Shown piece by piece: positions 1-64,000 of a stretch of DNA of 64,000 nucleotides. Below the pieces are notes generated by a model that saw nothing but the letters and a program-made list of their open reading frames with translations, was not told the origin of the DNA and made no database searches. The stretch is from the NCBI GenBank assembly GCA_964501905.1, contig CAZCTW010000002.1, positions 67,821 to 131,820 on the forward strand. Direction: 5' to 3'. The DNA is from an uncultured Thermofilaceae archaeon (lineage in GTDB: Archaea; Thermoproteota; Thermoprotei; Thermofilales; B69-G16). How positions within the stretch are numbered: position 1 is the stretch's first letter; each line of letters starts with the position of its first letter. Position numbers and translations under genes: made by a program.

Positions 1-386
1 AGCTGCGATATATCCTCGATACCTTTAAACCTGGGGTCTATACCCTCCACGGGTACAGCGACAACTTTACTATCAAAACCTTTCTCATCTCTAGTGTTCA
101 ACACCCCTATAGGCTTGGCTTTTATCACACACCCGGGTATTACAGGCTCGTTTCCTATAACAAGGACATCTACAGGATCTCCGTCTTCTTCAAGAGTTCC
201 GGGCACAAAGCCGTAGTTGAAGGGGTAGACCATCGAGGTGAATAGTATCCTATCGACGAAAAGCGCGCCCGTTTTCTTATCTAGCTCATACTTGACATTA
301 CTACCTAGTGGGATTTCTATTACTACGTTAACTTCCTCGGGAGCTTTCTCCCCAGGACCTATTTTTTCAACATCCACAAGTACCAC
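1..386 (-). CDS. ppa: Inorganic pyrophosphatase (family I); C-terminal end runs off the window
   Basis: Not in the ORF track because it is open at the window edge. Minus-strand translation from GTG at 386 gives [78 protein letters not shown]... This contains the family I PPase signature DGDPVDV and the YPxNYGF block. An in-frame TAA lies just upstream of the GTG. Confidence 0.9.
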
Positions 387-418
387 CGTTGATTAAAAGA
401 GTCACTTATAGAAATTCT

Positions 419-871
419 TTACTTACGTGGAGGTACTCCCAGTTCTACGGCTAGACGTTCTAGTTTCTCAACTTGCGGTTTTTTAAATCCTAGGAAAACC
501 CCTCCATATTTACCGCCTACGTAAACCCAGGATCTAGTGCCTTCTCCTATAGCATCCGCCAATTCTTTACATGTAACTTTAATTTTCCTAACCATAATAT
601 TTAGAGAGTTTACGTAGACTTGTTCTCTAAGATACACGTAAATTCGACCGTTTGAAACGCTATACCTACAGTACTGACTCTTCCTCGGCTTTATCACCTC
701 GTTGAATATATCTGCTTCTAAATCGACGTGTGTTACACGAGCTAGACTGTAGCCTTTCACGTGGAGATAGACGTCACATTCTACAGGAATACATCTACTT
801 TTCGAGCATAACTCAACTAGAGCTTCTAGCAACACTTTCCCTTCTCCAGGGCCAGTCACGCTTATCTCCAA
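419..871 (-). CDS. Hypothetical protein (150 aa), family not recognised
   Basis: Clean 150-aa ORF with no competing ORF and an AT-rich TATA-like stretch (atatcatatatatat) directly upstream. I recognise no diagnostic motif. Confidence 0.5.
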   Translation of the reverse strand: MEISVTGPGEGKVLLEALVELCSKSRCIPVECDVYLHVKGYSLARVTHVDLEADIFNEVIKPRKSQYCRYSVSNGRIYVYLREQVYVNSLNIMVRKIKVTCKELADAIGEGTRSWVYVGGKYGGVFLGFKKPQVEKLERLAVELGVPPRK

Positions 872-908
872 ATATCATATATATATCCTGTTAGAAAATC
901 TAACGACT

Positions 909-1337
909 ATGCTTAAAGTTTATTTTGCAGCTGCGATGCTCGGAGATAGGTCTAATTTAGACGACGACAGGAAGGTGCTCTTTCGTTTAAAAGAGCTCGG
1001 ATATGAGATTCTGACGGAGTGGGTCATCGACGAAGTGCTAGACGTGGAGAGGGGAGTAGAGCCTAGAGAGATTTTTAGGAGAGATATTGAAATGCTAGAG
1101 GCTTGTGACGTCGTAGTAGCGGATATCTCCTATCCTAGTCTAGGCGTGGGATTTGAAATAGCCTATGCCTTGCTTAGGGGAAAACCCGTTATAACTTTCT
1201 GTAGGAAGGATAGAATCGATAAAACGTCGGCTCTGCTTAGAGGTATTGAGTGGAATTCCTTTGAGTTAGTGACGTATGGAGATGTCGATGAGCTGGTGGC
1301 GATTTTAGATAGGAAACTTAGAAATCTTCTTTCTTAA
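909..1337 (+). CDS. 2'-deoxynucleoside 5'-phosphate N-hydrolase (DNPH1/Rcl) / nucleoside 2-deoxyribosyltransferase-like protein
   Basis: VYFAAAMLGDR at the N-terminus and the block DVVVADISYPSLGVGFEIAYAL closely resemble the DNPH1 blocks LYFCGSIRGGR and DVVVAEVTQPSLGVGYELG. Size is 142 aa. Confidence 0.8.
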   Translation: MLKVYFAAAMLGDRSNLDDDRKVLFRLKELGYEILTEWVIDEVLDVERGVEPREIFRRDIEMLEACDVVVADISYPSLGVGFEIAYALLRGKPVITFCRKDRIDKTSALLRGIEWNSFELVTYGDVDELVAILDRKLRNLLS

Positions 1338-1907
1338 TGCTTCCACGACTTTATCCGCTCTAGGATAGGATTTGTACAAATCCGGGTTTAGCCTAGGTAT
1401 TAGAGCCATTAGGAAAGCTAGTTGGCTTAAATCCTCTCTGACTACGAGTCCTCTAGTAAGAAAACCTACAGCGCCAATTTTCTCTCCTATTCTCTCAATA
1501 CCAGTCATTTTAACCATGATGTCTTCAAGCTCCGGACTCTCGCCTTTTATAACCGAATTCACGGCTGCCTCGGGGAATTCGAAACCCGGGCTAAACCCAA
1601 GCGATACTTTCATCTCGGCGTCGACGATAGCTACTGCTTGAAAATCCAAATAACCAGTCAGAGTAGCCGGTACTGGGATTAAGCCCGCCTCTATGCCAAC
1701 TCCCCAGTCAGCATCTGTTTTCTCTAAAGCCTTTAAGCCTCTTTCTAAAGCTCCTAATATGACTTTCTCTAGCCCTATGGGTTGAGGGCCTACAGACGTT
1801 TCACAAGAGACGGCAAGCACTTTAACGCGGAAGTTCAGCTTTTTAAATACTTTTTCCACAGCTTTCACTTTCGCCGGGTTTGTACTGCCTACAGCAACTA
1901 TCTTCAT
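1305..1907 (-). CDS. Inosine/xanthosine triphosphatase (YjjX / DUF84 NTPase family)
   Basis: MKIVAVGSTNPAKVKAV...GVGIEAG...GAVGFLTRG is the typical YjjX-family pattern. The ORF extends to 1916, but MKIVAVGS at 1907 is the likely start. The 3' end overlaps the convergent DNPH1-like gene by 33 nt. Confidence 0.8.
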   Translation of the reverse strand: MKIVAVGSTNPAKVKAVEKVFKKLNFRVKVLAVSCETSVGPQPIGLEKVILGALERGLKALEKTDADWGVGIEAGLIPVPATLTGYLDFQAVAIVDAEMKVSLGFSPGFEFPEAAVNSVIKGESPELEDIMVKMTGIERIGEKIGAVGFLTRGLVVREDLSQLAFLMALIPRLNPDLYKSYPRADKVVEALRKKISKFPI

Positions 1908-1972
1908 ATTAAACATGATCCGCCGCCAGTAAATTCTTTGCAGATATATAAGCTCACGAGCTCTAAATAAAA

Positions 1973-4378
1973 TTAATTAGTTTTAATTTTTCCCTCTTCG
2001 ATAGATATAACTTTGGCTCCCTCGGCGTCCACATCCACGTGGGTTATCAGTATTATCTGTTTAAACTGATCTCTCAGAGTTTTAGTTAACAAATCTACGA
2101 TGTTTTTCCTCCTATTACTGTCGGATGAGGAGAGAGGCTCATCTAGAAATAGAAATCTGGGATAGGTTTGCTTGGTCTCAGGCAGAAGTGAAAGTATAAA
2201 AGCTAGCCTCATGGCTAAGAGTAGCTGATCGACCATGCCCCCGCTGTAGATGTCCTTCGGCACAAATTTTCCGGCTTCCGAGTCAAGTACCTCTATATTG
2301 TAGTTTGAGTCAAGCCGGACGGCTTTATACCTACCACCAGTTATTATAGATATTATATGGTTCATATTGTTCTCTATCGCTGGTTGAAACCTTTCTCTAA
2401 TGCTCTTAGCTACCTGCCTTAAGCTAGTTATGGCTATTTCCTGTGCTTCTACGATTTTCTCCAGCTCTTTAATTTCTTTCTTCAATTTCTCGTATTCCTC
2501 CTCTACGCCCTCGTTTTTCTTTATCCTCTCTTTCAGACGTTCTATCTGAAGCTCGAGCTGCCGTATGGTGCCCTTTAGCGCGGCTACTCTAGCGGTTAGG
2601 AGGTTATACTCTGCCTCAACGCTTCGATATAACTCCTCACTGTACGATACTCTATCTGGTAGTTCCGGCAGAGATATACTGTTTACCTCTTTTTCGAGAA
2701 CAGACACTTCCTCCTCTTTTTTCTTTATCTTCTCGATAGTCTCTGCGCGCAGTTTCTCTAATTCGTATATCTCTACGCTGAGGCGAGAAATTCTACTCTT
2801 TAAATTTTTGATTCGCTCTTCAGAAGACAATATTTTATTTTCTATGGATATCTTCTCCCCCCTTGCCTCCTCAACTCTTTTAGAGACTCCTTCCAAGAAC
2901 TCGTACAGAGTATTCCAGGACTCCGGCTTATATTTCTCCGGTATCGAAGCTTTAATCTCCTCCAGCTCTTCCTCTAATCCTTTAGCCTGGTTTTCGATTA
3001 TTTGGAGTTCTTTACGTTTTTTTTCTAAATCTTTTTCTCGCTCTCTCATTAAGGAGAGTAAGCCGCTATACTTTCTAATTTCATCTTTAACTAATAGAGA
3101 TCTCGACGTCAATTTAGATTTAAGATGAGAAATGGCGAGATAGTAGATTACCGCTAGCAGTAGCCCTGTCGCGTAGAGTATGGGTATAAATAAGCCTAGT
3201 AGCGATGTAGAGAGTAAGGCTAGGAGTACGGGGAGGGATATTTTGGTTTTAGATATTTTCTGGTCTAGTTCTTTGTCCTCTTCGATTAAGTTGTTTAGCC
3301 TTTTTTCGTCGACTTTACTCTTTAACTCCTCTATGACCGACTCTAGCTCCGATATCTTAGCTTTTATATCTTTCATTCTCTCTTTTAGGCTATTTAACCG
3401 AGCTAGCTTGTCTTTAGATTCTCCAACGGCTTTTTGAGTTGATTCTAAGTCAATATATTCTGAAAGCTTTTTCTTGTATTCTTTTAGCTTTACTTCTTCT
3501 CTTTCAAGTTCCTCCTTTAAGTTTATTTTTTCTTTCTCTTTGGCGCGCAGCTGTTCTTCTAGCTTGCTCAGAGACTCTTTTAGAGCCCTTAACAAGCTTT
3601 TCATTCCTTCAATTTTAGTCTCTAGATTTCTCTTTTTGATTAAGGCATCCCTATACTCTTTCAAGAGTCTATAAAGGCTTTCTTTTTCCTGGAGCTTCGC
3701 TACCTCCTCTTCGTATACCTTCCTTTTATTTTTAAGCTCTAAACTTTTTTCTCTCAAATCTTCAAGGTCTCGCTTATAGTTCTCTAGCCTCTTTTTAACT
3801 TCCTCTAAAGTCCTCTTTTTAAATTCCAATTCTCTTTTTTTCTCTCTACGCTCTAAAGATAATTTTTCGATAGCTTTGTTGTAGCTTTCTAAACCGAGGA
3901 GAGCATTAATTATCTTCTCCCTCTCCTGCCCCCTCATCTCTATTAGCTTATCAAGCTCTTTTTGAGCTACGACATTCGTCACCAAAATCTCGTTTAGAGA
4001 AAGTCCGCCTAGCAAGCTTTGGATGAACTCGTTAGTCCTCTTCACCGTAGCCGCCTTCCTGATTAAGCCGCCAGTTGGAGTTATCTCGGAGATGCGGGCT
4101 TCAGATTCTCTCCCTCTCCTGATAATTCTCTCTACTTGGTAACGCCTTCCGTCTACTGAGAATATCAATTTAACTTTCGCCACACTAGCTCTATGGTTTA
4201 CGGCTAAGTCTTTAGTGCCTCTAAGCATCCTGCCGAAAAAAGCATAAAGGATTGCCTCGAGAATTGTGGATTTCCCTGCTTCGTTAGGCCCTTTAATTAT
4301 CAACATACCTTTAGGAAATTCTATAGTTAAGTCTAGCTTTCTAAAATTTCTAGCTTCAAGCTTCTCGAGAACTACCAA
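1973..4378 (-). CDS. rad50: Rad50-type SMC-like ATPase (DSB repair); atypical, with no zinc hook and a hydrophobic hairpin at the coiled-coil apex
   Basis: Walker A GPNEAGKST, long K/E/L heptad coiled coils, signature-like YSGGMVDQ, Walker B FLFLDEP and H-loop ILITHV. The start overlaps the mre11 stop (4372-4378). The protein has no Cys anywhere. Confidence 0.85.
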   Translation of the reverse strand: MVVLEKLEARNFRKLDLTIEFPKGMLIIKGPNEAGKSTILEAILYAFFGRMLRGTKDLAVNHRASVAKVKLIFSVDGRRYQVERIIRRGRESEARISEITPTGGLIRKAATVKRTNEFIQSLLGGLSLNEILVTNVVAQKELDKLIEMRGQEREKIINALLGLESYNKAIEKLSLERREKKRELEFKKRTLEEVKKRLENYKRDLEDLREKSLELKNKRKVYEEEVAKLQEKESLYRLLKEYRDALIKKRNLETKIEGMKSLLRALKESLSKLEEQLRAKEKEKINLKEELEREEVKLKEYKKKLSEYIDLESTQKAVGESKDKLARLNSLKERMKDIKAKISELESVIEELKSKVDEKRLNNLIEEDKELDQKISKTKISLPVLLALLSTSLLGLFIPILYATGLLLAVIYYLAISHLKSKLTSRSLLVKDEIRKYSGLLSLMREREKDLEKKRKELQIIENQAKGLEEELEEIKASIPEKYKPESWNTLYEFLEGVSKRVEEARGEKISIENKILSSEERIKNLKSRISRLSVEIYELEKLRAETIEKIKKKEEEVSVLEKEVNSISLPELPDRVSYSEELYRSVEAEYNLLTARVAALKGTIRQLELQIERLKERIKKNEGVEEEYEKLKKEIKELEKIVEAQEIAITSLRQVAKSIRERFQPAIENNMNHIISIITGGRYKAVRLDSNYNIEVLDSEAGKFVPKDIYSGGMVDQLLLAMRLAFILSLLPETKQTYPRFLFLDEPLSSSDSNRRKNIVDLLTKTLRDQFKQIILITHVDVDAEGAKVISIEEGKIKTN

Positions 4379-5538
4379 GCTCCCGCCTCCTCTAACCTCT
4401 CTAACCCCATTTTCTTAGCTTTCTCGATAATCTCCCTTCTTTGAGGATTTTCCTCTTTTTCTATAAGTTCATCCATATATTTCGAAAAAGCCTGTAGAGG
4501 CGAGAGCTTAATGCCAACCTCTATTTTCTCCATTTTATACTCAAGCTCGCTGTCATCTACTACGACAATAAAGAAGTGGTCGATTAGCCTGCGAAAAACT
4601 TCATCCCTCCTATACCTGGTCAGCACTTGTAGGGGGACTTTACCGCCTATCCTAAGTCTTAGGATAAGTTCTTTATCCCTGTATTTTAATGCATAAGAGA
4701 CTATATCGCTTATAGGAGATCTCGACTCGGGACTAAGCTCATACTTTAGAGTTTTCATAGGTCTTGTGGGAACTTCTATAAACCTCCTCTTAACTCCTTC
4801 TTCGCCCAGTTCAACCCATAGGAAGCCCTTCTTTTCATCGCCCTCCTCTAGGAAACTTCTTCTCTCCGTACTCCCCGGATAGGCTATATACGTCCTTTCT
4901 CTACGCGCTTCCTGAAACCTATGTATATGCCCCGCTGCGACGTAATCTATGCCCTTCGGTATATTCGCTATCCTAACTAAAGCCTCTCTGCCATAGCTAG
5001 CGGATTTAAAACCTTCTATAGGATAGTGTAGCATGGCTATGTTCAAATCACCCTCTACAGGAGGCTTGCTACGGGCTAGCGGATCCTCACCTTCTCTAAG
5101 CTCAAAGTTATAGGTTATCCCTGATACGCAGACATCTAAATCTCCGATTTTCAAGTGTTCAACTTGGAATTCCCTAGTTGAGGAGAAATACGTTACATAG
5201 CCGGATGCCGCTAACTCGTCTAGAGGGGATGCTCCTTCCTCTACTGAACGCGGAGTATCGTGGTGTCCCCCTATAACGAAGATCTTTATTCCTAAGCTGT
5301 GTAGCTTTCGGAAGTACTTTAGTAACTGTACTCTAGGGGGGTTTCTAGGGTTAACTCTGTCGTATAAATCTCCGGAGATTAACATAATATCGGGCTTATG
5401 CTCAACTGCGTAGTCTAATATCCGCTTAAAAGCCCTCCAGAAATCAGCCCTCCTCTCCATTATTTTCGGATAGTACATAGGAACGGAGGGGTCTAGGTGG
5501 TTATCAGCTGTATGAATTATCTTAACTGACAAGATCAC
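4372..5538 (-). CDS. mre11: Mre11 nuclease (calcineurin-like phosphoesterase)
   Basis: Phosphoesterase motifs are HTADNHLD, GDLYD, GGHHD, MLHYP and GHIH. It lies in an operon between herA and rad50 with overlapping stop/start codons. Confidence 0.9.
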   Translation of the reverse strand: MILSVKIIHTADNHLDPSVPMYYPKIMERRADFWRAFKRILDYAVEHKPDIMLISGDLYDRVNPRNPPRVQLLKYFRKLHSLGIKIFVIGGHHDTPRSVEEGASPLDELAASGYVTYFSSTREFQVEHLKIGDLDVCVSGITYNFELREGEDPLARSKPPVEGDLNIAMLHYPIEGFKSASYGREALVRIANIPKGIDYVAAGHIHRFQEARRERTYIAYPGSTERRSFLEEGDEKKGFLWVELGEEGVKRRFIEVPTRPMKTLKYELSPESRSPISDIVSYALKYRDKELILRLRIGGKVPLQVLTRYRRDEVFRRLIDHFFIVVVDDSELEYKMEKIEVGIKLSPLQAFSKYMDELIEKEENPQRREIIEKAKKMGLERLEEAGAW

Positions 5539-7142
5539 ACCTCAGACCAAATAGTACCTTCCCGCGCCACCACTAGCTCCTGTTCTCTCCCCAACTCCTC
5601 CTCTAAACCGGCTTCCTCCATCGCCGCTTTAAGCTTCTCAATCACGTCTATATCGGCGCCGCCCTCCCTTGTCCTCCTCTTCCTAATCTTAACCATAACA
5701 GGGACTTTAGTTACCTCGCCTACGATCACAGCTTCGCCCACGTTTAGCCCCGGTAGATCCCTGAGTAAATCCTCGCTCAACCGCTCACTCGACTTGATTA
5801 TCGCCTCTTGATCCGTAGGATTTGAAACTTTCAATATTATCTGGCTATTACACTGGCTCAGGGCATCCGGGTCTATTTTAGATGGCCTCTGGCTTATCAG
5901 AGTCATGAAAACACCGAACTTCCTGCCTTCGGCTGCTATAGTGTTTATGATTTCCCTAGATAGTCTTCTTACCTCTTTCTTGGGTATGAACTTATGAGCT
6001 TCCTCGACGAAGATGAAAACCGGGTACCTGAACTTTTGAGTGGAAACTTGGTGGAAAACTTCCGTCAATATCCTATAGGTTATGTAGTCCATGCTAGAGT
6101 CGTTAAGTCCTGAGAGGTCAATGACGGAGACTTGGGCAGGCTTTAGCATTTCGCTTACAGGAGTAGTCGCCGCTCCGAAGACCTTAAGCCGTTTCAACTT
6201 TCTAACGTATTTAAGCGCCCTCAGGGCGTGCGGATTTCTGGAAGAAAGCTCCTCTATCTTTTCTATTAAATGTTCGGAAGTGTAGGCGTCCCCCATATTC
6301 TTTCTTAGCCCTTTAACAGCCTCGGTTACAGCATTTCTTATATTAGACCATTTTTCCGGAATATTCAATATTTCACATATTTCTTCTCCAGTTAAATCAG
6401 AAAATCTAATAGTATAGTCGTATACGTTATCTAGCTCGCTTTTAGAGTACCTACCTGTGCTGTTAGGGTTTCGGAAAACTTTAATTCTATCAGCGTACTC
6501 GTACCTGCTCCCGTCCGGCTTCCTGCTCAAAAAGACATAGTCGGCATGGGGGTCTATAACTATCACAGTGGCGCCTTTCTGTAATAATTCCTCCACCAGC
6601 ACGCCCACCGTGTAGGATTTTCCGGCACCGGTCTGAGCCAGTATGGCTAAGTGTCTTTTAAACCCATTTACGGATATGAAGACGGGTATTTTAGGCCTTG
6701 AGATCAAGTAGCCTATATGCAATCCTTCTTCCTTAGAGTATGAGAAAAACTCCGCTACTAGTTCGTCGGGGGCTAAGTATACCTCGTTACCCGGGTATAT
6801 AGCCCTTCTGGGCATTAGTATTTCCTTCTTGCCTTCCGTAGCTATCATGTATCCTAGCGTCCTAGCTTTACATATTACATTTACATCATCTATCCCCGCT
6901 CTGTATATCCTTTCGAGCGCCTCGAGGTCTAGGTCCTCCCTATACGATAGGCTACGCGAAACTACGCCTACGACTTGTGCGAGGACTTGCACTCGTTCTA
7001 CGCGATCCCCTGCTAGCTCCTTCGAATACACCGTTACGTATTCGTACTTCGGCGGGTGGCTTTCCTTATCGGCTACGAAGAGGAACTCCGTAGGAGATGC
7101 TTCCTCTACGATTCTCCCAATGGGCTTAGGGGTAGCGTACAC
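5535..7142 (-). CDS. herA: HerA hexameric DNA translocase/helicase (FtsK-HerA superfamily)
   Basis: N-terminal HAS-barrel-like region (PIGRIVEEASPTEFLFV), Walker A AQTGAGKSYTVG and Walker B VFIFVEEAHKF. It overlaps nurA and mre11. Confidence 0.9.
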   Translation of the reverse strand: MYATPKPIGRIVEEASPTEFLFVADKESHPPKYEYVTVYSKELAGDRVERVQVLAQVVGVVSRSLSYREDLDLEALERIYRAGIDDVNVICKARTLGYMIATEGKKEILMPRRAIYPGNEVYLAPDELVAEFFSYSKEEGLHIGYLISRPKIPVFISVNGFKRHLAILAQTGAGKSYTVGVLVEELLQKGATVIVIDPHADYVFLSRKPDGSRYEYADRIKVFRNPNSTGRYSKSELDNVYDYTIRFSDLTGEEICEILNIPEKWSNIRNAVTEAVKGLRKNMGDAYTSEHLIEKIEELSSRNPHALRALKYVRKLKRLKVFGAATTPVSEMLKPAQVSVIDLSGLNDSSMDYITYRILTEVFHQVSTQKFRYPVFIFVEEAHKFIPKKEVRRLSREIINTIAAEGRKFGVFMTLISQRPSKIDPDALSQCNSQIILKVSNPTDQEAIIKSSERLSEDLLRDLPGLNVGEAVIVGEVTKVPVMVKIRKRRTREGGADIDVIEKLKAAMEEAGLEEELGREQELVVAREGTIWSEV

Positions 7143-8448
7143 GCCTCACATCCCTCGTATGCTCTATTAAAAAGTCGAGTTCTTTGCTTAATATAGGCTC
7201 GTAAATTTTTAAAATATCGGACATCCTAAGCTTTACCTTAGAATCTACGTCTTCCATTAAGACGTTATAGTGGCGGGGGCCGGCGTATAGCTGGTTTAAC
7301 AAGGATAGTAGCTGCTCTAGCCTATTTTCAAAGCCCTCTAGTATCGCAAACCTTGAAGAAGTTTTAACGTTATCGCCTAGGATCCACGCCGGCGCGTCGA
7401 CCCTAATTGGTATATCCCCCTTCTTCGGGAGGTAGTAGAACATGACAATATCGGGATATTGGAGAATTCTAGGCAGAATTTTAAGCGCTTTTTTATAGAC
7501 TACGCTTTCCGCCTCAGCTATAGCGTTTGAAAAACTCCTCTCAATATACTTCCTCAATTCCCCCTTCTCGATAGCGTTGACTAGAGAATCCAGCGCTGGA
7601 GCCGGTGTTTTCAATAACGCAGGAACAGTATAGCCAGGTTTATCTATAAGCCTAGTTATCAACTGTATATCCGGCCGTGGAGCTAGGGCTTCCCGAAGCA
7701 TTTCCTTCACCCATGGAGGCACTCCTTTAATGCTCTTGAGCTTTTCCAGCGATTGCTTGGGATTTTTCCAGAGAGCATTCCAAGCTTCTATAATTTGGCA
7801 GGAGATCTCTCCCCCTAGCGAACTTTCTCCGATTTTCTTGGTGAGCTCCTCGAAAAGCAATACCCTCTTATAGATGCGCGATTTAGAGTCCTTACTTAAC
7901 CCGATAACCAATACGTTCTTCTCCTGTGCTTCCTCGAAGAGCTCGCTGTAAACTCTTATATAATCTAACATGAAGCCTTGGTATCCGGGTATTTCGGAGT
8001 CCTTTGGCAGGTGCGCCATTCTTCCATAGAGAGAGCCATCAATGAGTATTACACTGTTATCTCCACTCGATATCTTCCTTAGACACTTCAAAGCCAATAT
8101 GTGCTCTAGGTGTTCTCTCATCCGGCTCCTGAACACGGTTAACCCCACGTTATCAGTCGGATAGAAGGGAGTTATCTCCAGCTCTCTCTCCTCTATCCCT
8201 CTATTTGATAGAGCTAATGCTCTACAAATATGGATAACCACGCCTTCCTTGTGCTCTATCACTCCGTCGCTACTATCCACCGCTATGACCTCTCCCTTGA
8301 ACTCCTCAGTCTGAGGCAGAAGTCTCCAGTACTTCCGAAATAGGTCCTGATAGAGTTCCAGACTATCTCGCGATAGGAGCAGAAGTTTCTCCAGAGATTC
8401 CCTTTTGTCTCTTAGTTTCTCAAGGTATAGATCAAGGAATCTAGGCAT
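7126..8448 (-). CDS. nurA: NurA 5'-3' nuclease
   Basis: NurA-like acidic motifs VIAVDSSDG and ILIDGSLYGR. It is the first gene of the herA-mre11-rad50 operon and overlaps herA by 17 nt. Confidence 0.8.
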   Translation of the reverse strand: MPRFLDLYLEKLRDKRESLEKLLLLSRDSLELYQDLFRKYWRLLPQTEEFKGEVIAVDSSDGVIEHKEGVVIHICRALALSNRGIEERELEITPFYPTDNVGLTVFRSRMREHLEHILALKCLRKISSGDNSVILIDGSLYGRMAHLPKDSEIPGYQGFMLDYIRVYSELFEEAQEKNVLVIGLSKDSKSRIYKRVLLFEELTKKIGESSLGGEISCQIIEAWNALWKNPKQSLEKLKSIKGVPPWVKEMLREALAPRPDIQLITRLIDKPGYTVPALLKTPAPALDSLVNAIEKGELRKYIERSFSNAIAEAESVVYKKALKILPRILQYPDIVMFYYLPKKGDIPIRVDAPAWILGDNVKTSSRFAILEGFENRLEQLLSLLNQLYAGPRHYNVLMEDVDSKVKLRMSDILKIYEPILSKELDFLIEHTRDVRRVRYP

Positions 8449-8563
8449 GCTCTTGAGATATTAGGCCTATGAATACTTATCCCTATTGCTGAGAGAGCTC
8501 CGAAATAGTTCCGGGACAATGGATACATTTAAGTTTAAAGGATTATGTCTAGAATAGAGAGTC

Positions 8564-10114
8564 ATGAGCAGGGAGGAGTTAAAAAACGGTATAGCCCATA
8601 AATTAACTCTCCAAGACCTAGCTAGTTTCTGCGCCCGCTTAGGCTTCTTTTATCCCAGCGGTAGGATCTACGGGGGCTTAAGCGGATTTTATGACTATGG
8701 ACCTTTAGGAGCTGAGCTTAGACGTGAAATCCTCAACGATTGGTGGTGGTACTTCGTCGAGCGTAGGGACGACGTGCTGGGAATTCACGGCTCCATAATA
8801 ACTCACCCCCGCACTTGGATTGCTAGCGGCCACGTAGAATCTTTCATAGACTTCATCGTAACCTGTAAAAAATGCGGGTCAGAGTATAGGGCCGACCACC
8901 TGCTAGAGGATCTAGGGATACATGTTCCCGAATTAACCCTGGAGACTTTGTCTAAGCTAATTAAAGAACACGGTGTACGCTGCCCTAAGTGTAAAGGTGA
9001 GCTAGGAGACCCCGCCCCCTTCAATTTAATGTTCACCACGTATGTTGGCCCTAAAAAGACCGCAGCGAGCCTAGCCTATCTAAGGCCGGAAACTGCCCAG
9101 CTGATATTCACTAACTTTAGAAACATTATAATGACTATGGGCGTTAAGCTGCCTTTTGGAATAGCTCAGTATGGTAAGGCTTTTAGAAACGAGATATCTC
9201 CTAGAGGTTTCCTATTTAGGCTTCGAGAATTTGAGCAGATGGAAATCGAGTACTTCGTTAACCCTAAAAAGCTTGACGATTGCCCCTACTACGATGAAGT
9301 AAAGGGAATGGAGATAAATCTGCTCTCCGCCGAGATGCAGGAAAGAGGGGAGAGAGAAGGAGTAAAGATTACTATTGAAGATGCCGTCGATAAAGGGCTT
9401 ATAGGCTGTAAATGGCACGCTTACTGGATAGCTGAGTCGCTACTATGGCTAGAGAGCATAGGCGTAAAACACAACAGGTTGAGAGTTAGAGAACACATCA
9501 AGACGGAGCTAGCCCACTACGCTGTCCAAACTTTTGACGTTGAGTTCCTCTTCCCGCAAGCTGGTTGGAAGGAGATAGAGGGCATATCCAATAGGAGTGA
9601 CTATGATTTAAAAAGACACCAGAAGTATAGTGGAGAGGAAATGCATATTTACGACGACGGTGAAAAGGTAATCCCCTATGTTATTGAGCCGTCTTTTGGA
9701 CTAGAAAGAGTAATTCTAGCCGTACTCTTCAGCGCTTATAACGAGATTAAAGGAAGGAGAGTTTTATCTTTACATCCCAAAATAGCTCCAGTTAAAGTAG
9801 GTGTTTTCCCTTTGGTTTCAAAACCCCAGTTCGTGGAAAAAGCTAGGGAAATTTACACTATACTTAGAGAAGAGTTCAAGACCATCTACGAAGCAAAAGA
9901 TAGCATAGGGAGGAGATACGCTAGAGCGGATGAGAGAGGCGTTCCCATCTGCATCACCGTAGACGGGCGGACTTTTGAAGATGATACCGTTACTATCAGG
10001 TTTAGAGACACACGAGAGCAGATAAGAGTGCACATATCGGAGCTTGAGAATGAGATAAGGAGAATTTTCAAAGAATGGGATAAGATCGCGCTTCCCTGCC
10101 AGGTGTCTACGTGA
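8564..10114 (+). CDS. glyS: Glycine--tRNA ligase (archaeal/eukaryotic alpha2 type)
   Basis: FFYPSGRIYGGLSGFYDYGPLG, YLRPETAQ, FRNEISPR and EPSFGLER are class II GlyRS blocks. Length is 516 aa. Confidence 0.95.
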   Translation: MSREELKNGIAHKLTLQDLASFCARLGFFYPSGRIYGGLSGFYDYGPLGAELRREILNDWWWYFVERRDDVLGIHGSIITHPRTWIASGHVESFIDFIVTCKKCGSEYRADHLLEDLGIHVPELTLETLSKLIKEHGVRCPKCKGELGDPAPFNLMFTTYVGPKKTAASLAYLRPETAQLIFTNFRNIIMTMGVKLPFGIAQYGKAFRNEISPRGFLFRLREFEQMEIEYFVNPKKLDDCPYYDEVKGMEINLLSAEMQERGEREGVKITIEDAVDKGLIGCKWHAYWIAESLLWLESIGVKHNRLRVREHIKTELAHYAVQTFDVEFLFPQAGWKEIEGISNRSDYDLKRHQKYSGEEMHIYDDGEKVIPYVIEPSFGLERVILAVLFSAYNEIKGRRVLSLHPKIAPVKVGVFPLVSKPQFVEKAREIYTILREEFKTIYEAKDSIGRRYARADERGVPICITVDGRTFEDDTVTIRFRDTREQIRVHISELENEIRRIFKEWDKIALPCQVST

Positions 10115-12003
10115 TAGACGATATCATAAGGCTTTTTAAAAATGAAGTCTCCGGAGTGAACGCTAAGCGCTATATATCTGGCATCTCTAACTTCCATAGA
10201 ATTCAAGTAAGCCCCGGCCTCCACGAAGCTATAGCTTATATCGAGTCTAAGCTTAGAGAATTCGGCTATGAGCCGAATATCTATCGCTATCCCGCCGATG
10301 GTAAAACCGAGTATCTAGGTTTTAGAGCTCCTATAGGGTGGAAGGTTAGGGACGCAGAATTGAAAGTTGTAGAACCCGAGGAAGTTCTAATAGGCAGGTT
10401 TATAGATAATCCGACTCTAGTAATTGCTCACAGCGGCTCCGCCCCCCAAGGCATGAAAGCCGAGTTAGTCGATGTTGGAAAAGGCATGAGAGATTTAGAT
10501 TACAGCATGGACGTCACGGGCAAGTTCGTCTTAGCTTGCGGTTCTCTGCGCGTAGTCTACGAAAAAGCCGTTGTCGAAAGAGGGGCGGCGGGCATTATAC
10601 TCTATAGAGAAGATATTTCGAATCCTCACGCATATCCTTATTTAGGCTTTTGGCCCACGGCGGAGGAAGTGGAGAAAATCCCGCCCATGTTCTCTATACC
10701 TTTAGAAAAAGCTTTAAAGCTAAAAGAGTTGCTCAGGAAAGATAGAGTAGTCGTCTACGCCCGCGTAGAAACCGAGTTCTACACGGGAGATATAGAGGTT
10801 CTTGAAGTCCGTATACCTGGTTCACGCGATAAAGACGTGCTCCTCATCGCCCACATATGTCATCCCATGCCCGGCGCCAACGATAACGCCTCGGGTAGCG
10901 GGTTGTTACTGGAGCTCACCCGTGTTGCGCGCAGATTACATGATAAAGGAGCCTTAAAGCTAGGATATGGCTTGAGGTTTTGGTGGGTTCCAGAGTTTAG
11001 CGGAGTATACGCTCACTTGGCGGAAAATCCTAACGTGTTGAACGAGATAATCTCTGTTATAAACTTAGACATGGTTGGCGGTCACCAAGATAAAGTAGGC
11101 GGAGTATTGACGATAATCGGCGTAGCAGAGTTTAGTCCATGCTTTCTCCCCCTCATAGCCTACTACATATTTGAGAAGACTGTAGAAGGACCTAGAGCAT
11201 ATGCTAGACCAGAGGTTCTCCCTATTTTAAGATTTAAATTAACCGAGTACGAGGGCGGCAGCGACCACCACGTGTTTGCCGACCCGCTTAGAGGTATACC
11301 GGCGACCGCTTTTATCGAGTGGCCCGACAGGTACTACCACTCAGATTTAGATGTTGTCGATAATATAGATCCCATATTGTTGAAGAACGTTGGCGCCGTG
11401 GCGCTGACGCTCGCTTACGTCATATCTAGGATAAATGAAGAGTACTTCCAAGAGTGCCTTCAAGCAGTTTACAGTTGTGCTTTAAGTTTTCTTTTTGAAA
11501 ACGCTAGAAAGCTGATGGGGGAGCAGAAGTGGTATGCTTTAAAAAAGCTAGACTTGCTATCTCGAGTATACTCCGATGCCTTAAAATCCCTATCTATATT
11601 CGAAATGGGTAGAAAATACGCGTCGATGCTGGAGAGAGTATGTGAGAGGATAATTAAGGTAGGCGAGGAACTTAAGAAGGAACTTGTGGAGAAAAGACTT
11701 CTTAAAGAGGGAGAAGAGCCAATTCTCGATAGTGAGATGGTTTATAGGAGGACTAGAATGTCTATAGTGAGGATATATGATATCTACCGTTATCTTGAGA
11801 AGGATGACAAGGATTGGTGGGTTAGGAAAGTGATAGAAGAGAAGAAAGGCTCCGTCGTAGATTTGTTCTATTACCTTGTAGATGGTAAACGTTCACTAAG
11901 GGAAATCTATGATATATTAAAACTTATCTACAAAAATTTAAAGGAAGAGGATTTAATAAAGATAGCTGATATTTTAGAAAAAACCGAATGGTTAGAACGA
12001 TAA
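10111..12003 (+). CDS. M28-like aminopeptidase-fold protein (DUF4910-type) with a C-terminal winged-helix-like region
   Basis: HICHPMPGANDNASGSGLLLEL and EYEGGSDHHVF are M28/DUF4910-like metal-ligand blocks. The GTG start overlaps the glyS stop (GTGA). Confidence 0.65.
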   Translation: MIDDIIRLFKNEVSGVNAKRYISGISNFHRIQVSPGLHEAIAYIESKLREFGYEPNIYRYPADGKTEYLGFRAPIGWKVRDAELKVVEPEEVLIGRFIDNPTLVIAHSGSAPQGMKAELVDVGKGMRDLDYSMDVTGKFVLACGSLRVVYEKAVVERGAAGIILYREDISNPHAYPYLGFWPTAEEVEKIPPMFSIPLEKALKLKELLRKDRVVVYARVETEFYTGDIEVLEVRIPGSRDKDVLLIAHICHPMPGANDNASGSGLLLELTRVARRLHDKGALKLGYGLRFWWVPEFSGVYAHLAENPNVLNEIISVINLDMVGGHQDKVGGVLTIIGVAEFSPCFLPLIAYYIFEKTVEGPRAYARPEVLPILRFKLTEYEGGSDHHVFADPLRGIPATAFIEWPDRYYHSDLDVVDNIDPILLKNVGAVALTLAYVISRINEEYFQECLQAVYSCALSFLFENARKLMGEQKWYALKKLDLLSRVYSDALKSLSIFEMGRKYASMLERVCERIIKVGEELKKELVEKRLLKEGEEPILDSEMVYRRTRMSIVRIYDIYRYLEKDDKDWWVRKVIEEKKGSVVDLFYYLVDGKRSLREIYDILKLIYKNLKEEDLIKIADILEKTEWLER

Positions 12004-12186
12004 TTTAAAACAGTCTCTTTCTGACTTTTTATTCATGAACAGCTTCACTCAAAGGTATCATCGATGTAAGTGAGCTTAGGTAGTATTACATTTTAATTAT
12101 TTAGTAATATTAATAAGGTAGCGGGATCATCATTAACATATGAGCCAGGCGTACTTCACCAGCAAAGCTCCTTAAGGGGGTAGCCT

Positions 12187-12597
12187 ATGAGAAAGGAGGA
12201 ATTATTAGATTTCGCATCTTACCTTCATGGACATTTGGGGCCCTTTCTGGTTTTAGGCTTAAAGGCGGGGCTTTTAGCTAATAAATTGATTGGAAGAGAT
12301 CCTATGGGTAATCTAGTCCGTGTATATTTGCCCATGCGGCGGCCTTACACTTGCTTTCTCGACGGCGTCCAGGTAGCGACTGGCTGTACTTTAGGTAAGC
12401 TCAACATTAAAGTTTTCGAAGCTACTAACGAAATACGAATGGAAATTTGTGGCAGCAAAGCGTCTCTGGTGATTGAAGTTAAGAAGGAAATTCTAAAAGA
12501 GATATTAGAAAGTTTCAAGAGTATACCCATGGAGGAGGAAGCTCTTAAAATTTGGAATAGAGAGGACTCCTGTCTTTTTACCTGGAAAATGCTCTAA
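12187..12597 (+). CDS. FmdE-domain protein (formylmethanofuran dehydrogenase subunit E-like)
   Basis: ASYLHGHLGPFLVLGLKAG followed by CFLDGVQVATGCTLGK is the typical FmdE N-domain pattern. Confidence 0.7.
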   Translation: MRKEELLDFASYLHGHLGPFLVLGLKAGLLANKLIGRDPMGNLVRVYLPMRRPYTCFLDGVQVATGCTLGKLNIKVFEATNEIRMEICGSKASLVIEVKKEILKEILESFKSIPMEEEALKIWNREDSCLFTWKML

Positions 12598-12637
12598 TAC
12601 GTAACTATTTTATTCGTGCTATTTTTTACTCAATACG

Positions 12638-13063
12638 GTGTACGAGGTGGGCAAGGTAAAGAGAATAAGCATAACTCTCCCCGAGGAAGTGCTAAATGAT
12701 TTAGATGATTTAATGGGAAAATTAGGAGCACAAAATAGGTCTAAAGTCATCTCTAACGCCATAATATCCTACATATCGGCTACGCGGTGGATGCTGGGGG
12801 AAGGATTGGTCTCTGGATCTATAACGTTGATGTATGACCACGAGAGGGGAGAAGCTGTCCGCAGGATAACTCACATTCAACATGAATTCACTGACGTTAT
12901 AAAGGCTACGATACACATCCATCTCAGCGAGAGACTATGCTTAGAGATAATCAGTGTTGTCGGCGACGTAGAGAGATTAAAGAGCCTTTTAAACGAGCTT
13001 AGGGATATTAAAGCCGTAGTAGGAGTTGCTTCTTCGCTTTTTCCTATGAGAGAAAATGACTAA
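12638..13063 (+). CDS. nikR: NikR-type nickel-responsive regulator (ribbon-helix-helix plus ACT-like metal-binding domain)
   Basis: RISITLPEEVLNDLDDLM...RSKVISNAI is an RHH fold. The C-domain carries His residues (HIQHEF, HIH) and a CLEII motif. GTG start. Confidence 0.75.
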   Translation: MYEVGKVKRISITLPEEVLNDLDDLMGKLGAQNRSKVISNAIISYISATRWMLGEGLVSGSITLMYDHERGEAVRRITHIQHEFTDVIKATIHIHLSERLCLEIISVVGDVERLKSLLNELRDIKAVVGVASSLFPMREND

Positions 13064-13125
13064 GCCGGGTAAAACTTGAGGGTAAGGTAGGTTACTATAA
13101 ACGCAGCTAGTGCCCCTCCGACCAA

Positions 13126-13521
13126 TTAGGAGATAGAATGCGCTTTCATCTTATATCTAGCCCACATCGTCAAAATTAAGGGTAAGTACAGTACAGAGTA
13201 GCGATAATCAAGTACCAGAGCTAGATAAGTTACAGGACCCGCCACTCCGGCCGAGTGAATGCTTATCTTCCATTTTAAAGTGATGAAGAGGAGTGTTAAA
13301 GTCACCGTAAAGTAGCAGAGCATATACGGTGCTAAGAGCTCATACTTAAAGCTTTTAAAAAGCGTAAATCCGACTAAATGACTAAGCAATGTTATCAAGA
13401 AAAACTTCATCCTCTTTTCACGCTTCATCACGAATATATCGGTTTTCCCCTTTTTAACATCAAGTAATATCGGAGCAACCGGAAAGATTAAGAGAAATAA
13501 TGATGCCAAGAAATAAGCCAC
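13126..13521 (-). CDS. Small integral membrane protein, possibly PAP2-superfamily remnant
   Basis: Four hydrophobic helices. ISIHSAG and RYKMKAH resemble PAP2 motifs 2 and 3 (SGH, Rx5H), but motif 1 was not seen. Confidence 0.35.
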   Translation of the reverse strand: MAYFLASLFLLIFPVAPILLDVKKGKTDIFVMKREKRMKFFLITLLSHLVGFTLFKSFKYELLAPYMLCYFTVTLTLLFITLKWKISIHSAGVAGPVTYLALVLDYRYSVLYLPLILTMWARYKMKAHSIS

Positions 13522-13627
13522 CGGATCCCCTTCTCGCTAGCCGCTATAATTGGTAAAAAGTACACGGCTATTAAAGGCGCTGAAGTTAGATAAGATAGCA
13601 GCCCAGCTAAGGTTAATGCTTTCAGTC

Positions 13628-14734
13628 CTATCTCCTCCTGACGATACTATATCCTCCATATTTAGCCCATATCGAACACGTACCTTCACTGGAGACCATA
13701 CAGGGTCCGTAAGGCCTACTGGGAGTACAGGTTTTGAGAAACATCGGGCAATCGGTAGGCACGGCCTTGCCTAGAATTACGTCAGCACACCTACATCCAG
13801 GAGGGAGGTCTAGAACATCTTTTATCTCAACGCTGTATTTTTCACGTGCATCATACCGCTTATATTCGTCTTTAAGTGCTAAAACGCTACTGGGCAGTAC
13901 CCCTATACCTCTCCACTCCCCATCTATCGGATTAAAAACGTCGTTCATCAACTTTTTGGCTTTTAAATTCCCCTCCCACTTTACAACTCTGGTGTACTCG
14001 TTTACTATCTTAGCCTCCCCCCTGTACACCTGTCTAAGCAGGATATTCACAGCCATTAAGAAATCTATGGGCTCGAAGCCCGCTACTACGACGGGTATGC
14101 CGTAGTCCTCGGCTACAAAACTCCAGGAAGAAGCCCCCATTATAGCCGATACGTGTCCAGGAGCTATAACTCCGTCCAGGGGTATCTCTGGGTCGTCTAG
14201 CACATATTTAAGAGCAGGAACTGTAAGTCTGTGGCTTACTAGGAGAGTCATATTTTCGGGTATATTGCCGCTGTAAATGTGGGCAGCGGGTATAGGAGCG
14301 GTAGTTTCAAACCCCACAGAGAAAAATACAGATTCCCGCCGGTCCGATTTAGCTAGTTTAATAGCGTCTCCGATACTATACACGACTCTCACATCTCCTC
14401 CTTCTGTCTTAGCGTCCGCAAGGCTTTTACAAGACCCAGGAACTCTGTACATATCCCCGTAGGTGTATACTCTAACGCCGTTTAAGGCGAGTTCTATAGC
14501 CTCGTCTATCTCCCTCGCCGGTACGACGCAAACAGGGCATCCCGGTCCAGCTATTACCTTTACCTTTTCCGGCAGTAAACTCCTTAAGCCATAGTAGGTC
14601 ACTGTATGCTCGTGAGTTCCACACACATGCATTATCTTTATCTCTCCCCCTATTCTCTCTGCTATTTTCTTTATATCCTCGGCTATCTCTAAAGCCACCT
14701 TTTTATCGCGAAGAAATATCCCTCTGAAACTCAT
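13628..14734 (-). CDS. hypD: [NiFe]-hydrogenase maturation protein HypD
   Basis: MHVCGTHEHT, GPGCPVCV and FETT blocks are characteristic of HypD. Confidence 0.95.
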   Translation of the reverse strand: MSFRGIFLRDKKVALEIAEDIKKIAERIGGEIKIMHVCGTHEHTVTYYGLRSLLPEKVKVIAGPGCPVCVVPAREIDEAIELALNGVRVYTYGDMYRVPGSCKSLADAKTEGGDVRVVYSIGDAIKLAKSDRRESVFFSVGFETTAPIPAAHIYSGNIPENMTLLVSHRLTVPALKYVLDDPEIPLDGVIAPGHVSAIMGASSWSFVAEDYGIPVVVAGFEPIDFLMAVNILLRQVYRGEAKIVNEYTRVVKWEGNLKAKKLMNDVFNPIDGEWRGIGVLPSSVLALKDEYKRYDAREKYSVEIKDVLDLPPGCRCADVILGKAVPTDCPMFLKTCTPSRPYGPCMVSSEGTCSIWAKYGGYSIVRRR

Positions 14735-14747
14735 GGCCTCCTTCCCA

Positions 14748-15776
14748 TTAACATATCCTGGGAACTATCTCCCCTGTTGGTTTTTCAACGATTCTCACTC
14801 CTCCGGCCAGGGTTTCTAACAGTACATAGCCAGGCCTCTCTAGAGTAACCTCGCCTATAATCTCCGCATCTTTAAACCCCATCTTCCTCCAGGCCTCTAC
14901 GATCTTCTCAGCGTCTTGAGGTGGAGCTGATACCACTACTTTGCCTTCGCAAGCCAACACTAGGGGGTCTACCCCCAGCATTTCGGAGTATGCTAGAACC
15001 TCCTCTTTAACCGGTATCCTATCTTCGTATACGTAAATTGTTACCTTATTTTTGGATGCAAAATCGTTTAGCGCGGAAGCTAGACCTCCTCTAGTTAAGT
15101 CTTTTGCCGCATGCACGTCTCCCTTTTCGAGTGCGGTCTGCATGACTCGGGTTAATGGTTGAACATCGGAGCGTAAGTTAGTGGATTCTACGTCTAATCC
15201 GGCTTGAGCCGCCATTATGGCGGCTCCGTGTTCTCCTATACTCCCGTTCACTAATATTTTATCTCCAACTTTCACGCCCGTGTCCATCACTATCCTATCG
15301 GCGACTCCTATCCCCATGGTGGATATTACTATGCCGTCTAGCTTGCCGCTTGGCATAACTTTAAAGTCTCCTCCTAATAGCGCCACGTTTTCCTCCTCCA
15401 AGACGCTTTTAAAGGAGTCTAAGATACGGGTTAGGTCTTTTATGGGAAAGCCCTCCTCAACTACTATGGTGTCGAGTATAGCGATTGGCTTGGCCCCCAT
15501 AACAGCTAAATCGTTTATAGATCCACAGGCGGCTAGCTTGCCTATATCTCCTCCAGGGAAGAATAGAGGGTATACCGTGTAGCTATCCGAAGTCACCACT
15601 AGGTGTTTCCCGCACAACTTCTCAGTAATAGGTATCGAAGCTCCATCGTCAAGCTCTTCGAGCCCTACTCCGTTAAACACCTTCCTCAATTTGAAACGGG
15701 GTTTGATCAACTTCTCTATAATCTCCGAAGTCTCCCGTCCCCCTCCACCGTGCGCGAGTTTTATCCTAGCAACCAC
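14748..15776 (-). CDS. hypE: [NiFe]-hydrogenase maturation protein HypE (carbamoyl dehydratase)
   Basis: AIR-synthase-like fold motifs and the diagnostic C-terminal PRIC. Confidence 0.95.
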   Translation of the reverse strand: MVARIKLAHGGGGRETSEIIEKLIKPRFKLRKVFNGVGLEELDDGASIPITEKLCGKHLVVTSDSYTVYPLFFPGGDIGKLAACGSINDLAVMGAKPIAILDTIVVEEGFPIKDLTRILDSFKSVLEEENVALLGGDFKVMPSGKLDGIVISTMGIGVADRIVMDTGVKVGDKILVNGSIGEHGAAIMAAQAGLDVESTNLRSDVQPLTRVMQTALEKGDVHAAKDLTRGGLASALNDFASKNKVTIYVYEDRIPVKEEVLAYSEMLGVDPLVLACEGKVVVSAPPQDAEKIVEAWRKMGFKDAEIIGEVTLERPGYVLLETLAGGVRIVEKPTGEIVPRIC

Positions 15777-15781
15777 TTAGA

Positions 15782-16027
15782 TCACCCTAATTCTACCCTA
15801 CCTCCTAGGGCTTCTATAACTTCCTTCCACGCACGTATACTCTCCATCGCTTCTTTCTCGTCTAACCTTTCTATTATGGCTCCTGCATGAACTATCACAT
15901 ATTCTCCAACCTTCAAATCAGGAATTAGAAAGGCGTCTACTTCTCTCTTTATGCCGCCATAGTCTACAATTGCACTTTTACCTCCATTTCTGATTTCCAC
16001 GACTTTGGCCGGTACTCCCAGGCACAT
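15782..16027 (-). CDS. hypC: [NiFe]-hydrogenase maturation chaperone HypC
   Basis: Starts MCLGVPAKVVEI, with the essential N-terminal Cys2. Length is 81 aa. Confidence 0.9.
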   Translation of the reverse strand: MCLGVPAKVVEIRNGGKSAIVDYGGIKREVDAFLIPDLKVGEYVIVHAGAIIERLDEKEAMESIRAWKEVIEALGGRVELG

Positions 16028-16141
16028 AACGATCTACCAAGCTCGACTCTAATTATTCGAGAGCATTATTTATAGGAATCTCTTTTCAAACTCCGCATCT
16101 CATAATACTCTGTTTTTACAACTCATCCTTCGGGAGCCAGT

Positions 16142-16936
16142 TTATAGGTAGGGAAAATTAGCGATTTTTTTAATTATTCTTCCTGTTATTCTCTCGAATT
16201 CCATAGCGAAGAGTTTAGAATCTAGAGGAGTGCCTCCTCTAGCTATAGCATCTTCGACCCCCGGGTCTAGAGGCAATTCCCCTAAGAATTCTATGTCGTA
16301 TTTCTCCGATAGAATTCTGGAGCTTGAACTACCGAAGAGATGAATCTTTTTATCATTATAGCGTATATACGACATGTTCTCTATAAGACCCAGAATTGGT
16401 ATTCGCTCTCTCTTCAATAGGTTTATCAATCTCTCAACAACGGAGATCGAGAGGCGGGATGGAGTAGATACTACAACCGCACTGCTCTTCGACTCGAATA
16501 GCGTTAATATGGAGAGAACTTCGTCGCCTGTCCCTGGAGGCAGGTCTACTACTAAGTAGTCTAGCTCGCCCCAGTCCGTCTGAGCGAAAAGATCCCTTGC
16601 TAGGGAAGCTTTAGCGTCCCCCCTTATCGGCAGCGGCGAGTCCTCGTCTACGAAAAAAGCTATTGACATGAATTTTAAGCCGTAAGCATTGCAGGGCTTC
16701 AACCCCCTCACACTACTTTCAGCAGAAAATTTACATTTTAGGATTTTGTGAAGGCTAGGACCGTGGAGATCGACGTCTAGAAGCCCTGTTTTAAACCCCA
16801 TTTTCGCAAAACTTAGTGCTATAGAAGAGGAGATTATGCTCTTGCCTACTCCTCCCTTCCCGCTGCCTACCAGAACTACGGCTTTTATATGTTGGAGCTT
16901 TTCTTTCGCCAATTCTATGCTAGGACTCCCGCTCAT
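16142..16936 (-). CDS. Mrp/MinD-family P-loop ATPase, likely the ATPase-type HypB nickel-insertion partner of HypA
   Basis: Deviant Walker A GSGKGGVGKS. It overlaps the hypA stop by 4 nt. The Mrp/NBP35 CxxC Fe-S motif position reads ENMSYIRYNDKKIHLFG, with no Cys. Confidence 0.7.
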   Translation of the reverse strand: MSGSPSIELAKEKLQHIKAVVLVGSGKGGVGKSIISSSIALSFAKMGFKTGLLDVDLHGPSLHKILKCKFSAESSVRGLKPCNAYGLKFMSIAFFVDEDSPLPIRGDAKASLARDLFAQTDWGELDYLVVDLPPGTGDEVLSILTLFESKSSAVVVSTPSRLSISVVERLINLLKRERIPILGLIENMSYIRYNDKKIHLFGSSSSRILSEKYDIEFLGELPLDPGVEDAIARGGTPLDSKLFAMEFERITGRIIKKIANFPYL

Positions 16937-17379
16937 TTCTTCACCACTATCTTACGGATTTTAACTTCTCGTCCTTGGGTTACGAGGAAATTGCTACTTC
17001 CGCATTTAGGGCAAGTCGCTAGAGCGTAGATTAAATCCGGCATGTAGTGCAATGGAAGATCGAGAGCGCCCTCTTCGTTTTTAATAAGCCTATCTTTTGA
17101 AAAATTCCGTGCTATTTGCTCTTTTGCGGTTTCAAAATCCCAGGTGTACCCGCACTTCTCGCACTTAAATTCTGCTTTCTCAATTTTAAAGATTATATTC
17201 GCTCCTTCCATTATCGAGCCTTTAGCGAGCATATGGAATGCTTCCTTCATTATATCCAAGTCAAGTTGCATAAGCTCCCCGACCCCCACCTCAATTTCCA
17301 AAATCTCCTTTACGTTTTGAGCTTCTGCAAATTCTAGAGCCGCCCTGTATATACCCTCCGCCAAGCTCCACTCGTGCAC
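16933..17379 (-). CDS. hypA: [NiFe]-hydrogenase nickel metallochaperone HypA
   Basis: (M/V)HEWSLAEGI N-terminus (MHE Ni site) plus zinc-site cysteines CEKCG ... CPKCG. The ORF extends to 17409, but GTG at 17379 gives the canonical MHE start. Confidence 0.9.
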   Translation of the reverse strand: MHEWSLAEGIYRAALEFAEAQNVKEILEIEVGVGELMQLDLDIMKEAFHMLAKGSIMEGANIIFKIEKAEFKCEKCGYTWDFETAKEQIARNFSKDRLIKNEEGALDLPLHYMPDLIYALATCPKCGSSNFLVTQGREVKIRKIVVKK

Positions 17380-17452
17380 GCTACCACCTAACTGTAATAA
17401 GAAAATCAATAAATATTATAACCCTTGCGGATATTACCTCTGAGGGGAGAAA

Positions 17453-18217
17453 GTGGCAAAATGCGATTACTGCGGCAAAGAGGTATATCTACCCTATAGG
17501 TGCAAGTACTGTGGAGGACTTTTTTGCGTAGAACACCACCTACCCGAAAACCATAACTGCCCCAATCTGAAAAGAGGAGAGTGGAAACCCGTCTACCTTC
17601 CGAATAGGTACGCTACGAGATACGAGATGTACACTGAGAAAGAACTGGTTAGACGTAAGAAACCTCCCTTATTCCACGCCAGCGAAATTCGAGACCTCCT
17701 CTTAGCTATAGGCGCGGTATCCGTCGTCTACTTGACGTACGCGCTGAGCATTTTCGATATACGCGCAGCTATATACGCTTTAATCGCCGTGCTGATCGCA
17801 TTTTTCGTTCATGAAATGGCGCATAGGTTTACCGCTATAAATCTAGGCTATAAAGCTCGATTCGTAGCCAGCACCCAAGGATTAATATTGACGCTGATAT
17901 CGGCCTTATTACCGATTAAGATCTTGGCGCCAGGCTACGTCGCTATCTACGGGCGTTATGGCGGTAAGCCAAAAGATCTTGGTCTAATAGCGTTGGCCGG
18001 TCCTCTTTCGAATATATTGATAGCTGTGCTGGCTATATTGGTGCCTTTTTACTGGCTTTTTAAATTCTTCATAATTGTAATTAACTTGGATATTGCCTTG
18101 TTTAATCTGCTGCCCTTCGCCATATTAGATGGTTATAAAGTGTTTAGGTGGAATAAGCTAGTATGGTTGGTGATGTTTCTAATTACGGCGGTGTTATGGT
18201 TTTTTATGAGGTTTTAA
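17453..18217 (+). CDS. AN1-type zinc finger fused to an M50/site-2-protease-like membrane metalloprotease
   Basis: The N-terminal CDYCGKEV...CKYCGGLFCVEHHLPENHNC is an AN1 finger. It is followed by several TM helices with HEMAHRF (HExxH) and a later LLPFAILDG motif. Confidence 0.75.
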   Translation: MAKCDYCGKEVYLPYRCKYCGGLFCVEHHLPENHNCPNLKRGEWKPVYLPNRYATRYEMYTEKELVRRKKPPLFHASEIRDLLLAIGAVSVVYLTYALSIFDIRAAIYALIAVLIAFFVHEMAHRFTAINLGYKARFVASTQGLILTLISALLPIKILAPGYVAIYGRYGGKPKDLGLIALAGPLSNILIAVLAILVPFYWLFKFFIIVINLDIALFNLLPFAILDGYKVFRWNKLVWLVMFLITAVLWFFMRF

Positions 18218-19473
18218 AAGAATTCGTCTAACTTCTTTATAGTTTTTGGAGGCCCGTGGCTTAATAACCATTCCTTTACTCTATGTGGAGATTTTAGCTT
18301 TTCGAGGATTTCTATAGCCTCTTTATACAGCATTTTTAAATTCAGTAGGTCTTCCTCGCTGTATTTTTGAAGAGGTAGGATTGCGTGGAGAGCGTAGCGT
18401 AGAGCTTTAAGGGCGTGTTCGAGCGTTATATTTCCGAGAGCGTAGTGGCTTAGTATATCCTCTACTTTTAGAAAAGCCTCTCTAGGCCCTTTAGCGAAGT
18501 TTCTCCCTCCGCTAATTGGCGGTGGATTGAAGTTAAGCCTTAAATCCTCCGGTCTATATTTCCGCTTAGCTTTTGTTTCATGAAAAGTTTCCTCGTTTGG
18601 CAGGTATTTCCGAATTTGAGCCTCTATAGGTGTTTTCCTCTTCCTTCTCGTAGACACGGGTCTCGGATAGCCTCCTATTATTTCTATAGCTTTTAGAGCT
18701 AACTCGTCAGCCTCTCCTTCTTTAAAATACTCCCAGGCTCGCTTATGCCTATAACTTCGAGGATCCGTCCAGGAAATATCGAAATCATCTATATCCTCCG
18801 GCGGGAAAATTATACACGACACGTAGAGGAACCTATGAAGACTTAAAGGAGCAGTAAATACTCTTTGAGGATCCATGAGATTCTCTACTTTAATAGATGT
18901 ATCTTCCTCCAGGTTTACCTCGCCTACTGCTCGTTGAACTTTCCTGACTACGTACTCAACTAAGCTATAGGTTAGATCAAGAGGAGGTATTTTGGAGTAT
19001 AATTTTTCAGATATAGCCTTTTCATGCACGTGGACATGCACTCCGCGGCCGGACCACTTTAAGTACACTGACTCCTTAACTCCGTGTTCTTCTAGAATTC
19101 TTATCAGGGCTTTAGCCACTTTTAGCGTCGCTCTCCACCATTCTAACTTACTATCTATATCCCAGGAAGGCGTGCGGGCATATACGTTGCCCGTATAGTC
19201 AAACACATCCTCTTTCAACGTTATCTTTCTGTATAGGTTCGCGGTTGCATAGAAAGCTCTAGGCTTTAATTTTTCAAATTTATTGAGAATAAAATCCACA
19301 TCCTCAGGCTTCGATATCGTTAAGGGCTTCCCCCTATAGTATCTCAACAGTATAGGGCGTCCATCTTCCGTCTGACATTCACAGTGGACAGCAACCCATC
19401 TGCCCCTACAGTATTTAGCTATTTCTCTTTTAACTTCGGGTTTTGCGTAATACTCTAGAACCTTGACGCTCAT
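18214..19473 (-). CDS. Archaeo-eukaryotic primase (AEP) catalytic-subunit-like protein with a C-terminal helical extension (divergent PriS?)
   Basis: AEP motif I SWDIDS, motif II WSGRGVHVHV and motif III MDPQRVFTAPLSLH. There is no CxxC zinc knuckle. About 150 additional C-terminal residues look helical. Confidence 0.6.
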   Translation of the reverse strand: MSVKVLEYYAKPEVKREIAKYCRGRWVAVHCECQTEDGRPILLRYYRGKPLTISKPEDVDFILNKFEKLKPRAFYATANLYRKITLKEDVFDYTGNVYARTPSWDIDSKLEWWRATLKVAKALIRILEEHGVKESVYLKWSGRGVHVHVHEKAISEKLYSKIPPLDLTYSLVEYVVRKVQRAVGEVNLEEDTSIKVENLMDPQRVFTAPLSLHRFLYVSCIIFPPEDIDDFDISWTDPRSYRHKRAWEYFKEGEADELALKAIEIIGGYPRPVSTRRKRKTPIEAQIRKYLPNEETFHETKAKRKYRPEDLRLNFNPPPISGGRNFAKGPREAFLKVEDILSHYALGNITLEHALKALRYALHAILPLQKYSEEDLLNLKMLYKEAIEILEKLKSPHRVKEWLLSHGPPKTIKKLDEFF

Positions 19474-19513
19474 TCGCTATTTTAAACTAAACATGCGTAT
19501 ATGACGGTATCAG

Positions 19514-20566
19514 TTAGAAATCTATTTGTGATTTCTTCAATCTAAAATCCTTAATTTTACCTCTCCACATACTGTCAAACTTTTCCTCTATCTTCTTCTG
19601 TTCTTTTATAAGTTCTAAATTCCAATGCCATACATCTTCGTCCTTGACGAGCATGATTACTCTACTTTTCTCGTCCATGACTTTTATCTTGTAGCCGGTT
19701 AGCTGGGAGATTTTTAAGGCGAAATCTAAGATTTCCTCTATTGTAGGCATAGCTTCTTTAGGCAACCTCTTCTGGCTTTCTCCAACCCACGTATATCCCT
19801 TAAGCTCGACGAACTTGGGATTAGCGTATAATATCAGTTTTGCGTAGCCTTCGGGCTCTACCATATTAAGTCCTTTAACCATGGTCATCCTGAAAACGGT
19901 CCTACATTCGAATTCGTCCATCATGTCTAAGCTATCTAATACTCTCTCCCAGGCATTTGGTATTAACGGCTTACTGGTTTTAACGAATACTTCTTTGTTT
20001 GGCCCATAAACGCTTATGTAGAGGTTTGTAGGCTCAGAATCTTCCATAAGCAATTCCTTAAGCCTGCTCGGTATAGAGCCATTAGTTACTAGAAAAGCCG
20101 TCATACCCCTATCTTTGACTTCCCTTATGAGCTTAGACAGGTAGGGGTACATAGTCGGCTCTCCGTCTAGGCTTATAGCCATATGCCTAGGGAACATAGC
20201 TTCTAGGAAAAGCTCCTTAGGGACTCTAGGATTGCCCTTATAGCCTATAAGAAGTTCTCTCTGAGCTTGTATAACCCCCTCGACTATTTCAACTGGATCA
20301 TCCCAATCGTGAGTTATTTTAAATCTTCCCTCCTCGTGTATACGCCAGCAGAAACTACAGGCGAAATTACAGAAGTTAAGATTAGGAGTCATTTGTACGC
20401 ATCTATGACTGCTAACCCCATACCACCTTTTATAGCATAATCTCCCTCCTTTAAGCGCAGAGCGAGTCCATCTGCAAATTTCGACAGCTGTGTTTTTGCC
20501 AACTAGTCTATAGCCTGCCCTAAGGTATCTGCTGATTTGACGCTCTGTAAACTTACTCTTACCCAT
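19514..20566 (-). CDS. taw1: tRNA 4-demethylwyosine synthase Taw1/TYW1 (radical SAM)
   Basis: CYKRWYGVSSHRCVQMTP and CNFACSFCWR are the two Taw1 cluster motifs. Confidence 0.9.
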   Translation of the reverse strand: MGKSKFTERQISRYLRAGYRLVGKNTAVEICRWTRSALKGGRLCYKRWYGVSSHRCVQMTPNLNFCNFACSFCWRIHEEGRFKITHDWDDPVEIVEGVIQAQRELLIGYKGNPRVPKELFLEAMFPRHMAISLDGEPTMYPYLSKLIREVKDRGMTAFLVTNGSIPSRLKELLMEDSEPTNLYISVYGPNKEVFVKTSKPLIPNAWERVLDSLDMMDEFECRTVFRMTMVKGLNMVEPEGYAKLILYANPKFVELKGYTWVGESQKRLPKEAMPTIEEILDFALKISQLTGYKIKVMDEKSRVIMLVKDEDVWHWNLELIKEQKKIEEKFDSMWRGKIKDFRLKKSQIDF

Positions 20567-20697
20567 ATATCTCTACATTATCAAGGATAGCGTTTAATTT
20601 AAAAGCTACGCTTTCTCCTCAAAGACAGCAACCTTTAGGAGTTAAGTTCTGCGATAATGTTACAATAAAAATAGTGAGTTTTAGTAGCAGGTAGTAT

Positions 20698-21534
20698 TTA
20701 TCTTCCTACAATTTCAATTAATGTTACTTCTGGTGGACAAAAGATACGAACTGGTAGCATTGTTGTACCTAACCCCCTGTTGACGTAAAGAAGCGTATTT
20801 TCGATTTTGAAAAATCCGGAAGAATATTTTCTATACTCCCTACTCACCGGAAGGAATAATGGGCCATAGCCAGGTACGACTACCTGTCCCCCGTGAGTAT
20901 GTCCTGCTAGTACGAGGTGTACATCCCGCTCTGCCGCTTCCATAACTATCTCAGGCGAGTGGGCTAAAAGTATCACGAAACAGTCTGACGTTATGCCTGC
21001 TAAGGCTTTCTCGAGATTAGCTCTACCAGTATGAGGGTCATCGACTCCCACTATGTACAAGCACGCTCCATCCATCTCTATTTTGCCATGAGAGTTAATT
21101 AAAACAGTTACGCCTAAGGATTCTAGTTCGTGTTTTAAATCGTTTAAATCGGCTCCGCTCCAGTGATCCCAATTTCCGAAAACTACGTAAGTCTTCTCTT
21201 TCTGTGAAAGCTTTTTCATAAATTCGTATAATTCATCGAGGTTCTCCTTGTTATCTATTAAATCTCCAGTTACGACTACGATATCTGGGTTTAATCTCTC
21301 GATAACGCTTAACGCCAGTCTTTCCCTATTCCCTATCCCGTGAAGGTGTAGATCCGATAATTGTACTATCTTCAACTTTAGCCCCTTAGGGATTTTCTCA
21401 GTTTCCACAACTATTTTCTCGACTTTTACCGAGTAAGGTTCCACCAGGAAAGCGTACAGAACGAGACCAATCAATATTACCAATAAAAGTCCTAGAATTC
21501 TTTTAAGTAAAAAAGGGTTATTTCTTCTCTTCAA
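20698..21534 (-). CDS. Membrane-anchored metallophosphoesterase (YkuE-like)
   Basis: N-terminal TM helix, then the motifs SDLHLH, GDLID, GNWDHW and GHTHGGQ. It overlaps the upstream SPFH gene by 17 nt. Confidence 0.85.
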   Translation of the reverse strand: MKRRNNPFLLKRILGLLLVILIGLVLYAFLVEPYSVKVEKIVVETEKIPKGLKLKIVQLSDLHLHGIGNRERLALSVIERLNPDIVVVTGDLIDNKENLDELYEFMKKLSQKEKTYVVFGNWDHWSGADLNDLKHELESLGVTVLINSHGKIEMDGACLYIVGVDDPHTGRANLEKALAGITSDCFVILLAHSPEIVMEAAERDVHLVLAGHTHGGQVVVPGYGPLFLPVSREYRKYSSGFFKIENTLLYVNRGLGTTMLPVRIFCPPEVTLIEIVGR

Positions 21535-22411
21535 ATCCTAATATCCTCCTGAAAGGCTTCATCATTTCCATAATCTCCATGGGCAGTATGATCTTAGTTG
21601 ACTGACTAGCCGCTATATCCTTCCAAGCTTCTAGGTACTGCAGAAGCAGCGTTTTATCGTCTAATGCTTTAGCCGCTTCGTTTATCTTAGATAACGCTAT
21701 AGCCACTCCCTCAGCTTTCAGTATAGCCGCCTGTTTTTCTCCTTCGGCTTTTAGTATCGCGGCCTGTTTTTCTCCTTCAGCTACTCTTATCGCGGATTCC
21801 TTCTTGCCGTCGGCTTCCAGAATCATAGCCCTTCTATTACGCTCGGCGCTCATCTGCCTGATCATAGCTGCTTGCACTTCTCTGGGAGGTAGTATCTCTC
21901 TTATCTCAACCGCTGTTACTTTCACTCCCCACCTCTCGGTGACTTCATCTAGCTTAGTTCTCAGTATGGAGTTTATTTTTTCCCTTTGAGCTAAGACTTC
22001 ATCTAGCGTTAAGTCTCCAACTACTGCCCTTAAAGTCGTAGTTGCTATGCCAGTAGCCGCTCCTTCGAAGTTCGAGACGGAGACAACGGTTTTCTCGGGG
22101 TCGAAAACCTTGAAGTATACGAGAAAATCGATATCTACTGGCGCATTATCCTTGGTGATACAGGTTTGTCTCTCAACTTCTATGTATCTCTCCCTTAAGT
22201 CAACTTTTATTCCTTGGTCTATGATCGGTATTAGGAATACTGGCCCTGGACCTTTAACTCCTATTACCCTGCCTAACCTAAGCACTACTATACGCTCGAA
22301 TTGAGGAATTATTTTAAGAGAAGTTGCCAAGAAAGCGGCGAAGAGCACCAATAGGAATACGATTAGAATTGCCTCAGCTATCATTGATCTGTTAATTTCT
22401 CCTACATTCAT
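21518..22411 (-). CDS. SPFH/Band 7 (stomatin/prohibitin-like) membrane protein
   Basis: N-terminal TM helix and an SPFH core (IVPQFERIVVLRLGR...). The C-terminal coiled coil has AEGEKQAAILK repeats. Confidence 0.9.
   Translation of the reverse strand: MNVGEINRSMIAEAILIVFLLVLFAAFLATSLKIIPQFERIVVLRLGRVIGVKGPGPVFLIPIIDQGIKVDLRERYIEVERQTCITKDNAPVDIDFLVYFKVFDPEKTVVSVSNFEGAATGIATTTLRAVVGDLTLDEVLAQREKINSILRTKLDEVTERWGVKVTAVEIREILPPREVQAAMIRQMSAERNRRAMILEADGKKESAIRVAEGEKQAAILKAEGEKQAAILKAEGVAIALSKINEAAKALDDKTLLLQYLEAWKDIAASQSTKIILPMEIMEMMKPFRRILGFEEKK
21714..21779 (-). repeat. Near-perfect 33-nt tandem duplication inside the SPFH gene, encoding AEGEKQAAILK twice; degenerate further copies extend to about 21845
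   Basis: gctttcagtatagccgcctgtttttctccttcg is followed by gcttttagtatcgcggcctgtttttctccttca. The repeat is in frame and coding. Confidence 0.7.
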
Positions 22412-22423
22412 AAATTTATTCTT

Positions 22424-23653
22424 CTAAGCCGCTTTACGCACTACCAAAGATAGACCCTTTATGTCGACTACTTCTACCTTCTCGCCCTCGTCTATCTCTT
22501 CGGCGAAACTATAAGCCGTCCACTCCTCGCCTTCTACTAGGACTACTCCCTTTTCTCTAGGAGTTATCTTGGTTTTCGCTACTCCGATTTTACCTATTAG
22601 AGCTTCGCGAAGAGAAGGAGTCGGCGTCTTCAAGATTTTACCTATCTTAAACCCCATGTAGGCGACTATCCCAGAGATCAGAAACAGGAGTGGGATTACT
22701 ACATCAAAGTACGCGCTGGGACCAACATAGGGTTGTTGCCAGTATGCCAGGTATACCGATAAGATGATCATAATCACGCCTAGAAAGCCGAAAAATTGCA
22801 AACCTGGATAAGCGAGCTCTGCTACTAGGAAAGCTATACCCGATAGTAAAATCGCCGCTATGAGAGTATCCAATCCCAGCAGTCCTAGACCGTATACGCC
22901 AGCAGCTATTAAAAGAAAACCCGCTATCGCTAAACCCTGAAAACCCGTTATAGTCAACTCCACGTAGATAGCCAATATCCCAACCATTATCAAGAGTACT
23001 GCTACGGCCGGGTCTCCTATTAGAGAGAGCATTTCCTCGACTAAGCCCGGTTTTAGCTCTATTATTTCGTAGTCAGTTAAGCCTTCGGATTCGAGAATAT
23101 CCTTTAACCTCTCAGCTCTTCCATCGGCTATACCTAACTCGTGCGCTTCTTCGCCAGTTAAAGCTCTATTCTTAGTTACGAACTCCTCCGCTATGGATAC
23201 TCTAGGATCAGCGGGAGAATATTTCTCCTCGGCCAAAGCCCTAATCCAAGCCACCGTGAAATTTAACGTTTTAGGATCAGCGGGTCGAGGTTGAGCAGCA
23301 CCCATTACAGAACTTCGGGAAACGTATAGTTTCTCGGCCGATAGTGCTATGAAAACACCAGCTGATCCCGCTTTGCCGCCTGGGGGAATCCACACTATTA
23401 GCTTGCCTGGATATTCCTTAAGCATTCTGATAATATCGCTGAGCGGCGATAAGTAGCCTCCTTGAGTATCGAGTACTAAGATTACGGGATTTGGTTCAGC
23501 TATCTGCAAGCTCCTTTTTATATAATCAGCTACTCCTCTATCTATAATTCCCCTCAGTTCTAGATAAGCCACTCCTTTATCGTAGGCATAGATTGGAAAC
23601 AGTATCGGTAAAAACATTAGAAACAGAATCGTAATAGACAGTAGCTGCTTCAT
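22424..23653 (-). CDS. NfeD-family membrane-bound ClpP-class serine protease (stomatin operon partner)
   Basis: Signal/TM segment, a ClpP-like N-domain, about 5 TM helices and a C-terminal NfeD OB domain (GVVLVEGEEWTAYS...VEVVDIKGLSLVVRK). Confidence 0.85.
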   Translation of the reverse strand: MKQLLSITILFLMFLPILFPIYAYDKGVAYLELRGIIDRGVADYIKRSLQIAEPNPVILVLDTQGGYLSPLSDIIRMLKEYPGKLIVWIPPGGKAGSAGVFIALSAEKLYVSRSSVMGAAQPRPADPKTLNFTVAWIRALAEEKYSPADPRVSIAEEFVTKNRALTGEEAHELGIADGRAERLKDILESEGLTDYEIIELKPGLVEEMLSLIGDPAVAVLLIMVGILAIYVELTITGFQGLAIAGFLLIAAGVYGLGLLGLDTLIAAILLSGIAFLVAELAYPGLQFFGFLGVIMIILSVYLAYWQQPYVGPSAYFDVVIPLLFLISGIVAYMGFKIGKILKTPTPSLREALIGKIGVAKTKITPREKGVVLVEGEEWTAYSFAEEIDEGEKVEVVDIKGLSLVVRKAA

Positions 23654-23695
23654 CTAAATGATAATAGAAATTTAAGCTCTTATAAATTTGAGGGA

Positions 23696-24877
23696 TCAAC
23701 CAGTAGCCATCCTAGCGACTAAATCGTAGATGGATTCTAGTTGAACCCTAAGAGCTTTAGGCAGTTTCTCTAGCCCTACATCAATGAAGCCTCGGACTAT
23801 TATGGATATAGCCTCTTCCTCGTCGAATCCTTTAGTCATTAAATAGTATAATTCCTCATCGGATATTCTCCCTATCGCCGCCTCGTGGGTTAGTACAGCG
23901 CCCGGTTTTTTCGATTCAAGCACGGGAATAGCTCTTATCAATGCTTTATTCGAAAGTTGTAGTCCTTTACACTCTAGGTGTCCTCTCACACCTTCTGAGT
24001 GCCCTCTTAGGTACCCTCTCATCACGATACGGGATTCGTCTCGGGCTATACTCCTCGACACGATTTCGCCGCTAGCACCCTCCTCCTCCAAGATAATATC
24101 TACGCCTAAATCCATAAAACTAGCGTCCCTGCCCACTATTACCGATGAGTAATAAGCTTTGGCATTCCTCTTTAAAATGATCCTAGGAGTGGCTTCTATG
24201 AACCTGACTGGCTTCATGTTCACATAGTAGGAAACCAGATTCCCTCCCTCATTCACAACTACTCCGGTTCTAGGCCTCACTTGGGATTCCGAGCTCCATC
24301 CGTGAACCATTATATATGTTAAACTGGCCTTTTTGCCTATGTACATCTCGGTTACTCCTATGTGTATGACTTCTCCTCTTAGAGCCGCACACGCAGTATT
24401 TATAGTTAGATCTGCGTAATCATCTACTACTATCACGTTGTGAACAGCTTGTCCTACACCGCTCGAAGATATGAGGAAGCAAGCCTGTAGCGGGAATTCC
24501 ACCTTTACACCTTTAGGCACATAGAGAAATACTCCGTGCCTGCCGTAAAGCTCGGCCGCGGCAGTATATTCATCATGGTCCACTGGTAAGGCCTGCCAGT
24601 AGAACTTCCTAAAGGCGGGATTTTTAAGGGCGTCGCTTAAATCCATGAGGATTACTCCTTTCCTTTGCAACTCCTTAGCTACGGCTAGACGTATAACGTT
24701 GTTGTCAACTTGGAGATAAGACCCTCCTACTTTCCTCTCTTCTATCTTCACGCCAAGCCCTTCTATTAGACGCGTAGACGCTTTGACGGAGGAGGTTTTC
24801 TCGAAATCGAAATCTTCCAGCGATAACCCCTTCTCTTTTAGAAGTTTTTGTGCCCGCTTTTTGTAGATGTCCATCAT
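23696..24877 (-). CDS. Fe-S cluster assembly protein, SufB/SufD family
   Basis: Beta-helix SufBD core blocks (HNVIVVDDYADL, LECKGLQLS, AIPVLE...THEAAIGRISDEELYYLMTKG). It overlaps the sufC stop by 4 nt. Confidence 0.85.
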   Translation of the reverse strand: MMDIYKKRAQKLLKEKGLSLEDFDFEKTSSVKASTRLIEGLGVKIEERKVGGSYLQVDNNVIRLAVAKELQRKGVILMDLSDALKNPAFRKFYWQALPVDHDEYTAAAELYGRHGVFLYVPKGVKVEFPLQACFLISSSGVGQAVHNVIVVDDYADLTINTACAALRGEVIHIGVTEMYIGKKASLTYIMVHGWSSESQVRPRTGVVVNEGGNLVSYYVNMKPVRFIEATPRIILKRNAKAYYSSVIVGRDASFMDLGVDIILEEEGASGEIVSRSIARDESRIVMRGYLRGHSEGVRGHLECKGLQLSNKALIRAIPVLESKKPGAVLTHEAAIGRISDEELYYLMTKGFDEEEAISIIVRGFIDVGLEKLPKALRVQLESIYDLVARMATG

Positions 24878-25578
24878 GTAGTAAACCTCCTATAACCCTC
24901 CTTGGCTATAATCTCATAAACCTCCTCGAATTTACCCCTGTAAACTATTCTACCGTCTATCATAACGGACGCTCTATCAATTCTCTTCATTTTCCAAGCT
25001 ATGAAACCAGTATGGGAAACCACTAACACCGTACACCCATTTTTTATTAGCTTATTTATAGCGCCTGCCACCAACTCCATGCTATCTAAGTCTACGCCGC
25101 TATCCGGCTCGTCGAGCATAGCTAGTTTAGGTTTCTGAAGAAGCACAATCCCTAATTCCGCTCGTTTAGATTCTCCCCCGCTAAAGCCGTTGTGAAGCTT
25201 TCTGTGGAGCAAGTTTTCTAAATGTAGCCCGGATAACTCGTCTAGACGGCTCCTGTATTTTCTAGCCATGAGCTTTGCTACGTATTGAAATCTAACTTGG
25301 AGCGGAGGAGGAGTTTGATAAGCTAAGGCTATTCCCATTCTCGCTCTTTCGTAAGCTTTTTTACTAGTTATGTCTTCGCCTTCAAATAGTATACTGCCTT
25401 TCTTAACTTCGTATTTAGGCAATCCCATTATAGCTCGGAGTAGGCTAGACTTCCCGGCGCCGTTAGGGCCGAAGAGAAAGTGGACTTCGCCCTTTGCAAG
25501 CGAGAAATCCTCCACGTGTACTACTTCTCGCCCGTCTACGCCTACGACTAGATTCTTTAACTTTAACAGCGTACTCAT
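24874..25578 (-). CDS. sufC: Fe-S cluster assembly ATPase SufC
   Basis: Walker A GPNGAGKSS, signature FSGGESKR and Walker B LAMLDEPDSGVD. Confidence 0.9.
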   Translation of the reverse strand: MSTLLKLKNLVVGVDGREVVHVEDFSLAKGEVHFLFGPNGAGKSSLLRAIMGLPKYEVKKGSILFEGEDITSKKAYERARMGIALAYQTPPPLQVRFQYVAKLMARKYRSRLDELSGLHLENLLHRKLHNGFSGGESKRAELGIVLLQKPKLAMLDEPDSGVDLDSMELVAGAINKLIKNGCTVLVVSHTGFIAWKMKRIDRASVMIDGRIVYRGKFEEVYEIIAKEGYRRFTT

Positions 25579-25662
25579 TCAGCTCAATGTCTTTGAGAGC
25601 ATCTGGATATAAAAAATTGTTCTGCTCCGATATGCTAAAATAGATTATCGAGATAGGAAAAT

Positions 25663-26337
25663 GTGTACACGTTTAAGGGATTGTACATAGGCAGGTTAGC
25701 CTACTCTGGCTTCGTAGTGTTAACTGGTTCTACTTCTATAGTTTTGGACCCTATAACCTGTTATTTTAATAGGAGCATAAGATACGAAGAGGATTTGGTC
25801 GAGAAAACTATATCCTATCTAGAGCTGGTCCCGAGGCCTATATTCGTCTTGTTAACGAGTAAGGAGTACGTTGATATTAAAATTCTCGAAAAACTACAGA
25901 TGCACTACGCGGCTAAAGTTTATGCATCCCGAAGCTCCTGTAGACTCCTCGCCGAGAACTCGAAAATTCTCACTTCTTTAAACGAGGTTAAAGTTGGAGA
26001 CGTTGTAAAGCTAGGAGATTTCATAGTTGAAGTCTATTCTGGAGGAGAGGAATCTCTTAGTTATCTAGTTAGGGGGTGGGGGAGAACAATCTACTTTGCC
26101 GGGAACCAACGCTCCCGCTGGCCTAAATTAAAGGTTAACGCAGTCGCTCTGCCAATTTATCTCTATGAGGAAGAACCGGAAATTTTTGAAGAAGCATTGA
26201 AAAACATTGAGTACGAGAAAATCGTACTCTCACATGTGGACATTCAGCGCCACTTCTGCCTTGTTAGAAAATTAAAGGAGATTTATGGAAGAAAACTGCT
26301 GGTTATCGAGAATTTCTCTGAGTTTACGAAGATTTAG
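25663..26337 (+). CDS. Hypothetical protein, possibly a degenerate metallo-beta-lactamase fold
   Basis: The beta-rich pattern (YSGFVVLTGSTSIVLDPIT) resembles the MBL N-terminus, but no HxHxDH motif is present. GTG start. Confidence 0.4.
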   Translation: MYTFKGLYIGRLAYSGFVVLTGSTSIVLDPITCYFNRSIRYEEDLVEKTISYLELVPRPIFVLLTSKEYVDIKILEKLQMHYAAKVYASRSSCRLLAENSKILTSLNEVKVGDVVKLGDFIVEVYSGGEESLSYLVRGWGRTIYFAGNQRSRWPKLKVNAVALPIYLYEEEPEIFEEALKNIEYEKIVLSHVDIQRHFCLVRKLKEIYGRKLLVIENFSEFTKI

Positions 26338-27247
26338 CTGGTCCTTCTGCGATTACTGTCTCCACTATTTGAGAACAGGAATATAGCATATCCCTAAAGC
26401 AGAGATTAAGAAAAGATGCACTTAGACTCACAACCTCATCTATTTTCAGAGATGCCATCATCTCCTGAATATCACTCGCGATTCTTTCAGCTAACTCTAC
26501 GTTATTGCCTAGGTAAGCTTCTCTAGTCTCCTGGGCTATCGAGAGAATTTTGTTTAAGCTTCTCATAACTCCTTCCCAATCCAAGTTCTCTTTCTGACTC
26601 AAAGTTAACATAAATGCCGCTCGAATAGCTGCATTCGCAAGCATTTTGAGAGCATCGGATACTATAAATACCTGTTTGTAATCTTCCCGATTTAGAACTC
26701 TAATTAGCAACGCATAAGTTTTGCGGACATCTTCTTCGATAAACCTAAAGTTTTCAAGATACTCTGCACCGGCCTCCTTAGTTAGAGCTAAATCGTACTC
26801 TACAACTCCAAGCGCTAACGAGAACATTTTATCTACTAATTCCTCGATTCTAGCTCTACCTATAGAAGCCCTTAAGAGAATTTCCCTTGGCTTCTGGTAT
26901 ACGACCTCTAATCCATAGAGGTTGTTAACAGAGTTCCTCACGGCGCTGGCTACCCAGGGAGGAAGTATCCTATTAGAGTAAAGAATAATTTCCTCGTAAC
27001 CTGCTTTGTAAAGTGCCCGAATCATGCTTGGTAATAGTTTAGAGTTTTTGATAGTGTCAATATTTATTCTCCGCTTTTTAAAAGGGGTCTTAACCTCGAT
27101 TTTACGGGGGAAAATTCTAAGTTCTTCTCCTTCAATTTTTAAGACGATTACATCTCCTTCTTTGAGGTTGAGCTTTTGAACCCAGTTTTTCGGTAGAGAA
27201 ACCACATAACTGGATTTGCCTAGTTTAATGATTTTACGGGTTTCCAC
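26324..27247 (-). CDS. AbrB/SpoVT-domain plus PhoU-domain transcriptional regulator (archaeal PhoU-like)
   Basis: N-terminal KLGKSSYVVSLPKNWVQKLNLKEGDVIVL is an AbrB swapped-hairpin. It is followed by helical PhoU-like repeats. Confidence 0.8.
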   Translation of the reverse strand: METRKIIKLGKSSYVVSLPKNWVQKLNLKEGDVIVLKIEGEELRIFPRKIEVKTPFKKRRINIDTIKNSKLLPSMIRALYKAGYEEIILYSNRILPPWVASAVRNSVNNLYGLEVVYQKPREILLRASIGRARIEELVDKMFSLALGVVEYDLALTKEAGAEYLENFRFIEEDVRKTYALLIRVLNREDYKQVFIVSDALKMLANAAIRAAFMLTLSQKENLDWEGVMRSLNKILSIAQETREAYLGNNVELAERIASDIQEMMASLKIDEVVSLSASFLNLCFRDMLYSCSQIVETVIAEGPAKSS

Positions 27248-27266
27248 GGGATTTTAGATTACGTCG

Positions 27267-27288
27267 AAGTATATATTCGTATATACTT
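27267..27288. promoter_or_regulatory. Perfect 9-bp-arm palindrome AAGTATATA-ttcg-TATATACTT covering the TATA region of the AbrB-PhoU gene
   Basis: Read directly from the sequence. The left arm lies 20 nt upstream of the start at 27247, and the TATATA cores sit at about -25 and -35. Confidence 0.4.
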
Positions 27289-27344
27289 TAACTAGCTGGA
27301 AAATCCCGAAGTTTCAACTCTCTTGATTTTAGGTAGAACTATTA

Positions 27345-27394
27345 TCAGTCAATCAAGCTTTCTTCACAACTCAAGCACCAGAAACCTTCATCAT
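27345..27394 (-). ncRNA. Candidate C/D box sRNA (2'-O-methylation guide)
   Basis: The minus strand reads C box AUGAUGA (27394-27388), then a 12-13 nt guide, D' UUGA, a 3-nt spacer, C' GUGAAGA, a 12-nt guide AAGCUUGAUUGA and D box CUGA (27348-27345). Total length is 50 nt. It begins 3 nt after the stop codon of the PLD-like gene. Confidence 0.5.
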
Positions 27395-27397
27395 CTA

Positions 27398-27943
27398 CTA
27401 TCCATATTTCCAGACTTCGTTAAAATATTTCTCTTCCTGCTCCCCTATACTCTCCGATATTATCAGCACTGAGGATTCATGGTTTACTGTCATAGCGCTT
27501 TTAGTCCAATTGTGGCTTCCCACCATCACAATATAGCCGTCTATTATGATCAATTTGCTATGAGTTGTGTGCGCTCTCGAGTCATACTTTACCTGTACTT
27601 TATTCCTCATTAACCTGTTATAGGCTAGATCATTTACATCTTGACTACCTTCCAAAACTATTTTTACCTCTACCCCTCTTCTAGCGGCTACTATTATCTT
27701 CTCCGTGATAAACTCTATTGTATCGGTGTCAGTTTTGTAAATGTACATTATGACATGGATGGATTTGTTAGCTCTATCGATCCACTTTATCAATTCTTCA
27801 TAGTATTCTCTATCATTAAGAACTTTCACTACAATCTTTTTCTCCGCGGATCCCTCGTTTTCGCCCGTAAAGTTGCAAATATGCAATACTAGAGCTACAG
27901 ATATTATCATGAGGGAGAGTACAACTTGATATTTTCTGCTCAT
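27398..27943 (-). CDS. Phospholipase D-superfamily (HKD) protein with an N-terminal signal/anchor, Nuc/cardiolipin-synthase-like
   Basis: A single HKD motif (HSKLIIIDGYIVMVGSHNWT) and an N-terminal hydrophobic helix. Confidence 0.75.
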   Translation of the reverse strand: MSRKYQVVLSLMIISVALVLHICNFTGENEGSAEKKIVVKVLNDREYYEELIKWIDRANKSIHVIMYIYKTDTDTIEFITEKIIVAARRGVEVKIVLEGSQDVNDLAYNRLMRNKVQVKYDSRAHTTHSKLIIIDGYIVMVGSHNWTKSAMTVNHESSVLIISESIGEQEEKYFNEVWKYG

Positions 27944-28001
27944 TTAATCACCAATTACCTGGAGAAAATGATATTACTGGGACTAATAAAAATGCGTTAA
28001 T

Positions 28002-28838
28002 ATGAAAGTTGGAGACGCTCACTGCCACGTAAATCCCATCAAGGGATTAGGACCCAGAGAGGTAGCTAAGAGATTTAAAAAAACTGGTGGATGGTTTACC
28101 GGGTTAGTTAACTTGTTATCGTGGAGTTACGATGTGAAAATCGTAAATGCCGACGATTATAGAAAAGTCTATGAAATCACTCTTAAATCCGCCGATATTA
28201 TGAGAAAAGAGGGGCTAAACGTAGCCGTTATCTTAGGCCCTCACCCCGCCGAACTAGTGTCGCTTATCGAGAAAGGAGTTAAGCCGGATAAAGCCTACGC
28301 TATTGTGCTAAAAGCTTATGAAATAGCGGCGTCCTACGTAGCCGAGGGAAAAGCCAGCGGGTTAGGGGAGGCGGGCAGGCCTCACTGGCCGGTACAGCGC
28401 AATGTTTTAAATTTATGTAACCAGGTTTTAGACAAAATCTTAGAGATAGCTTCGGATCTCGACTGTGTCGTCCACTTACACTTAGAGGAAACTAGACAGG
28501 AGACTATAGAAGATGTATATGTGCGAGTTAAGAGGAGCGGCGCTAGGAGAGTAGTCGTACACCATATTAAAGGCGAATATGTGGGATTAGCCGTTGAGAA
28601 AGGTCTGTATGCTTCAGTTCCGGCTAGAAATAGGGATTTAATAGAAGCATTAAAACATGGCCCTCTCTTTGTCGTTGAGAGCGATTACCTGGATGATCCT
28701 AAGAGACCCGGCGCGGTTGTCGCCCCCTGGTCCATCGGCAGGACTTTCAATAGGTTGATTAACGATGGATTTTTGTCGGAGGACGCCGCCGCTAAAGTGC
28801 TCGTGGACAATATATCATTCCTGTACAGTGTGGCTTAA
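28002..28838 (+). CDS. TatD-related metal-dependent hydrolase/DNase
   Basis: GDAHCHVNP N-terminal metal site, later HLHLEE and VVHHIKG. TIM-barrel amidohydrolase pattern. Confidence 0.8.
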   Translation: MKVGDAHCHVNPIKGLGPREVAKRFKKTGGWFTGLVNLLSWSYDVKIVNADDYRKVYEITLKSADIMRKEGLNVAVILGPHPAELVSLIEKGVKPDKAYAIVLKAYEIAASYVAEGKASGLGEAGRPHWPVQRNVLNLCNQVLDKILEIASDLDCVVHLHLEETRQETIEDVYVRVKRSGARRVVVHHIKGEYVGLAVEKGLYASVPARNRDLIEALKHGPLFVVESDYLDDPKRPGAVVAPWSIGRTFNRLINDGFLSEDAAAKVLVDNISFLYSVA

Positions 28839-28886
28839 AGCGGTTATTTTATAGGGTTTGGTTATTGTATTACCTAGAGGAAACGT

Positions 28887-30329
28887 ATGGCGAAGCATCT
28901 TTACCTAATAAGGATTAGCGGCGAAATAGTCTTGAAATCCGAGCGCACTAGAGCGCGTTTTGAAAGGCAGCTAGTTAAAAATATCGTCGATATGGCCGTG
29001 AAAAAGGGGCTTGACGAGCCTAAGGTAGTCCGTGGTCAAGCTAGAATATTCGTGGAAGGTTCGAACGGGCTAGAGGAAGTTTTAAAAAAGGTTTTCGGAG
29101 TATACAGTTTCTCTCCTGTAATTCTCGTCGAATTTGAAGATTTAGATGATTTAGCTCTAAAGGCTGAGCAGATTTTTAAAAAAATAGTATCTGGACGCAT
29201 ATTCGCTGTAAGGGTTAAACGCGCTGGGGAGCACCCGTTTACTTCGATGGATGCTGCACGTGTAATCGGGGCGCGGCTGTATAAGTACGCTAAAGGCGTT
29301 AATCTCAAAAAACCGGAGGTTGAAGTTTTCGTTGAGATACGCGATAACCGTGCGTATTTCTATGATAAAGTAATCGCTGGCCCCGGAGGGCTCCCTATAG
29401 GCGTTAATGGCAAGGCTCTATCGCTTTTCTCCGGGGGCTTTGACTCGCCCGTGGCTTCTTGGTTTGCCTGGAAGAGGGGGGTTGCTCTAGATTTTGTCTA
29501 TTTTAACCTAGGCGGGCTAGACGCCGTTTACAGGACCATGCGCGTGCTTAAAGTGTTAGTTGAAAACTGGTGTAGCGGATATTCCCCTAGAATTCACATA
29601 GTGGATTTTAGACTTTTAGTATCTCGAATTACAAAAGAGGTAGAGCCACTTCTCAGACAAGTTGTCCTCCGCAGGTTAATGTATAAAGCCGCAGAGATAA
29701 TAGCTAAGGAGATAAAAGCTTGCGCTCTGGTCACGGGAGAAAGCTTAGGACAAGTATCTTCGCAAACGTTGTGGAATCTAGTTGTGGAGGAGGAAATTTT
29801 GGATATTCCGGTTTTACGCCCTCTGCTAGGTTTTGATAAACAAGAGATCATGGATTTGGCTAGGAAAATAGGAACTTATGAAGAATCCTCTAAAGTGAAG
29901 GAGTACTGCGCAATTGTAAGGGGGAGAGCTGCGACTAGAGCTCGCCTTGAAGATGTTAAAAAAGAGGAGAGGAAAATTCCGCTCGATTTGCTCGAAAAAG
30001 CCGTTGGCGAAAGGAGAACATATAATGTTTACGAGGTAAACCCTGTGGATTTCTTACCTAAAGAAAATATTGCCATAAATTTTATACCGGAAGAAGCAAT
30101 TCTGGTTGACTTGAGAAGTAGGGAAGAGTACGAGGCATGGCATCCAGCAAATGCTCTTCATATAGAAGACTTTACCTTAGAGTCTCTCCCAAAGGAAAAG
30201 GTCATCGTTTTATACTGTGAGTCTGGAGGGGTTAGCTATGAGCTGGCTAGGGAGCTTAGAGAAAGGGGTTTTAAAGCCTACAGTTTTGAAGGAGGATTGC
30301 CTCGACTTAAGAGAAGAATCTGTTCATAA
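28887..30329 (+). CDS. thiI: tRNA 4-thiouridine sulfurtransferase ThiI with a C-terminal rhodanese domain
   Basis: THUMP region, PP-loop SLFSGGFDSPVA, and a C-terminal rhodanese domain (LVDLRSREEYEAWH...VIVLYCESGGVS). Confidence 0.9.
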   Translation: MAKHLYLIRISGEIVLKSERTRARFERQLVKNIVDMAVKKGLDEPKVVRGQARIFVEGSNGLEEVLKKVFGVYSFSPVILVEFEDLDDLALKAEQIFKKIVSGRIFAVRVKRAGEHPFTSMDAARVIGARLYKYAKGVNLKKPEVEVFVEIRDNRAYFYDKVIAGPGGLPIGVNGKALSLFSGGFDSPVASWFAWKRGVALDFVYFNLGGLDAVYRTMRVLKVLVENWCSGYSPRIHIVDFRLLVSRITKEVEPLLRQVVLRRLMYKAAEIIAKEIKACALVTGESLGQVSSQTLWNLVVEEEILDIPVLRPLLGFDKQEIMDLARKIGTYEESSKVKEYCAIVRGRAATRARLEDVKKEERKIPLDLLEKAVGERRTYNVYEVNPVDFLPKENIAINFIPEEAILVDLRSREEYEAWHPANALHIEDFTLESLPKEKVIVLYCESGGVSYELARELRERGFKAYSFEGGLPRLKRRICS

Positions 30330-30386
30330 ATTTATCAATTGAAAAATTTATTTAGAGAAAAAGTAAATATTAATAGGGGGTTATGC

Positions 30387-30851
30387 ATGGAGGATATTCT
30401 TAAGTCTCTAAATGAGATAATTAAGAATATTGAAGCCGGGATAGAACAGGGCACCGTCCCCGAAGGCTCTAGGATGTATTTACAGAGGCTCGTTAGGGGG
30501 ATACGAGATACTATTAGAGTTCTCGATATCGTAGGTCGAGAGAACACTATACAAACTCCAATCTCTCCTAGTGCTAGGAGCGCGATGTATAATTTGCGGA
30601 GAGCTTTCTATGCGGTAGTGGGTAGATTAAGCAAAGAGAAAGGAATAGACAAAGAGAAAAGTACGGCCGAGTGGAAAGACGTAGCGACTAAACTAGTTGA
30701 CTTTTTAAATAAAGCCGGTATATCCGAGGCTCCAACTAAAATAGTGCTTTCCTATAACATCGTAGAGGAAAATGGGGTAAAGTACTTAAAGTTCGATAAG
30801 GCTGAGATTCTCTACTTTGAACTAGAGGGAATAAAGGAGTTAAAATTATAG
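30387..30851 (+). CDS. Hypothetical protein (154 aa)
   Basis: The ATG at 30387 is preceded by AGGGGG (SD-like) 6 nt upstream. The ORF-track start at 30339 is probably too early. No family recognised. Confidence 0.45.
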   Translation: MEDILKSLNEIIKNIEAGIEQGTVPEGSRMYLQRLVRGIRDTIRVLDIVGRENTIQTPISPSARSAMYNLRRAFYAVVGRLSKEKGIDKEKSTAEWKDVATKLVDFLNKAGISEAPTKIVLSYNIVEENGVKYLKFDKAEILYFELEGIKELKL

Positions 30852-30893
30852 TGGTTTAACACCTGACTACTCTTAAACGCGCTTATTTGTGGT

Positions 30894-32168
30894 CTAGCTA
30901 CTCTTCTTAGTTAGTTCTTCGAGAAGTTCTTTAGCCCGGTCATATCTTATTTTGCCTTCTCTGACCATAATTTCAACGATTTTATCCACGAGCTCTCCCT
31001 TAGCGCCAACCGATATGGCTATATTCCTGGCGTGTAGTTTCATATGCCCCCTCTGTATGCCCTCGGTTGCCAGAGCTCTCAATGCGGCGAAATTCTGCGC
31101 TAAGCCTATAGCGCCCATGACCTCGGCTAATTCATTTGCCGATTTAACACCGAGTATCTTAAGAGCTATTCTAGCTATAGGATGAACTTTAGTAGCTCCG
31201 CCGACTATGCCAACAGCTATGGGCATTTCAAGAGTACCAACCAGGTTTCCGTCTTTGTCTTTCTCCCATCTGGAAAGAGGTTCATAGCGACCGTTACGGG
31301 CAGCGTAAGCGTGTGCCCCAGCTTCTATAGCTCTGTGATCCTGAGCCGTAGCTAGAGCAACTGCTATAACTCCATTCATTATTCCCTTATTATGAGTCGC
31401 CGCTCTATAGGGATCCGCCGCAGCAAATGCCCAAGCAGCGACTATTCCGTCGATCACTTCTTCTCCTCCTATATCCTCTTTATAGACTTTAACTCTGGCC
31501 CTAACAAGCCTCTTATCGGCTAAGTTAGAGATTATCCTGAGGTACACTTTTCCTCCAGTTATTCTCTCTATCGTAGGCGCCACGGCCTCTGCCATAGTGT
31601 TTACGGCGTTAGCCCCCATGGCATCTCTCACATCCACAACTAAATGTACTACAACCATAGGGCCTATCGGCGAGTCGATAACCCTAACCTCTAGATCCTT
31701 GGCTCCGCCGCCTAGCTTTACCAAAATCGGATCTTGTTCGTTGGCTATCTCCAGAATTTCCTCTTTATGCTCAAGTATAGCCATTCTCTGATTCCAAGGA
31801 TCTTTTAAACCTACAACTTGTACTTGTCCGATCATTATTGGTCCAGTGGTCGTGACATGAATACCTCCATCTCTTCTCATAAGCCTCGCAGCGTTGCTGG
31901 CAGCCGCTACTACTGAAGGTTCCTCCAGAACCATAGGCACTAGATAGTCTTTGCCGTTTATCAAGAAGTTCACAGCGACAGCGAAAGGATAGGCCATCGT
32001 ACCTATAACGTTTTCAATCATTCTATCGGCTATCTCTAAGTCTAGGTTCCCTACCTTCTTTAGGAGATTTACCTCTTCTTCTGTTAAGTTGGCGAATTCC
32101 GCTACTTTCTTCAATCTTTCCTCAATACTGAGTTTGTAAAAGCCCGGAAACCTTGAGGTTTTTTCCAT
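30894..32168 (-). CDS. hmgA: HMG-CoA reductase, class II type
   Basis: ENVIGTMAYPFAVAVNFLINGKDYLVPMVLEEPSVVAAASNAARL matches the class II block (Pseudomonas mevalonii type EEPSxVAAAS) rather than the class I pattern. Length is 424 aa. Confidence 0.9.
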   Translation of the reverse strand: MEKTSRFPGFYKLSIEERLKKVAEFANLTEEEVNLLKKVGNLDLEIADRMIENVIGTMAYPFAVAVNFLINGKDYLVPMVLEEPSVVAAASNAARLMRRDGGIHVTTTGPIMIGQVQVVGLKDPWNQRMAILEHKEEILEIANEQDPILVKLGGGAKDLEVRVIDSPIGPMVVVHLVVDVRDAMGANAVNTMAEAVAPTIERITGGKVYLRIISNLADKRLVRARVKVYKEDIGGEEVIDGIVAAWAFAAADPYRAATHNKGIMNGVIAVALATAQDHRAIEAGAHAYAARNGRYEPLSRWEKDKDGNLVGTLEMPIAVGIVGGATKVHPIARIALKILGVKSANELAEVMGAIGLAQNFAALRALATEGIQRGHMKLHARNIAISVGAKGELVDKIVEIMVREGKIRYDRAKELLEELTKKSS

Positions 32169-32503
32169 GCTTTCACCTATTGAGGTAGGAGTTATTAAAA
32201 GACGAACATAAATGTTATGTAGGAGTAGCAGTTTGAAAAATAATACAAAAACGGATTCTGATATATACCTAGTTAAAAGGCCTAAGCTATGGCTATAAAT
32301 CGATATTAAGACGTGCCAGGTGATTTCTAGCTTTAAGATAGAGTATGACTCTCAACTCAAGTTCCAGAAGCCAAAAATATACCCCTAGTACTTGAGAAGA
32401 ACTTTAAGCTAGTAAACTGTCTTCAAAGAACTATTTCAGCTGCACTAGGGTTTAAAACCATAGGTTTATAGCTTCGCTACGCGTTATTACCTCGGTAATA
32501 TTC

Positions 32504-32905
32504 ATGAGTTTAAGGCGGAAAATTGAAGAGTTAAAAGCGAGAGAAGACGATCTTGGGAGGCTACAGCTCGATGTTATAAGAGTTCTAACGATTTTTAACG
32601 GTGTGTTATGGATGAGCGAAATGATACCAGATATAATGAAAATACATGGATACGTAATGAATTACCTACCGACCGAGAAAATGTTGGAGAACGCCTTGAA
32701 AGAGCTAGAATCTGATGGTATTGTAACTGTAGAAGCTAGAGAAAGGGGCATGATGTTCTCTAAGGGGGTATATAGGGATAAGTTAGTTAAGCTCCAGAAC
32801 CTAGGAGAAGCGAAAGCTGTATTGGCTTCTGATAATGTTTACAGGAACTATATGTATCGTAAAATGGAAATGCTCCGTCGGGCTCTCGAGCGTTTTGAAA
32901 AATAA
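32504..32905 (+). CDS. Hypothetical protein, possible winged-helix fold
   Basis: 133-aa ORF with a helical N-terminus followed by ELESDGIVTVEARERG, which resembles a wHTH wing. Weak evidence. Confidence 0.4.
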   Translation: MSLRRKIEELKAREDDLGRLQLDVIRVLTIFNGVLWMSEMIPDIMKIHGYVMNYLPTEKMLENALKELESDGIVTVEARERGMMFSKGVYRDKLVKLQNLGEAKAVLASDNVYRNYMYRKMEMLRRALERFEK

Positions 32906-32906
32906 T

Positions 32907-33395
32907 CTATATCCCTCTTTTATCCTTTATATAGTCGTAGAACTTATAGACAAATGTTACCTGAAGAGGAGATTCTAGGCTCCTAGGCTTTATTCTCCTA
33001 ATTTTCTCTATTGCATCCTCTGGATGTAAGCCGTATCTATAGATTAGGAGGCAAGCCGCTATAGTCCCTGTCCTCCCTAAGCCTCCATAGCAGTGTATTA
33101 AAACGGGTTTTTTCTCTTCCATTCTCTCGCTTATCCATTTAACGATTTCTATACACTGGGATATCGATGGCACGTGGAAATCCTTTATCGGGGCATGAAG
33201 TGCTTCAAAGCCTTTCTCTTTGAGTAATTTAAGGTAATTTTTAATCCCCCCGAGATGTAGAAGCTCGTGTGCCTCTACTAAAATCACTACTGCTTTTATA
33301 CCTTCCCTTTTCCAATGCTCGATATCCCTTATCGATCTTGGAATTGGGGAAATTGCCAGTTTTCTTCTCACCACCCACTTAACTCGTGAGCTCAC
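32907..33395 (-). CDS. Protein tyrosine / dual-specificity phosphatase
   Basis: CX5R active-site loop HCYGGLGRTGT. Confidence 0.85.
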   Translation of the reverse strand: MSSRVKWVVRRKLAISPIPRSIRDIEHWKREGIKAVVILVEAHELLHLGGIKNYLKLLKEKGFEALHAPIKDFHVPSISQCIEIVKWISERMEEKKPVLIHCYGGLGRTGTIAACLLIYRYGLHPEDAIEKIRRIKPRSLESPLQVTFVYKFYDYIKDKRGI

Positions 33396-34171
33396 GTGCT
33401 AAACCCCACTAAATAGTCTAGAAAATGTACATACAGCGACGCCACGCCTCTCAGTAGGTCTAAGAGTTCTTCTCTCTCGCTGGTAAAACTGGATAAACAA
33501 ATGTAGCCGTCCTCGTTTATATCCACTCTAACTTTGTTAAATACATCAATACCGAAATTCCGGCTTATGCGCTTTTTTAAAGCTTCAAGCAAGTGCATAA
33601 GAGCATAGCTTGAAAGGGAAGCATCGTAGAAGGCAAGCCCATCTGACTCCACTGCGAAGCCATAATCTTCCTCATACACGTCAAACCCTACTCTCTTCGG
33701 CAACACTTTATATGTGCTCTCAGCCAACTCGACCACGACAGCTATCGACGAGTATTCCATCCACTCTCTCCTAGCGGCTTTGAAACCTCTATCTCTAAGG
33801 TAGTTCACTAGCCCATTCTCCCCCTTAGATTTATCCAATGATACCTGTATTTCATCCTCCTCTATTTCCCTTAACAGGTACAGAGGCCCTATGATCTCTC
33901 CTACAATAGAAACCGGCGAGTAGGGTTGGCTTAAGCCGTAGAAGAGGCAGAGAGCTTTGCCAGGAGGCCAGAAAGCCACATCTCCCGGACTTACCGATAG
34001 TTTCCCTGTACTCTTAAATTCCAGAGGCGTCTCAAAGTAAAACTCTTCCTTCCAGCGTATAGCTTTTGACTCTATCGGGAGTTTTTCAACTAGGTACTGG
34101 GAGAACGGGCTATCGTCATAGATGAATACTGGTATTTCCCCATAGTCTTTGAAATAGAGATTTAGGTACAT
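33392..34171 (-). CDS. Cyclophilin-like-fold (TM1367-type) domain protein with an extra C-terminal domain
   Basis: The N-terminal FKDYGEIPVFIYDDSPFSQYLVEKLP...GDVAFWPPGKALCLFYG resembles the cyclophilin-like PF04126 pattern. The C-terminal half is not recognised. Confidence 0.5.
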   Translation of the reverse strand: MYLNLYFKDYGEIPVFIYDDSPFSQYLVEKLPIESKAIRWKEEFYFETPLEFKSTGKLSVSPGDVAFWPPGKALCLFYGLSQPYSPVSIVGEIIGPLYLLREIEEDEIQVSLDKSKGENGLVNYLRDRGFKAARREWMEYSSIAVVVELAESTYKVLPKRVGFDVYEEDYGFAVESDGLAFYDASLSSYALMHLLEALKKRISRNFGIDVFNKVRVDINEDGYICLSSFTSEREELLDLLRGVASLYVHFLDYLVGFST

Positions 34172-34203
34172 AAAAGAAATAGAGATAGCGATGCTTTAAA
34201 TTT

Positions 34204-34482
34204 TTACCAGGTTATATAGAAATCTTCGAATTCTCCCTTGGGTTCTTCCCATATGACTTCCACTTTATCCACTCTAGCTAGGGATGGACCTCTTCTACAC
34301 CATTCTATCGCCTTCTTAACGGCCTCTTCCTCCCCTTCAAAGACTGCCTCGACCCTCCCGTCAGGTAGGTTTCTTACAAAACCTTTTAACCCTAGCTTTT
34401 TCGCGACCTTTAAGGTATTTGCCCTGAAGAAAACTCCCTGCACTATACCAGAAATATATACGTGCGCTCTAACTACACCCAT
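34204..34482 (-). CDS. acyP: Acylphosphatase
   Basis: [16 protein letters not shown]...[17 protein letters not shown] carries the signature VxGxVQGVxFR. Length is 92 aa. Confidence 0.9.
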
Positions 34483-34536
34483 GCGTTCACCCCCAGATAA
34501 TTACCACTAGAAATATTTTAATTAAATGATTGTTTT

Positions 34537-35805
34537 GTGTTGTTTACCCTCGCCGCCCATGGTGAAACTGTGGGAAGTACGCTCAAGAACATAGCGTTAT
34601 ACGTTTTACGACTATCTAGAAGTCTAATAGATTTCCTAGAGGAATTCGAAGATGCATACTCGACAGCTAAGCAATCAGCGCTGGCTTTATTCGTCAATCT
34701 AGGCAATCTTTTAGCCGGGTTATCGATTAATTCAGCTTTTAGAAGCCTAAAAGGCCACCCTCGGGTCTTCAGAGTTTATCCGCAAGTGCTAGGCACTAGG
34801 GGGATATTAACGGGCATATTCTCGGCTAGAACCAGTACAGGGCTACATTTAGGTTCCATAGGGACTAATTTGAGAGGGAATACGAAGTATTTCTATAGCA
34901 TGGTCTCCACGATGCTTGTTCTAGCTTCCCTAAGCGCTTTTATAATATCTTTTCTTTTTTTCTTATCATCGTTTAGCACTTCAGTGGAAGTCTACGCGGT
35001 AATATGTACAACGATAGCTGCTGTTTCACCTTTTTCTTTAGCAGTTATCTCTATTGTAGCGTTCCAGGTCTTCAAGAAAAAATTAGATCCCGATATACTA
35101 CTTTATCCTACTTCTTCAGTATTAAATGACATTGTGATATCCCTGGTGTTTATAGAGATAGCGAGGCTTGCCATTTTAGGACATGGAGTGTTTTTTGTAA
35201 TCACGGCGTCTTTGCTATCAGCGTTTTTTATAGCTTTAGGTTTTTACACACTCCTTCGAGGAGAAAAAGAGGTTTTGCTGTCCACTCTCAGAGAGGGTGG
35301 ACTCGCCTTGTTGATAGGCTTAACTATAGAGCTGGGCACGGGTTTGATTTTGAGCCGGCTTCTCGAAGTCGGAGGTGTAGCTAAGATAGCTATCCTGTAC
35401 CCCGTCATGTTGAGCACGCTAGGAGGATCTATATCCATTGTGGGCTCTATGCTAACTACTAGGCTGTCTACAGGCGAATTTGATTTCTCAACTTATTCTT
35501 TCAAACAGTTCGGTCAAAACATAATCGGATTACAGATGGCAAGCCTTGTTTTCCATAGCTCTCTATCTTTTATAGCCTCTTATTTGATGAGGGAGGTTAC
35601 GCCTTTAGAGTTTTTTACATTATCCTATCTATCCCACCTCCTAGGATTCACCATAATGATGCCAATAGTATTTCTGACGGTGTACGTTACTAATAGAAAG
35701 GGTTTAGATCCCGACAACTTCGTAAATCCCATAGAAAGTAGCATAGCGGATTTCGTGGAAACTGTTTCGATTTTAGTGGTTTACCGAACGCTTGGAGCCG
35801 ATTAA
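34537..35805 (+). CDS. Divalent-cation transporter with duplicated MgtE/SLC41-like membrane domains
   Basis: Two repeats of the MgtE-type TM domain, each ending in a DPDxxxxP motif (KLDPDILLYP and GLDPDNFVNP). GTG start. Confidence 0.7.
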   Translation: MLFTLAAHGETVGSTLKNIALYVLRLSRSLIDFLEEFEDAYSTAKQSALALFVNLGNLLAGLSINSAFRSLKGHPRVFRVYPQVLGTRGILTGIFSARTSTGLHLGSIGTNLRGNTKYFYSMVSTMLVLASLSAFIISFLFFLSSFSTSVEVYAVICTTIAAVSPFSLAVISIVAFQVFKKKLDPDILLYPTSSVLNDIVISLVFIEIARLAILGHGVFFVITASLLSAFFIALGFYTLLRGEKEVLLSTLREGGLALLIGLTIELGTGLILSRLLEVGGVAKIAILYPVMLSTLGGSISIVGSMLTTRLSTGEFDFSTYSFKQFGQNIIGLQMASLVFHSSLSFIASYLMREVTPLEFFTLSYLSHLLGFTIMMPIVFLTVYVTNRKGLDPDNFVNPIESSIADFVETVSILVVYRTLGAD

Positions 35806-35820
35806 GCAGTAAAGCTTATC

Positions 35821-37089
35821 TTGAGAACATTCTCTATTAACTCGGTGGTAAACGGATTGAGTAAAAAAATACACATTGAATACGAAGTCGAGTATCAACC
35901 CATCCCCGTCAAAGAACTGTTGAAGGAAATGAAAAATCTATCTACTCTCATGGTCGACCTAGCCTATCTGTCGGTTCTCTACAATGACATCGATTTAGCG
36001 ACTGAAGTCTACGAATTGGAGAGGAGGATGGATTACCTAGAGCTCCTATTGACGATGCAGGCTTCTCTAGCTACGAGGAGCGTACGCGATGCGGAGAAGA
36101 TAGTGAGCATCCATAGGCTAGCCACCGCTTCCAATAAAGTTTCCGACGCTGCCGCCGATATAGCCGGTATAGTGCTATCGAAGACAGGGCTACCTCCCCT
36201 AACTGTGAGAGATTTGTTCCCCCGCGAATCCACCGTGGCTAAAGTCGTGGTTCCTAAAGATTTGTACGAAAAAGGAGTGAAGATAGGAGAACTTATGGAT
36301 AAACTAGGCGTTGTGCTGAATATTATGGCGATTAGACGAGGGAAAGAATGGACAATAGAGCCTAGCGAAAATTCAAAAATCTATGGAGGAGATGTACTGC
36401 TCCTCGAGGGTACCGAAAAAGCTATCAACACTTTGAAAAAACACTTTAACCTGCCAATCTATAAGCCTCCGCCCACGATAAGCACTAGAGAATACATTAG
36501 GATAGCCGAAGGACTTTTCCAGCTTAAAAACACCTCCCAGCTCATGCTAGATTTAGCTTATACCGCTCTTTTGACCAAAAGCGAAGTTATAGCTGAGCGG
36601 ATAGAGGAGTTAGAGGATTATACGGATAGAATATCGAAAAACTTCGAGCTAGAGGTTATGCTTTGCAATAACTTGTCTGAAATGGAGAAATTGAACATTA
36701 TATCGATAGCTGTGTCCAGTGAGAACATAGCCGATGCCGCTCTGGAAATGGTAGAGCCCCTCCTTAGAGGATTGGAGCCCCATCCCATCATAATGGACGT
36801 CTTATGGGAGACCGAAGAGAGGATAAGCGTAATCGAGATGGACGAGACCGATGAAGGAAAGACTCTTTCAGAACTCGGGTACGAGGATCGAGGTATAGTA
36901 GTACTAGCTGTTAGACGCGGAGATAAATGGTATATAACTCCTCCCTATACGGGGTTTAAAGTCAGAAGCGGGGATATCCTAATAGTCAAGTACTTCTCCG
37001 AGTCCGAGGATATAGTCGAAGAGCTTGAGAAAGAGGAAGATAGAGAGGAAATGATAGAAGAAATTCAAGAAGAAGAATGGGAAGAATAG
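35821..37089 (+). CDS. Cytoplasmic regulator with PhoU-like helical repeats and two TrkA-C (RCK_C) domains; acidic tail
   Basis: Two copies of the arrangement LMVDLAYLSV.../...IGELMDKLGVVLNIMAIRRGKEW...GGDVLLLEG. The C-terminus is EELEKEEDREEMIEEIQEEEWEE. It is adjacent to the MgtE-like gene. Confidence 0.65.
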   Translation: MRTFSINSVVNGLSKKIHIEYEVEYQPIPVKELLKEMKNLSTLMVDLAYLSVLYNDIDLATEVYELERRMDYLELLLTMQASLATRSVRDAEKIVSIHRLATASNKVSDAAADIAGIVLSKTGLPPLTVRDLFPRESTVAKVVVPKDLYEKGVKIGELMDKLGVVLNIMAIRRGKEWTIEPSENSKIYGGDVLLLEGTEKAINTLKKHFNLPIYKPPPTISTREYIRIAEGLFQLKNTSQLMLDLAYTALLTKSEVIAERIEELEDYTDRISKNFELEVMLCNNLSEMEKLNIISIAVSSENIADAALEMVEPLLRGLEPHPIIMDVLWETEERISVIEMDETDEGKTLSELGYEDRGIVVLAVRRGDKWYITPPYTGFKVRSGDILIVKYFSESEDIVEELEKEEDREEMIEEIQEEEWEE

Positions 37090-37322
37090 TTCTCTATTTT
37101 AGCGCCACAATACCAGCAGTAACGGTTGTCAATTCTGATAACCCCGCCACAGCGAGGACACCGGATGTAATCCTCCTTAAACTCGGTTTTTCGGAGATTT
37201 TCGGCCCGAGCCGCGTTATATTTTAGCCTAACGCCACAGTATATGCAAAAATCCCCCCTTGGTACTTTCTTACCGCATTCCGGACAAACTACAAACTTCA
37301 TAGGCTTCTCGTCGAAGTTCAT
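37065..37322 (-). CDS. Double zinc-ribbon protein
   Basis: CPECGKKV...CIYCG and CPRCGG...CWYCG. Length is 85 aa. Confidence 0.6.
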   Translation of the reverse strand: MNFDEKPMKFVVCPECGKKVPRGDFCIYCGVRLKYNAARAENLRKTEFKEDYIRCPRCGGVIRIDNRYCWYCGAKIENYSSHSSS

Positions 37323-37351
37323 ATTAAAATCATTAACTCTCTAAATTTTAG

Positions 37352-37630
37352 GTGCAAGCAATGCACTTCCTAGACCTTCTACTAGAAAAGCCGAACACGT
37401 TTAAAATTCTCAAAGTGCTCCTAGAAAATCCAGAGCACGAGCTAACGAAATACGCTATTAAGAAATATTCCGCAACTAAACATGTAGAGAAAGCTTTAAG
37501 TGTTTTAGTATCACTCAACATGGTTACCAAAATTGAATGTGGCGGGATTGCTAAGTATAAAGCAAATATAAGCGATAATAGAGTTAGAGCCTTTAAGAAA
37601 TTCTTCAGCGAGATTGGCTACATAGAATAA
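37352..37630 (+). CDS. Small winged-helix (ArsR/MarR-like) DNA-binding protein
   Basis: NTFKILKVLLENPEHELTKYAIKKYSATKHVEKALSVLVSLNMV fits an HTH plus wing. Length is 92 aa. Confidence 0.5.
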   Translation: MQAMHFLDLLLEKPNTFKILKVLLENPEHELTKYAIKKYSATKHVEKALSVLVSLNMVTKIECGGIAKYKANISDNRVRAFKKFFSEIGYIE

Positions 37631-38864
37631 TCTCAAGATTTCTAAGAGCGCTTCTAGACTGGAATAGCGTAGGTAGAAGTATAAAACCTGCAAATGCCTT
37701 TAAAAGAGAGAATTCCGGAAGCTCGTTTTCTAGTAAAGTGATCGCAGCTAGCAGGGAAAAGAATATAGCAAAGGGGTATACCTTTGTCGCTCCTTTTACT
37801 CTGTCTAAGATTAGGATCAAAATAATCAAAGATAGAAGAGCTAACTCCAACACGTTCGCGGCGTCAATAGCTATAACAAAGAAAAAGGCTCTGCCTAAAT
37901 GTAAGGTGGGGGCAAACCCTATAAGTGCTAAGGAATAACCCGCTATTCTTAACAGCGAAAAAAACTTTGAGAATCCGCAACAACCGAATATCTTCAAGTA
38001 TTTTAAAGCAAAAAATATTTCGTCTACTGAAAGCATCGCGAAACTGCCGCCGAGCAGCAAGAAAGCTTCATTTTTTAAAAACCTATAAGCTTTAGCTGAG
38101 GCTATAGTCATATAAAATAATATTATTGCAGAGAAAAATGCCGTTACTCCCACAATTTTCTCAATAAAGGTATAGATTAAGGACTCCATTCCTAGACTCA
38201 AAACGGATATGAAGCTAAAAGATATGAGCACTAAGCCTAGGATCTCCTCTCCGTGTTTTACGATAAAGCTCTTAGATAATCTACCGTAAAACTTCCTAAT
38301 TTTCCCCGCAAATAAACCTAGGACTATTAAGGGAGTAGCTAGCCCTAGCGAAAACACACCCATGCCCGTCAATGCCAGAAATAAATTTAAGGCTTGATAG
38401 GTGGATTCTTTAAATACTATCATTAACGCCATTAGAATACTGCTTCCAGCACAAGGCGCTGCGATAATCGACATTAGAAATCCTATTAAGAAAGAGTTAG
38501 GCAAACCCCTTTTTATTTTAAGTTTAGGCACCCAAGCCTTGCTATATAGCTCTCTAAGAGGAGTAAACATGGCTATACCCAGAGCGTATATAAATACGCT
38601 CGTATAAAGTGTCGCCGTATCAATTGTGAAAAGCAGGTATTTAGATACGAAGTCCGCGGCAAAAACTGCCGCGATGCCGTACGCGGCGAAGCTAAGGTAT
38701 AGACCCAGCGTGAAGAAGAGCATAGATACGCTCTTCCAGGCTCTGCTCTTGCTAGTTCCTATAACGTAGGTTAGGAAAACCGGTATCATTGGGTAGATGC
38801 ATGGCTGAAAAACTGCTTGAAAACCTGCTATGTAGAGCGCTATTAAGTCTAGTAGGCTAAACAT
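37605..38864 (-). CDS. CcdA/DsbD-like thiol-disulfide transporter domain fused to additional TM helices
   Basis: The paired motifs FQPCIYPMIP and IIAAPCAGSS give the two conserved Cys-in-TM of CcdA/DsbD. About 200 extra C-terminal residues form a polytopic membrane region. Confidence 0.6.
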   Translation of the reverse strand: MFSLLDLIALYIAGFQAVFQPCIYPMIPVFLTYVIGTSKSRAWKSVSMLFFTLGLYLSFAAYGIAAVFAADFVSKYLLFTIDTATLYTSVFIYALGIAMFTPLRELYSKAWVPKLKIKRGLPNSFLIGFLMSIIAAPCAGSSILMALMIVFKESTYQALNLFLALTGMGVFSLGLATPLIVLGLFAGKIRKFYGRLSKSFIVKHGEEILGLVLISFSFISVLSLGMESLIYTFIEKIVGVTAFFSAIILFYMTIASAKAYRFLKNEAFLLLGGSFAMLSVDEIFFALKYLKIFGCCGFSKFFSLLRIAGYSLALIGFAPTLHLGRAFFFVIAIDAANVLELALLSLIILILILDRVKGATKVYPFAIFFSLLAAITLLENELPEFSLLKAFAGFILLPTLFQSRSALRNLEIILCSQSR

Positions 38865-38870
38865 GTTCTT

Positions 38871-39848
38871 TTATTTTAGAAGAATTTGAGAGTAAAAAGG
38901 TTTTTCAATTTTTCTAGCTACAAAAGCCATATAGCTAGCTATATAGAACACCGCTACATAGACTATAAGCGCGACTATGTTAACCCAAGAAGCCGCTAAG
39001 GCGTCAAGCATATTTGGGTATATTTTCATTCCACTGATAATCTCTGAGATAACCTCAGTTTGATTTCCAGGACCTTCTGTCGAAGTGGAGGCTAATGACG
39101 TGTATAGTTCCGCTTCGTAAACGGAGTTAAGAGCTCCGATTATAGAATTTATGTGGAATTCTGGAGTAATGGAAGTTATCATACTCCTGATTTCAGTCAT
39201 TTTCCTAAAGTATTCCTTGGTAGCCTCCGTCTCCGCCCCAACTGGCATCGGTCCCAGAAGAGCAAACGAGACGAAAACAGCTACTATCGGAAGTATTATC
39301 GTGAAAAGAAACCAGATGGCCAGCGACAACACTAAGCTTCTAGAAGCTTTATTGGATAACACTGAGAAGAACTGTGCTATAGAGTAGTACGCTATGGCGT
39401 ACAACGTTATGAAAACTAGGGATACCATAGCTCTCGCTAAATCTTGGAGAGTTACCGCTACACCCGTTAGCGAAATAGCTACTCCCAACATGAGGTAAAA
39501 CGCGCTAAATAAGACTAAGGCTATGGACGCAATGGCCCCTAAGGCCTTCCCGTTGATAACGTCTTCCCTATAAACTAGCCTAGCTAAGACCAATTTTAAA
39601 ATCCCCCTCTCCCTATCGCCAGCTATAACATCGTAACCCATAATCAACCCTAATATGCTAGCTACGAATTGTACAGATCCTACAAGCGACGTTATTAGCG
39701 ACACTAGCAGGTTTTCGCTAAGACTTCTGAGAACAAGGAAGTATATTGCAGTGAAATAGAAGAAGAAAATCGCAGTTACTACCAGTAGGCGTCGGCTTCT
39801 TATATTATCCGCGAATTCTCTCTCCGCTATAGCTAAAACCTTCCTCAT
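38871..39848 (-). CDS. ABC-2-type transporter permease
   Basis: The N-terminal AEREFADNIRSRRL is typical of ABC-2/NosY-like permeases. It has 6 or more TM helices and sits downstream of the ABC ATPase remnant. Confidence 0.6.
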   Translation of the reverse strand: MRKVLAIAEREFADNIRSRRLLVVTAIFFFYFTAIYFLVLRSLSENLLVSLITSLVGSVQFVASILGLIMGYDVIAGDRERGILKLVLARLVYREDVINGKALGAIASIALVLFSAFYLMLGVAISLTGVAVTLQDLARAMVSLVFITLYAIAYYSIAQFFSVLSNKASRSLVLSLAIWFLFTIILPIVAVFVSFALLGPMPVGAETEATKEYFRKMTEIRSMITSITPEFHINSIIGALNSVYEAELYTSLASTSTEGPGNQTEVISEIISGMKIYPNMLDALAASWVNIVALIVYVAVFYIASYMAFVARKIEKPFYSQILLK

Positions 39849-39922
39849 TTCTCTTTCACTTTATCGTGAAAATACGAAAATATATCAAGTCAAGAAGCAG
39901 GATACTCTTCATACGTTTTTAC

Positions 39923-40809
39923 TCAGAAACCTAGTTTATCCACGAATTCTATCACAGCATTTCTCCCATCCACGCTCTCTACCGTGATCACCAGCTTATC
40001 GAACTCCTCTTTCAAACTCAGCACGCCGAGCTTACTCTTATTCTCCAATATCTCATCAAAGGTCTTTTTAACGTTGATCGGGGAGCCTAAAGTTATCGTA
40101 AAAACCTCGCCCACCTCTTTCCTCACAATACCGGCTATTTCCTCGAAAGATCCCTGAACTAATATACGGCCTTTATAAAGTATGGCGGCGTGCGTACATA
40201 TCATTCCCACTTCCTGCAGTAAATGCGTGCTTATGAGGATAGTCTTTCCTTCCCTGGCTAACTCATACATCAACCTTCTAAAGTCTTCCGCACCAGCAGG
40301 ATCTAAACCCGCTGTCGGCTCATCCAGTAATAATAGCTCGGGGTTTTTAAGCAATGCTTGAGCCAAAACCAACCTCTACCTCATCCCTCTGGAGTACTCC
40401 TTAACCTTTTTATCTTTAAAACCGATTAAGCCGACGAGCTCTAGTACTTCCTCAACTCTTTCCGTTGCCTTTTCTCTTGGAATACCGTCTAGCTCAGCCA
40501 AATATAGCAGGTTTTCCTTCGCTGTTAAATCGTCGTAAAAGCCAAATCCTCAGGCACTAAGCCGACCTTTTCCCGTACTTTAACGGATTCTCTAACTATA
40601 TCGTATCCCAGTACTTTTCCAGACCCATTCGTAGGCAGTATTAAGCCGATTAGCATGGAGATAAGCGTAGTTTTACCAGCTCCATTATGGCCGAAAAGTC
40701 CGAATATGACTCCTTTAGGAACTTTTAAATTTACGCTATTTACCGCAACAACACCGTTCTTATAGATTTTCGTTAATTCATAAGTCTCTACAGCGTAGAT
40801 TTCTGTCAC
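39923..40809 (-). pseudogene. ABC transporter ATP-binding protein disrupted by one frameshift and one in-frame TAG
   Basis: The N-terminal fragment carries Walker A GHNGAGKTT (40525-40809). The C-terminal fragment carries Walker B LLLLDEPTAGLD and an H-loop (39923-40372). The missing middle reads through in the -1 frame (FYDDLTAKENLLYLAELDGIPREKATERVEEVLELVGLIGFKDKKVKEYSRGMR*RLVLAQA). Confidence 0.8.
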
Positions 40810-42599
40810 CTCTGCCCATATCTTCTATAAAGGAAGGCTAGCGCGATTATAACTAGGACTATCATTATGAGACCGACGTAAGCTATTTCACCTCGTTGTC
40901 TAACCCCTATTCTTAACAACCGTATAATTGAAATATCCTCGGCTTCTACCTTAAATTCTATAAAGTAGTCACCAGCAGTAGCTTCCGGGCTCACGCTCAC
41001 GGTTAATACGAAACGCCCGGTCTCGCCCGGCATTATTGCTGGAATTTCCTTAGGGTCTACTTCGACTTCTATATTTTTAGGCACGCTGGTAATTGTTACT
41101 TTAACATTGCTTATCGCGTTGTACCCCGTGTTTTTAACGTTTAGATAAAATTTTTCTTTAGATCCGGCGGTAGCTTCCATATAGAAGTTCTCGGTTAGTA
41201 TTTTCAACTCATACTTTCCAAGAATGTTTATCCCCAACTCGCTTTTCGCTTCGCTGGTTTCTCCTTTAGCAACGAGAGTAAAACATATGAAGCCGGGCTC
41301 TGTCCCGACGGGGATTGGTATGCTTATCTCTATCTCTTCTTCTCCGCCGCTCTCAAGGTATATCTGTCCTATTATGTTGCCGTTCTTATCTCTCAGCGTA
41401 TAAGTGTATGCCTCAGGGAGACCCTCTAATCTAAATGAGACTACTGTACTGGAGAGCCCTTCATTTCTAACCTTAACTTTAAATCTAGCGATGCCACCGG
41501 CGTAAGCGCTAGTGAAGGGAGTAGCTGTCTGCAGTTGAACGTCATCGTAGCCTTCAACTACATTTATCGTAAAGTTTATGACCGAGCATACTCCTAAGCC
41601 ACAAGCCTTAAGCGTTATTACCTCTTTTCCATAGCTAGCTTCAGGAGGAACTCTAATTCGGAGATGGGCTTCAATATACTGTCCTGGTTCCAAAAAGACT
41701 GTTGAAAAAGGTCTACCCTCTTTATCTCTTACCTCGGCACGCCATCCCTCAGGAGCTTCGGCGGAAAGTTCTAAAGCCGCGCTCTCTCCGAGATTATTAA
41801 CTACTTTAAAATTGAAAACAACTTGGCTGTCTTTTAAAGCCAGAGCATCTATGTATTCCGCTTCTATCAACTTCCAATCTCTTCTCTCAACTATGATATC
41901 GATAGGTACTCTATGAGTGAACACGCCTAGAATAGATAGAGTTACTGTATAATGCCCAACAGCAGTTCTTGGGACGTACACTACTAGATTATAGTAATTC
42001 TCCGCCCCCGGAGTTATTGAAAAACCTTCTACGCGTAGCCCCTCACTAGTTACTAACTCAGCCTCCCATCCCGCGGGGGTTTTTATCTCAACTAGGCAAA
42101 CCTCTTTCTCATACCCCTTGTTGGAAATCGTAAGCGGAATCTTTAGGACCTCGCCTTGTTTAGTTCTAAACTTATTTCCACTCGGCGTAATCTCTACCGC
42201 GTAATCCAGTTCTACCTCACCTAGCCAATAGGTAACAGCCTCGGTTAAGGATAAATCGAGTTTTATCTCTTTAGCTTCGTAACCCGGCGCTAAAAACTTA
42301 ATAAGTATGACCTCACGTTCTACGTAGAAGCTGAAATCTCCCTCGCTCCCCGTTTTCACTTGCGAAATTAAAGTATCCCCACGGTATACCTTTACAGTTG
42401 CTTCAGGGATCGGGTTTCCCCCCACGTCTACGAGTTTACCTTTAACATTGATCTTCTTCTGGTATGGTATGGCTCTGCCGACTGAAGCAAGCAAAATCAC
42501 GGCTAGTATCAGCGCCAACGAAGAAACTCTCCTATTTGAAGACATCACTATCATCATCGTTTTTAAATTAATAAAACTTCCTAAGCAACGAATCGACAT
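40806..42599 (-). CDS. Large secreted, C-terminally membrane-anchored protein with a carboxypeptidase-regulatory-like domain and repeated CARDB/NEW3-type beta-sandwich domains
   Basis: Signal/anchor VSSLALILAVILLASVGRA. GKLVDVGGNPIPEATVKVYRGD...SEGDFSF is CarboxypepD_reg-like. Repeated segments follow (F.V.V.N.G ...), and the C-terminal TM is VGLIMIVLVIIALAFLY. The true start is probably M15 (42557). The stop overlaps the ABC ATPase remnant. Confidence 0.6.
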   Translation of the reverse strand: MSIRCLGSFINLKTMMIVMSSNRRVSSLALILAVILLASVGRAIPYQKKINVKGKLVDVGGNPIPEATVKVYRGDTLISQVKTGSEGDFSFYVEREVILIKFLAPGYEAKEIKLDLSLTEAVTYWLGEVELDYAVEITPSGNKFRTKQGEVLKIPLTISNKGYEKEVCLVEIKTPAGWEAELVTSEGLRVEGFSITPGAENYYNLVVYVPRTAVGHYTVTLSILGVFTHRVPIDIIVERRDWKLIEAEYIDALALKDSQVVFNFKVVNNLGESAALELSAEAPEGWRAEVRDKEGRPFSTVFLEPGQYIEAHLRIRVPPEASYGKEVITLKACGLGVCSVINFTINVVEGYDDVQLQTATPFTSAYAGGIARFKVKVRNEGLSSTVVSFRLEGLPEAYTYTLRDKNGNIIGQIYLESGGEEEIEISIPIPVGTEPGFICFTLVAKGETSEAKSELGINILGKYELKILTENFYMEATAGSKEKFYLNVKNTGYNAISNVKVTITSVPKNIEVEVDPKEIPAIMPGETGRFVLTVSVSPEATAGDYFIEFKVEAEDISIIRLLRIGVRQRGEIAYVGLIMIVLVIIALAFLYRRYGQR

Positions 42600-42763
42600 A
42601 TATCAATTTTTTAAATATTCCCATTCGCATTAATACTCTACCGCAATTGATTAAAAACATTGGAAAAGCTACTATAAATTCTTAACAGCCGACGAAACCG
42701 GTAATCTTTCGTAAACTATTTGTGGGTTATTTTTTATACCAAGAATAAACTATCGGCGGCTTA

Positions 42764-43474
42764 ATGGCTATAAGAGAAAAACCGGTTAAAGTATCTGTGA
42801 ATCATGCATTAAAGAAATTTAAAATATGGATAACTGTTCTAGCTTTAAAACTCCTCCATATGCTAATGTCTGGGAAGACTTTCAAAATTAACAATGCAAG
42901 GGTGGAAGTTTGCAAAAATGTTTTTAGCCCAGTTTTTACCCTTTCTTCCAGTCTTTTAGCCAAAGTCTCAACAATTGAAGTGAGAAGCAATGATATAGTT
43001 TTAGACCTTGGTACTGGAAGTGGCGTGCTCTCTCTAATTCTGGCTAGAAAAAGCTTTTTCACTGTAGCTAGTGATATAAGCCTAGACGCTGCTCGTTGCG
43101 CGTTGAAAAATTTGAAGAAAAACTCGCTTAACGCTTTCTGTGACGTCGTAGCTTGCGATTTGACTTCCGCTTTCAGAGAAAAAGCTTTTTCTCTCGTAGT
43201 TTTTAACCCTCCCTACCTAGAAGGTAAGGCTAAGAACGCTTTGGAAAAAGCGTGGATTGATGATTCCCAGACAGCCAAAAGGTTTTTCTTAGATTCTAAA
43301 CGTGTATTGAAAAAATACGGGAGGATACTACTTGTATATTCGGACCTCGGCCCATTGGATCAACTGCTCGTAGAGGCAACGAAAGAGAATTGGTGGTTTG
43401 CGAAGATGACAGAGAGAAGAACGCTGTGGGAGACTCTGGCCGTGTTTAAATTTACGAGACCCTCGAAAGATTAG
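42764..43474 (+). CDS. HemK/PrmC-like N5-glutamine (NPPY) methyltransferase (Mtq2-like)
   Basis: SAM motif VLDLGTGSGVLSL and catalytic VVFNPPY. The start may be internal (MLMSGK). Confidence 0.75.
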   Translation: MAIREKPVKVSVNHALKKFKIWITVLALKLLHMLMSGKTFKINNARVEVCKNVFSPVFTLSSSLLAKVSTIEVRSNDIVLDLGTGSGVLSLILARKSFFTVASDISLDAARCALKNLKKNSLNAFCDVVACDLTSAFREKAFSLVVFNPPYLEGKAKNALEKAWIDDSQTAKRFFLDSKRVLKKYGRILLVYSDLGPLDQLLVEATKENWWFAKMTERRTLWETLAVFKFTRPSKD

Positions 43475-43603
43475 GAAAAAATGTATTATTCGACGAAAAG
43501 GAAAACGCAAAAAGTTCTATTTTTTAGGAAAAATATCGGAGAAAGTTTCATGCGTAATGTTTTTATATTACATAGTTGTATGAGGTATTCGGAGGTGAAT
43601 AAA

Positions 43604-43756
43604 GTGGAAACTTACGAAGGTTTCTGCGTAAAATGCCGCAAAAAGGTAACCATAAAGAACCCTGAAATAGTAACTTTAAAAAACAATAGGAAAGCCGTTA
43701 AGGGCGTTTGCCCGAACTGTGGAACCACCGTATATAGGTTTCTAGGAAAGGCCTAA
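43604..43756 (+). CDS. Small zinc-ribbon protein (DUF5679-like), about 50 aa
   Basis: CVKCRKK...CPNCGTTV. The GTG at 43604 is preceded by GGAGGTG 6 nt upstream, with ttttatatta at 43561. The longer ORF-track start at 43481 is unlikely. Confidence 0.55.
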   Translation: METYEGFCVKCRKKVTIKNPEIVTLKNNRKAVKGVCPNCGTTVYRFLGKA

Positions 43757-43788
43757 ACATAAAATCCAGATATTTCTTTACTATTCCT

Positions 43789-44400
43789 CTAGATTCTTCT
43801 TCTAGAAGAAGAATCATACTTTACCACTTTTTCTCCGATAGTATGGTAGCGATCCCCTCCAAGGTGTAAGATAGGCTTGAAATTTTTAGTATAAGTGTCT
43901 TTGAAAAATCCCTCCCGTACTTGAAAGCTTACAACTTCACCTATAAAGAGAGTATGATCACCAGCTTCTACCGATTTTACTACTTTACACTCCAGCGCTG
44001 CTACACACTCTGCTATGATCGGGGCTTTTATCTCTCTCCCTTTTATTGGCGTTAAACCCGTTTCCTTAAATTTATCTACATCTCTCCCCGAAACAGAACC
44101 ACAATACTTGACAGCATCTATCAAGTCTATGCTTGGAATGTTCACAGCAAATTCTCCGGTTTCAGATATTAACTCATGAGTATACCTTAACGGCGAAATG
44201 CTAACCGCTACTAAGGGCGGTCTAAAGGATACCGGAGTACACCAAGCCGCAGTCATAACGTTATATTTTCCTTCGGAAGACACCGATGTTATTAGCACGG
44301 CCATCTGTGGGTGTAAAAGCCTACAGATCCACAACTTATTCCCCCCGCTCTTGGTAGGATGCCTGGGTTTATATAAGTTAAGGGTATATCGTTTTAGCAT
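43789..44400 (-). CDS. Flavin reductase-like FMN-binding split-barrel protein
   Basis: LLHPQMAVLITSVSSEGKYNVMTAAW...PPLVAVSI is the flavin_reduct domain pattern. Confidence 0.75.
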   Translation of the reverse strand: MLKRYTLNLYKPRHPTKSGGNKLWICRLLHPQMAVLITSVSSEGKYNVMTAAWCTPVSFRPPLVAVSISPLRYTHELISETGEFAVNIPSIDLIDAVKYCGSVSGRDVDKFKETGLTPIKGREIKAPIIAECVAALECKVVKSVEAGDHTLFIGEVVSFQVREGFFKDTYTKNFKPILHLGGDRYHTIGEKVVKYDSSSRRRI

Positions 44401-45544
44401 CTATTAAGGTAAACGGTTGGATCACAGCACCTGCTTTGATACGAGATTTTGGGCCCATGAATACTCCTAACTTCCTCTTCTTCTTGATAATGCCCTGTAG
44501 CGGTAGTTCCCTTAATACCCGTTTTTCATCAGGCAGTTTGCTTAATACAGTCACCCTGGGCTCTACTACAGCTTTATAACCGAGGACACTGTCAACTATT
44601 AAGCTATAGGATCCCGCCGAAGCCTCGACCTGTAAGCTTGAGCGCTTTACCTCAGAGAATGCCCCCACTACAGCTCCTTCTTCTATGCTAGTGTATTTGC
44701 GTATAAAAGTGTTCATCCCTATAAATGCCCCCTTACCTATGTAGGCGGGACCCTTAATTACGGCGTTGTGGTCGATAACCGCGTTTTCCTCTATCACTAC
44801 TGGTCCTTCAATAACCGCTGTGGGCGCCACTTTGGCTTTGGAGCTTATGAGTGATTGTTTTAGGTCTCCTAGAACATAGCAGTTTGCGGCTATGATATCC
44901 CAGGGGTAGCCTATATCGACCCAATAGCCAGTCCAGTGGGCGACGAAAACTTTTGCTTCTTTGACTAGAGAAGCTAGGGAATCAGGGAGGTTTAACCCAT
45001 TATCCAAGAAATTAAGAAGCATGCTCGGGAGTACGTAGACTCCAGCTAGAGCGTAAGAGTACGCTTTTGGTAGCTTACGTGGTTCGTGGAACACGTCTAC
45101 AACTATGCTACCCTCTACTGCGGCTACTCCGTAGCTCTCCACGTCTACTACCGGGGCCGTAGATAACACCGCGTTTTCCCCTACGTTTACGTAAGTGTCT
45201 AAGACTAGCCTGTAAAAAGCTTTAGGTGCTACTATGTCTCCATAGGCCAAAACGAAGTATCTCAGATTTCTGAAATATTCTGCCGCTGATAGGATAGCTG
45301 CTTCCAATCCTTCACCGGTTTGATATATGACGCTTGCGTACATGCCCCATTTTCTAACTATGTGTTCTTCTACTCTCTCGTCCGATACTACTACTATTAA
45401 ATCATCCACCCCGGTCGAAACCAGCCCTTCGAGGACGTAGTCTATGACCGGTCTCCCGGCGACCCTCAGGAGGACTTTAGGGTAGTCTTGGGAAAGAGGA
45501 TACATGTTTAAACCTTTACCACCGGCTAGAACCAACCCCTTCAT
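44378..45544 (-). CDS. Sugar-1-phosphate nucleotidyltransferase with a C-terminal left-handed beta-helix (archaeal GlmU/ST0452-like)
   Basis: MKGLVLAGGKGLNMYPLS...PKVLLRVAGRPVIDY is the NTP-transferase motif. Hexapeptide repeats follow in the C-terminal half. It lies directly downstream of glmS. Confidence 0.8.
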   Translation of the reverse strand: MKGLVLAGGKGLNMYPLSQDYPKVLLRVAGRPVIDYVLEGLVSTGVDDLIVVVSDERVEEHIVRKWGMYASVIYQTGEGLEAAILSAAEYFRNLRYFVLAYGDIVAPKAFYRLVLDTYVNVGENAVLSTAPVVDVESYGVAAVEGSIVVDVFHEPRKLPKAYSYALAGVYVLPSMLLNFLDNGLNLPDSLASLVKEAKVFVAHWTGYWVDIGYPWDIIAANCYVLGDLKQSLISSKAKVAPTAVIEGPVVIEENAVIDHNAVIKGPAYIGKGAFIGMNTFIRKYTSIEEGAVVGAFSEVKRSSLQVEASAGSYSLIVDSVLGYKAVVEPRVTVLSKLPDEKRVLRELPLQGIIKKKRKLGVFMGPKSRIKAGAVIQPFTLIDAKTIYP

Positions 45545-47392
45545 TTACTCCACCGTTACTGTTTTTGCTAAATTACGAGGTTTGTCTGGATCGTAGCCTC
45601 TCGCGACGGCGGCGTAATAGGCTATAAGTTGGAGGGGTACCGCATATACTATGGTTCCGACAACAGGCTCTAACTTGGGCACTATTATAGCTTTATCAAG
45701 TCTCTCTCTTATGAAATCGGCTCCTTTGGGAATTACCCCTATAGTGTAGGCGCCTCTAGCCTTCATTTCTTCAATATTGCCCAACATATGTCTCTTCCAC
45801 TCATCTTCAAAAACTAAAAAGACTACAGGAAATCCCGGTTCTACAAGCGCTATAGGCCCGTGTTTGCTCTCGCCCGCAGGGTATGCTTCAGCGTGAATAT
45901 AGGCTATTTCCTTCAGTTTTAAAGCTCCCTCCATAGCTATAGGCAATCCTATTCCTCTTCCCAGGTAGAAAGCATTACTAGCAACTGCCATCTCCTCTCC
46001 TAGTTTTTTCGTAAAGCCTTCATACCTGGCCAGAATGTCAGATACCAGTGAAGGAACCTCTTTCAGAACTTTTCTCAATTTATCAGCTTCTTTTTTGCTA
46101 AGCTCTCCCGCTTTTTCAGCTACGGATATGGAGAGCCACGACAAAACCAGTAATTGCGTCGTGAACGTCTTGGTGGCGGCTACTCCTATTTCTGGCCCTG
46201 CTCTCGTGTATATAGTGTAGTGGCTCTCCCTGGGTATCGCGCTATCCATTACATTGGATACAGACACTACCTTAGCCCCCCTACTTTTGAAGACTCTTAT
46301 AGCCATTAGAGTATCTATTGTCTCTCCGCTTTGAGAGACCGCTATCACCACATCCCCTTCCTTAACCGATTTCCTGTACTTCTTGTATTCGCTTGAGATT
46401 AGAGAAATAGATGGAGTACCTGCCAACACGTTCAATAGGTAGTCTCCGACTAGGCAGGCGTGGTAACTCGTGCCTGCTGCGACGAAAAACACTTTTTCAG
46501 CCTCTAGAATTAAATCAGAGGCTTTTTCAACGCTTTCATCTAAGCCTCTGAGAGTATCCCTGAGAGCTCTAGGTTGTTCGTGTATTTCTTTTATCATAAA
46601 GTGGGGGTAACCTTCTTTCTTGGCCATATCGGGCGTCCAGTCTATTTTCCTAATCCTAGCCTTAACGTCTACCTTTTCGCCTTTTTCGTTTTCTAAGTAT
46701 ATCTCACTAGGGGTCACAAAGCCTACTTCCCCATCATAGACGACTATGATATCTCTTGTGTATTCTAGAAAAGCCGGTATGTCGGAAGCTATAAAGTTCA
46801 TCCCTCTGCCTACGCCTATCACCAGCGGCGAGTCTTTACGAGCAAAGAATATCTTGTCGGGCTCCTCTACGGTTATGACGCCGAACGCATAGCTACCTTT
46901 AATTCTCTTCAAAGCTTTTTTAAACGCAGAGAAAAAATCAACCTCTTCTTTTAGGCATTCCTCTATTAGGTGGGCTAAAACTTCCGTATCCGTCTCGCTG
47001 CGGAAAGTATGTCCTTTAGCCGTAAGCTCTTTTTTCAACTCTATGTAATTCTGTATTATGCCATTATGGACTACAGCTATCCTACCGCTACAATCAGTGT
47101 GGGGGTGAGCGTTTATATCACTAGGCGCTCCATGAGTCGCCCACCTCGTGTGCCCTATAACCGTCCACCCAAGTATCTTATCCAGCTTCATTCTTCTGTT
47201 AACCTCACTTATCTTCCCCTTACCCTTGCGCACCAGTATCTTACCTTCATAAACGGCGGCTACTCCTACACTGTCGTATCCTCTGTATTCAAGTCTTTCT
47301 AATCCCCCTTTCACAATTTCAGCAACTCGTAGTTTTACGCCGCCGCCTCTCTTAGCTGCGACCCCTATTATGCCGCAGGCCACATATTTCAC
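45545..47392 (-). CDS. glmS: Glutamine--fructose-6-phosphate aminotransferase (isomerising)
   Basis: CGIIGV Ntn nucleophile region, two SIS domains, and the C-terminal KPRNLAKTVTVE characteristic of GlmS. Confidence 0.95.
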   Translation of the reverse strand: MKYVACGIIGVAAKRGGGVKLRVAEIVKGGLERLEYRGYDSVGVAAVYEGKILVRKGKGKISEVNRRMKLDKILGWTVIGHTRWATHGAPSDINAHPHTDCSGRIAVVHNGIIQNYIELKKELTAKGHTFRSETDTEVLAHLIEECLKEEVDFFSAFKKALKRIKGSYAFGVITVEEPDKIFFARKDSPLVIGVGRGMNFIASDIPAFLEYTRDIIVVYDGEVGFVTPSEIYLENEKGEKVDVKARIRKIDWTPDMAKKEGYPHFMIKEIHEQPRALRDTLRGLDESVEKASDLILEAEKVFFVAAGTSYHACLVGDYLLNVLAGTPSISLISSEYKKYRKSVKEGDVVIAVSQSGETIDTLMAIRVFKSRGAKVVSVSNVMDSAIPRESHYTIYTRAGPEIGVAATKTFTTQLLVLSWLSISVAEKAGELSKKEADKLRKVLKEVPSLVSDILARYEGFTKKLGEEMAVASNAFYLGRGIGLPIAMEGALKLKEIAYIHAEAYPAGESKHGPIALVEPGFPVVFLVFEDEWKRHMLGNIEEMKARGAYTIGVIPKGADFIRERLDKAIIVPKLEPVVGTIVYAVPLQLIAYYAAVARGYDPDKPRNLAKTVTVE

Positions 47393-47526
47393 CGGTCATA
47401 ATTAACTATGCCAAGTCGTATTAATAGTTAATCTGTTTACCCGAATTATAGCATTATTTTGTCTGCCTATAAATTATCGAAAACTATTTTAATTAATATA
47501 ATAATTCTGCCAAACATGAGCTAAAA

Positions 47527-48054
47527 TCATGCATATATACGAAAATCATCGTTAAAATGAAGGTATAATTTGGCGTTGGGGACTACTGTTTTTATTATTT
47601 TTAAAACATCTTCTGCGTCGTCATGAACTTCTACTACGTTTCTAAGCTTAGCGATTATACTTAACTTAAAATCTACGTCTCTACGCCTGTCACCCCTCCT
47701 TCTGAAAATAAATGCTACCTCATGAACCGGCACGCCCCATTTCAATAGTTCTTCAAGCGTTTTCCGTTTGAGGTTTTCCGGCCTCCCCGTGATGACTACT
47801 ACCCTTCCTTTATTTAACCTGTCTTTCAGAAGCTTTACCCCGGTAAGCCTAGGCTTATCATATTTCAAATAGTCCTCCGAAAGAAAGAGCTTCCAGAACC
47901 TCTGCCTACTCACTACGTCTAGGGATTTAGAATTCATATTTTCACTAAACCCCAGCTTCCTCAGTACAATTTTTACCTTCTCGCTCACATCCACCAAAAC
48001 ACCATCTATATCAAACATATAGACCAAAGTCTCGTCCATCAACCACCTGTCCAA
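47527..48054 (-). CDS. HAD-superfamily phosphatase-like protein
   Basis: The MFDIDGVLVD motif I is present. The rest is small and cap-less, and later motifs are weak. Confidence 0.55.
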   Translation of the reverse strand: MDRWLMDETLVYMFDIDGVLVDVSEKVKIVLRKLGFSENMNSKSLDVVSRQRFWKLFLSEDYLKYDKPRLTGVKLLKDRLNKGRVVVITGRPENLKRKTLEELLKWGVPVHEVAFIFRRRGDRRRDVDFKLSIIAKLRNVVEVHDDAEDVLKIIKTVVPNAKLYLHFNDDFRIYA

Positions 48055-48125
48055 CGCTTACCGCCGCTTCATGTTAACTAGGACGGTATAAATATATTTA
48101 AGCCCTCAACATAGTGGGAGATAGA

Positions 48126-48683
48126 ATGATACTCTCAGATGAAGAAATACTAGAGGCTATAAAAAGGGGAAAGATAATAATCGAACCCTTCACTAAGGAA
48201 AACGTAGGACCCTGCTCCGTAGATTTAACGCTCGCTGACGAATTCGTAATTTTTAAAGAAGGAGGCGTTATAGATCCGGCGAACCCCCGATCTCTCGGAG
48301 AGAATATCCAAGTGATTAAAACCGACGGCAAACCTTTCGTTCTAAAACCTAAGCAATTCGTCCTAGCTATGACTAGAGAGAAGATAGGTGTTGACAAGAG
48401 CTTGGCCGCTACGCTTGAGGGCAGGAGCAGCATAGCTAGATTAGGGATAGTCGTCCACGCAGCCGGACTAGTCAGCCCGGGCTCCGGCATAATACACCCT
48501 AAGCCCCTCGTTCTAGAAGTCTTCTCTCAAAACTCCAGCGAAGTAAAGCTCTATCCAGGCATGCGCATAGTACAGGTCATCTTCCACAGACTTTCAAAGC
48601 CAGCGAAACTGGGCTATGACGAACATCCGAGGTCGACGTACAAGCGGGAGAATGTTTGGATAAAGCCGTCTGCGTTGCTTTAG
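48126..48683 (+). CDS. dcd: dCTP deaminase
   Basis: MILSDEEILEAIKRGKIIIEPF, GPCSVDLTL, GRSSIARLG and HAAG blocks. tataaatatattta lies 26-39 nt upstream of ATG 48126. Confidence 0.9.
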   Translation: MILSDEEILEAIKRGKIIIEPFTKENVGPCSVDLTLADEFVIFKEGGVIDPANPRSLGENIQVIKTDGKPFVLKPKQFVLAMTREKIGVDKSLAATLEGRSSIARLGIVVHAAGLVSPGSGIIHPKPLVLEVFSQNSSEVKLYPGMRIVQVIFHRLSKPAKLGYDEHPRSTYKRENVWIKPSALL

Positions 48684-49303
48684 AGCTGTTCGTGCCTAAC
48701 CTTTACAAGCTTTTTCTCTAAGAGCTGTCTATAGAGTCTATACATTTTATCTTTGCTCTTTATTAATACCTCGTTGGCGACGCTTACTAAGGCAGGCAAG
48801 TGTTTTAAATCTATAATTAAAATTCCCATAGAGAAGAGCGGTACTTCAATTCTTTCACTTCCAGTTATCTCAACAACTACTCTATACTTTTTCACGCTTT
48901 GAATCCCGCTATGTTTAAAGCCGCAATGTCTAGCTGTGGTTAGAATATTTAAAGCAGCTTCTAAGTTTTTAGCTATCACGTGTAGTATTGGAGGTTGTAC
49001 ACTAAACCAGGAATACTCGACAGCGGATTTTTTGAGCTCCTCTAAAACCGTTAAAACTTCTTCGACTTTTACCTCTCTATGCCATTTAGCGACTGTAATT
49101 ATGTTGTGTTTATCTCCAGGCAACTTATTAAGAGTTATCTGAATTCTCCCGCTACAGCTACTCGTCGTATAGTATTCTTCATAGCTATTTATAACGTCTA
49201 GTAAAGGCTTTATATCAGCGTCAACACGACCTATCTTATACTCGAGCTCTAGGCGTTTTACGAAGTGTTCCTTTCTAGCAGTCCATGCGATCTCCTCGCT
49301 CAT
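48680..49303 (-). CDS. taw3: tRNA wyosine-derivative methyltransferase Taw3/TYW3
   Basis: YYTTSSCSGRI signature and overall TYW3 size (207 aa). Confidence 0.85.
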   Translation of the reverse strand: MSEEIAWTARKEHFVKRLELEYKIGRVDADIKPLLDVINSYEEYYTTSSCSGRIQITLNKLPGDKHNIITVAKWHREVKVEEVLTVLEELKKSAVEYSWFSVQPPILHVIAKNLEAALNILTTARHCGFKHSGIQSVKKYRVVVEITGSERIEVPLFSMGILIIDLKHLPALVSVANEVLIKSKDKMYRLYRQLLEKKLVKVRHEQL

Positions 49304-50009
49304 AGTCGTCTACCTCTAGTAATCTTATTAATTCGTAGAGGCTGTGAATAACGTTAACGCCCTCTACTATTCTCTTTCCTCGGTCTAGCAATACCGCGTT
49401 AAAACCAGCATTCACCGCGCCCAAGTAATCTCGTTCTAAATCATCACCTACGTGAAGTATCTCGCTGCCATCTACTCCTATCCTCGACTCAAACTCCCGG
49501 TAGGCTCTAGGGTCTGGCTTAAAAAATCCTGAAATATCAGGGGTAACTACAACAGAGAAAAACTCGGCTATACCATTTTCTTTTACTAACTTCCAGACGT
49601 CGGCGCTTAAGTTATCGCTTAGAATCCCTATTTTAAAATTTTTGGAGATTAAATGCTCTAGAACCGGCTTCACGTCGGGGTAGAGCCTAGCGTCGGCGAA
49701 ATCGAACCAATGCTCGTACATTAAAACTGCAAGTCTATCCACAGCTTCCTTAACTCCTAAAGCTTCCAAAATCGCCCTATTAAGATTAATGTAATAATTC
49801 CTCACGTCCGATTTTTTAAGATCTTCTGCGTAATTTTTTATGGATTTTAAGGCTTTAACAACCTCGTCTACATCTTTTACTAGCCCAAATGCTTCAAGAA
49901 ATCTCTTTATGATGAGGCAGGGAGGACTCTGCCGCATTAGAGTACCGTCTAAGTCGAACGATATTGCTTTTATTTTGGTAGTTTTAAACATGTATATAAA
50001 ATAATTCAT
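49275..50009 (-). CDS. HAD-superfamily hydrolase (subfamily IA)
   Basis: Motif I FDLDGTL, motif II ILSDN and motif IV HVGDDLERD. Confidence 0.8.
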   Translation of the reverse strand: MNYFIYMFKTTKIKAISFDLDGTLMRQSPPCLIIKRFLEAFGLVKDVDEVVKALKSIKNYAEDLKKSDVRNYYINLNRAILEALGVKEAVDRLAVLMYEHWFDFADARLYPDVKPVLEHLISKNFKIGILSDNLSADVWKLVKENGIAEFFSVVVTPDISGFFKPDPRAYREFESRIGVDGSEILHVGDDLERDYLGAVNAGFNAVLLDRGKRIVEGVNVIHSLYELIRLLEVDDYERGDRMDC

Positions 50010-50194
50010 TAAAAGCTTATTATACTTTTACATTAAATAGCTCATTAAAGAAATAATAATTTCAGTAAAATCTATTTTACTTCCTAGTTTAAATTAATTG
50101 ACAGGATTTTTGAACTAGGCTGCAAGAGGGGATATACTGGGGTATTGCCTGGATATTATATATACTTCGGCTTTTAACATTTATCAAGGGATGT

Positions 50195-50941
50195 ATGAAA
50201 GCAGTCGCAGTAATAGGATTTAGTGGTTCGGGAAAAACGACTATAGTTGAAAAGGTGGTTGGAGAACTTAAAAGTAGAGGGTATAGCGTCGCCACAGTAA
50301 AACATGTACATGGAGCGAAAAGGATAGATTTAGCTGATAAAGACACTTGGCGCCATATAAACGCGGGCGCGGACTTAGCGATAGCTCTCTCGGATAGCGA
50401 GACTTTAAAAGTTAAACCGGAGAAAACGGAGCTCTGGAGGGTCCTCTGGAAGCTCTCCAGTTACGACTATGTAGTACTTGAGGGCTTTAAGAAAAGTTTC
50501 TATGGGGCAAAGATAGCCGTGGCAAACAGTGTCGTCGACGCTGAGAAATTATTTAACAGCCTCGTTATAGCCTTTGTCGGTAGATTAGCTAGCGACATGA
50601 AAGAATTAAAGGGGATTCCCGTAGTGGATTTGGAAAACGTGGATTTTCTTGTTGATTTGATAGAAGAAAAAGCGTTTATGCCTCCAGCGGGGGTTAACTG
50701 TAGAAAGTGTAGATATTCGAGTTGTGCAGATCTAGCGGCGGCGATTCTAAGAGGAGAAGCCGCTGTGGATGAATGTGTTTTCATGAAGAAAACAGGTGTT
50801 GAACTTATGGTTAATGGAATCGAAGTAAAATTGAATCCTTTCGTCTCCTTAGTGTTTAAGAATGTTATCCTGGGACTTGTAAACTCGCTTAAAGGGGTTG
50901 AAAATCCGCGTGAAATAGAAGTGAAAATTAAACTAGTTTAG
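50195..50941 (+). CDS. mobB: Molybdopterin-guanine dinucleotide biosynthesis protein MobB fused to a Cys-rich (putative Fe-S) C-terminal domain
   Basis: AVIGFSGSGKTTIVEKVV...VATVKHVHG is MobB. The C-terminal CRKCRYSSCADL...DEC has CxxCx4C...C spacing. Confidence 0.8.
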   Translation: MKAVAVIGFSGSGKTTIVEKVVGELKSRGYSVATVKHVHGAKRIDLADKDTWRHINAGADLAIALSDSETLKVKPEKTELWRVLWKLSSYDYVVLEGFKKSFYGAKIAVANSVVDAEKLFNSLVIAFVGRLASDMKELKGIPVVDLENVDFLVDLIEEKAFMPPAGVNCRKCRYSSCADLAAAILRGEAAVDECVFMKKTGVELMVNGIEVKLNPFVSLVFKNVILGLVNSLKGVENPREIEVKIKLV

Positions 50942-50951
50942 CGCGATTTCT

Positions 50952-51692
50952 TTAGCCTTCTTTTTCGCATATAATTCTAGCATCCGCGATTTTTAACCCT
51001 TTTTCGTAGACGAAAACAGGGTTAAGGTCTATTTCCGCTATATATTTCCTATATGCCCAAATGAAGTTGGAAGTTTTGACTATTAGGTCGGCAACTGCCG
51101 CAACGTCGTAGGGGCCTTTGCCCCTATATCCCTTAAGGATTTCATATGCTTTCGTGCTCCTAATCATATCGATGGCCTCTTCCTCGTCAACAGGAGCGAT
51201 TCCATATGATATATCTTTAAAGATTTCTACGAAAATTCCTCCTAATCCGAAAACTACTACGGGGCCGAACTGCCTATCCCTCAACCCTCCAACTATTACT
51301 TCAACTCCAGGCTTCAACATTTCCTCAATTAGAACCCCCTCTACTCTAGCGCCCGGAACATGCTTCCGAACCTCTTCCAGCATATCATGATAGGCTTTTA
51401 CTAATTCTTCCTCGCTCTTAATGTCAAGTACTACTCCGCCTACATCCATTTTATGAATTATATCCGGGGAAACTATCTTCAATACTACTGGAAAGCCTAT
51501 TTCGCGAGCGGCTTTCAAAACTTCCTCCTCATTCCTAGCAAACTCCATGCGTGTAACGGGCAAACCGTAAAGCCCAACCGCGAGCTTTGACTCATATACC
51601 GTTAAAATTCTTCTACCTTCTTTTACTGCTTTCTCGAGAATATCTAGGACTTCGCTCTCCAAAGGGAACCCCCTACAGTTTAGAAAACACAT
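50952..51692 (-). CDS. ADP-forming acetyl-CoA synthetase beta-subunit-like ATP-grasp protein
   Basis: ATP-grasp_5 pattern (ESKLAVGLYGLPV...GFPVVLKIVSPDIIHKMDVGGV...IDLNPV). Length is about 240 aa. Confidence 0.7.
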   Translation of the reverse strand: MCFLNCRGFPLESEVLDILEKAVKEGRRILTVYESKLAVGLYGLPVTRMEFARNEEEVLKAAREIGFPVVLKIVSPDIIHKMDVGGVVLDIKSEEELVKAYHDMLEEVRKHVPGARVEGVLIEEMLKPGVEVIVGGLRDRQFGPVVVFGLGGIFVEIFKDISYGIAPVDEEEAIDMIRSTKAYEILKGYRGKGPYDVAAVADLIVKTSNFIWAYRKYIAEIDLNPVFVYEKGLKIADARIICEKEG

Positions 51693-51957
51693 CTTCGAGT
51701 TTCAATTTTAATATCACATAATCGCTTATGGCTTGAATATAGTCCACCGGAATTGCTATCTCTTCCGAACTCCTCTTAATCTTACTTAGTATCTTTCCTA
51801 TTTTACCAGACTCCTCTTTTAAGGAGCTTTTTACTATTAAGGTCTTAGCTACCATGCTTTCCAGATCAAGTTCTATGTCAACTACGCTCCCCACGTTTCT
51901 ACCCTTGGCATCTATAACCACTTTATTAAGCAAATCCTTTTTAAACCTCACCGACAT
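51673..51957 (-). CDS. PRC-barrel domain protein
   Basis: LLNKVVIDAKGRNVGSVVDIELDLESMVAKTLIV is typical of the PRC barrel. Confidence 0.6.
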   Translation of the reverse strand: MSVRFKKDLLNKVVIDAKGRNVGSVVDIELDLESMVAKTLIVKSSLKEESGKIGKILSKIKRSSEEIAIPVDYIQAISDYVILKLKLEDVFSKL

Positions 51958-52005
51958 ACACTCACCAACGACATTAATTGAGAGTAAAGGCTTATAAAAT
52001 GTTAA

Positions 52006-53169
52006 TTAGTAGTAGTCACCGAGAATCCATATATTGCCTATCGAGACATTCTCTAAGCCTTCCTCCCGGGCGGCTTCTAGGGCTTTCCTAGCGTGGCTCC
52101 TGCTAGTTGGAGGGAGGTCCCTTAGCATGTAGTCTGGATGAAAAGCCAGTAACCTATACGGTATAGAGGGGTTTAAACTCGCTAGAAACCTGGCGATCAT
52201 CCTGACCTCGTACTCGTCTACATAGCCCGGAACTAGCAGAGTGCTCGCCATGAAGAGAGGAACCTCGGGTCTCTTATCCATGAAGCTAACTACATACTTG
52301 ATATTCTCGAAAAGCTTTTCATTAGAAACTCCGGTTAAAGCTTTATAGATAGAGGGCGTCCATGCCTTAACATCGAACTTTACTATACCGCCGCTCTCGA
52401 GAGATAATTTAACAACTTGAGATAGTAAGTTCTTGTTCATTAGCCCGTTGGTCTCCCAGCATACCCTTAATATCCTGTCTTCGCTTCTAGCTCTCTCTAA
52501 CGCTTTCCTAGCCACTAGTATAGCGTTTGAGATTTGGGGCGTAGGATCGCCCCCAAAGAAGCATATGCAGGTTACCCTCTTATCCGCTGCTCCAACGAGC
52601 TCCTTAAAGCTCTTTATAGGGGAAAGCTTCCGCGTATTATTGCGGTAGTGCCAGTTTTGGCAGAATAGGCAGTCTAAGTTGCACGCCCCGTAAAATACGG
52701 CTAGGTTGTAGTAGCCGTGCTCTCCTTTAGGCGATAGAGCATACTTAGGATACCCCAAACCCGTTGTTGCGGGGCACCAATCTCCCGCCACGCAGTTAGT
52801 CGGCAATGGGTCATAGTACCAGTCAACAACGGCCTCGAAAGGCAATTTCACCCGCCATTTCAACCTACCGTCGATATTTTCTACAAGCCCGCAGAAGCCC
52901 ACGCCCCCCGGCGGTATAGAGCACTCGTTGGCGCAGACTTTACACGTGACACCTCCAAGATCTCTCGGCGGTGTCGCGGGAAGCCCATAGCGTTTCTTGC
53001 TTTCAATATGGGCTTTCTCCGCTACTTTAAGAGCCTCTTCCGCCCTATTCCTAAGGCAATCCGCACAAACCCCTATTACCTTCGATATGGTCTTGGATTT
53101 AGCTCCGCATAGACTACAAGTCTTCGCTTTAAACCATTTACCAGGCTCAAACGATAACAATTTCCACAT
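52006..53169 (-). CDS. Radical SAM enzyme, PFL-activase-like (AmmeMemoRadiSam-type)
   Basis: CNLDCLFCQNW cluster motif. The N-terminus carries Cys pairs (CSLCG...CADC, CKVCANEC). Confidence 0.8.
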   Translation of the reverse strand: MWKLLSFEPGKWFKAKTCSLCGAKSKTISKVIGVCADCLRNRAEEALKVAEKAHIESKKRYGLPATPPRDLGGVTCKVCANECSIPPGGVGFCGLVENIDGRLKWRVKLPFEAVVDWYYDPLPTNCVAGDWCPATTGLGYPKYALSPKGEHGYYNLAVFYGACNLDCLFCQNWHYRNNTRKLSPIKSFKELVGAADKRVTCICFFGGDPTPQISNAILVARKALERARSEDRILRVCWETNGLMNKNLLSQVVKLSLESGGIVKFDVKAWTPSIYKALTGVSNEKLFENIKYVVSFMDKRPEVPLFMASTLLVPGYVDEYEVRMIARFLASLNPSIPYRLLAFHPDYMLRDLPPTSRSHARKALEAAREEGLENVSIGNIWILGDYY

Positions 53170-53403
53170 AGATTATATAGAGATTTTACGCATAAAAATG
53201 TAGAGGTTAGAAGGCAGTATTGGCGGCTTTCCTAACACAGAATATATAGCCTACTCGTGTCCGACGAGACGAGATACAGTTTAGTACTTGAAAAACAAGG
53301 TCAACGCCCTGCCTCTAATGAACCGGAGGAGAAGAGGCAGATAAACACTAAAACGGTTATAAAAACCTGCCTACGCTGAACCCGTCCCAGGCATGCATAC
53401 ACT

Positions 53404-56400
53404 TTAGTTTTGATTCCCTGTAGTATGCGAATGCTTTAAAGCTAAATGAAGCTTGTATATGGTTTCTAGGTTCTCCTCTATGTACTTGCCCAGTTTTTTC
53501 TGTAGATAACGTGACGAAGCAATCCATTTCGAATAAGGTTTATCACGTATGTACCTGCGCGTATTCTCCCACTCCATCCTTACATCCTGTAGGTGTATGG
53601 TCCTGTTCCACCCCAACGCGCTCTCAACCTCCTCTAGCGGAAGTCTATCCACCTCGAAGATTTTCACCGCCTCCTCCTTCACGTCGACGACCTTTCCCAT
53701 ATGTTTTAATCCTATCAGTAAAGCGGCGAGCGATTTCAACTCGTTATTCATCAAAGTTCTGGTTAAATCGTTTAAGCCGTAAACCGCTAAGGTAAAGTCT
53801 TTATCTAGAAACTCTCTAATCCTATCTTCGACCTCTCTAACCTCCCTCCCGATGATGTAAAACTCTTTAAAGGATTCTCGAACTAAAAACTTCTCGCCAT
53901 CGTACAAGCCAACCGCTATAAGCTCCACCCTTTCCTCCTCATCCAAAGGCAGGCTTAGGGCGTCCAGCGCGGCTACCTTTAAGGCTCTCGACGGCTTAGG
54001 CACATATATCTCCTTATCTCTAATTTTCAAAGCTATCTTCTCTCTAAGTAGCAGGTAGCTTAATGCCTTCAAAGCGGCTTGTTTAGCTATGTCCCACCTC
54101 AATCCGCTGGCGGCGAGCTCGAGGTGGGCGTCCTCGTCTACCGCCTGTAATAGTACTTCAGTCAACTCGTCGGGCTCGAAGCTTTCCACTTTCTTCATGA
54201 CGTTGAGCCAGTCTAGTTTTTCAAGGAGCCCGGCGCTTTCAGGCTCGTGGAGTATTATCAACTTCTTCTCGCCAACTTTGGCTATATCGTACATTATGGT
54301 CTCGAAGGCTATCCGGTACTCGACCCTGAGGACGACCATAACTAGCGCAAGCCCTATACGCAACCACGTGAGATCCTCGTCGGGCTCTAACTCGACAGAT
54401 ATCCCGTACGTGTAATCGTTGTATTTGCCATAGGTTCCCGTGGGGACTTCGATGACTTTTAAATCCCTCAGCACTAGAGTTTTCCCATCCACGGGTATTA
54501 GCTTGCTCTTTCTCCCCCGCAGTATCCAGTGTACTCTGTTCGGTATTTTAGTGTAGATACCAAAGCCTCTTAACGGAGGATGGACGACGCATATAACCTC
54601 CGAGTGCAATCTACCCGCTACGTAATCTCCGAAAATGTTCGGCTCCTCCCCCCATCTGTATTTAGCTTTCCTATACTCTTCATAGGCGTAGGCTAATGCG
54701 TCGTTCCCCCAGATAACCCGCTCGCTCAGAGGCTCCTCAACCACAGCTGTGACAACTCTCCCCGACTTGCCCCCAAGTCTGTGAGATGTCACTATGGCAT
54801 CTTCAGTGTAGTCTATACAACCGGGCTGAAATTTCTCGACTAAGTCGCAGAAGGATATATCCTCCAGGTACTGTTGCTCGTCATATCTAGCTTTCACTCT
54901 TTTAATGCCGAACGGGGGTGAGAACTCGTAGAAGTTTAAGTTAGTCCACGCGCTCTTCCCCCTCCTAGTCAGTTCCCCCTCTTTAACTAAACCAAGCTTC
55001 TCCAAGAACTTATACTCCTCCTTAGACAAGTGCTTCCTCATCGTGGGAGATACGAACTTATAGAGGGATTCGAAGAGCAGGGAGTACTTGTTATCGGGGT
55101 TTACGATCGCGTGCTCTAGAGGTAGCTCTAGCCAAGATTTAAAGACGGATACTCCCCGCGTCAACAATTCTCTATCCCATCTAAGCACGGGGAAGATAAT
55201 GCTTTCGGTAAATTCTATCTCCTTCCTCCGACCCTTCCTCCCCTCCCTCTGGTGGTACTCTCTAACATCATCAGGCAGACCTACGTGGACGATACGCACG
55301 ACAGTCCCTATATCTATCCCTTGAGCAAGTGTTCTAGGAGTGAAAATCAATTTTACACGCCCCTCTCTAGCTCCCTGCTCAATAAGCTCTCGTAGAGCTT
55401 TAGACACTAAGTGGTGGTGAGTTGCTATCATATCCGCGCGGTTTCGGGGCAGCCTATACTTCAATTTCCTAGCGAGTTCCTCGGCTTTAGCTATACTCCT
55501 CGTGAATACGAGCGTTACGCCCTCATCGTCTAAGTATTTCTCCAAGATTTCGGTGGGGTCGAGCTCTACTCTAGGAACTTCTAATCCCAAGGCTTCGAGA
55601 ACTTCTAGTACTTTGTAGAAGTTCTCCTTGAATGAGTTGAAATCCTCCAGCGAGTCGATGATATCCTTCCCTACTCCCGGAGCCGAAGATAGGATGTCTC
55701 TATACTTTCTAACTATATCCCATATACGCCTGAGGTTTTTACCTAGGATTATATAGGTTTTGTTAGGTACTTTGAAAGCTTTCCCGTAGATAATAGCGGT
55801 TTCCTTACCGTTTATCTCCGTTAAGAAAGCCCCTAACTCCTTTGGATTCCCTAGAGTCGCGGTTAGAATAGCTATCTGAAAGTTAACCGGGGATAATACC
55901 CTCAATATCTTAATCATCGATAACAGTAAAGCTATCTCCCTCGGAGAGTAGAAATCTAGTTCATCTACAACTAATAGTTGGAATTTCGGTATAAGTTTGG
56001 ACAGTACGGCGTTTCTGCTACCTACGGCGTGCCTTTTGAGATCCATGAGGAGAAAAGCCGGGTTTGTTATCAGTATCTGTAAATTTCCTATGTAATCCCT
56101 AAGTCTGCTTCCCTTAACCCCCTTCCTGTAGAATTCCTCTCTTCTCTTGGCATCTATAACGTCGACTTGAATCCCCACGACACGGGCGTAACTCTTAATT
56201 CTATTGATTTGGTCGTTAGCAAGGGCTAGCGTCGGGTAAAGCACTAGAGCTTTTACGCCCTTCTTAATCGCGTAAATTAACCAAGCCTCTGTCTTGCCAG
56301 AGCCTGTTCCAGATCTAAGTATTACGTTTTTGCCGTTTAGCAGAGCCTTATATGCCTCGTACTGGTGCTTATAGAGTTTTTTACCTGCGAGCCTTCCAGC

Positions 56401-56577
56401 GTGTCCATCGGCTTTTTCGAATTCCGGGATTAAATCGCTGAAAGTGAGCTCGGCTAGATCGGGCTCTTCCCCTCTTTCTCCGAAGGCGTAGTAGTCGTAA
56501 CCTAGATTCTCCAGCACGGTTAAGCTATCTATAGGCACTTTTACACCGTAAGCTATTTCGCGTTGAGCGTTATTCAA
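53404..56577 (-). CDS. Large SF2 DEAD/DEAH-box helicase, YprA/MrfA/Hrq1-like core with a ~580-aa C-terminal region (DUF1998-like but lacking Cys)
   Basis: Motif I SGTGSGKTEAW, Ia LYPTLALANDQ, II VVDELD, III LTATL, V FTPRTLAQGIDIG and VI HQREGRKGRR. The tail contains the block YRIAFETIMYDI...ILHEPESAGLLEKL. Confidence 0.85.
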   Translation of the reverse strand: MNNAQREIAYGVKVPIDSLTVLENLGYDYYAFGERGEEPDLAELTFSDLIPEFEKADGHAGRLAGKKLYKHQYEAYKALLNGKNVILRSGTGSGKTEAWLIYAIKKGVKALVLYPTLALANDQINRIKSYARVVGIQVDVIDAKRREEFYRKGVKGSRLRDYIGNLQILITNPAFLLMDLKRHAVGSRNAVLSKLIPKFQLLVVDELDFYSPREIALLLSMIKILRVLSPVNFQIAILTATLGNPKELGAFLTEINGKETAIIYGKAFKVPNKTYIILGKNLRRIWDIVRKYRDILSSAPGVGKDIIDSLEDFNSFKENFYKVLEVLEALGLEVPRVELDPTEILEKYLDDEGVTLVFTRSIAKAEELARKLKYRLPRNRADMIATHHHLVSKALRELIEQGAREGRVKLIFTPRTLAQGIDIGTVVRIVHVGLPDDVREYHQREGRKGRRKEIEFTESIIFPVLRWDRELLTRGVSVFKSWLELPLEHAIVNPDNKYSLLFESLYKFVSPTMRKHLSKEEYKFLEKLGLVKEGELTRRGKSAWTNLNFYEFSPPFGIKRVKARYDEQQYLEDISFCDLVEKFQPGCIDYTEDAIVTSHRLGGKSGRVVTAVVEEPLSERVIWGNDALAYAYEEYRKAKYRWGEEPNIFGDYVAGRLHSEVICVVHPPLRGFGIYTKIPNRVHWILRGRKSKLIPVDGKTLVLRDLKVIEVPTGTYGKYNDYTYGISVELEPDEDLTWLRIGLALVMVVLRVEYRIAFETIMYDIAKVGEKKLIILHEPESAGLLEKLDWLNVMKKVESFEPDELTEVLLQAVDEDAHLELAASGLRWDIAKQAALKALSYLLLREKIALKIRDKEIYVPKPSRALKVAALDALSLPLDEEERVELIAVGLYDGEKFLVRESFKEFYIIGREVREVEDRIREFLDKDFTLAVYGLNDLTRTLMNNELKSLAALLIGLKHMGKVVDVKEEAVKIFEVDRLPLEEVESALGWNRTIHLQDVRMEWENTRRYIRDKPYSKWIASSRYLQKKLGKYIEENLETIYKLHLALKHSHTTGNQN

Positions 56578-56578
56578 G

Positions 56579-57148
56579 TTAGCGCTTTACAAAACGTTTA
56601 GTTAACAGGTAGATAACGTAGAGCGGAATGAAGACGTTATTCAAATAAACCAGCAACGTGAGGAATATCGATAGAGAATAGTACATTAAGATGCTGTTTG
56701 ACTTCTCGGCTAGCTTTAAAAAAACGAATACAATAACCGTTCCGAGTAAGTGAACCGCTAAGTAGCCCCTAGCCCCCGTCCTCTCGTAATTAACTTCTTT
56801 CAACTCGAGCAATATATAGCCTAGCGCGTTCGCTGCGGCTATTCCGGCTAGGGCTCCGGTTATAATCCTTATGTCGTTAGTGCTCTCCCTAAACCCTAGA
56901 AACTGGGTTAAACCGTCTACAACTATAGGGGTTAAGAAAGCAAGTGTTGCGAAGATATTGTAGTAGAACCTTCTAGTCTTATACCTGTAGAAAATCCAGA
57001 TGTAGCCTAGAAAAAGCCCCAAATTTATCGCCGTACACCTCGAGCATAAGGGCAGCTGGAGGCCTGCTATGAAAAGCGATCTTGAGGGTATCTGGTGGCA
57101 GAAAAAGCTATTGAGGTAGAATAGGAGTTTGCGGAGCCAGTCACACAT
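56579..57148 (-). CDS. DUF2085-family membrane protein
   Basis: FFCHQIPSRSLFIAGLQLPLCSRCTAINLG is the DUF2085 signature. It has 5 TM helices and lies 1 nt downstream-adjacent to the helicase start. Confidence 0.65.
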   Translation of the reverse strand: MCDWLRKLLFYLNSFFCHQIPSRSLFIAGLQLPLCSRCTAINLGLFLGYIWIFYRYKTRRFYYNIFATLAFLTPIVVDGLTQFLGFRESTNDIRIITGALAGIAAANALGYILLELKEVNYERTGARGYLAVHLLGTVIVFVFLKLAEKSNSILMYYSLSIFLTLLVYLNNVFIPLYVIYLLTKRFVKR

Positions 57149-57935
57149 ACCAGGGTTGTTCAGGTTCTCCTCTTCTCCTCTCCTTTACCCTTTCCCACAG
57201 TTCTCTGAGTTTAACCATTTCTTCCTCTTTTCTCTTGAAGTCCCTTATCATTTTGTCTAAGTCTTCTAGACTGATCTTTATTTTTAGGATCTCTACTAAC
57301 GCTTTAACTATTTCCCTAGCCGCCTCCGGATCTACATAAGTCCTTTGAACAGCACCCATGAGTATGAACGTTTTAAAACCCCTTATCTTAGCCAGTCCCG
57401 GCAATACTCCACATGCTCCCGTAACGGAACCGCTGGATGAGACCTTAAATCCGAGTTTTTTAAGATATTCTAAAGTTTCGGGATCGTCAGCTGTGCAGAA
57501 AACTCTACTCTCCTCCCCCGCGGCAGTAGTGCCGCACACAGCGATCACCATTTTGCCTCCCATCTTCTCAAAATACTCTAGGACCTTCCCCGCGACCTCG
57601 TACTGACCCCAAGCGACTGGTTGAGTGTTTCCGGCTAGGAATATAACGTCGTGTTCCTCTCCTCTGTACAGATAAAACTCGTACCTCGGCAGGTTAAATG
57701 TGCCGTCTATCTCTATGAATATCCCGGCGTTTCCTTGAGGTAGCAATAGGTGGGATGAATAAAGCTCGGCTATCTTAGGCAATTTAAGCTCCTCAATTAT
57801 ATAGTCCACCGCTAGCTTACCCACTAAGCCCAAGCCCGGCAATCCCTGCACTAGTATCGGTTCTTTAAGCTTCGGCGTTTCATATTCTACAAGTTTAATA
57901 AACGCCATTCTAATGCCCAAACCTATGAGGAGCAT
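57141..57935 (-). CDS. PAC2-family (proteasome assembly chaperone 2-like) protein
   Basis: PILVQGLPGLGLVGKLAVDYII pattern and a helical charged C-terminal tail. It overlaps the DUF2085 gene by 8 nt. Confidence 0.7.
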   Translation of the reverse strand: MLLIGLGIRMAFIKLVEYETPKLKEPILVQGLPGLGLVGKLAVDYIIEELKLPKIAELYSSHLLLPQGNAGIFIEIDGTFNLPRYEFYLYRGEEHDVIFLAGNTQPVAWGQYEVAGKVLEYFEKMGGKMVIAVCGTTAAGEESRVFCTADDPETLEYLKKLGFKVSSSGSVTGACGVLPGLAKIRGFKTFILMGAVQRTYVDPEAAREIVKALVEILKIKISLEDLDKMIRDFKRKEEEMVKLRELWERVKERRRGEPEQPWYV

Positions 57936-58012
57936 TAAACTATTAAATGTTGCCTTAAGCCTGTAATCTCATGCAAATATATTTTAAAATCAAAATCTAA
58001 ATATAAACGCTG

Positions 58013-58064
58013 ATGATGAGACTGTTCCCAAACCGAGCGGATGAGGCTTCTCCTCCTTTGCTGA
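58013..58064 (+). ncRNA. Candidate C/D box sRNA in the leader of the HerA-like gene
   Basis: C box AUGAUGA (58013-19), a 13-nt guide, D' CCGA (58033-36), a 4-nt spacer, C' AUGAGGC (58041-47, 5/7 match), a 13-nt guide UUCUCCUCCUUUG and D box CUGA (58061-64). An AT-rich TATA-like stretch at 57977-57990 lies about 25 nt upstream. Confidence 0.35.
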
Positions 58065-58085
58065 CTTTAAGCTCGAGGCGGAAAA

Positions 58086-59285
58086 ATGCAGGTTAAATCT
58101 AAACGCGGAGATGAAGTTAGACTATACTGCGACTTGGAAGAGAGAGTGGAAATAGGCGAACTCATAGAAATCTCAGAGGAAGATAGGAGCGTTGTAGTTC
58201 AAATATTAGATATAGAACAGGACTCCGAGCTCATCCTATCTGGGGAGAAAGGGAGAGAGGTTTTAGCTAAAATAAGACTTGAAGGCATAGGCGGAGAGAG
58301 CCGCGTGTACAAAGAGTGGAGCGGATGGTTCCCCTCCACACCCGTGCTGGTGAAAAAGGTAAGTGCAAGCAGGATCCTGGCGCCAAACATTTGGCAGGAA
58401 AGTCTCCCTCTCGGCTATGAGAGAAACAGCGAGGAACTTTTCCAAGTATCTCTCCAGAACCTTAGAACATTAAACATTGTAGCAGGATTTCGCTCTGAGA
58501 ACCTACTAGCTACGTTAGCCGCTATTCTTTGCCTTAAGGGTTACAGGGTGATAGTATTCGATAGTACTGGGCGTTTCGCTAAGTTAATAAGGAGAAGCTT
58601 TAGAGAAAGGTTCCGGCGCTTTACAGTCGGAGACGAGATAAAACTTCCCATAGCCGAGCTAGGAGGAGTGTGGAGGGATTTTCTAAGTATTTACGGGTGG
58701 ACTGAGCCTCTAATCACCATGTTCGATAGCGTTTATAAAAGCTTTAAAAAATCGAAATCTCTATCCTTTAAGAGTATAGTTAGAGAACTATCCCTTAGAA
58801 AAGATACGGAGCTATTCGTGGATTTCCTCTGCTCACTAAATGAAGTACTAACTGATGAACACGACGAAATCAATCTGGGCAGGCATGTTATATTAGATCT
58901 TTCGAAGTGTGATAGCCCGTCCGCGCTGCTTACAATTCTGCATCGTCTTATCAAACAAGACTACAACTTTTTACTGATCAATAATATTCAAGCTCTTCAC
59001 GTACCGGATTTAGAGAAGCTAGCCCGATTACTAATATCTAAAAAAGACGCAGTGTTTATCGATATAGGCGTCGACACAGAGGCGAGCGTACTGCTCCGCT
59101 ACGCTGTAAACTTATTCTTTACAGGTCCTTACAATAGGCTTTTAGAAGATCTATTCCCCCTGCTAGAGAATGAAGAACCGCTACTACGCAAGCTATCCTC
59201 CGAGGAATTCCTAATCAACGGGTTTTTAACCAAGAATACACCTGTAATACTGACTATGCTCAGACCGGAAGACTTCCTAGGATGA
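58086..59285 (+). CDS. HerA/FtsK-like protein with inactivated P-loop (pseudo-ATPase)
   Basis: N-terminal HAS-barrel-like segment (GELIEISEEDRSVVVQILDI). The region aligned to the window's own HerA Walker A ([36 protein letters not shown]) reads LNIVAGFRSENLLATLAAILCLKGYRVIVFDST. The Walker B position (FIFVEEAH) reads FLLINNIQALH. Confidence 0.6.
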   Translation: MQVKSKRGDEVRLYCDLEERVEIGELIEISEEDRSVVVQILDIEQDSELILSGEKGREVLAKIRLEGIGGESRVYKEWSGWFPSTPVLVKKVSASRILAPNIWQESLPLGYERNSEELFQVSLQNLRTLNIVAGFRSENLLATLAAILCLKGYRVIVFDSTGRFAKLIRRSFRERFRRFTVGDEIKLPIAELGGVWRDFLSIYGWTEPLITMFDSVYKSFKKSKSLSFKSIVRELSLRKDTELFVDFLCSLNEVLTDEHDEINLGRHVILDLSKCDSPSALLTILHRLIKQDYNFLLINNIQALHVPDLEKLARLLISKKDAVFIDIGVDTEASVLLRYAVNLFFTGPYNRLLEDLFPLLENEEPLLRKLSSEEFLINGFLTKNTPVILTMLRPEDFLG

Positions 59286-60463
59286 TAAACGTGTTGTTTT
59301 CCAGGTTATACGTAGGGACTTCAGGTTGGGATTACGAAGATTGGATAGGCCCTTTTTATAGCAGTGAGAAACACTTATTCTTCCAATACTCTGAAGTATT
59401 CAATACTGTCGAAATAAACTCGACGTTCTACTCTTATCCATCAGCTAACTTCATCAAAGGATTAGCTAGAGTAGCCCCTCTCGGTTTTAAGTTTTCAGCT
59501 AAAATACCTAGAGAAATAACCCACAAGAAGAAGCTAAACCCCTCTCTTGGAATTGAAAACGATTTAAAACGTTTCCTGGAGATAATGCACCCCTTAAAAG
59601 CTAGCGGAAAGCTCGGAGCATTCCTCGTCCAACTCCCCCCTTTAGCTAGAAAAGACCTACACCACTTCGAAGATTTCTTAAACATATTACCAACAGAGAA
59701 GTACAGGTTTGCTGTAGAATTTAGACATGAGTCCTGGCTCTGCGAGCAAATTTACTCCCTCTTGGAGAAGTACAACGTCGCCTTCACAATCGTGGACGAA
59801 CCGCTTCTACCCCCCGTGATCAAAGTTACCGCGGGCTTCGCCTATATAAGGTGGCATGGGAGAGGCAAAAGACCCTGGTATTACTACATGTATTCCATCA
59901 AAGAACTCGAGGAGTGGAAGCCAAGAGTTAAAAAAGTCATGGAGGAAACAGGCATAGTTTTCGGATATTTCAATAACCATTTCAGGGGGTATGCTCCCGC
60001 AAACGCTCTTCAAATGCTAAACCTCCTCGGTATAATCAATAGAAACCAGCGTAGAAAACTAAAGGAGATAGAATACTATTTCAACAGGAGAATAGCGGAA
60101 CTAATTAAGGAAAAAGCTAGGAAAATCCAACCCGAAAAAGTGAGCCTGGAGGATCTGCTCCTACTCTTTTTAGACAAAAAACGCTTAGAAAGAGGTAGAG
60201 AAATCCCCGACTCACAGGTTAAAATACTCGAGGCTAGCGACTCATTAATAAAGGCAAGAGTGAAAAACTATACGATAATTATAGATTTCAAAAATAAAAC
60301 AATTCTACACGACTGCGCGGACTGGGAGAAACGCTGCACTTCAATGCAATTCTGCAAACATATGGCAAAGCTATTCCTAACCATTCCGGGAAAACTTGCA
60401 CGAGAAACTCTGGCAAAAATAGCAGGCGAACTAGACGAATGGGAATTTAAAACAAAAACTTAG
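59282..60463 (+). CDS. DUF72 (YecE/UPF0759 TIM-barrel) protein fused to a C-terminal SWIM-type zinc finger
   Basis: LYVGTSGWDYEDWIGPFY is the DUF72 N-terminal signature. The C-terminal LHDCADWEKRCTSMQFCKHMAKL fits the SWIM pattern (C/H-x-C-xn-C-x-H). Its ATG overlaps the stop of the upstream gene (ATGA). Confidence 0.8.
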   Translation: MINVLFSRLYVGTSGWDYEDWIGPFYSSEKHLFFQYSEVFNTVEINSTFYSYPSANFIKGLARVAPLGFKFSAKIPREITHKKKLNPSLGIENDLKRFLEIMHPLKASGKLGAFLVQLPPLARKDLHHFEDFLNILPTEKYRFAVEFRHESWLCEQIYSLLEKYNVAFTIVDEPLLPPVIKVTAGFAYIRWHGRGKRPWYYYMYSIKELEEWKPRVKKVMEETGIVFGYFNNHFRGYAPANALQMLNLLGIINRNQRRKLKEIEYYFNRRIAELIKEKARKIQPEKVSLEDLLLLFLDKKRLERGREIPDSQVKILEASDSLIKARVKNYTIIIDFKNKTILHDCADWEKRCTSMQFCKHMAKLFLTIPGKLARETLAKIAGELDEWEFKTKT

Positions 60464-60492
60464 GCCAAACCCATGAACCGAACTCGCCCTCG

Positions 60493-61242
60493 TCAGTAAG
60501 GCTTTATTATCCTCGCCTTAACTCTGTACAAGGTTCCCGCGTAATCATCTACCCACATGTGCTCAAACAACGCGGCATACTCTCTCAGAACCTCCTCCTC
60601 GCTCGACACAAAACCCCCCTTAACCTTCATCTTAACTATATAGCCGAAGAAAATCCTCGAATCTAAAACCCCCAAAAGCAACGGCCTTGCAGGCTCTATA
60701 TACCTTATATAGCCTGGCGGCTCAACAGGCGAACTTATAAAAACCTCGTCGCTCGTAGCCACTCTCACGTCAACCCCTCCTCCACTCGCATGCTCAATAC
60801 TATTCACGGCTTTCCTACTCAACAGCGAAAAATTAGGCACATAAAGCCAAATCCTAACCTTACAGATTCCAAGATTCCTCTCCAACTCCCGCTTTAGCGA
60901 TGCTCCATCAACAAAGTAGAACGTGCCTCCAATCCTCTTACCCGCCAGTAAACCGTTTATCTGCCCTAGGACATCCTCTAAGCGGCGAACTCTCTCCTTA
61001 ACCAACTCCTCGAAAATCCTCTCATCCGTAGTTATAGTATACCGCGTAGGCTTACCCTCAACTTTTAACACCAAGCCTTGAACAACTAACTCCCTAAGCG
61101 TAGTATAAAGGTGAGGTCTAGGAATCCCCGTCATCTCAACTAGCTCATCCACAGTCAATGGTTCATGCTCAGCCAAAATAGCTAAAACTTTAGCCTTTCT
61201 CGGGGAAAAACCCAAGTCGATTAAACCCTCCTCCACCCCCAT
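60493..61242 (-). CDS. TrmB-family transcriptional regulator
   Basis: LGFSPRKAKVLAILAEHEPLTVDELVEMTGIPRPHLYTTLRELVVQGLV is the TrmB N-terminal wHTH. It is divergent from fbp. Confidence 0.8.
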   Translation of the reverse strand: MGVEEGLIDLGFSPRKAKVLAILAEHEPLTVDELVEMTGIPRPHLYTTLRELVVQGLVLKVEGKPTRYTITTDERIFEELVKERVRRLEDVLGQINGLLAGKRIGGTFYFVDGASLKRELERNLGICKVRIWLYVPNFSLLSRKAVNSIEHASGGGVDVRVATSDEVFISSPVEPPGYIRYIEPARPLLLGVLDSRIFFGYIVKMKVKGGFVSSEEEVLREYAALFEHMWVDDYAGTLYRVKARIIKPY

Positions 61243-61263
61243 ATCTTAAACCTCGCTTTAAAT

Positions 61264-61284
61264 TACTACCGAATAGTAGTACTA
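61264..61284. promoter_or_regulatory. Nested dyad symmetry (TACTAC-N6-GTAGTA, overlapping TAGTACTA) in the trmB-fbp divergent intergenic region; candidate operator
   Basis: Read directly from aattactaccgaatagtagtactaac. It lies between the TATA-like tttaaa (trmB side) and aaatatata at about 61295 (fbp side). Confidence 0.35.
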
Positions 61285-61335
61285 ACACCAGGTAGAAATA
61301 TATACTCCCTCCGCATTGCAGGCATCGGTGAAAAA

Positions 61336-62478
61336 ATGAAGATCACCGTAAGCCTTATAAAAGCCGACATAGGCGGACTAGTAGGACACAGCACAGTCCA
61401 CCCCAAACAAATAGAATTAGCCAAAAAGAAACTGCAAGAAGCTAAAGAAACCGGGCTACTAATCGATTACTACGTCTTTAACGTAGGTGACGACGTCCAA
61501 CTCCTAATGACCCACACCAAAGGAGAAAGCAATCCTGAAATACACAAACTAGCCTGGGACACTTTCGTCGAAATAACAGAAAAGGTAAGCAAACCCCTAA
61601 AACTATACGGAGCCGGACAAGACCTACTAGCCGAAGCCTTCAGCGGAAACGTTAGAGGAATGGGACCTGGAGTAGCCGAAATGGAAATAGAAGAAAGAAA
61701 AAGCGAACCAATCATAGTATTCGCTGCTGACAAAACAGCACCCTCGGCCTGGAACTTCCCACTCTACAAGATGTTCGCAGACCCATTTAACACCGCAGGA
61801 TTAGTTATTGACCCTAGTATGCACGATGGATTCAAATTCGAAGTCATGGATACTCTCGAAGACAAAGTAGTAATCTTAAACGCCCCAGAAGAACTCTACG
61901 ACCTCCTAGCCCTAATAGGCTCCTATGAAAGATACGTAATAAGGAGAGTATGGAGAAAGAAAGACAACTTAATCGCCGCCGTAGCCAGCGTAACCAGGCT
62001 AAGCCTAATCGCTGGCAGATACGTAGGAAAAGATGATCCAGTACTAATAGTCAGAGCCCAGCACGGACTTCCCGCAGTAGGAGAAATACTAGAAGCATTC
62101 GCCTTCCCACACCTCGTCGAGGGTTGGATGCGCGGCTCGCACACTGGACCATTAATGCCGGTTGGTTTAAAGGATGCTCGGTGTACTAGGTTTGATGGTC
62201 CGCCTAGGGTTGTTAGCTTGGGTTTCCAGTTACATGACGGTATTCTTGAGGGACCAAGGGATATGTTCGATGATCCGGCGTTTGATTATACTAGGAGGAT
62301 TGCTCAGGAGATTGCGGATTATATTAGGAGGCATGGACCGTTTGAGCCTCATAGGCTGCCAAGCGCTGAAATGGAATATACTACGTTGCCTGGCGTTTTA
62401 GAGAAGTTAAAGGATAGGTTTGTTCCCGCTGAGAAGATAGAGGCGAAGATTAAGAAAAGTGGCGAGGTTTACGAATAA
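61336..62478 (+). CDS. fbp: Fructose-1,6-bisphosphate aldolase/phosphatase (class V FBPase)
   Basis: MKITVSLIKADIGG...HGLPAVGE...MRGSHTGPLMPV are blocks of the archaeal bifunctional FBPA/P. Length is 380 aa. Confidence 0.95.
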   Translation: MKITVSLIKADIGGLVGHSTVHPKQIELAKKKLQEAKETGLLIDYYVFNVGDDVQLLMTHTKGESNPEIHKLAWDTFVEITEKVSKPLKLYGAGQDLLAEAFSGNVRGMGPGVAEMEIEERKSEPIIVFAADKTAPSAWNFPLYKMFADPFNTAGLVIDPSMHDGFKFEVMDTLEDKVVILNAPEELYDLLALIGSYERYVIRRVWRKKDNLIAAVASVTRLSLIAGRYVGKDDPVLIVRAQHGLPAVGEILEAFAFPHLVEGWMRGSHTGPLMPVGLKDARCTRFDGPPRVVSLGFQLHDGILEGPRDMFDDPAFDYTRRIAQEIADYIRRHGPFEPHRLPSAEMEYTTLPGVLEKLKDRFVPAEKIEAKIKKSGEVYE

Positions 62479-62486
62479 AGCCCAAA

Positions 62487-62506
62487 TTTTTCTTTCTTTA
62501 TTTTTT
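62487..62506 (+). terminator. Oligo-T tract (tttttctttctttatttttt) 9 nt after the fbp stop; archaeal intrinsic terminator candidate
   Basis: T-runs read directly downstream of the TAA at 62476-62478. Confidence 0.5.
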
Positions 62507-62846
62507 ATAATGTTTTGAAGATCTGGGCGGTCTCTCATTCTCAAACTAGGGGATTTTCGAGTTTGAAATAGGAATTACCTGAGGATTATACTATCAGGTT
62601 TATGGCGAAGCAACCCGACACATTTTTTGTGTTGATAATTAATGAACAATTTACGGGACTTGTTAAGAGCACTATGATATGGTAGTTTGAAGAAGTAAGA
62701 GGCTTTGATTGCAGAGTATTTGATTGATGAAAAACATAATTTTAGATATTATTTGGTTACTTTAATGAAACTGGGTTGGATTAATGAGTTTAATAGTTAC
62801 AAAGTGTTTAGATAAGGTTATATTTTAGTTAGCGTTTTGGTTTATT

Positions 62847-63965
62847 ATGTTTGCGAAAACAGTGTACTCTAAGCGCGTAGAGTCTCTTTTTTCGAAGTTG
62901 GAGATTGAGGGTGTTGAGGCCGTTGTTTTAACGAATCTCTATAATAGCTTTTACTTTACTGGTTTTGACTATGCGCTGGCTACTGTTTTGATTAAGGCCG
63001 CCGAGCCCGTGGTTCTTGTTCCTAGGTTGGAGTATTTCAGGGCGAAGAACGAGATTGTTTATGGGGAAGTGATAGGGGTTAGCTCCTTTGAAGCTGAGAC
63101 TGGCCCCTATGAGAGGGTGTTTGTTGGGAAGACTTGGGATTTGGTTAGGAATGTTTTGAGCGAGTACGGGGTACGCGGTAAAGTAGGAGTAGATAAATCC
63201 GGTCTCAGAGTGGATGATTACAATAGACTGATGAAGGCTTTAGGCTCTGAGCCCGTGGACGTTACTAAAAGCGTGACTAGTTTAAGAGCTATAAAGTCCG
63301 AAGAGGAAGTCGAGGCTATTAGGAAGGCTATAGGAATTGCGGAGAAGGCTATGAAAAGAGCTCTGGATTGCCTCGAGAAGGGAGTTACTGAGGAAGAGAT
63401 TGCCGCCGAGATTGACAGGGTTTTCAGGCTTAATCACGCAGACCGCTCCTTCAACACTATAGTGGCCTTCGGGGAGAACGCGGCTTATCCCCACGCTAAG
63501 CCTGGGAGTAGAGAGTTGAAGAGTGGGGATTTAGTTGTTATAGATTTAGGAGCTAAAGTGGATGGCTACTGTAGCGATATAACTAGGACTTTTGTTTGTG
63601 AAAAGGCTTCGGAGAAACAAAAGAGGATTTTTAACGCTGTTTTAAAGGCTCAACGCGCCGCTATCGAATCCGTTAAATCGGGGGAGAAGGCTAAAGATGT
63701 AGATAAGGTGGCTAGGGACGTTTTAAGAGAGTACGGACTAGCCGCCTATTTTAACCACGGTTTAGGTCATGGTGTTGGAATCGAGATACATGAGCAGCCG
63801 ACTTTAAATCCAGCAAGTAATGACGTACTGCTGAACGGGATGGTGGTTACAGTAGAGCCAGGGGCTTACTTAGCGGGCTATGGAGGAGTTAGGATAGAAG
63901 ATGTGGTGCTGGTAGTGGAAGGAGGATGTGAGGTACTGACCAGTTTTGAGCGCGTATTTCTCTAA
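62847..63965 (+). CDS. Xaa-Pro dipeptidase / aminopeptidase P family (M24B)
   Basis: Pita-bread metal ligands are DLGAKVDGYCSDITRT, HGLGHGVGIEIHE, VEPG and RIED. Length is 372 aa. Confidence 0.9.
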   Translation: MFAKTVYSKRVESLFSKLEIEGVEAVVLTNLYNSFYFTGFDYALATVLIKAAEPVVLVPRLEYFRAKNEIVYGEVIGVSSFEAETGPYERVFVGKTWDLVRNVLSEYGVRGKVGVDKSGLRVDDYNRLMKALGSEPVDVTKSVTSLRAIKSEEEVEAIRKAIGIAEKAMKRALDCLEKGVTEEEIAAEIDRVFRLNHADRSFNTIVAFGENAAYPHAKPGSRELKSGDLVVIDLGAKVDGYCSDITRTFVCEKASEKQKRIFNAVLKAQRAAIESVKSGEKAKDVDKVARDVLREYGLAAYFNHGLGHGVGIEIHEQPTLNPASNDVLLNGMVVTVEPGAYLAGYGGVRIEDVVLVVEGGCEVLTSFERVFL

Positions 63966-64000
63966 TAGTTGTTTTCATCTTATACATAGGCGGAAGTATG

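Follow-up and report, generated by a model that had tools for sequence, protein, structure and literature searches.

The CxxC zinc hook at the apex of the coiled coil is regarded as a hallmark of Rad50 and, to our knowledge, has proved essential for Rad50 function wherever it has been tested. In E. coli SbcCD, a nuclease/ATPase pair of the Mre11-Rad50 type, the coiled coil is needed for DNA-end sensing. One report describes the hook as a module for constitutive dimerisation whose place an SMC hinge can take (PMC6969161). Two other papers report the recruitment of Rad50-like proteins to defence (PMC12663957, PMC10586767).

A hook-less relative, SbcE (YhaN), has been studied genetically and cytologically in Bacillus subtilis (PMC2811018). 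It is SbcC/Rad50-like but lacks a CxxC motif, and its partner is the Mre11-like nuclease SbcF (YhaO). The central domain of SbcE is hydrophobic, contains proline and is completely insoluble when isolated, although the authors did not read it as membrane-spanning. Instead of staining the membrane uniformly, SbcE-YFP was described as forming discrete foci that move, both 'on the nucleoid' and at the poles. The protein gathers at the pole carrying the DNA-uptake machinery, and a role in competence has been suggested. B. subtilis has both SbcC, with a hook, and SbcE, with a hydrophobic apex, and their roles are partly separate (PMC2811018). In a literature search for transmembrane, membrane-anchored or hook-less archaeal Rad50/SbcC proteins, only the SbcE paper was relevant, with a possible mention in doi 10.1093/nar/gkaa726. 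The initial annotation of the locus described below was unaware of any characterised Rad50 of this design. This has to be revised, given that SbcE/SbcF is a partial precedent and that the design is very common among bacteria as well.

The window, that is, the whole 64-kb stretch of DNA analysed here, contains a cluster of four genes with overlapping boundaries, all on the minus strand and with rad50 in last position:

7126 to 8448, minus strand: nurA, the first gene of the operon, 440 aa (Pfam NurA, PF09376, E 9e-18)
5535 to 7142, minus strand: herA, encoding a hexameric HerA/FtsK-type helicase of 535 aa (Pfam DUF87/HerA central domain, E 4e-42)
4372 to 5538, minus strand: mre11, encoding a metallophosphoesterase nuclease of 388 aa (Pfam Metallophos, E 6e-17)
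4386 to 4392, minus strand: GAGGAGG, a Shine-Dalgarno-like sequence that precedes the rad50 TTG by 7 nt and lies within the end of mre11
1973 to 4378, minus strand: the gene of the Rad50-like ATPase, 801 aa, with a TTG start overlapping the mre11 stop

The nurA and herA genes overlap by 17 nt, and herA and mre11 overlap too. The rad50 gene opens with a TTG codon (4378-4376) and shares 7 nt with mre11, covering the final mre11 codons and the TAG stop (4374-4372). This arrangement, together with the GAGGAGG sequence, bears out the translational coupling of rad50 to mre11 that had been proposed. The Mre11 protein carries the motifs DNH (aa 12-14), GDLYD (56-60), GGHHD (90-94) and GHIH (203-206), and its best NCBIfam match is Mre11_Sulfo. 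HerA scores 242 bits with helicase_HerA and 204 bits with HerA_Thermprot, both under the equivalog cut-offs. Indeed, all four operon proteins score far below such cut-offs and are therefore divergent.

The neighbouring genes have housekeeping functions (a class II tRNA synthetase, a peptidase, SufBD, GlmS and ThiI), and a 66%-identical relative shows synteny of the locus with housekeeping genes. The mre11 gene adjoins the Rad50-like gene in 12 of 14 loci from archaeal relatives; at another locus (L008), the contig stops shortly upstream. Six of the 14 archaeal loci, and the 66%-identical relative, have the complete nurA-herA-mre11 set, and the four-gene order is kept in L002, L007, L009, L010, L012, L014 and L081. 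This arrangement is found again in Thermofilaceae and Bathyarchaeia. With all four genes in one overlapping operon, and in the same order in relatives, the assignment to an Mre11-Rad50-HerA-NurA machine made in the initial annotation stands: the gene is best explained as encoding the Rad50 subunit of an end-resection operon, nurA-herA-mre11-rad50, on the chromosome. The resemblance to the canonical archaeal herA-mre11-rad50-nurA cluster lies in the adjoining, coupled mre11 and the HerA and NurA partners. E. coli SbcCD has neither HerA nor NurA, and its SbcC is soluble and carries a zinc hook.

An operon of this content might also serve anti-phage or anti-plasmid defence of the Lamassu/SMC-like type rather than repair. 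Like Lamassu LmuB, the protein has a Rad50-derived head and a coiled coil, and the PADLOC LmuB model PDLC03859 matches it at 134 bits; defence-type HerA models reach 191 bits, and Rad50-like proteins in defence are reported in the papers cited above (PMC12663957, PMC10586767). However, the repair-type HerA model scores higher, at 242 bits. Unlike Lamassu, the operon has no LmuA- or LmuC-type effector, its partners being Mre11, HerA and NurA at a chromosomal housekeeping locus whose synteny extends to the 66%-identical relative, and there are no defence-island neighbours among ten proteins sampled. We regard a defence function as very improbable. It was set aside, the PADLOC similarity to LmuB and HerA being only generic.

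The head of the Rad50-like protein is split between the N and C termini and carries the following motifs:

4265 to 4291, minus strand: Walker A, GPNEAGKST, aa 30-38 (G30, N32, E33, G35, K36, S37 and T38 invariant in 25 family members)
2225 to 2245, minus strand: ABC signature motif, SGGMVDQ, aa 712-718 (S712, G713, G714, D717 and Q718 invariant)
2120 to 2155, minus strand: Walker B and D-loop, FLFLDEPLSSSD, aa 742-753, conserved in the family

In the Walker B/D-loop segment F742, L745, D746, E747, P748, L749, S751, S752 and D753 are invariant, and so are the Q-loop Q139 and the H-loop H780 in the 25 family members. The ATPase motifs had been called intact, and all ABC motifs are indeed present and invariant in the family. 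Pfam matches AAA_23, AAA_27 and SMC_N; the N-terminal domain AAA_27 (PF13514, YhaN-type) reaches 35.3 bits against a cut-off of 22. The best NCBIfam Rad50 model, PRK03918, gives 153 bits and does not reach its cut-off of 700, and the remaining Rad50 models give 93-120 bits against cut-offs of 847-1087. When the family profile is compared with the PDB, the best matches are archaeal Rad50 heads (3aux, E 8e-37); E. coli SbcCD (6s6v) is matched at E 1e-18. An AlphaFold2 (AF2) monomer model with a mean pLDDT of 83 shows a long antiparallel helical arm, and with this model the top Foldseek match is the full-length Rad50 of C. thermophilum (7zr1). On sequence grounds, the protein is a Rad50/SbcC-type ABC ATPase, with a split head and every catalytic motif.

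Canonical archaeal Rad50, as known from P. furiosus and M. jannaschii (3qku, 3aux), gives the best matches in sequence and in fold, and it shares with the present protein the ABC head with all its motifs and the long antiparallel coiled coil. The differences are the scores far under the equivalog cut-offs, the NEAGKST form of Walker A and the LSSSD D-loop, which together are a signature of the clade, and, above all, the apex. The 801-aa protein contains no cysteine at all (His 4, Trp 1) and has no Pfam match to Rad50_zn_hook (PF04423), in agreement with the earlier description of a cysteine-free Rad50 that cannot have a CxxC zinc hook. Instead of the hook there is a charge-free hairpin of 40 residues:

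3242 to 3889, minus strand: ascending coiled-coil arm, aa 164-379 (216 aa; AF2 helices 164-306, 311-355 and 358-377)
3122 to 3241, minus strand: apex hairpin, aa 380-419, a charge-free helix-turn-helix of 40 residues, from composition, AF2 and profile alignment
3164 to 3196, minus strand: turn region G395-G405, GLFIPILYATG (G395, P399 and L401 conserved in the subfamily, G405 invariant)
2459 to 3121, minus strand: descending coiled-coil arm, aa 420-640 (221 aa; AF2 helices 399-478, 491-565 and 581-621)

The hydrophobic string reported in the initial annotation is real, but its coordinates, 3125-3241 and aa 380-418, slipped by three bases, or one residue, and should read 3122-3241 and aa 380-419.

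A profile-profile alignment with 15 hook-bearing Rad50/SbcC proteins (hhalign, E 2e-77, 753 columns) places the hairpin on the CPxC columns, and it was indeed as a substitute for the hook that the hairpin was first described. In the corresponding alignment with YhaN-type proteins the hydrophobic hairpins align to each other. All 64 homologues with E values up to 2e-31 have a central hydrophobic segment and no central CxxC, the segment lying at a relative position of 0.44-0.52 in the full-length members. Matches weaker than this show a hook or else a TM-like apex. The question raised at the outset, whether the hook is replaced in orthologues too, is answered in the affirmative by these 64 sequences. 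A cluster search, in which the best 150 representatives of 1.84 billion clusters were considered, gave 116 full-length proteins; the hydrophobic apex is present in 114 of these and a central CxxC in none, so that at least 114 clusters at 50% identity bear the hydrophobic apex. At E values up to 1e-30, 3,557 representatives were retrieved in a wider profile search, a count that includes hook-bearing relatives. The labelled carriers comprise Thermofilum (the complete genome of Thermofilum adornatum 1505, WP_052886925.1, being one example), Bathyarchaeia, Nitrososphaeria, Korarchaeota-labelled MAGs, Chloroflexota and Rubrobacter. As judged from these alignments, the zinc hook is replaced by the hairpin at the hook position, and the replacement is conserved across a large clade.

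This conservation also bears on whether the hydrophobic stretch might be an artefact of a frameshift, a misassembly or fused ORFs, with a hook in the true sequence. The ORF is uninterrupted, a second assembly has yielded an identical protein (P0001), and homologues of 27-66% identity align through the hairpin and have no hook. Because the replacement is family-wide, the absent hook is not a local sequence error, and we consider the probability of an artefact negligible; such errors were ruled out. Scanning the window for Rfam families, tRNAs and tandem repeats turned up nothing of relevance to the hairpin or the hook.

The hairpin sits at the exact midpoint of the coiled coil, between arms of similar length (216 and 221 aa). 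In the AF2 model it consists of a helix (382-394), a turn (395-398) and a second helix from 399 on, the helices being 13-21 residues long and the first only 13. Confidence falls to a pLDDT of 67-79 within the hairpin, while the ascending arm is mostly at 85-94. The two uncharged helices joined by a short turn that had been noticed at the midpoint are thus recovered in the model. Nowhere else does the protein have so long a stretch free of D, E, K and R as these 40 residues; when its sequence was shuffled 20,000 times, the longest stretch of this kind averaged 12.7 residues and never reached 40. With hand-coded hydropathy scales, the top Kyte-Doolittle 19-mer of the protein lies in the hairpin (2.44 at aa 393), and every 18-mer with a mean Eisenberg hydrophobicity above 0.6 starts within aa 380-402. 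On the same footing, the two hairpin arms have a mean hydrophobicity of 0.65-0.67 and a hydrophobic moment of 0.02-0.17, whereas coiled-coil segments have -0.2 to -0.7 and 0.27-0.49, and Hessa-type insertion energies add up to about 0 to -1.2 kcal/mol for the hairpin, the protein median being +23. The 8-residue flanks carry a mean net charge of +2.1 and +1.8, averaged over the family; the initial annotation had noted flanking lysines. Some subfamily members have K/R at position 383 and a charge-free run of no more than 35-38 residues. Across 15 non-redundant subfamily members L388, L389, S392, G395, P399, L401, G405 and Y412 are conserved and the rest of the hairpin drifts freely; its prolines are P383 and P399. 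Hydropathy, moment and the charge-free run all fit the likeness to a membrane-inserted helical hairpin that was pointed out at the outset.

Since the hairpin is uniformly hydrophobic, not amphipathic, and K/R-flanked, insertion in a membrane with both ends cytoplasmic is favoured. Judged by its composition, the hairpin is a probable anchor of the repair machine in the cell membrane. We put at roughly 60% the probability that the protein is the Rad50 of an end-resection operon whose hook has been replaced by a membrane-inserted, laterally pairing hairpin. In such an arrangement the K/R-rich flanks would hold the hairpin in the cytoplasmic membrane, both ends remaining in the cytoplasm, and the Mre11-Rad50 head would hang below the membrane on two arms of ~215 residues (roughly 30 nm). 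Two hairpins could pair side by side in the membrane via the conserved small-residue face (S392/G395, G405). This purely conjectural lateral dimerisation would amount to the constitutive apex dimerisation that canonical Rad50 owes to zinc. As in canonical Mre11-Rad50, ATP would drive the engagement of the heads, DNA would be clamped and Mre11 would cleave, and long-range resection would be done by HerA-NurA. It may be speculated that DNA ends are processed at the cell periphery, either in ordinary break repair in thin cells or when DNA crosses the envelope, as for SbcE in competence.

The first helix, with its 13 residues, is short for two bilayer crossings, and on this count a half-inserted (monotopic) hairpin or a knob outside the membrane would fit equally. 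The knob would be a greasy dimerisation or oligomerisation module, a lipid-free bundle or micelle-like cluster in which two or more apices shield their helices against each other, joining Rad50 arms in the cytoplasm. The short hairpin arms (AF2 helix 382-394; charge-free runs of 35-38 in some members) speak for it, and S392/G395/G405 form a conserved small-residue face, which suggests that the helices pack specifically against each other. In the report on hook exchange, the task of the hook is dimerisation and other dimerisation modules can take its place (PMC6969161). The localisation of SbcE in discrete mobile foci with no membrane outline points in the same direction, but the isolated SbcE central domain is wholly insoluble (PMC2811018). 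Moreover, both helices are hydrophobic all round (moment 0.02-0.17), so that a four-helix bundle would still leave a large apolar surface in water, and lipid-facing anchors typically show what is seen here, K/R collars on both flanks and most positions drifting freely. We therefore think a knob outside the membrane unlikely. Apices of the knob kind would possibly join several complexes, not just two arms.

How the hairpin relates to that of SbcE can be approached through the heads. SbcE and the present protein have in common an SbcC/Rad50-like head, a long coiled coil without CxxC, a hydrophobic central domain with a conserved proline, a neighbouring gene for an Mre11/SbcD-like nuclease and an AAA_27 match above cut-off. 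SbcE differs in being additional to SbcC and in lacking HerA/NurA partners. The hhalign score is 659 to hook-bearing Rad50 versus 389 to the YhaN type, and head identity is 26% versus 23%. In a simple neighbour-joining head tree with bootstrap and capped distances, whose result is provisional, the archaeal clade and a Chloroflexota sister group fall with hook-bearing Rad50/SbcC, and YhaN-like heads lie across a split from the archaeal clade with 78% bootstrap. Provisionally, the heads thus appear closer to hook-bearing Rad50 than to Bacillus YhaN and, because the YhaN heads lie across the 78% split, the hydrophobic apex may have arisen more than once.

The same comparison enters into whether the gene might be an accessory, SbcE-like paralogue, with a canonical hook-bearing Rad50 and its own Mre11 elsewhere in the genome doing general repair. 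B. subtilis offers the example, having both SbcC and SbcE with partly separate roles (PMC2811018). The divergence of the four operon proteins (153 bits against 700 for Rad50, for instance) would fit, as would five loci (L001, L003, L005, L006 and L011) that show mre11 only, with no herA or nurA within ~4.7-9 kb upstream of mre11. Against this, the gene belongs to a classical, translationally coupled nurA-herA-mre11-rad50 operon in a housekeeping neighbourhood, the arrangement is repeated in Thermofilaceae and Bathyarchaeia, and the head comparison favours hook-type Rad50 over YhaN (659 versus 389; 78% split). Among the 120 matches listed, the Thermofilum-labelled ones are only of the TM type. 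Within the 64-kb window there is no second SMC-like gene: BLASTP of 91 ORFs of at least 100 aa with five Rad50/SbcC/YhaN queries revealed no second rad50, the only other match being a weak P-loop match in an ORF adjoining the SufBD gene. A paralogue with an accessory role is, in our judgement, improbable. A membrane version of this sort could be given a specialised task such as the handling of imported or foreign DNA.

It follows from the family-wide replacement that a very large clade, including the Rad50 of a classical archaeal repair operon, does without a zinc hook. A more far-reaching version of the membrane-anchored reading can be put forward only tentatively, and we would sooner doubt than defend it: across a wide section of the Thermoproteota (Thermofilaceae, Bathyarchaeia, Nitrososphaeria and their relatives) there would be no Rad50 system but a membrane-anchored Mre11-Rad50, with hairpin pairing in place of the hook and an origin independent of SbcE. 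If true, it would mean that end recognition and resection by Mre11-Rad50-HerA-NurA take place on the membrane's cytoplasmic face, and that the hydrophobic apex is a recurrent evolutionary solution, possibly tied to envelope-crossing DNA. The membrane-type hairpin that the clade shares at this place raises the questions of whether apex dimerisation is the sole need for the hook, whether a membrane can substitute for it, and whether these archaea, and many bacteria, organise double-strand-break processing spatially at the envelope. The old 'unique central domain' of B. subtilis SbcE likely gains meaning thereby.

The naturally cysteine-free protein is convenient for topology mapping and site-specific labelling. 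Besides the apex, the descending arm has a conserved interruption at aa 566-580, which contains the following motif:

2657 to 2671, minus strand: LPELP, aa 570-574

P571 and P574 are almost invariant in the family, and the AF2 model is non-helical over aa 566-580.

The Rad50-like protein is the product of a classical archaeal repair operon, whose four genes overlap and all lie on the minus strand:

7126-8448, minus strand: nurA (Pfam NurA)
5535-7142, minus strand: herA (Pfam HerA, DUF87)
4372-5538, minus strand: mre11 (Pfam Metallophos)
1973-4378, minus strand: Rad50-like gene, 801 amino acids (Pfam AAA_23/AAA_27/SMC_N)

The TTG start of rad50 overlaps the stop and last codons of mre11 and is preceded, 7 nt upstream, by GAGGAGG. 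It is supported by the homologues, since they open with the identical N-terminus, MVVLEKLE. Two long ORFs opposite rad50, at 2565-3128 (+) and 3180-3437 (+), have a Ser-, Leu- and Phe-rich composition that mirrors the K/E-rich codons of the coiled coil; they are most likely not genes. Also encoded in the same 64 kb is a large Lhr/Hel308-type helicase of superfamily 2 (53404-56577, minus strand; 1057 amino acids; DEAD and Helicase_C). A 33-bp tandem repeat (21706-21795; 2.3-2.7 copies, 82-86% matches) falls inside the coordinates of ORF 21518-22411.

The protein keeps intact ABC motifs, which do not vary across an alignment of 25 family members: Walker A (G30-T38), Q139, the signature (S712-G714), Walker B/D-loop (F742-D753) and H780. 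An AlphaFold2 model built from this alignment (mean pLDDT 83) predicts the following elements:

aa 164-377: ascending helical arm
aa 382-394: first hairpin helix
aa 395-398: hairpin turn
aa 399-621: second helix, continuous from aa 399 with the descending arm
aa 307-310 / 479-490, and 566-580: matched arm interruptions

As the arms measure 216 and 221 residues, the hairpin lies at the apex. The break in the descending arm at aa 566-580 carries a near-invariant LPxLP motif (P571, P574; aa 570-574, window 2657-2671). Judged by arm distance, it should roughly face a conserved patch around L239 (aa 235-243) and a dip in pLDDT on the ascending arm; the break may act as a joint or offer a docking site.

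The zinc hook has been replaced. As the initial annotation had claimed, the 801 residues include no cysteine, and a Pfam search of the protein gave no match to Rad50_zn_hook. The hydrophobic string described at the apex is also present, although the positions given for it were three bases and one residue out; it spans aa 380-419 (window 3122-3241). D, E, K and R make up 38% of the protein and are absent from this 40-residue run. In 20,000 shuffles of the protein, the longest run free of them had a mean length of 12.7 residues; 40 was never reached. The highest Kyte-Doolittle 19-mer of the whole protein (2.44) lies inside the hairpin region, where all 18-mers with a mean Eisenberg hydrophobicity above 0.6 begin. 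The two helices (0.65-0.67; hydrophobic moment 0.02-0.17) are hydrophobic on all sides, unlike the polar, amphipathic segments of the coiled coil. Insertion energies of the Hessa type, simply summed, are about 0 to -1.2 kcal/mol for the hairpin, compared with a median of +23 for the protein; the numbers from the Hessa and Eisenberg scales are indicative only. A sequence artefact as the source of the hairpin can practically be discounted.

The replacement is conserved, and more general than first thought. An aligned CxxC hook is absent from close homologues: all 64 at E <= 2e-31, including the Thermofilum adornatum 'Rad50' WP_052886925.1, lack CxxC and are hydrophobic in a central segment. Beyond that threshold, homologues fall cleanly into hook-bearing Rad50/SbcC proteins without a hydrophobic apex and hook-less ones with it. 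When 1.84 billion cluster representatives were searched exhaustively with the profile, 3,557 proteins reached E <= 1e-30; among the best 150 of these, 116 are full-length, 114 of them with a hydrophobic apex and none with a central CxxC. Across the family, the median charge-free run is 42 residues, and net charge in the two 8-residue flanks is +2.1 and +1.8. Within the closest subfamily, apolar residues replace one another at most hairpin positions, while L388, L389, S392, G395, P399, L401, G405 (invariant) and Y412 are kept, together forming a small-residue face and a Pro/Gly turn.

With one genome scanned per GTDB species, members turned up in MAGs carrying the labels Thermofilaceae, Bathyarchaeia/Bathyarchaeota, Nitrososphaeria and Nitrososphaerales. 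One 90%-identity cluster, that of P0020 (a relative of 808 amino acids), has members filed under Candidatus Njordarchaeia for one NCBI MAG and under Candidatus Korarchaeota for another. The mismatch suggests that MAG taxonomy or binning is inconsistent, and the taxon labels of the family therefore need care. Most bacterial relatives (Chloroflexota, Rubrobacter, Bacillota and others) have the central pair of hydrophobic helices, and most have an mre11/sbcD-like neighbour gene. Longer versions occur in Bathyarchaeia (919-922 aa; loci L007, L008, L012) and in Chloroflexota (1030-1293 aa; loci L015-L021, Chloroflexota and Ktedonobacteria); in the latter, the relative position of the hydrophobic pair is 0.42-0.46, which suggests arms of unequal length or the insertion of an extra domain.

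The best PDB match of the family profile is to archaeal Rad50 heads (3aux, E 8e-37), E. coli SbcC being weaker (1e-18), and C. thermophilum Rad50 is the top Foldseek match of the model. In profile-profile comparison, 15 hook-bearing Rad50/SbcC proteins score 659 (E 2e-77), the hairpin falling on the CPxC hook columns; eight YhaN-type proteins score 389 (E 8.5e-47), with hairpin aligned to hairpin. A head-domain tree made by the simple neighbour-joining method (92 sequences, 340 columns) groups the archaeal core at 96% bootstrap, joins it at 81% to a sister group of Chloroflexota and long Bathyarchaeia, all with hydrophobic apices, and at 78% places the hairpin clade with hook-bearing Rad50/SbcC, apart from the YhaN-like group. 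The family here forms a large clade, crossing domains, of Rad50-type proteins in which a membrane-type hairpin stands in for the zinc hook. Because of the last split, the tree provisionally suggests that a hydrophobic hairpin took the hook's place more than once.

Full-text literature searches turned up no archaeal Rad50 described as transmembrane or hook-less. The initial annotation knew of no characterised Rad50 of this design; B. subtilis SbcE (YhaN), however, is a precedent. SbcE is SbcC-like and, like the protein here, has no CxxC. Its 'unique central domain' is hydrophobic-rich, has a conserved proline and proved completely insoluble when expressed alone; the authors did not term it membrane-spanning. 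With an Mre11-like nuclease partner, SbcF (YhaO), SbcE acts in double-strand-break repair and transformation; it gathers in a ComK-dependent manner at the pole with the DNA-uptake machinery (PMC2811018). One study showed the zinc hook to be a constitutive dimerisation module, exchangeable for an SMC hinge (PMC6969161), which makes another module in its place mechanistically plausible.

Uniform hydrophobicity, basic collars on both flanks, tolerance of substitutions and the Pro/Gly turn favour a membrane-embedded hairpin whose two ends are cytoplasmic. Such a hairpin would keep the Rad50 head tethered no more than about 30 nm from the membrane. Two of them, we infer, may pair in the membrane plane via the conserved small-residue face, and would so perform the role of zinc in canonical Rad50. 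Weighing against a classical double span are the short first helix, a hydrophobic run of only 35-38 residues in some members, lower AlphaFold2 confidence in the hairpin, and the description of SbcE as foci-forming. A half-inserted hairpin is possible; a lipid-free hydrophobic dimerisation knob is rather unlikely. The finding bears on a feature considered universal in Rad50 and is directly testable.

By head, arms and partners, the protein is most likely a working Rad50 of Mre11-Rad50 in a HerA-NurA resection module. That it is an accessory paralogue, with a canonical Rad50 encoded elsewhere in the genome, is doubtful given its operon position, heads close to true Rad50 and conserved synteny: mre11 lies directly upstream in 12 of 14 archaeal loci (the L008 contig ends just upstream), and nurA-herA-mre11 is complete at L002, L007, L009, L010, L012 and L014. 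The set is also complete beside a 66%-identical relative, again among housekeeping genes. A defence system is very improbable, the similarity to LmuB/HerA being generic only and effector partners absent. HerA/Rad50 genes have been linked to archaeal DNA-import loci in Thermoproteales (PMC9905601), a link of which the 64-kb window holds no sign.

In the Mre11 partner, phosphoesterase motif III (aa 90-94, window 5257-5271) is GGHHD, where GNHD is usual. The Asn-to-His change recurs in the partners at L001, L003, L005 and L009, whereas those of Thermofilaceae (L002), long Bathyarchaeia (L007, L012) and bacteria retain GNHD/GNHE.

Follow-up and report, generated by a model that had tools for sequence, protein, structure and literature searches.

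A HerA paralogue without ATPase motifs is encoded beside a DUF72–zinc-finger protein in a small clade of Thermoprotei

Two abutting genes in a Thermofilaceae genome

The 64,000-nucleotide stretch of Thermofilaceae DNA that we analysed (the window) carries two adjacent open-reading frames on the forward strand, both present as originally described. The first (58086..59285, +) encodes a 399-aa protein, which the open-reading frame, profile searches, an hhalign comparison with live HerAs and dN/dS together identify as a catalytically inactive HerA paralogue, referred to below as the dead HerA. The second (59282..60463, +) encodes a 393-aa long-form DUF72 protein (DUF72L) made up of a TIM barrel, a helical linker and a SWIM-like zinc-finger domain, identified from Pfam PF01904, PDB entry 1vpq and its conserved architecture.

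The original prediction placed the stop of the first gene across the start of the second, and this ATGA overlap (ggATGAtaa; 59282..59285, +) can indeed be read from the sequence, however orthologues of DUF72L begin with MLFSR, which corresponds to a GTG at position 59291 in the window, so the true start may instead lie 5 nt past the dead-HerA stop, with no overlap. The two genes abut under either start choice (ATG 59282 or GTG 59291), and in relatives the spacing between them ranges from -14 to +17 nt. On the other side of the dead HerA, an A+T-rich intergenic region of 150 bp (57936..58085) is common to this gene and to a divergent PAC2-family gene (57141-57935, -; PAC2 E 8.5e-38), the product of which ends in WYV, an HbYX-like tail. 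The window also holds a canonical herA-mre11-rad50-nurA cluster at 1973-8448 (HerA 5535-7142, NurA 7126-8448).

A HerA homologue that has lost its ATPase motifs

Alignment of the dead-HerA family to live HerAs with hhalign, including the HerA at 5535-7142 in the window, gave a probability of 98.2 % (E 6e-14) across 381 columns covering residues 2-396, a full-length match which bears out the HerA layout proposed for the 399-aa protein, namely an N-terminal barrel followed by a RecA-like core. A profile of the family, searched against 1.84 billion representatives, retrieved live HerAs with an intact GSGKS at E 2e-5 to 2e-4, and Pfam DUF87 (PF01935) matched the protein at E 0.007 and 16.9 bits, under the 23.2-bit gathering cut-off. 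The AF2 monomer model is poor (pLDDT 55); its best fold matches in the PDB are the HerAs 8suw_P and 4d2i_A, with 8suw at the top. Searched directly against the window's own HerA, the family profile gave no match at E ≤ 1, so the by-eye alignment of the two proteins that was originally offered required a profile-profile comparison, by which it is recovered. Taken from these comparisons, the 399-aa protein is a true homologue of HerA.

The protein resembles the HerA of HerA-NurA (S. solfataricus HerA, PDB 4d2i, PF01935) from end to end, with an N-terminal barrel, a RecA-like core and a C-terminal segment, but it is about 100-135 residues shorter, its Walker A is deleted or degenerate and its Walker B is without acidic residues. 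The N-terminal barrel-like domain (aa 1-100; 58086..58385, +) is the best-conserved part; it aligns with the same region in live HerAs, and the alignment takes in the AKIR...W.GWxPS signature. Across seven family members down to 40 % identity, invariant columns amount to 46 % in the barrel, 45 % in the conserved C-terminal segment (aa 336-399; 59091..59282, +; RYAVNLFFTGPYNR...EEPL) and 4-17 % in the ATPase core.

At the position where live HerAs carry the Walker A motif G(A/S/M)GKS, the window protein has AGFRSENL (aa 133-140; 58482..58505, +), and all seven members of the family share a 3-residue deletion and the loss of Gly-Lys at this site. GK[ST] is absent from the whole of the window protein, and a GKT found in only one family member is not conserved and is located away from the P-loop position. 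The Walker B strand is likewise degenerate, reading FLLINN (aa 295-300; 58968..58985, +; strand 295-299 in the AF2 model), and the family as a whole has NN, TN, NG or GG at this site where live HerAs have EE. An invariant E310, which MAFFT places under the Walker B glutamate, was considered as a remnant of the motif and rejected, because the residues ahead of it do not form a hydrophobic strand, the predicted strand being FLLINN. An intact but shifted Walker A or B was looked for by alignment, and the motifs were found to be lost in all family members. The family alignment and the predicted strand therefore agree with what had been claimed, that the P-loop is replaced, the EE of Walker B has become NN and no GK[ST] is left, and with HerA homology supported by hhalign the description of the protein as a HerA-derived pseudo-ATPase stands. 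From the lost motifs, we predict that the product no longer binds or hydrolyses ATP.

The loss of every catalytic motif, a very narrow distribution and the fastest evolution in the block (64 and 48 % identity for the dead HerA, compared to 76 and 72 % for DUF72L) would all suit a decaying pseudogene or an annotation artefact without function. However, the reading frames are intact in all lineages, at about 396-408 aa, and long invariant stretches are kept at both termini down to 40 % identity. Values of pN are 0.12-0.45 against a saturated pS of 0.68-0.9, and dN/dS is 0.078 for L004-L007 and about 0.08-0.16 across comparisons, with synonymous sites saturated, which for practical purposes refutes the pseudogene reading. 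On these rates the dead HerA is under purifying selection, which appears to act mainly on the N-terminal barrel and the C-terminal segment.

The degenerate P-loop region also gives rise to a different interpretation, in which the dead HerA would be a proteasome-associated ring related to PDB 9s34, 'Archaeal proteasome activator 1', acting with the PAC2-family chaperone. 9s34_A is the sole PDB sequence match of the dead HerA (phmmer E 0.27), hhalign aligns the two at 34 % probability and 35 % identity over 52 columns exactly at this region, where 9s34 is likewise without GK[ST], and the PAC2 gene, whose product has the HbYX-like tail, runs divergently from the dead HerA at every locus of the window clade described below. 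We regard this as very improbable, as no 9s34 score is significant, the 9s34 fragment matches neither a Pfam family nor live HerAs, and 9s34 is missing from the fold matches of the dead HerA. In addition, dead-HerA C-termini have no HbYX motif, the most divergent dead-HerA locus is without PAC2, and literature searches found no paper on 9s34.

A DUF72 TIM barrel with a SWIM-like zinc finger

The assignment of the downstream protein to the DUF72 TIM barrels is confirmed by PF01904, which matches aa 33-247 (59378..60022, +) at E 3e-60 and 204.4 bits (gathering cut-off 25.3). Among known structures of the DUF72/YecE/TM1631 family (PF01904; 1vpq, 1vpy, 1ztv) the barrel matches significantly to 1vpq (TM1631; E 2.4e-54) and 1vpy (E 5.6e-29). 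Structures have been solved for the very widespread DUF72/YecE family, and we know of no DUF72 protein with a demonstrated biochemical activity. Compared to the solved and bacterial DUF72 proteins, which are about 270-290 aa long, DUF72L has an extra C-terminal extension of 145 residues, consisting of a helical linker and the HxCx12CxH domain. A conserved aromatic pair in DUF72L aligns to the TYY loop of Tm1631, a protein for which an Endo IV-like action on DNA lesions, as an endonuclease, has been predicted (PMC3828134). The DUF72 TIM barrel has also been linked by kinship to UV-damage endonuclease, and DUF72 is reported to be enriched near damage-inducible PolB2 operons (PMC11791011). The barrel type of DUF72L is thus reported as related to UVDE/Endo IV (PMC11791011, PMC3828134); no sequence-level match of DUF72L to UVDE or Endo IV was obtained.

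The C-terminal domain (aa 245-393; 60014..60460, +) is modelled by AF2 as a long helix, a four-stranded sheet and further helices (pLDDT 93.6) and contains a conserved, putative zinc-binding motif HxCx12CxH (HDCADWEKRCTSMQFCKH; aa 343-360; 60308..60361, +). Residues H343, C345, D347, C358, K359 and H360 do not vary among 33 diverse homologues, the 18-residue spacing of the motif is held in 54 of 56 long-form genes, and in the model HDC closes strand 4 whilst CKH opens a helix. The original prediction of a C-terminal SWIM finger had staked itself on the Pfam SWIM threshold, and this the domain fails: PF04434 does not match the window DUF72L even at E ≤ 10, nor does a Pfam search with isolated C-terminal domains find SWIM, and the weak matches in four of 33 relatives (best E 0.03) all stay short of the threshold. 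Of 23 homologous domains, however, 14 match the N-terminal positions 19-69 of NCBIfam NF053675 (Snf2 helicase), which we take to be the SWIM finger of that model, with a best E of 1.9e-6, and in BFVD the highest-ranking fold match of the domain (prob 0.92, E 0.08) is to a 'SWIM-type domain-containing protein'. Despite the failed Pfam threshold, three weaker lines point to SWIM, and what stands of the prediction is a SWIM-like zinc-finger domain with an invariant HxCx12CxH.

SWIM zinc fingers (PF04434) occur at the N-terminus of prokaryotic Snf2-family helicases. In the model, the DUF72L domain has the same order of sheet and helix, one ligand pair standing where a strand ends and the other where the helix begins, and the CKH half-motif is identical, but compared to the SWIM signature CxCxnCxH the first ligand is His in place of Cys (HxC, not CxC), and fold and profile searches of the PDB, as well as tblastn against phages, gave no informative match to this C-terminal domain.

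The DUF72–zinc-finger architecture is encoded at no fewer than 53 non-redundant archaeal loci, with relatives of about 385-400 aa at 97-99 % coverage in Thermofilaceae, Bathyarchaeia, Nitrososphaeria, Nezha-, Brock- and Methanomethylicota, Asgard archaea and Thermoplasmatota. The fusion is thus old and widespread in archaea, contrary to the suggestion that the finger was acquired here. Among the matches listed, a second DUF72 paralogue adjoins DUF72L in 19 of the 53 loci and FEN1 lies within 4 kb in ten of the 53 (Thermoproteota, Asgard and Thermoplasmatota), with about six abutting directly; in T. pendens, endonuclease III and dCTP deaminase are found near DUF72L. Nick-initiated 'alternative' excision repair with FEN1/Rad2 is known from S. 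pombe as Uve1-Rad2, and DUF72L is comparable to the UVDE/Endo IV–FEN1/Rad2 route in that FEN1 is its recurrent neighbour in three archaeal phyla.

Distribution and gene neighbourhoods of the dead HerA

In contrast to DUF72L, the dead-HerA family is tiny, comprising two significant clusters in the 1.84 billion representatives searched. Throughout the window clade, dead HerA and DUF72L lie on the same strand and abut (nine of nine loci), so the linkage sought in other genomes is tight in every member of this clade. The clade consists of three sub-lineages, at 100, 65 and 49 % identity, between which synonymous sites are saturated. As synteny within the clade extends over all 12 kb of the neighbourhood, including PAC2, helicase, FBPase and M24 genes, the linkage of dead HerA and DUF72L may partly reflect shared ancestry. 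Among more distant genomes the linkage does not extend beyond this one clade: the most divergent dead HerA (P0010, 40 % identity, locus L093) is found in the order NurA (340 aa)-HerA (536 aa, live)-deadHerA-FBPase, with the first three genes on one strand separated by gaps of 5 and 60 nt, and DUF72L is not adjacent to it. The closest live relative, P0013, is situated within a NurA-HerA-Ogg operon, and the settings of P0013 and P0010 are both repair-nuclease contexts. The 'repair-type helicase operon', which the original prediction had pointed out as lying divergent from the pair, is simply the syntenic block that follows on the opposite strand, and is missing from L093. A functional tie to the 1057-aa helicase, DUF2085 or radical-SAM genes was rejected, with nothing beyond clade synteny to indicate one.

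The position of one family member right after a NurA-HerA pair in L093, on one strand and with short gaps, is a likeness to HerA-NurA in gene order, and could mean that the dead HerA acts only with genuine HerA and NurA, for instance regulating end resection by capping a ring or taking part in a mixed one. Its place before DUF72L would then be due to chance, through the gene order inherited in a compact genome. This would be in keeping with the NurA-HerA-Ogg operons in which its closest live relatives are HerAs, with the fully syntenic block that surrounds it in the clade and with the canonical herA-mre11-rad50-nurA cluster elsewhere in the window. The window locus itself differs from HerA-NurA in having DUF72 after the dead HerA and no NurA before it; neither NurA nor HerA adjoins the dead HerA in the clade, the NurA of the window being part of the canonical cluster, and an overlap or near-abutment which outlasts saturated synonymous divergence argues for more than neighbourhood. 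Furthermore, the L093 dead HerA and the adjacent 536-aa HerA share no similarity at the BLAST level, so that the former is not a recent tandem copy of the latter. We consider an exclusive role with HerA and NurA rather unlikely.

The opposite reading is that of the original prediction, in which dead HerA and DUF72-SWIM are the two obligatory components of a dedicated nucleic-acid system, an undescribed pairing of a pseudo-ATPase scaffold with a TIM-barrel effector. Linkage throughout the window clade favours it, as the ATGA overlap or 5-nt gap of the window is matched by similarly tight spacing in all three sub-lineages, despite their saturated synonymous sites, and HerA proteins are known to scaffold effectors (NurA, SIR2), with 8suw among the fold matches. 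The SIR2-HerA and DUF4297-HerA defence systems likewise place a HerA-type protein beside an effector enzyme, but the HerAs of those systems are active ATPases, whereas the window paralogue has lost its catalytic motifs, and the window locus is a conserved housekeeping neighbourhood and not an island. PADLOC defence models match neither protein, the only match nearby being to the generic helicase core of the 1057-aa neighbour, and a defence-system reading was rejected on this basis. An obligatory partnership is further contradicted by the DUF72L loci, since among the matches listed 49 of the 53 non-redundant loci, from at least three phyla, have no dead HerA within 6 kb (E ≤ 10), 38 of these 49 having at least 1.3 kb of upstream sequence. 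With the dead HerA of L093 having no adjoining DUF72L, and only two significant clusters of the dead family in 1.84e9 representatives, we judge a dedicated two-component system to be distinctly unlikely, the linkage within the clade being the part of the claim that holds.

A lineage-specific adaptor beside a probable damage endonuclease

The best reading of the locus, to which we assign a rough probability of 0.55, is that of a non-catalytic adaptor, derived from HerA and specific to this lineage, which is transcribed together with a probable damage endonuclease. Because DUF72L stands alone in nearly all other archaea, the pair is not a general two-part system, and the dead HerA is most likely a lineage-specific accessory and not an obligatory half. 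In the real HerA of HerA-NurA, the barrel and C-terminal parts build the ring and dock the partner nuclease. The first gene would provide a HerA paralogue incapable of ATP binding or hydrolysis and retained mainly for its barrel and C-terminal segment, which may still support ring formation and physical interaction with a partner. The second gene would encode an ancient archaeal enzyme, combining the DUF72 TIM barrel with the SWIM-like zinc finger, which we infer to be a DNA-lesion endonuclease; the finger, presumably zinc-binding through its invariant motif, would help the enzyme to hold DNA, and FEN1, the flap endonuclease, would act on the resulting nick. In the small Thermoprotei clade, the dead HerA would be co-transcribed and probably translationally coupled with DUF72L, most likely acting as an oligomeric, non-catalytic adaptor or platform for repair nucleases, namely DUF72 in this clade and the NurA-HerA pair in the one distant relative at L093.

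A more specific and doubtful form of the adaptor reading would have the long-form DUF72-SWIM protein supply the nicking endonuclease that is missing from a FEN1-coupled route of 'alternative excision repair' in archaea, with a HerA-derived pseudo-translocase ring recruited in this clade as a loading platform or activator. If true, the pair would represent a module of nuclease and dead motor analogous to NurA-HerA, but independent of ATP. The iRadA of PolB2 operons is comparable, in that it is also a RecA-fold ATPase paralogue which has lost catalysis and is kept beside DNA-repair enzymes, and DUF72 is enriched near these iRadA-type operons (PMC11791011). The dead HerA differs in its parent family (HerA, not RadA), and no PolB2 was seen in the window neighbourhood.

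As the dead HerA is confined to a few uncultured Thermoprotei, it is of limited general importance. For DUF72, the archaeal zinc-finger long form, the repeated adjacency of FEN1 and the repeated adjacency of a second DUF72 paralogue are three testable clues to an action on DNA lesions. The dead HerA itself illustrates, in a repair context, how a motor ATPase can become a non-enzyme that selection maintains, and is of interest for the recycling of ring ATPases as scaffolds.

A narrow family of catalytically dead HerA proteins

The Pfam DUF87 score of the 399-aa HerA-like protein (58086–59285, forward strand; E 0.007, 16.9 bits, under the 23.2-bit cut-off) is by itself unconvincing as evidence of HerA identity. 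A profile-profile comparison of its family with four live HerAs, including that of the window (5535–7142), gave 98.2% probability (E 6e-14, 381 columns) and spanned residues 2 to 396, from the N-terminal barrel through the core to the C-terminus. Although poor overall (pLDDT 55, with the core at 140–330 reaching about 70–89), the AlphaFold model had HerA chains (8suw_P, 4d2i_A) as its best PDB fold matches. In every member the Walker A position has lost three residues and reads AG(F/I/L)(R/H/D)S(E/D)xLL, where live HerAs have GxGKS. GK[ST] occurs nowhere in the window's protein, and the Walker B-equivalent strand reads FLLINN (residues 295–300, predicted strand 295–299), with TN, NG or GG in relatives. 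The loss of catalysis proposed in the original prediction is thus confirmed, and we refer to the protein as dead HerA. One family member (P0004, 433 aa) has an exact tandem duplication of 25 residues, LNVIAGLDSEELLAVLTSILYIKNN, across the degenerate P-loop (columns 135–159 of the family alignment, A1), which is either genuine or a product of misassembly.

The family is small, with nine clusters at 90% identity among 5.8 billion proteins. Searching 1.84 billion representatives with its profile recovered the window's cluster and one other, P0010, at 40% identity, the only distant member; three further weak matches (E 2e-5 to 2e-4) were ordinary HerAs, scoring well against DUF87 and retaining intact GSGKS/GMGKS P-loops. 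Within the known HerA family, dead HerA is a new and very narrow variant.

Between sub-lineages its synonymous sites are saturated (pS 0.68–0.9; pN 0.12–0.45), and where dS could be estimated dN/dS lay between 0.078 (L004 vs. L007, two loci of the window's clade) and about 0.16. The gene is maintained by selection, and the same ratios exclude a pseudogene. It evolves fastest in its neighbourhood, sharing 64% and 48% identity with two sister lineages in which the downstream DUF72 protein shares 76% and 72%, and a neighbouring PAC2 homologue 94% and 76%. Invariant columns make up 46% of residues 1–100 and 45% of residues 336–399, compared with 4–17% of the former ATPase core. Genuine HerA uses its barrel face and C-terminal elements for ring assembly and NurA docking; this concentration of conservation at the barrel and C-terminus fits retention for assembly or partner binding, not catalysis.

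Gene pair and genomic context

The downstream gene (59282–60463, same strand, 393 aa), which we call DUF72L for its long form, overlaps the dead HerA stop as originally described (ggATGAtaa around 59282). Its orthologues begin at MLFSR, corresponding to GTG at 59291 in the window, so the true start may lie 5 nt past that stop; among relatives, the genes overlap by up to 14 nt or are separated by up to 17 nt. Whichever start is used, the arrangement argues for a single transcription unit in which translation could be coupled. Conserved adjacency alone says little, because an entire block of ~12 kb around the pair is syntenic throughout the clade; that the reading frames abut or overlap across saturated synonymous divergence argues for co-expression.

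Upstream of the pair lie, in this order, minus-strand genes for a radical-SAM protein, a 1057-aa SF2 helicase (53404–56577; Lhr/Cas3/BrxHI-like core at residues ~65–460), a DUF2085 protein and a PAC2-family proteasome assembly chaperone homologue (57141–57935, E 8.5e-38), and past DUF72L a convergent TrmB-type regulator is followed by a class V fructose-1,6-bisphosphatase. The ~600 helicase residues after the core have no family match; the helicase is kept at 74–82% identity in the clade. At L007 the gene upstream of dead HerA (3–2144, minus strand) matches PAC2 only in the first 145 residues of a 714-aa reading frame, and the unrelated sequence beyond could reflect a rearrangement or a chimeric contig. 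The window's canonical cluster (1973–8448, minus strand) comprises nurA (7126–8448), the bona fide herA (5535–7142), mre11 (4372–5538) and rad50 (1973–4378).

The PAC2 homologue, divergent from dead HerA, ends in an HbYX-like ...QPWYV, and the sole PDB sequence match of dead HerA, at E 0.27, was 9s34 ('Archaeal proteasome activator 1'), which hhalign aligned to precisely the degenerate P-loop (52 columns, 35% identity, probability 34%). Dead HerA may be linked to the proteasome, yet none of these scores is significant, dead HerA has no HbYX tail, PAC2 is absent from the locus of P0010 (L093) and we found no paper on 9s34. The sub-significant similarity is local, between 58431–58589 (residues 116–168) and residues 17–70 of 9s34_A; 9s34, an entry of seven chains, likewise has no GK[ST]. 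Neither protein of the pair matched a PADLOC model, and a defence-system role finds no support.

A putative SWIM-like domain in long-form DUF72 proteins

DUF72L was correctly assigned, as residues 33–247 match Pfam DUF72 (E 3e-60) and its family profile matches Thermotoga maritima TM1631 (1vpq) at E 2.4e-54. The last 145 residues are modelled with high confidence (pLDDT 93.6) as a long helix, a four-stranded sheet and a helical bundle, in which HDC ends strand 4 and CKH starts the following long helix. H343, C345, D347, C358, K359 and H360 are invariant in 33 homologues from many phyla, and the HxCx12CxH spacing is kept in 54 of 56 long-form genes. The original assignment of a SWIM finger failed at the Pfam threshold that the original prediction itself had named: the SWIM profile did not match DUF72L even at E ≤ 10, and of 33 relatives just 4 matched (best E 0.03). 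Three independent weak signals nonetheless point to a SWIM-like domain. Of 23 isolated C-terminal domains, 14 matched the start (~50 positions) of NF053675, the NCBIfam Snf2-helicase model (best E 1.9e-6), a region that we take to be the SWIM finger found in prokaryotic Snf2 helicases; the best viral-library fold match was a 'SWIM-type domain-containing protein' (probability 0.92, E 0.08, 79 columns at 4.2 Å); and CKH is a canonical SWIM half-motif in a canonical secondary-structure setting. PDB searches with the domain, by fold and by sequence, gave no match. We call it a putative divergent SWIM-like finger in which His replaces the first Cys. Separately, positions 205–338 of the long-form profile A4 (window residues ~207–340), covering the barrel end and long linker helix, match plant mitoribosomal bL9m chains (9evs_1H, 6xyw_Ag, 9gyt_1H; E 1e-5 to 2e-5), which may be helix- or composition-driven.

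Distribution of the two genes

Long-form DUF72 proteins (385–400 aa, 97–99% coverage) are abundant in Thermofilum, Infirmifilum, Bathyarchaeia, Nitrososphaeria, Nezha-, Brock- and Methanomethylicota, Asgard lineages and Thermoplasmatota. The fusion with the putative zinc finger is therefore ancient, not newly acquired here as had been proposed, and this old, widespread architecture has apparently gone unrecognised because the finger falls under the SWIM threshold. Dead HerA occurs at 4 of 53 non-redundant long-form loci, only those from the window's clade; none was found within 6 kb (E ≤ 10) at the other 49, of which 38 extend 1.3 kb or more upstream of the gene. A metagenome scan added just three dead HerA loci, all from the same clade with gene order unchanged. 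At L093, P0010 follows a NurA (340 aa) and a live HerA (536 aa), with an FBPase gene directly after, and no DUF72, PAC2 or helicase is present. This distribution is the decisive evidence on the proposed two-component system, which is partly supported: the pair itself is confirmed and tight within the clade, but DUF72L stands without dead HerA at 49 of 53 loci and P0010 without DUF72.

The NurA-HerA-dead HerA order at L093 would also suit a protein acting only on genuine HerA/NurA, whose place before DUF72L may be inherited gene order, a reading against which the gene overlap in the window speaks. Some Thermoproteota carry a second, non-canonical NurA (about 340 aa)-HerA (499–536 aa) module (L093 2385–6301; L091 4968–8083), followed once by dead HerA and once by the 8-oxoguanine glycosylase Ogg; P0013, the closest live relative, lies in a NurA-HerA-Ogg operon. 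This module appears to be the source lineage of dead HerA.

Recurrent neighbours and a possible repair role

The most useful outcome for this long-standing DUF is its association with FEN1 and with DUF72 paralogues. The flap endonuclease FEN1 (XPG_N/XPG_I) lies beside or near long-form DUF72 at 10 loci (L009 4890–5915; L010 7180–8202; L013, L023, L050–L052, L054–L056) in three phyla, about six directly abutting, in Asgard, Nitrososphaeria, Thermofilaceae and Thermoplasmatota genomes. In nick-initiated excision repair by Schizosaccharomyces pombe Uve1-Rad2, incision 5' of the damage by a lesion endonuclease is followed by removal of the flap; FEN1 beside DUF72L would parallel and fit this scheme. 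To our knowledge, no activity has been demonstrated for DUF72. According to published work its TIM barrel is a close relative of UV-damage endonuclease, and members of the family are enriched near damage-inducible PolB2 operons (PMC11791011), whilst Tm1631 has been predicted to act as an Endo IV-like endonuclease on lesions unpairing two adjacent nucleotides (PMC3828134). The identities of dead HerA and DUF72L are well supported; from these reports and the FEN1 adjacency we infer that DUF72L may be a lesion-recognising endonuclease, its SWIM-like finger adding DNA binding, which would nick 5' of the damage and leave the flap to FEN1. Dead HerA, we propose, would interact with and serve it in the window's clade as a lineage-specific, non-catalytic oligomeric adaptor derived from a NurA-HerA module.

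In Thermofilum pendens, genes for endonuclease III and dCTP deaminase lie near the long-form gene. At 19 long-form loci a distant second DUF72 paralogue of about 305 aa (Pfam DUF72 E 1e-23 to 1e-33) is directly upstream, in tandem or divergent. In many archaea such a paralogue, of about 300–320 aa, directly precedes the long or short form (next to the DUF72 match at L015, L018, L020, L024, L025, L028, L029, L033–L035, L037, L042, L050, L052, L053, L055, L056 and L064; also L059, L070, L072, L073, L076, L077, L082, L087 and L090), an arrangement that would suit a heteromeric pair of DUF72 proteins. The window itself has a single DUF72 gene.

Follow-up and report, generated by a model that had tools for sequence, protein, structure and literature searches.

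An abrupt, two-armed strand-composition switch within the fbp gene of an uncultured Thermofilaceae archaeon

The fbp locus and its composition switch

Near the right-hand end of the window (the whole stretch of DNA that was analysed, 64 kb from an uncultured Thermofilaceae archaeon) lies a gene for a class V fructose-1,6-bisphosphate aldolase/phosphatase, fbp, inside which the base composition of the two strands is exchanged. The locus comprises the following features, where GT3top denotes the G+T content of third codon positions as read from the top strand:

58000-62117, left arm of the GT3top profile; top strand A+C-rich, bottom strand keto-rich
58086-59285, plus strand, gene for a 399-aa protein without a Pfam match, where the left arm tails off; GT3top 0.43
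59282-60463, plus strand, DUF72 gene, towards the outside of the left arm; GT3top 0.37
60493-61242, minus strand, TrmB-family transcription regulator (PF01978); GT3 0.72 in its own sense, equal to GT3top 0.28
61336-62478, plus strand, fbp (PF01950); intact open reading frame of 380 aa
62118-62157, switch point inside the fbp coding sequence (2-lnL change-point interval, best estimate 62121)
62158-64000, right arm; top strand G+T-rich, extended by other assemblies of the same strain
62479-62846, spacer between fbp and the M24 gene; 368 bp, 31% G+C (A109 T145 G77 C37)
62847-63965, plus strand, M24 (Xaa-Pro-type) peptidase gene, part of the right arm; GT3 0.63 for the whole gene, 0.82 at its 5' end

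The hand counts of the first-pass annotation were reproduced exactly (61501-61620: A50 C32 G21 T17, G+T 0.317; 62161-62280: G40 T39 A22 C19, G+T 0.658), and the abrupt switch that it described inside fbp is real and stronger than first reported. In 173 background windows of 100 codons GT3top is 0.513 +/- 0.061 (range 0.32-0.68), while the extremes at the feature, in windows of the same size, are 0.21 (z = -5) and 0.78 (z = +4.4); the step between adjacent windows reaches 0.64 at the switch, about 7.9 background SD, against a background maximum of 0.34. In raw G+T the step at 62119 is +0.213, the largest across the 1.7 Mb of loci examined (SD 0.034). Cumulative GC skew and cumulative keto skew have their window-wide minima at 62115 and 62113, within the ~62.1-62.8 kb in which an extremum was to be looked for, and maximum likelihood places the change point at 62121, with GT3top of 0.19 to its left and 0.74 to its right; in a wider change-point run the step model beats the no-step model by 91 lnL units.

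The strand bias swaps within ~40 bases, at nt 786 of an intact and conserved gene, where the codons encode the conserved ...HLVEGWMRGSHTGPLMP... stretch of fbp and the surrounding coding sequence is locally 52% G+C. Before the switch, 36 third positions in fbp are keto and 215 amino; beyond it the counts are 86 and 28 (Fisher P = 4e-30). The codon changes listed in the first-pass annotation (AGA to AGG, GAC to GAT, GGA to GGT and CTA to TTR) are all seen, and GAA to GAG and GTA/GTC to GTT can be added to them. No hairpin (z = +0.9) and no meaningful repeats were found at the switch point.

The strand-biased stretch covers ~9 kb overall, and all open reading frames within it are intact. To the left of the switch, GT3top is about 0.18 within 900 bp (0.15-0.2 in the first 780 nt of fbp), 0.28-0.30 at 0.9-1.8 kb, 0.37-0.38 at 1.8-3.2 kb and 0.45 at 3.2-4.2 kb, with a baseline of 0.52 beyond. 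To the right it is 0.75-0.88 over the first ~1 kb and ~0.6 thereafter, in agreement with the earlier description of the spacer and the M24 gene as G/T-rich on the plus strand; past 64 kb, other assemblies of the same strain give 0.62 for Endo_dU, 0.67 for PhoU (minus strand) and 0.56 for IF-2B, with a fall to 0.46 by ~67 kb. The arms are symmetric: the left one reaches baseline after ~4.2 kb and the right one after ~4.5-5 kb. This symmetry, together with the sharp change point, fits one point source acting both ways. The polarity first described for each side holds, but the bias is not constant and decays to baseline within ~4-5 kb; replichore-scale skew is absent beyond ~5 kb, GT3top being 0.51 over the other 58 kb of the window.

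Strand specificity, mutation spectrum and relatives

The bias is specific to the strand and not to the gene, as the first-pass annotation had claimed: the minus-strand TrmB gene is keto-rich in its own sense and keto-poor when read on the top strand, which shows that the bias follows the strand, and the plus-strand DUF72 gene and the minus-strand PhoU gene take the values of their respective arms. Genes on opposite strands are biased oppositely in sense, and fbp alone carries both biases. Nor does the bias track the direction of transcription, the fbp 5' part, the DUF72 gene and the 399-aa gene being A+C-rich in sense, and TrmB, the fbp 3' part and M24 being G+T-rich; sense GT3 in the other 55 genes is 0.40-0.65.

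Comparison with the sister lineage (locus L003) gives, for the top strand of the left arm, 28 G->A against 6 A->G and 27 T->C against 10 C->T, and for the top strand of the right arm 15 A->G and 12 C->T against 5 and 3 changes in the respective opposite directions, with transversions roughly balanced. By these counts the transition asymmetry proposed earlier, C->T together with A->G, is present on the bottom strand in the left arm and on the top strand in the right arm. The four-fold sites of the two arms are mutually complementary in composition; the putatively exposed strand has about 50% T, 24-36% G, 12% A and 3-11% C at third and four-fold sites. Non-synonymous positions move likewise (TrmB 29 vs 50, DUF72 44 vs 64, M24 61 vs 44, Endo_dU 19 vs 10), and first-position G+T in the M24 gene rises to 0.62; this shift is long-term pressure leaking into amino-acid positions.

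Differences between strains are transitions in 11 of 11 cases, eight of them within ~1.2 kb of the switch. Those on the right comprise five top-strand A/G and one C/T, the A/G differences forming a tight same-strand cluster of five in 130 bp of the spacer between fbp and M24 (62568-62698), and two left-side differences in fbp polarise, weakly, to top-strand T->C. This pattern is compatible with a mutational process that is still ongoing.

The feature recurs at the fbp 3' part in two uncultured Thermofilaceae clades. The switch lies at fbp nt ~475-500 in the clade of L003, L083 and L084 and at nt ~1010-1030 in L005 and L006, shifting by hundreds of bp from lineage to lineage, and the genes flanking fbp differ between the skewed clades. 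In L006 there is a left arm only; its right flank, perhaps a recent replacement, has no homologue in any locus examined. Synteny breaks and insertions recur at the fbp 3' junction, where 13 loci show eight kinds of right flank and four of left flank. The fbp of Thermofilum pendens has no such skew, and nothing comparable was found at orc1-adjacent loci retrieved from other Thermoproteota (L163 and L164 were profiled).

Possible sources of the asymmetry

The first-pass annotation had considered a chimeric joint and a recombination mosaic. The junction is present in contigs from five sample accessions (ENA ERZ27247980, ENA ERZ584659, Logan SRR7051322, Logan SRR7051321 and JGI 3300014887), and two of these assemblies are set apart from the window by 4 and 11 SNPs and so represent separate populations; an assembly chimera is thereby ruled out. 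The source is a metagenome assembly and fbp is probably highly expressed, but any reading as a chimera, as sequencing damage or as gene-specific selection on codon usage is scarcely credible when five assemblies share the junction, the reading frames are intact, opposite-strand genes are oppositely biased, and fbp carries both biases here while its GT3 is ~0.5 in unskewed relatives. A mosaic would arise if donors of unlike composition, or integrated foreign DNA, had been joined by homologous recombination in conserved fbp; the sharpness of the junction (<=40 bp) within the most conserved gene of the region, its lineage-specific position, as expected of independent crossovers, and the variable right flank of fbp in the family are all in keeping with such an event. 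However, fbp residues 1-262 and 263-366 give one and the same ranking of the relatives, the L003 clade being nearest for both (protein identity 95% in the N part and 89-90% in the C part), third positions have diverged from L003 by 45-51% on either side of the switch as well as in controls, and synteny with L003 is complete over the region, from radical-SAM to IF-2B. The spacer has a sister-clade counterpart for only its last ~40 bp, the sister spacer being ~92 bp long, and comparison led us to reject its being a decayed or displaced copy of the fbp 3' end. A mosaic or foreign segment was rejected on the ranking, divergence and synteny; very improbable on this evidence, it would also leave unexplained a bias that peaks at the junction and fades outward on both sides, and gives no account of donors with GT3 of 0.15 or 0.85 irrespective of gene orientation.

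For the asymmetry, its sharp centre and symmetry, its transition spectrum and strand specificity, its inheritance in relatives and the strain differences that fit it, all of which are observed directly, we propose that ~62.12-62.16 kb may be a fixed point at which DNA synthesis starts repeatedly in both directions. The strand being displaced along its own 5'->3' course, that is the top strand rightward and the bottom strand leftward, would stay single-stranded, or be copied at low fidelity, for unusually long, and at hyperthermophilic temperature would gain C->T and A->G changes. Proteins would be kept by purifying selection, so that damage would appear as synonymous change and, to a lesser degree, as amino-acid change, and the chance of falling in an exposed tract would drop with distance, giving two symmetric arms of ~4-5 kb. 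Spontaneous hydrolytic deamination should favour C->T over A->G far more than is observed here, so a polymerase bias through G·T mispairs may be the actual source of the asymmetry. The simplest identity for the site would be an origin of chromosomal replication, or an initiation zone, that this Thermofilaceae lineage uses and at which, in a mitochondrion-like mode, leading strands would start from a defined point and lagging-strand synthesis would be delayed or abortive over the first few kb. That initiation recurs in both directions from a fixed site at the switch, leaving displaced strands that persist for long, and that this site is most simply an origin or initiation zone, is a serious possibility which we put forward tentatively.

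Transcription offers another route to displaced strands. At mammalian divergent (CpG-island) promoters, R-loop GC skew flips at the start and fades over ~1 kb, a pattern attributed to a displaced non-template strand; the local asymmetry, the sign flip at a start point and the outward fading are alike. Divergent untranslated transcription from an internal, roughly palindromic promoter in fbp, with one RNA running leftward, antisense to the fbp 5' part and on into TrmB, and the other rightward, would give the observed polarity if the displaced non-template strands were deaminated in R-loops, and two independent promoters would easily give independent arm lengths, including the one-sided L006. 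A candidate promoter element exists in the palindromic TTTAAA at 62166-62171, the sole TATA-like hexamer at the switch and ~25 bp from the change-point interval, and TTTAAA occurs at fbp nt 540 in L003 and L083, near their own switch. Yet no TATA-like hexamer is present at the switches of L084, L005 and L006, and unskewed relatives have TTTAAA at nt 496, so that the hexamer does not track the feature, and there is no good BRE beside it in the window. The mammalian skew follows annotated transcription, whereas here the skew of three genes (fbp in its 5' part, the 399-aa gene and DUF72) runs counter to their own transcription, and such an effect is absent from ordinary genes; since annotated mRNAs leave no keto skew, the R-loop RNA would have to act far more strongly than any of them, and a symmetric decay over 4-5 kb would demand very long unterminated transcripts. 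We consider this origin of the skew quite unlikely.

A hot spot of nick- or break-primed synthesis near the fbp 3' part, distinct from a chromosomal origin, would have recurrent nicks or breaks mended or extended by low-fidelity synthesis that displaces strands outward, with G and T accumulating on the new or displaced strand; resection followed by fill-in, break-induced replication and rolling-circle or transfer-type displacement are candidates. Outward 5'->3' synthesis would give the observed sign and a distribution of tract lengths the kb-scale decay. Synteny breaks and insertions concentrate at this site in the family, SNP density is raised near the switch, and the spacer holds the A/G cluster; switch positions that vary and an L006 with one arm are also more readily accommodated. 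In yeast and in cancers, strand-coordinated mutation clusters arise beside double-strand breaks or through break-induced replication as single somatic events, with same-strand transitions that switch strand at a point, as here. When 5'->3' resection exposes 3' overhangs and these are deaminated, the resulting clusters have the opposite polarity, so the process would need polymerase error, and not damage, to dominate; the composition here is, moreover, fixed, inherited and at equilibrium level. No endonuclease, relaxase, Rep or mobile-element gene lies nearby, the switch is free of any hairpin or repeat found by us, and a functional element is likelier than a purposeless fragile site to have been kept at the same gene in two clades whose synonymous divergence is saturated. 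A hot spot of this kind is unlikely, though it deserves to be kept in view.

The switch as a candidate replication origin

Two well-known systems are close in composition to the fbp switch. Known origins separate skews that run over whole replichores, with a G+T-rich leading strand and third-position magnitudes between a few percent and ~20%. The sign at bacterial and certain archaeal origins is the same as here (A+C-rich to G+T-rich, with the cumulative minimum at the switch), the step is sharp and gene orientation is of no consequence; in contrast, the bias at fbp spans GT3 of 0.15 vs 0.85, is limited to ~4-5 kb each way and switches within a gene, and no initiator gene or ORB was found nearby. 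The H strand of vertebrate mitochondria gains C->T and A->G while displaced during strand-displacement (D-loop) replication, in a gradient with single-stranded time. The signature at fbp is the same, with both transitions enriched on one strand and transversions little affected, a comparable magnitude at third and four-fold sites, leakage into amino acids and a bias graded by distance from the start point (0.17-0.21 to 0.52 on the left, 0.78 to 0.46 on the right); it differs in belonging to a cellular chromosome, in having two opposed arms on a kb scale from one point where the mitochondrial bias marks a single strand throughout the genome, and in a D-loop or displaced strand that is itself putative.

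The origin suggested by the first-pass annotation is upheld in its oriC-type polarity, at the cumulative minima given above, and in the transition asymmetry, and is not borne out in replichore skew or in an initiator gene. Neither orc1/cdc6 nor whiP, suggested earlier as genes to look for just beyond 64 kb, occurs among the Pfam-scanned open reading frames from ~38 kb to the window end (~24 kb left of the switch), in the 5.6 kb past the window in the same strain (L169; 7.5 kb right of the switch) or in the 10 kb rightward of the syntenic L003 locus. A coarser Walker-A motif regex, the only screen applied left of ~38 kb, yielded no Orc1-like ATPase among open reading frames of at least 150 aa in the window and close relatives. 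Six matches to a Sulfolobus-type mini-ORB consensus, from which a lineage-specific ORB may differ, were found at <=2 mismatches in 64 kb vs 3.5 expected, with no pair near the switch, and the 64 kb contain no tRNA and no Rfam matches. The centre is not AT-rich intergenic DNA; the 31%-GC spacer begins 360 bp to its right and is mostly missing in the sister clade. The shift of the switch between lineages, the one-armed L006 and the lack of a comparable skew at the Thermofilum pendens fbp and the profiled orc1-adjacent loci also weigh against the initiation reading; recurrence in fbp beside different neighbouring genes, and the rearrangement-prone fbp 3' junction, speak for it. In Pyrobaculum calidifontis (Thermoproteales), of the same phylum, four origins were mapped by marker frequency (PMC4009838). 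Those that lack an adjacent initiator gene were placed between genes, beside tRNA genes, and the literature consulted describes no extreme local skew at them. The fbp site differs from these in having its centre in coding sequence and no tRNA in the 64 kb. Only one of the four adjoins cdc6 (PMC4009838); multiple origins thus occur in the phylum without obligatory adjacency to an initiator gene, and the lack of one beside fbp does not disqualify the site.

We found no earlier description of such a feature in the literature. We infer both the initiation of DNA synthesis as the cause and the identity of the site as an origin, which is the leading reading of the locus and not a demonstrated one. 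In this uncultured, heat-loving archaeon the switch in fbp may mark a replication origin that has gone unrecognised.

Size, position and extent of the switch

The polarity of strand composition changes inside fbp, at a point we call the switch, and the genes around it are:

59282..60463, plus strand, DUF72 gene
60493..61242, minus strand, TrmB gene
61336..62478, plus strand, fbp
62847..63965, plus strand, M24 peptidase gene
past the window end, Endo_dU, PhoU and IF-2B genes

We measured G+T at third codon positions as read on the top strand (GT3top), which removes most of the protein-coding constraint and makes genes of both strands comparable. The background is 0.513 ± 0.061 (range 0.32-0.68; 173 windows of 100 codons each), and individual genes in 0-58 kb have values of 0.43-0.62, the exception being one doubtful ORF at 0.35. 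Toward fbp, GT3top drops through 0.43, 0.37 and 0.28, lies at 0.15-0.2 across the first 780 nt of the gene, and afterwards at 0.75-0.88. A two-state likelihood scan puts the change point at 62121 (2-lnL support interval 62118-62157), with 0.19 to the left versus 0.74 to the right; in a wider change-point scan the step model beats a model with no step by 91 lnL units. Of the fbp third positions, 36 are keto and 215 amino ahead of the switch, versus 86 keto and 28 amino beyond it (Fisher P = 4e-30). The hand base counts with which the first-pass annotation had described the step proved exact on recount, every codon flip it listed is present within fbp, and the cumulative-skew extremum that it proposed to look for exists, as window-wide minima at 62115 for GC skew and 62113 for keto skew (G+T minus A+C, cumulated over the window).

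The step in raw composition is the largest found in a scan against 1.7 Mb of other loci. The second largest belongs to a Thermoproteaceae locus (L035, 14037-14834), where an island of ~800 bp has a top-strand G+T of 0.61 versus 0.43-0.45 on either side; per-gene GT3 is merely mildly shifted there, so that the island is probably a gene-specific effect.

The bias follows the strand and not the gene, as had been proposed: in the left arm, where the top strand is A+C-rich, the minus-strand TrmB gene has a GT3 of 0.72 in its own sense and the plus-strand DUF72 gene one of 0.37, and in the G+T-rich right arm the minus-strand PhoU gene has a GT3top of 0.67, measured in two other assemblies of the strain (L002 and L169) that extend past the window end. 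Both arms decay with distance. On the left, GT3top starts at 0.17-0.21 over the nearest 900 bp, rises to 0.28-0.30 as far as 1.8 kb, to 0.37-0.38 as far as 3.2 kb and to 0.45 as far as 4.2 kb, and is 0.52 further out; on the right, it is 0.78 in the first kilobase, stays near 0.6 out to ~4.5 kb, and has come down to 0.46 by position ~67 kb. The skew zone is therefore ~9 kb in length and roughly symmetric around the switch, and no skew was found past ~5 kb from it. About two thirds of the genes in the window are on the minus strand, co-oriented with a leftward fork from the switch, and in many of its ORFs the first start codon in frame is GTG or TTG.

A chimeric assembly joint and a recombination mosaic had both been raised as alternatives. 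The junction is found in contigs from five sample accessions (ENA ERZ27247980, ENA ERZ584659, Logan SRR7051322, Logan SRR7051321 and JGI 3300014887), which rules out an assembly artefact; two of these assemblies are SNP-distinct, with 11 and 4 differences from the window, and therefore represent separate populations. Neither segment-wise protein identity nor divergence reveals the change of ancestry expected of a mosaic: both halves of the fbp protein order all relatives alike, the clade of the sister locus L003 being closest (95% for residues 1-262, 89-90% for 263-366), and third positions have diverged from L003 by 45-51% in the left arm, the right arm and control genes alike. Selection on codon usage is ruled out because genes on the two strands have opposite biases in their own sense and because the bias flips inside a single gene, and comparison likewise ruled out the 368-bp spacer downstream of fbp being a displaced copy of the fbp 3′ end. 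Further explanations were rejected by reasoning from strand geometry, since each would produce the reverse polarity: a terminus, a stalled fork, a head-on conflict with transcription, and a break whose resected 3′ overhangs are deaminated.

Substitution pattern and strain variation

Transitions make up the excess of changes relative to L003. Read on the top strand, the left arm has 28 G→A against 6 A→G and 27 T→C against 10 C→T, and the right arm has A→G at 15 against 5 and C→T at 12 against 3. Four-fold sites in the left part of fbp are 50% A, 36% C, 12% T and 3% G; those in the right part are 51% T, 24% G, 13% A and 11% C, the complement of the left. Hence one strand on each side, the bottom strand on the left and the top strand on the right, is pushed toward T and G through C→T and A→G changes. 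Compared with L003, a shift in the same direction is seen at first and second codon positions (TrmB 29 versus 50 and DUF72 44 versus 64; in the right arm, M24 61 versus 44 and Endo_dU 19 versus 10), so the mutation pressure is old enough to have altered proteins. Given known hydrolytic rates, deamination of C is expected to exceed that of A far more than is observed in the zone, which would argue for a contribution of polymerase or primase to the lesions.

Strain variation was assessed by comparing the window with the haplotypes L169 (ENA ERZ584659) and L170 (JGI 3300014887). All 11 of the differences are transitions, and 8 of the 11 lie within ~1.2 kb of the switch:

62568, 62596, 62612, 62620 and 62698, fbp–M24 spacer, A (window) versus G (L169) on the top strand
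60487, 61668, 61677 and 63253, other strain SNPs
65345 and 65592, strain SNPs past the window end

The right arm has the five A versus G differences inside 130 bp of the spacer, plus one C versus T; two SNPs in the left part of fbp are polarised, weakly, to top-strand T→C with L003 as reference. Such variation fits a process still under way. The spacer is still A-rich (109 of 368 positions) and mostly missing from the sister clade, so that it is probably young, with a composition far from equilibrium; this would explain why A→G predominates in it. Its cluster of five SNPs could have arisen in a single strand-coordinated event, or because a young A-rich insertion is being eroded fast by A→G changes.

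Distribution among the Thermofilaceae

The window itself is metagenome-assembled Thermofilaceae (Thermoproteota) sequence. Among the Thermofilaceae loci retrieved via fbp, the skew feature is present in two clades of the fbp tree. In the sister clade of the window (L003, L083 and L084) it is weak, and the switch lies near fbp nt 475-500; the second clade comprises L005, L006 and L089. Arms are short in L005, with the switch at fbp nt ~1010. The feature of L006 (MAG contig JALURH010000042, 7000-11030) is stronger and longer than that of the window: its left arm spans 4 kb at a GT3top of 0.08-0.25, covering genes for thymidylate kinase, a methyltransferase, fbp and a minus-strand TrmB, and stops abruptly at fbp nt ~1026, ~80 nt short of the fbp stop. 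It is one-sided, with no right arm; the right flank of L006 has a homologue in none of the compared loci, and could be a recent replacement that explains the absence. The feature is absent from L004/L090, L085-L088, L007/L099 and L008-L010, and there is no skew at fbp of the cultured Thermofilum pendens (~174 kb of CP000505).

No gene other than fbp is common to all affected loci. From the radical-SAM gene to IF-2B, the window and L003, its nearest species-level relative, have their genes in the same order. Across 13 Thermofilaceae loci, synteny breaks at the right flank of fbp, which comes in 8 kinds versus 4 for the left flank; insertions occur there as well, with an extra small gene in L084 and ~270 extra bp in the window:

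window, 62479-62846, fbp 3′ spacer of 368 bp, non-coding
L003, 11141-11232 (and L083), fbp 3′ spacer of ~92 bp
L084, 11141-11840, fbp 3′ spacer of ~730 bp with an extra small PspC-like ORF

To the left, a 399-aa ORF at 58086-59285 that has no Pfam match overlaps the start of the DUF72 gene by 4 nt, and is syntenic in L003 (63% identical). The Endo_dU gene (PF01949; window-equivalent 63998-64576, L002 7187-7765) lies within the right arm, 2 kb from the switch; from the Pfam name, we take it to encode an endonuclease that attacks deoxyuridine, which arises when cytosine is deaminated. At 53404-56577 lies a gene for an Lhr-like DEAD-box helicase (1057 aa). The placement of these two genes near the zone is possibly coincidence.

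Proposed initiation of DNA synthesis and its rivals

The first-pass annotation had put forward a replication origin to interpret the switch, and this is partly supported. The polarity has the sign of an origin, but the usual hallmarks were not found and the skew is local. An orc1/cdc6 or whiP gene, which the annotation proposed to look for just beyond the window, is absent from the Pfam-scanned ORFs from ~38 kb to the window end, from a further 5.6 kb of the same strain and from 10 kb of L003, and a Walker-A motif regex screen of ORFs in the window (the only screen for those left of ~38 kb) and in relatives gave no Orc1-like ATPase. Sulfolobus-type mini-ORBs, from which an ORB of this lineage may differ, are not above chance; there are no meaningful direct or inverted repeats, no hairpin was found at the switch, and the 64 kb contain no Rfam family at gathering threshold and no tRNA gene. 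The centre of the switch is coding sequence of 52% GC. Several features of a canonical archaeal oriC are missing, namely replichore-scale skew, an AT-rich intergenic centre, ORB repeats and an initiator gene next to the site. Control loci with orc1 (L163-L167) were found as homologues of Pyrobaculum aerophilum Cdc6 (sequence verified against 1FNN), and the two long ones profiled, L163 and L164 from other Thermoproteota, have no local skew; they are a weak control, because L164 is distant (TYW3 39% identical) and L163 has no comparable gene. The missing initiator gene is mitigated by Pyrobaculum calidifontis, in which only one of four experimentally mapped origins adjoins cdc6 (review, PMC4009838).

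We tentatively favor, as possible if somewhat short of probable on this comparative evidence, a fixed site at the switch where DNA synthesis would start recurrently and in both directions. Such a site would most likely be a replication origin or initiation zone, active in the lineage of the window and weaker or inactive in others. The strands displaced outward would stay single-stranded, or be copied with low fidelity, over the first few kilobases, and their lesions would come from deamination of the exposed strand or from G·T mispairs made by a low-fidelity enzyme. The observed sign would follow from outward 5′→3′ synthesis from the switch, and three routes fit: leading strands that set out in both directions while lagging-strand synthesis is delayed, fill-in or displacement synthesis primed by a break or nick, and divergent R-loops. 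The vertebrate mitochondrial heavy strand has a C→T and A→G signature with a gradient; signature and gradient here are alike, but mirrored on both sides of one point, and the zone behaves both like the skew switch of an origin and like mitochondrial strand-displacement asymmetry.

Two rivals keep real weight. Divergent untranslated transcription with R-loops would find a place in the palindromic TTTAAA ~25 bp from the switch, but the TATA-like hexamer near the switch is inconsistent across lineages and does not track the feature. A hot spot of nick- or break-primed synthesis would suit the synteny breakpoint right of fbp and the SNP cluster near the switch, against which stands that no mobile-element gene was found near the switch, nor any nuclease gene, to account for the site. 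We consider it unlikely, though worth stating, that the zone is the near-nucleotide footprint of a non-textbook archaeal replication start, situated inside a conserved metabolic gene, lacking an adjacent Orc1/Cdc6 gene or recognisable ORB, and leaving displaced strands single-stranded for kilobases; such a start might operate through a mitochondrion-like delayed lagging strand, an abortive “D-loop,” or long low-fidelity primase or polymerase tracts.

Archaeal chromosomes generally have a strand asymmetry that is weak and difficult to read, and, to our knowledge, the replication origins of uncultured archaea are not mappable by experiment. Here, a cellular chromosome has a local asymmetry that equals animal mitochondria in strength; its centre is defined to ~40 bp, its kilobase-scale arms are symmetric, and it is inherited across species. 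In the literature searched, including a 2026 survey of archaeal skews, we found no local, sign-switching skew zone of mitochondrial strength in an archaeal chromosome. Were the site an R-loop or break hot spot instead, it would still show, with unusual clarity, a heritable hypermutation zone anchored to one site in a prokaryote. If it is an initiation site, start sites could be located from sequence only and their gain and loss tracked in metagenomes, and should the non-textbook start be true, steps in third-position keto skew could reveal, directly from such data, where initiation sites lie and how active they are from lineage to lineage. An initiation site would also be evidence that, in hyperthermophiles, DNA stays single-stranded for long or is copied with low fidelity at initiation, and would offer a natural experiment on the reshaping of codons and amino acids of essential genes by strong mutation pressure.
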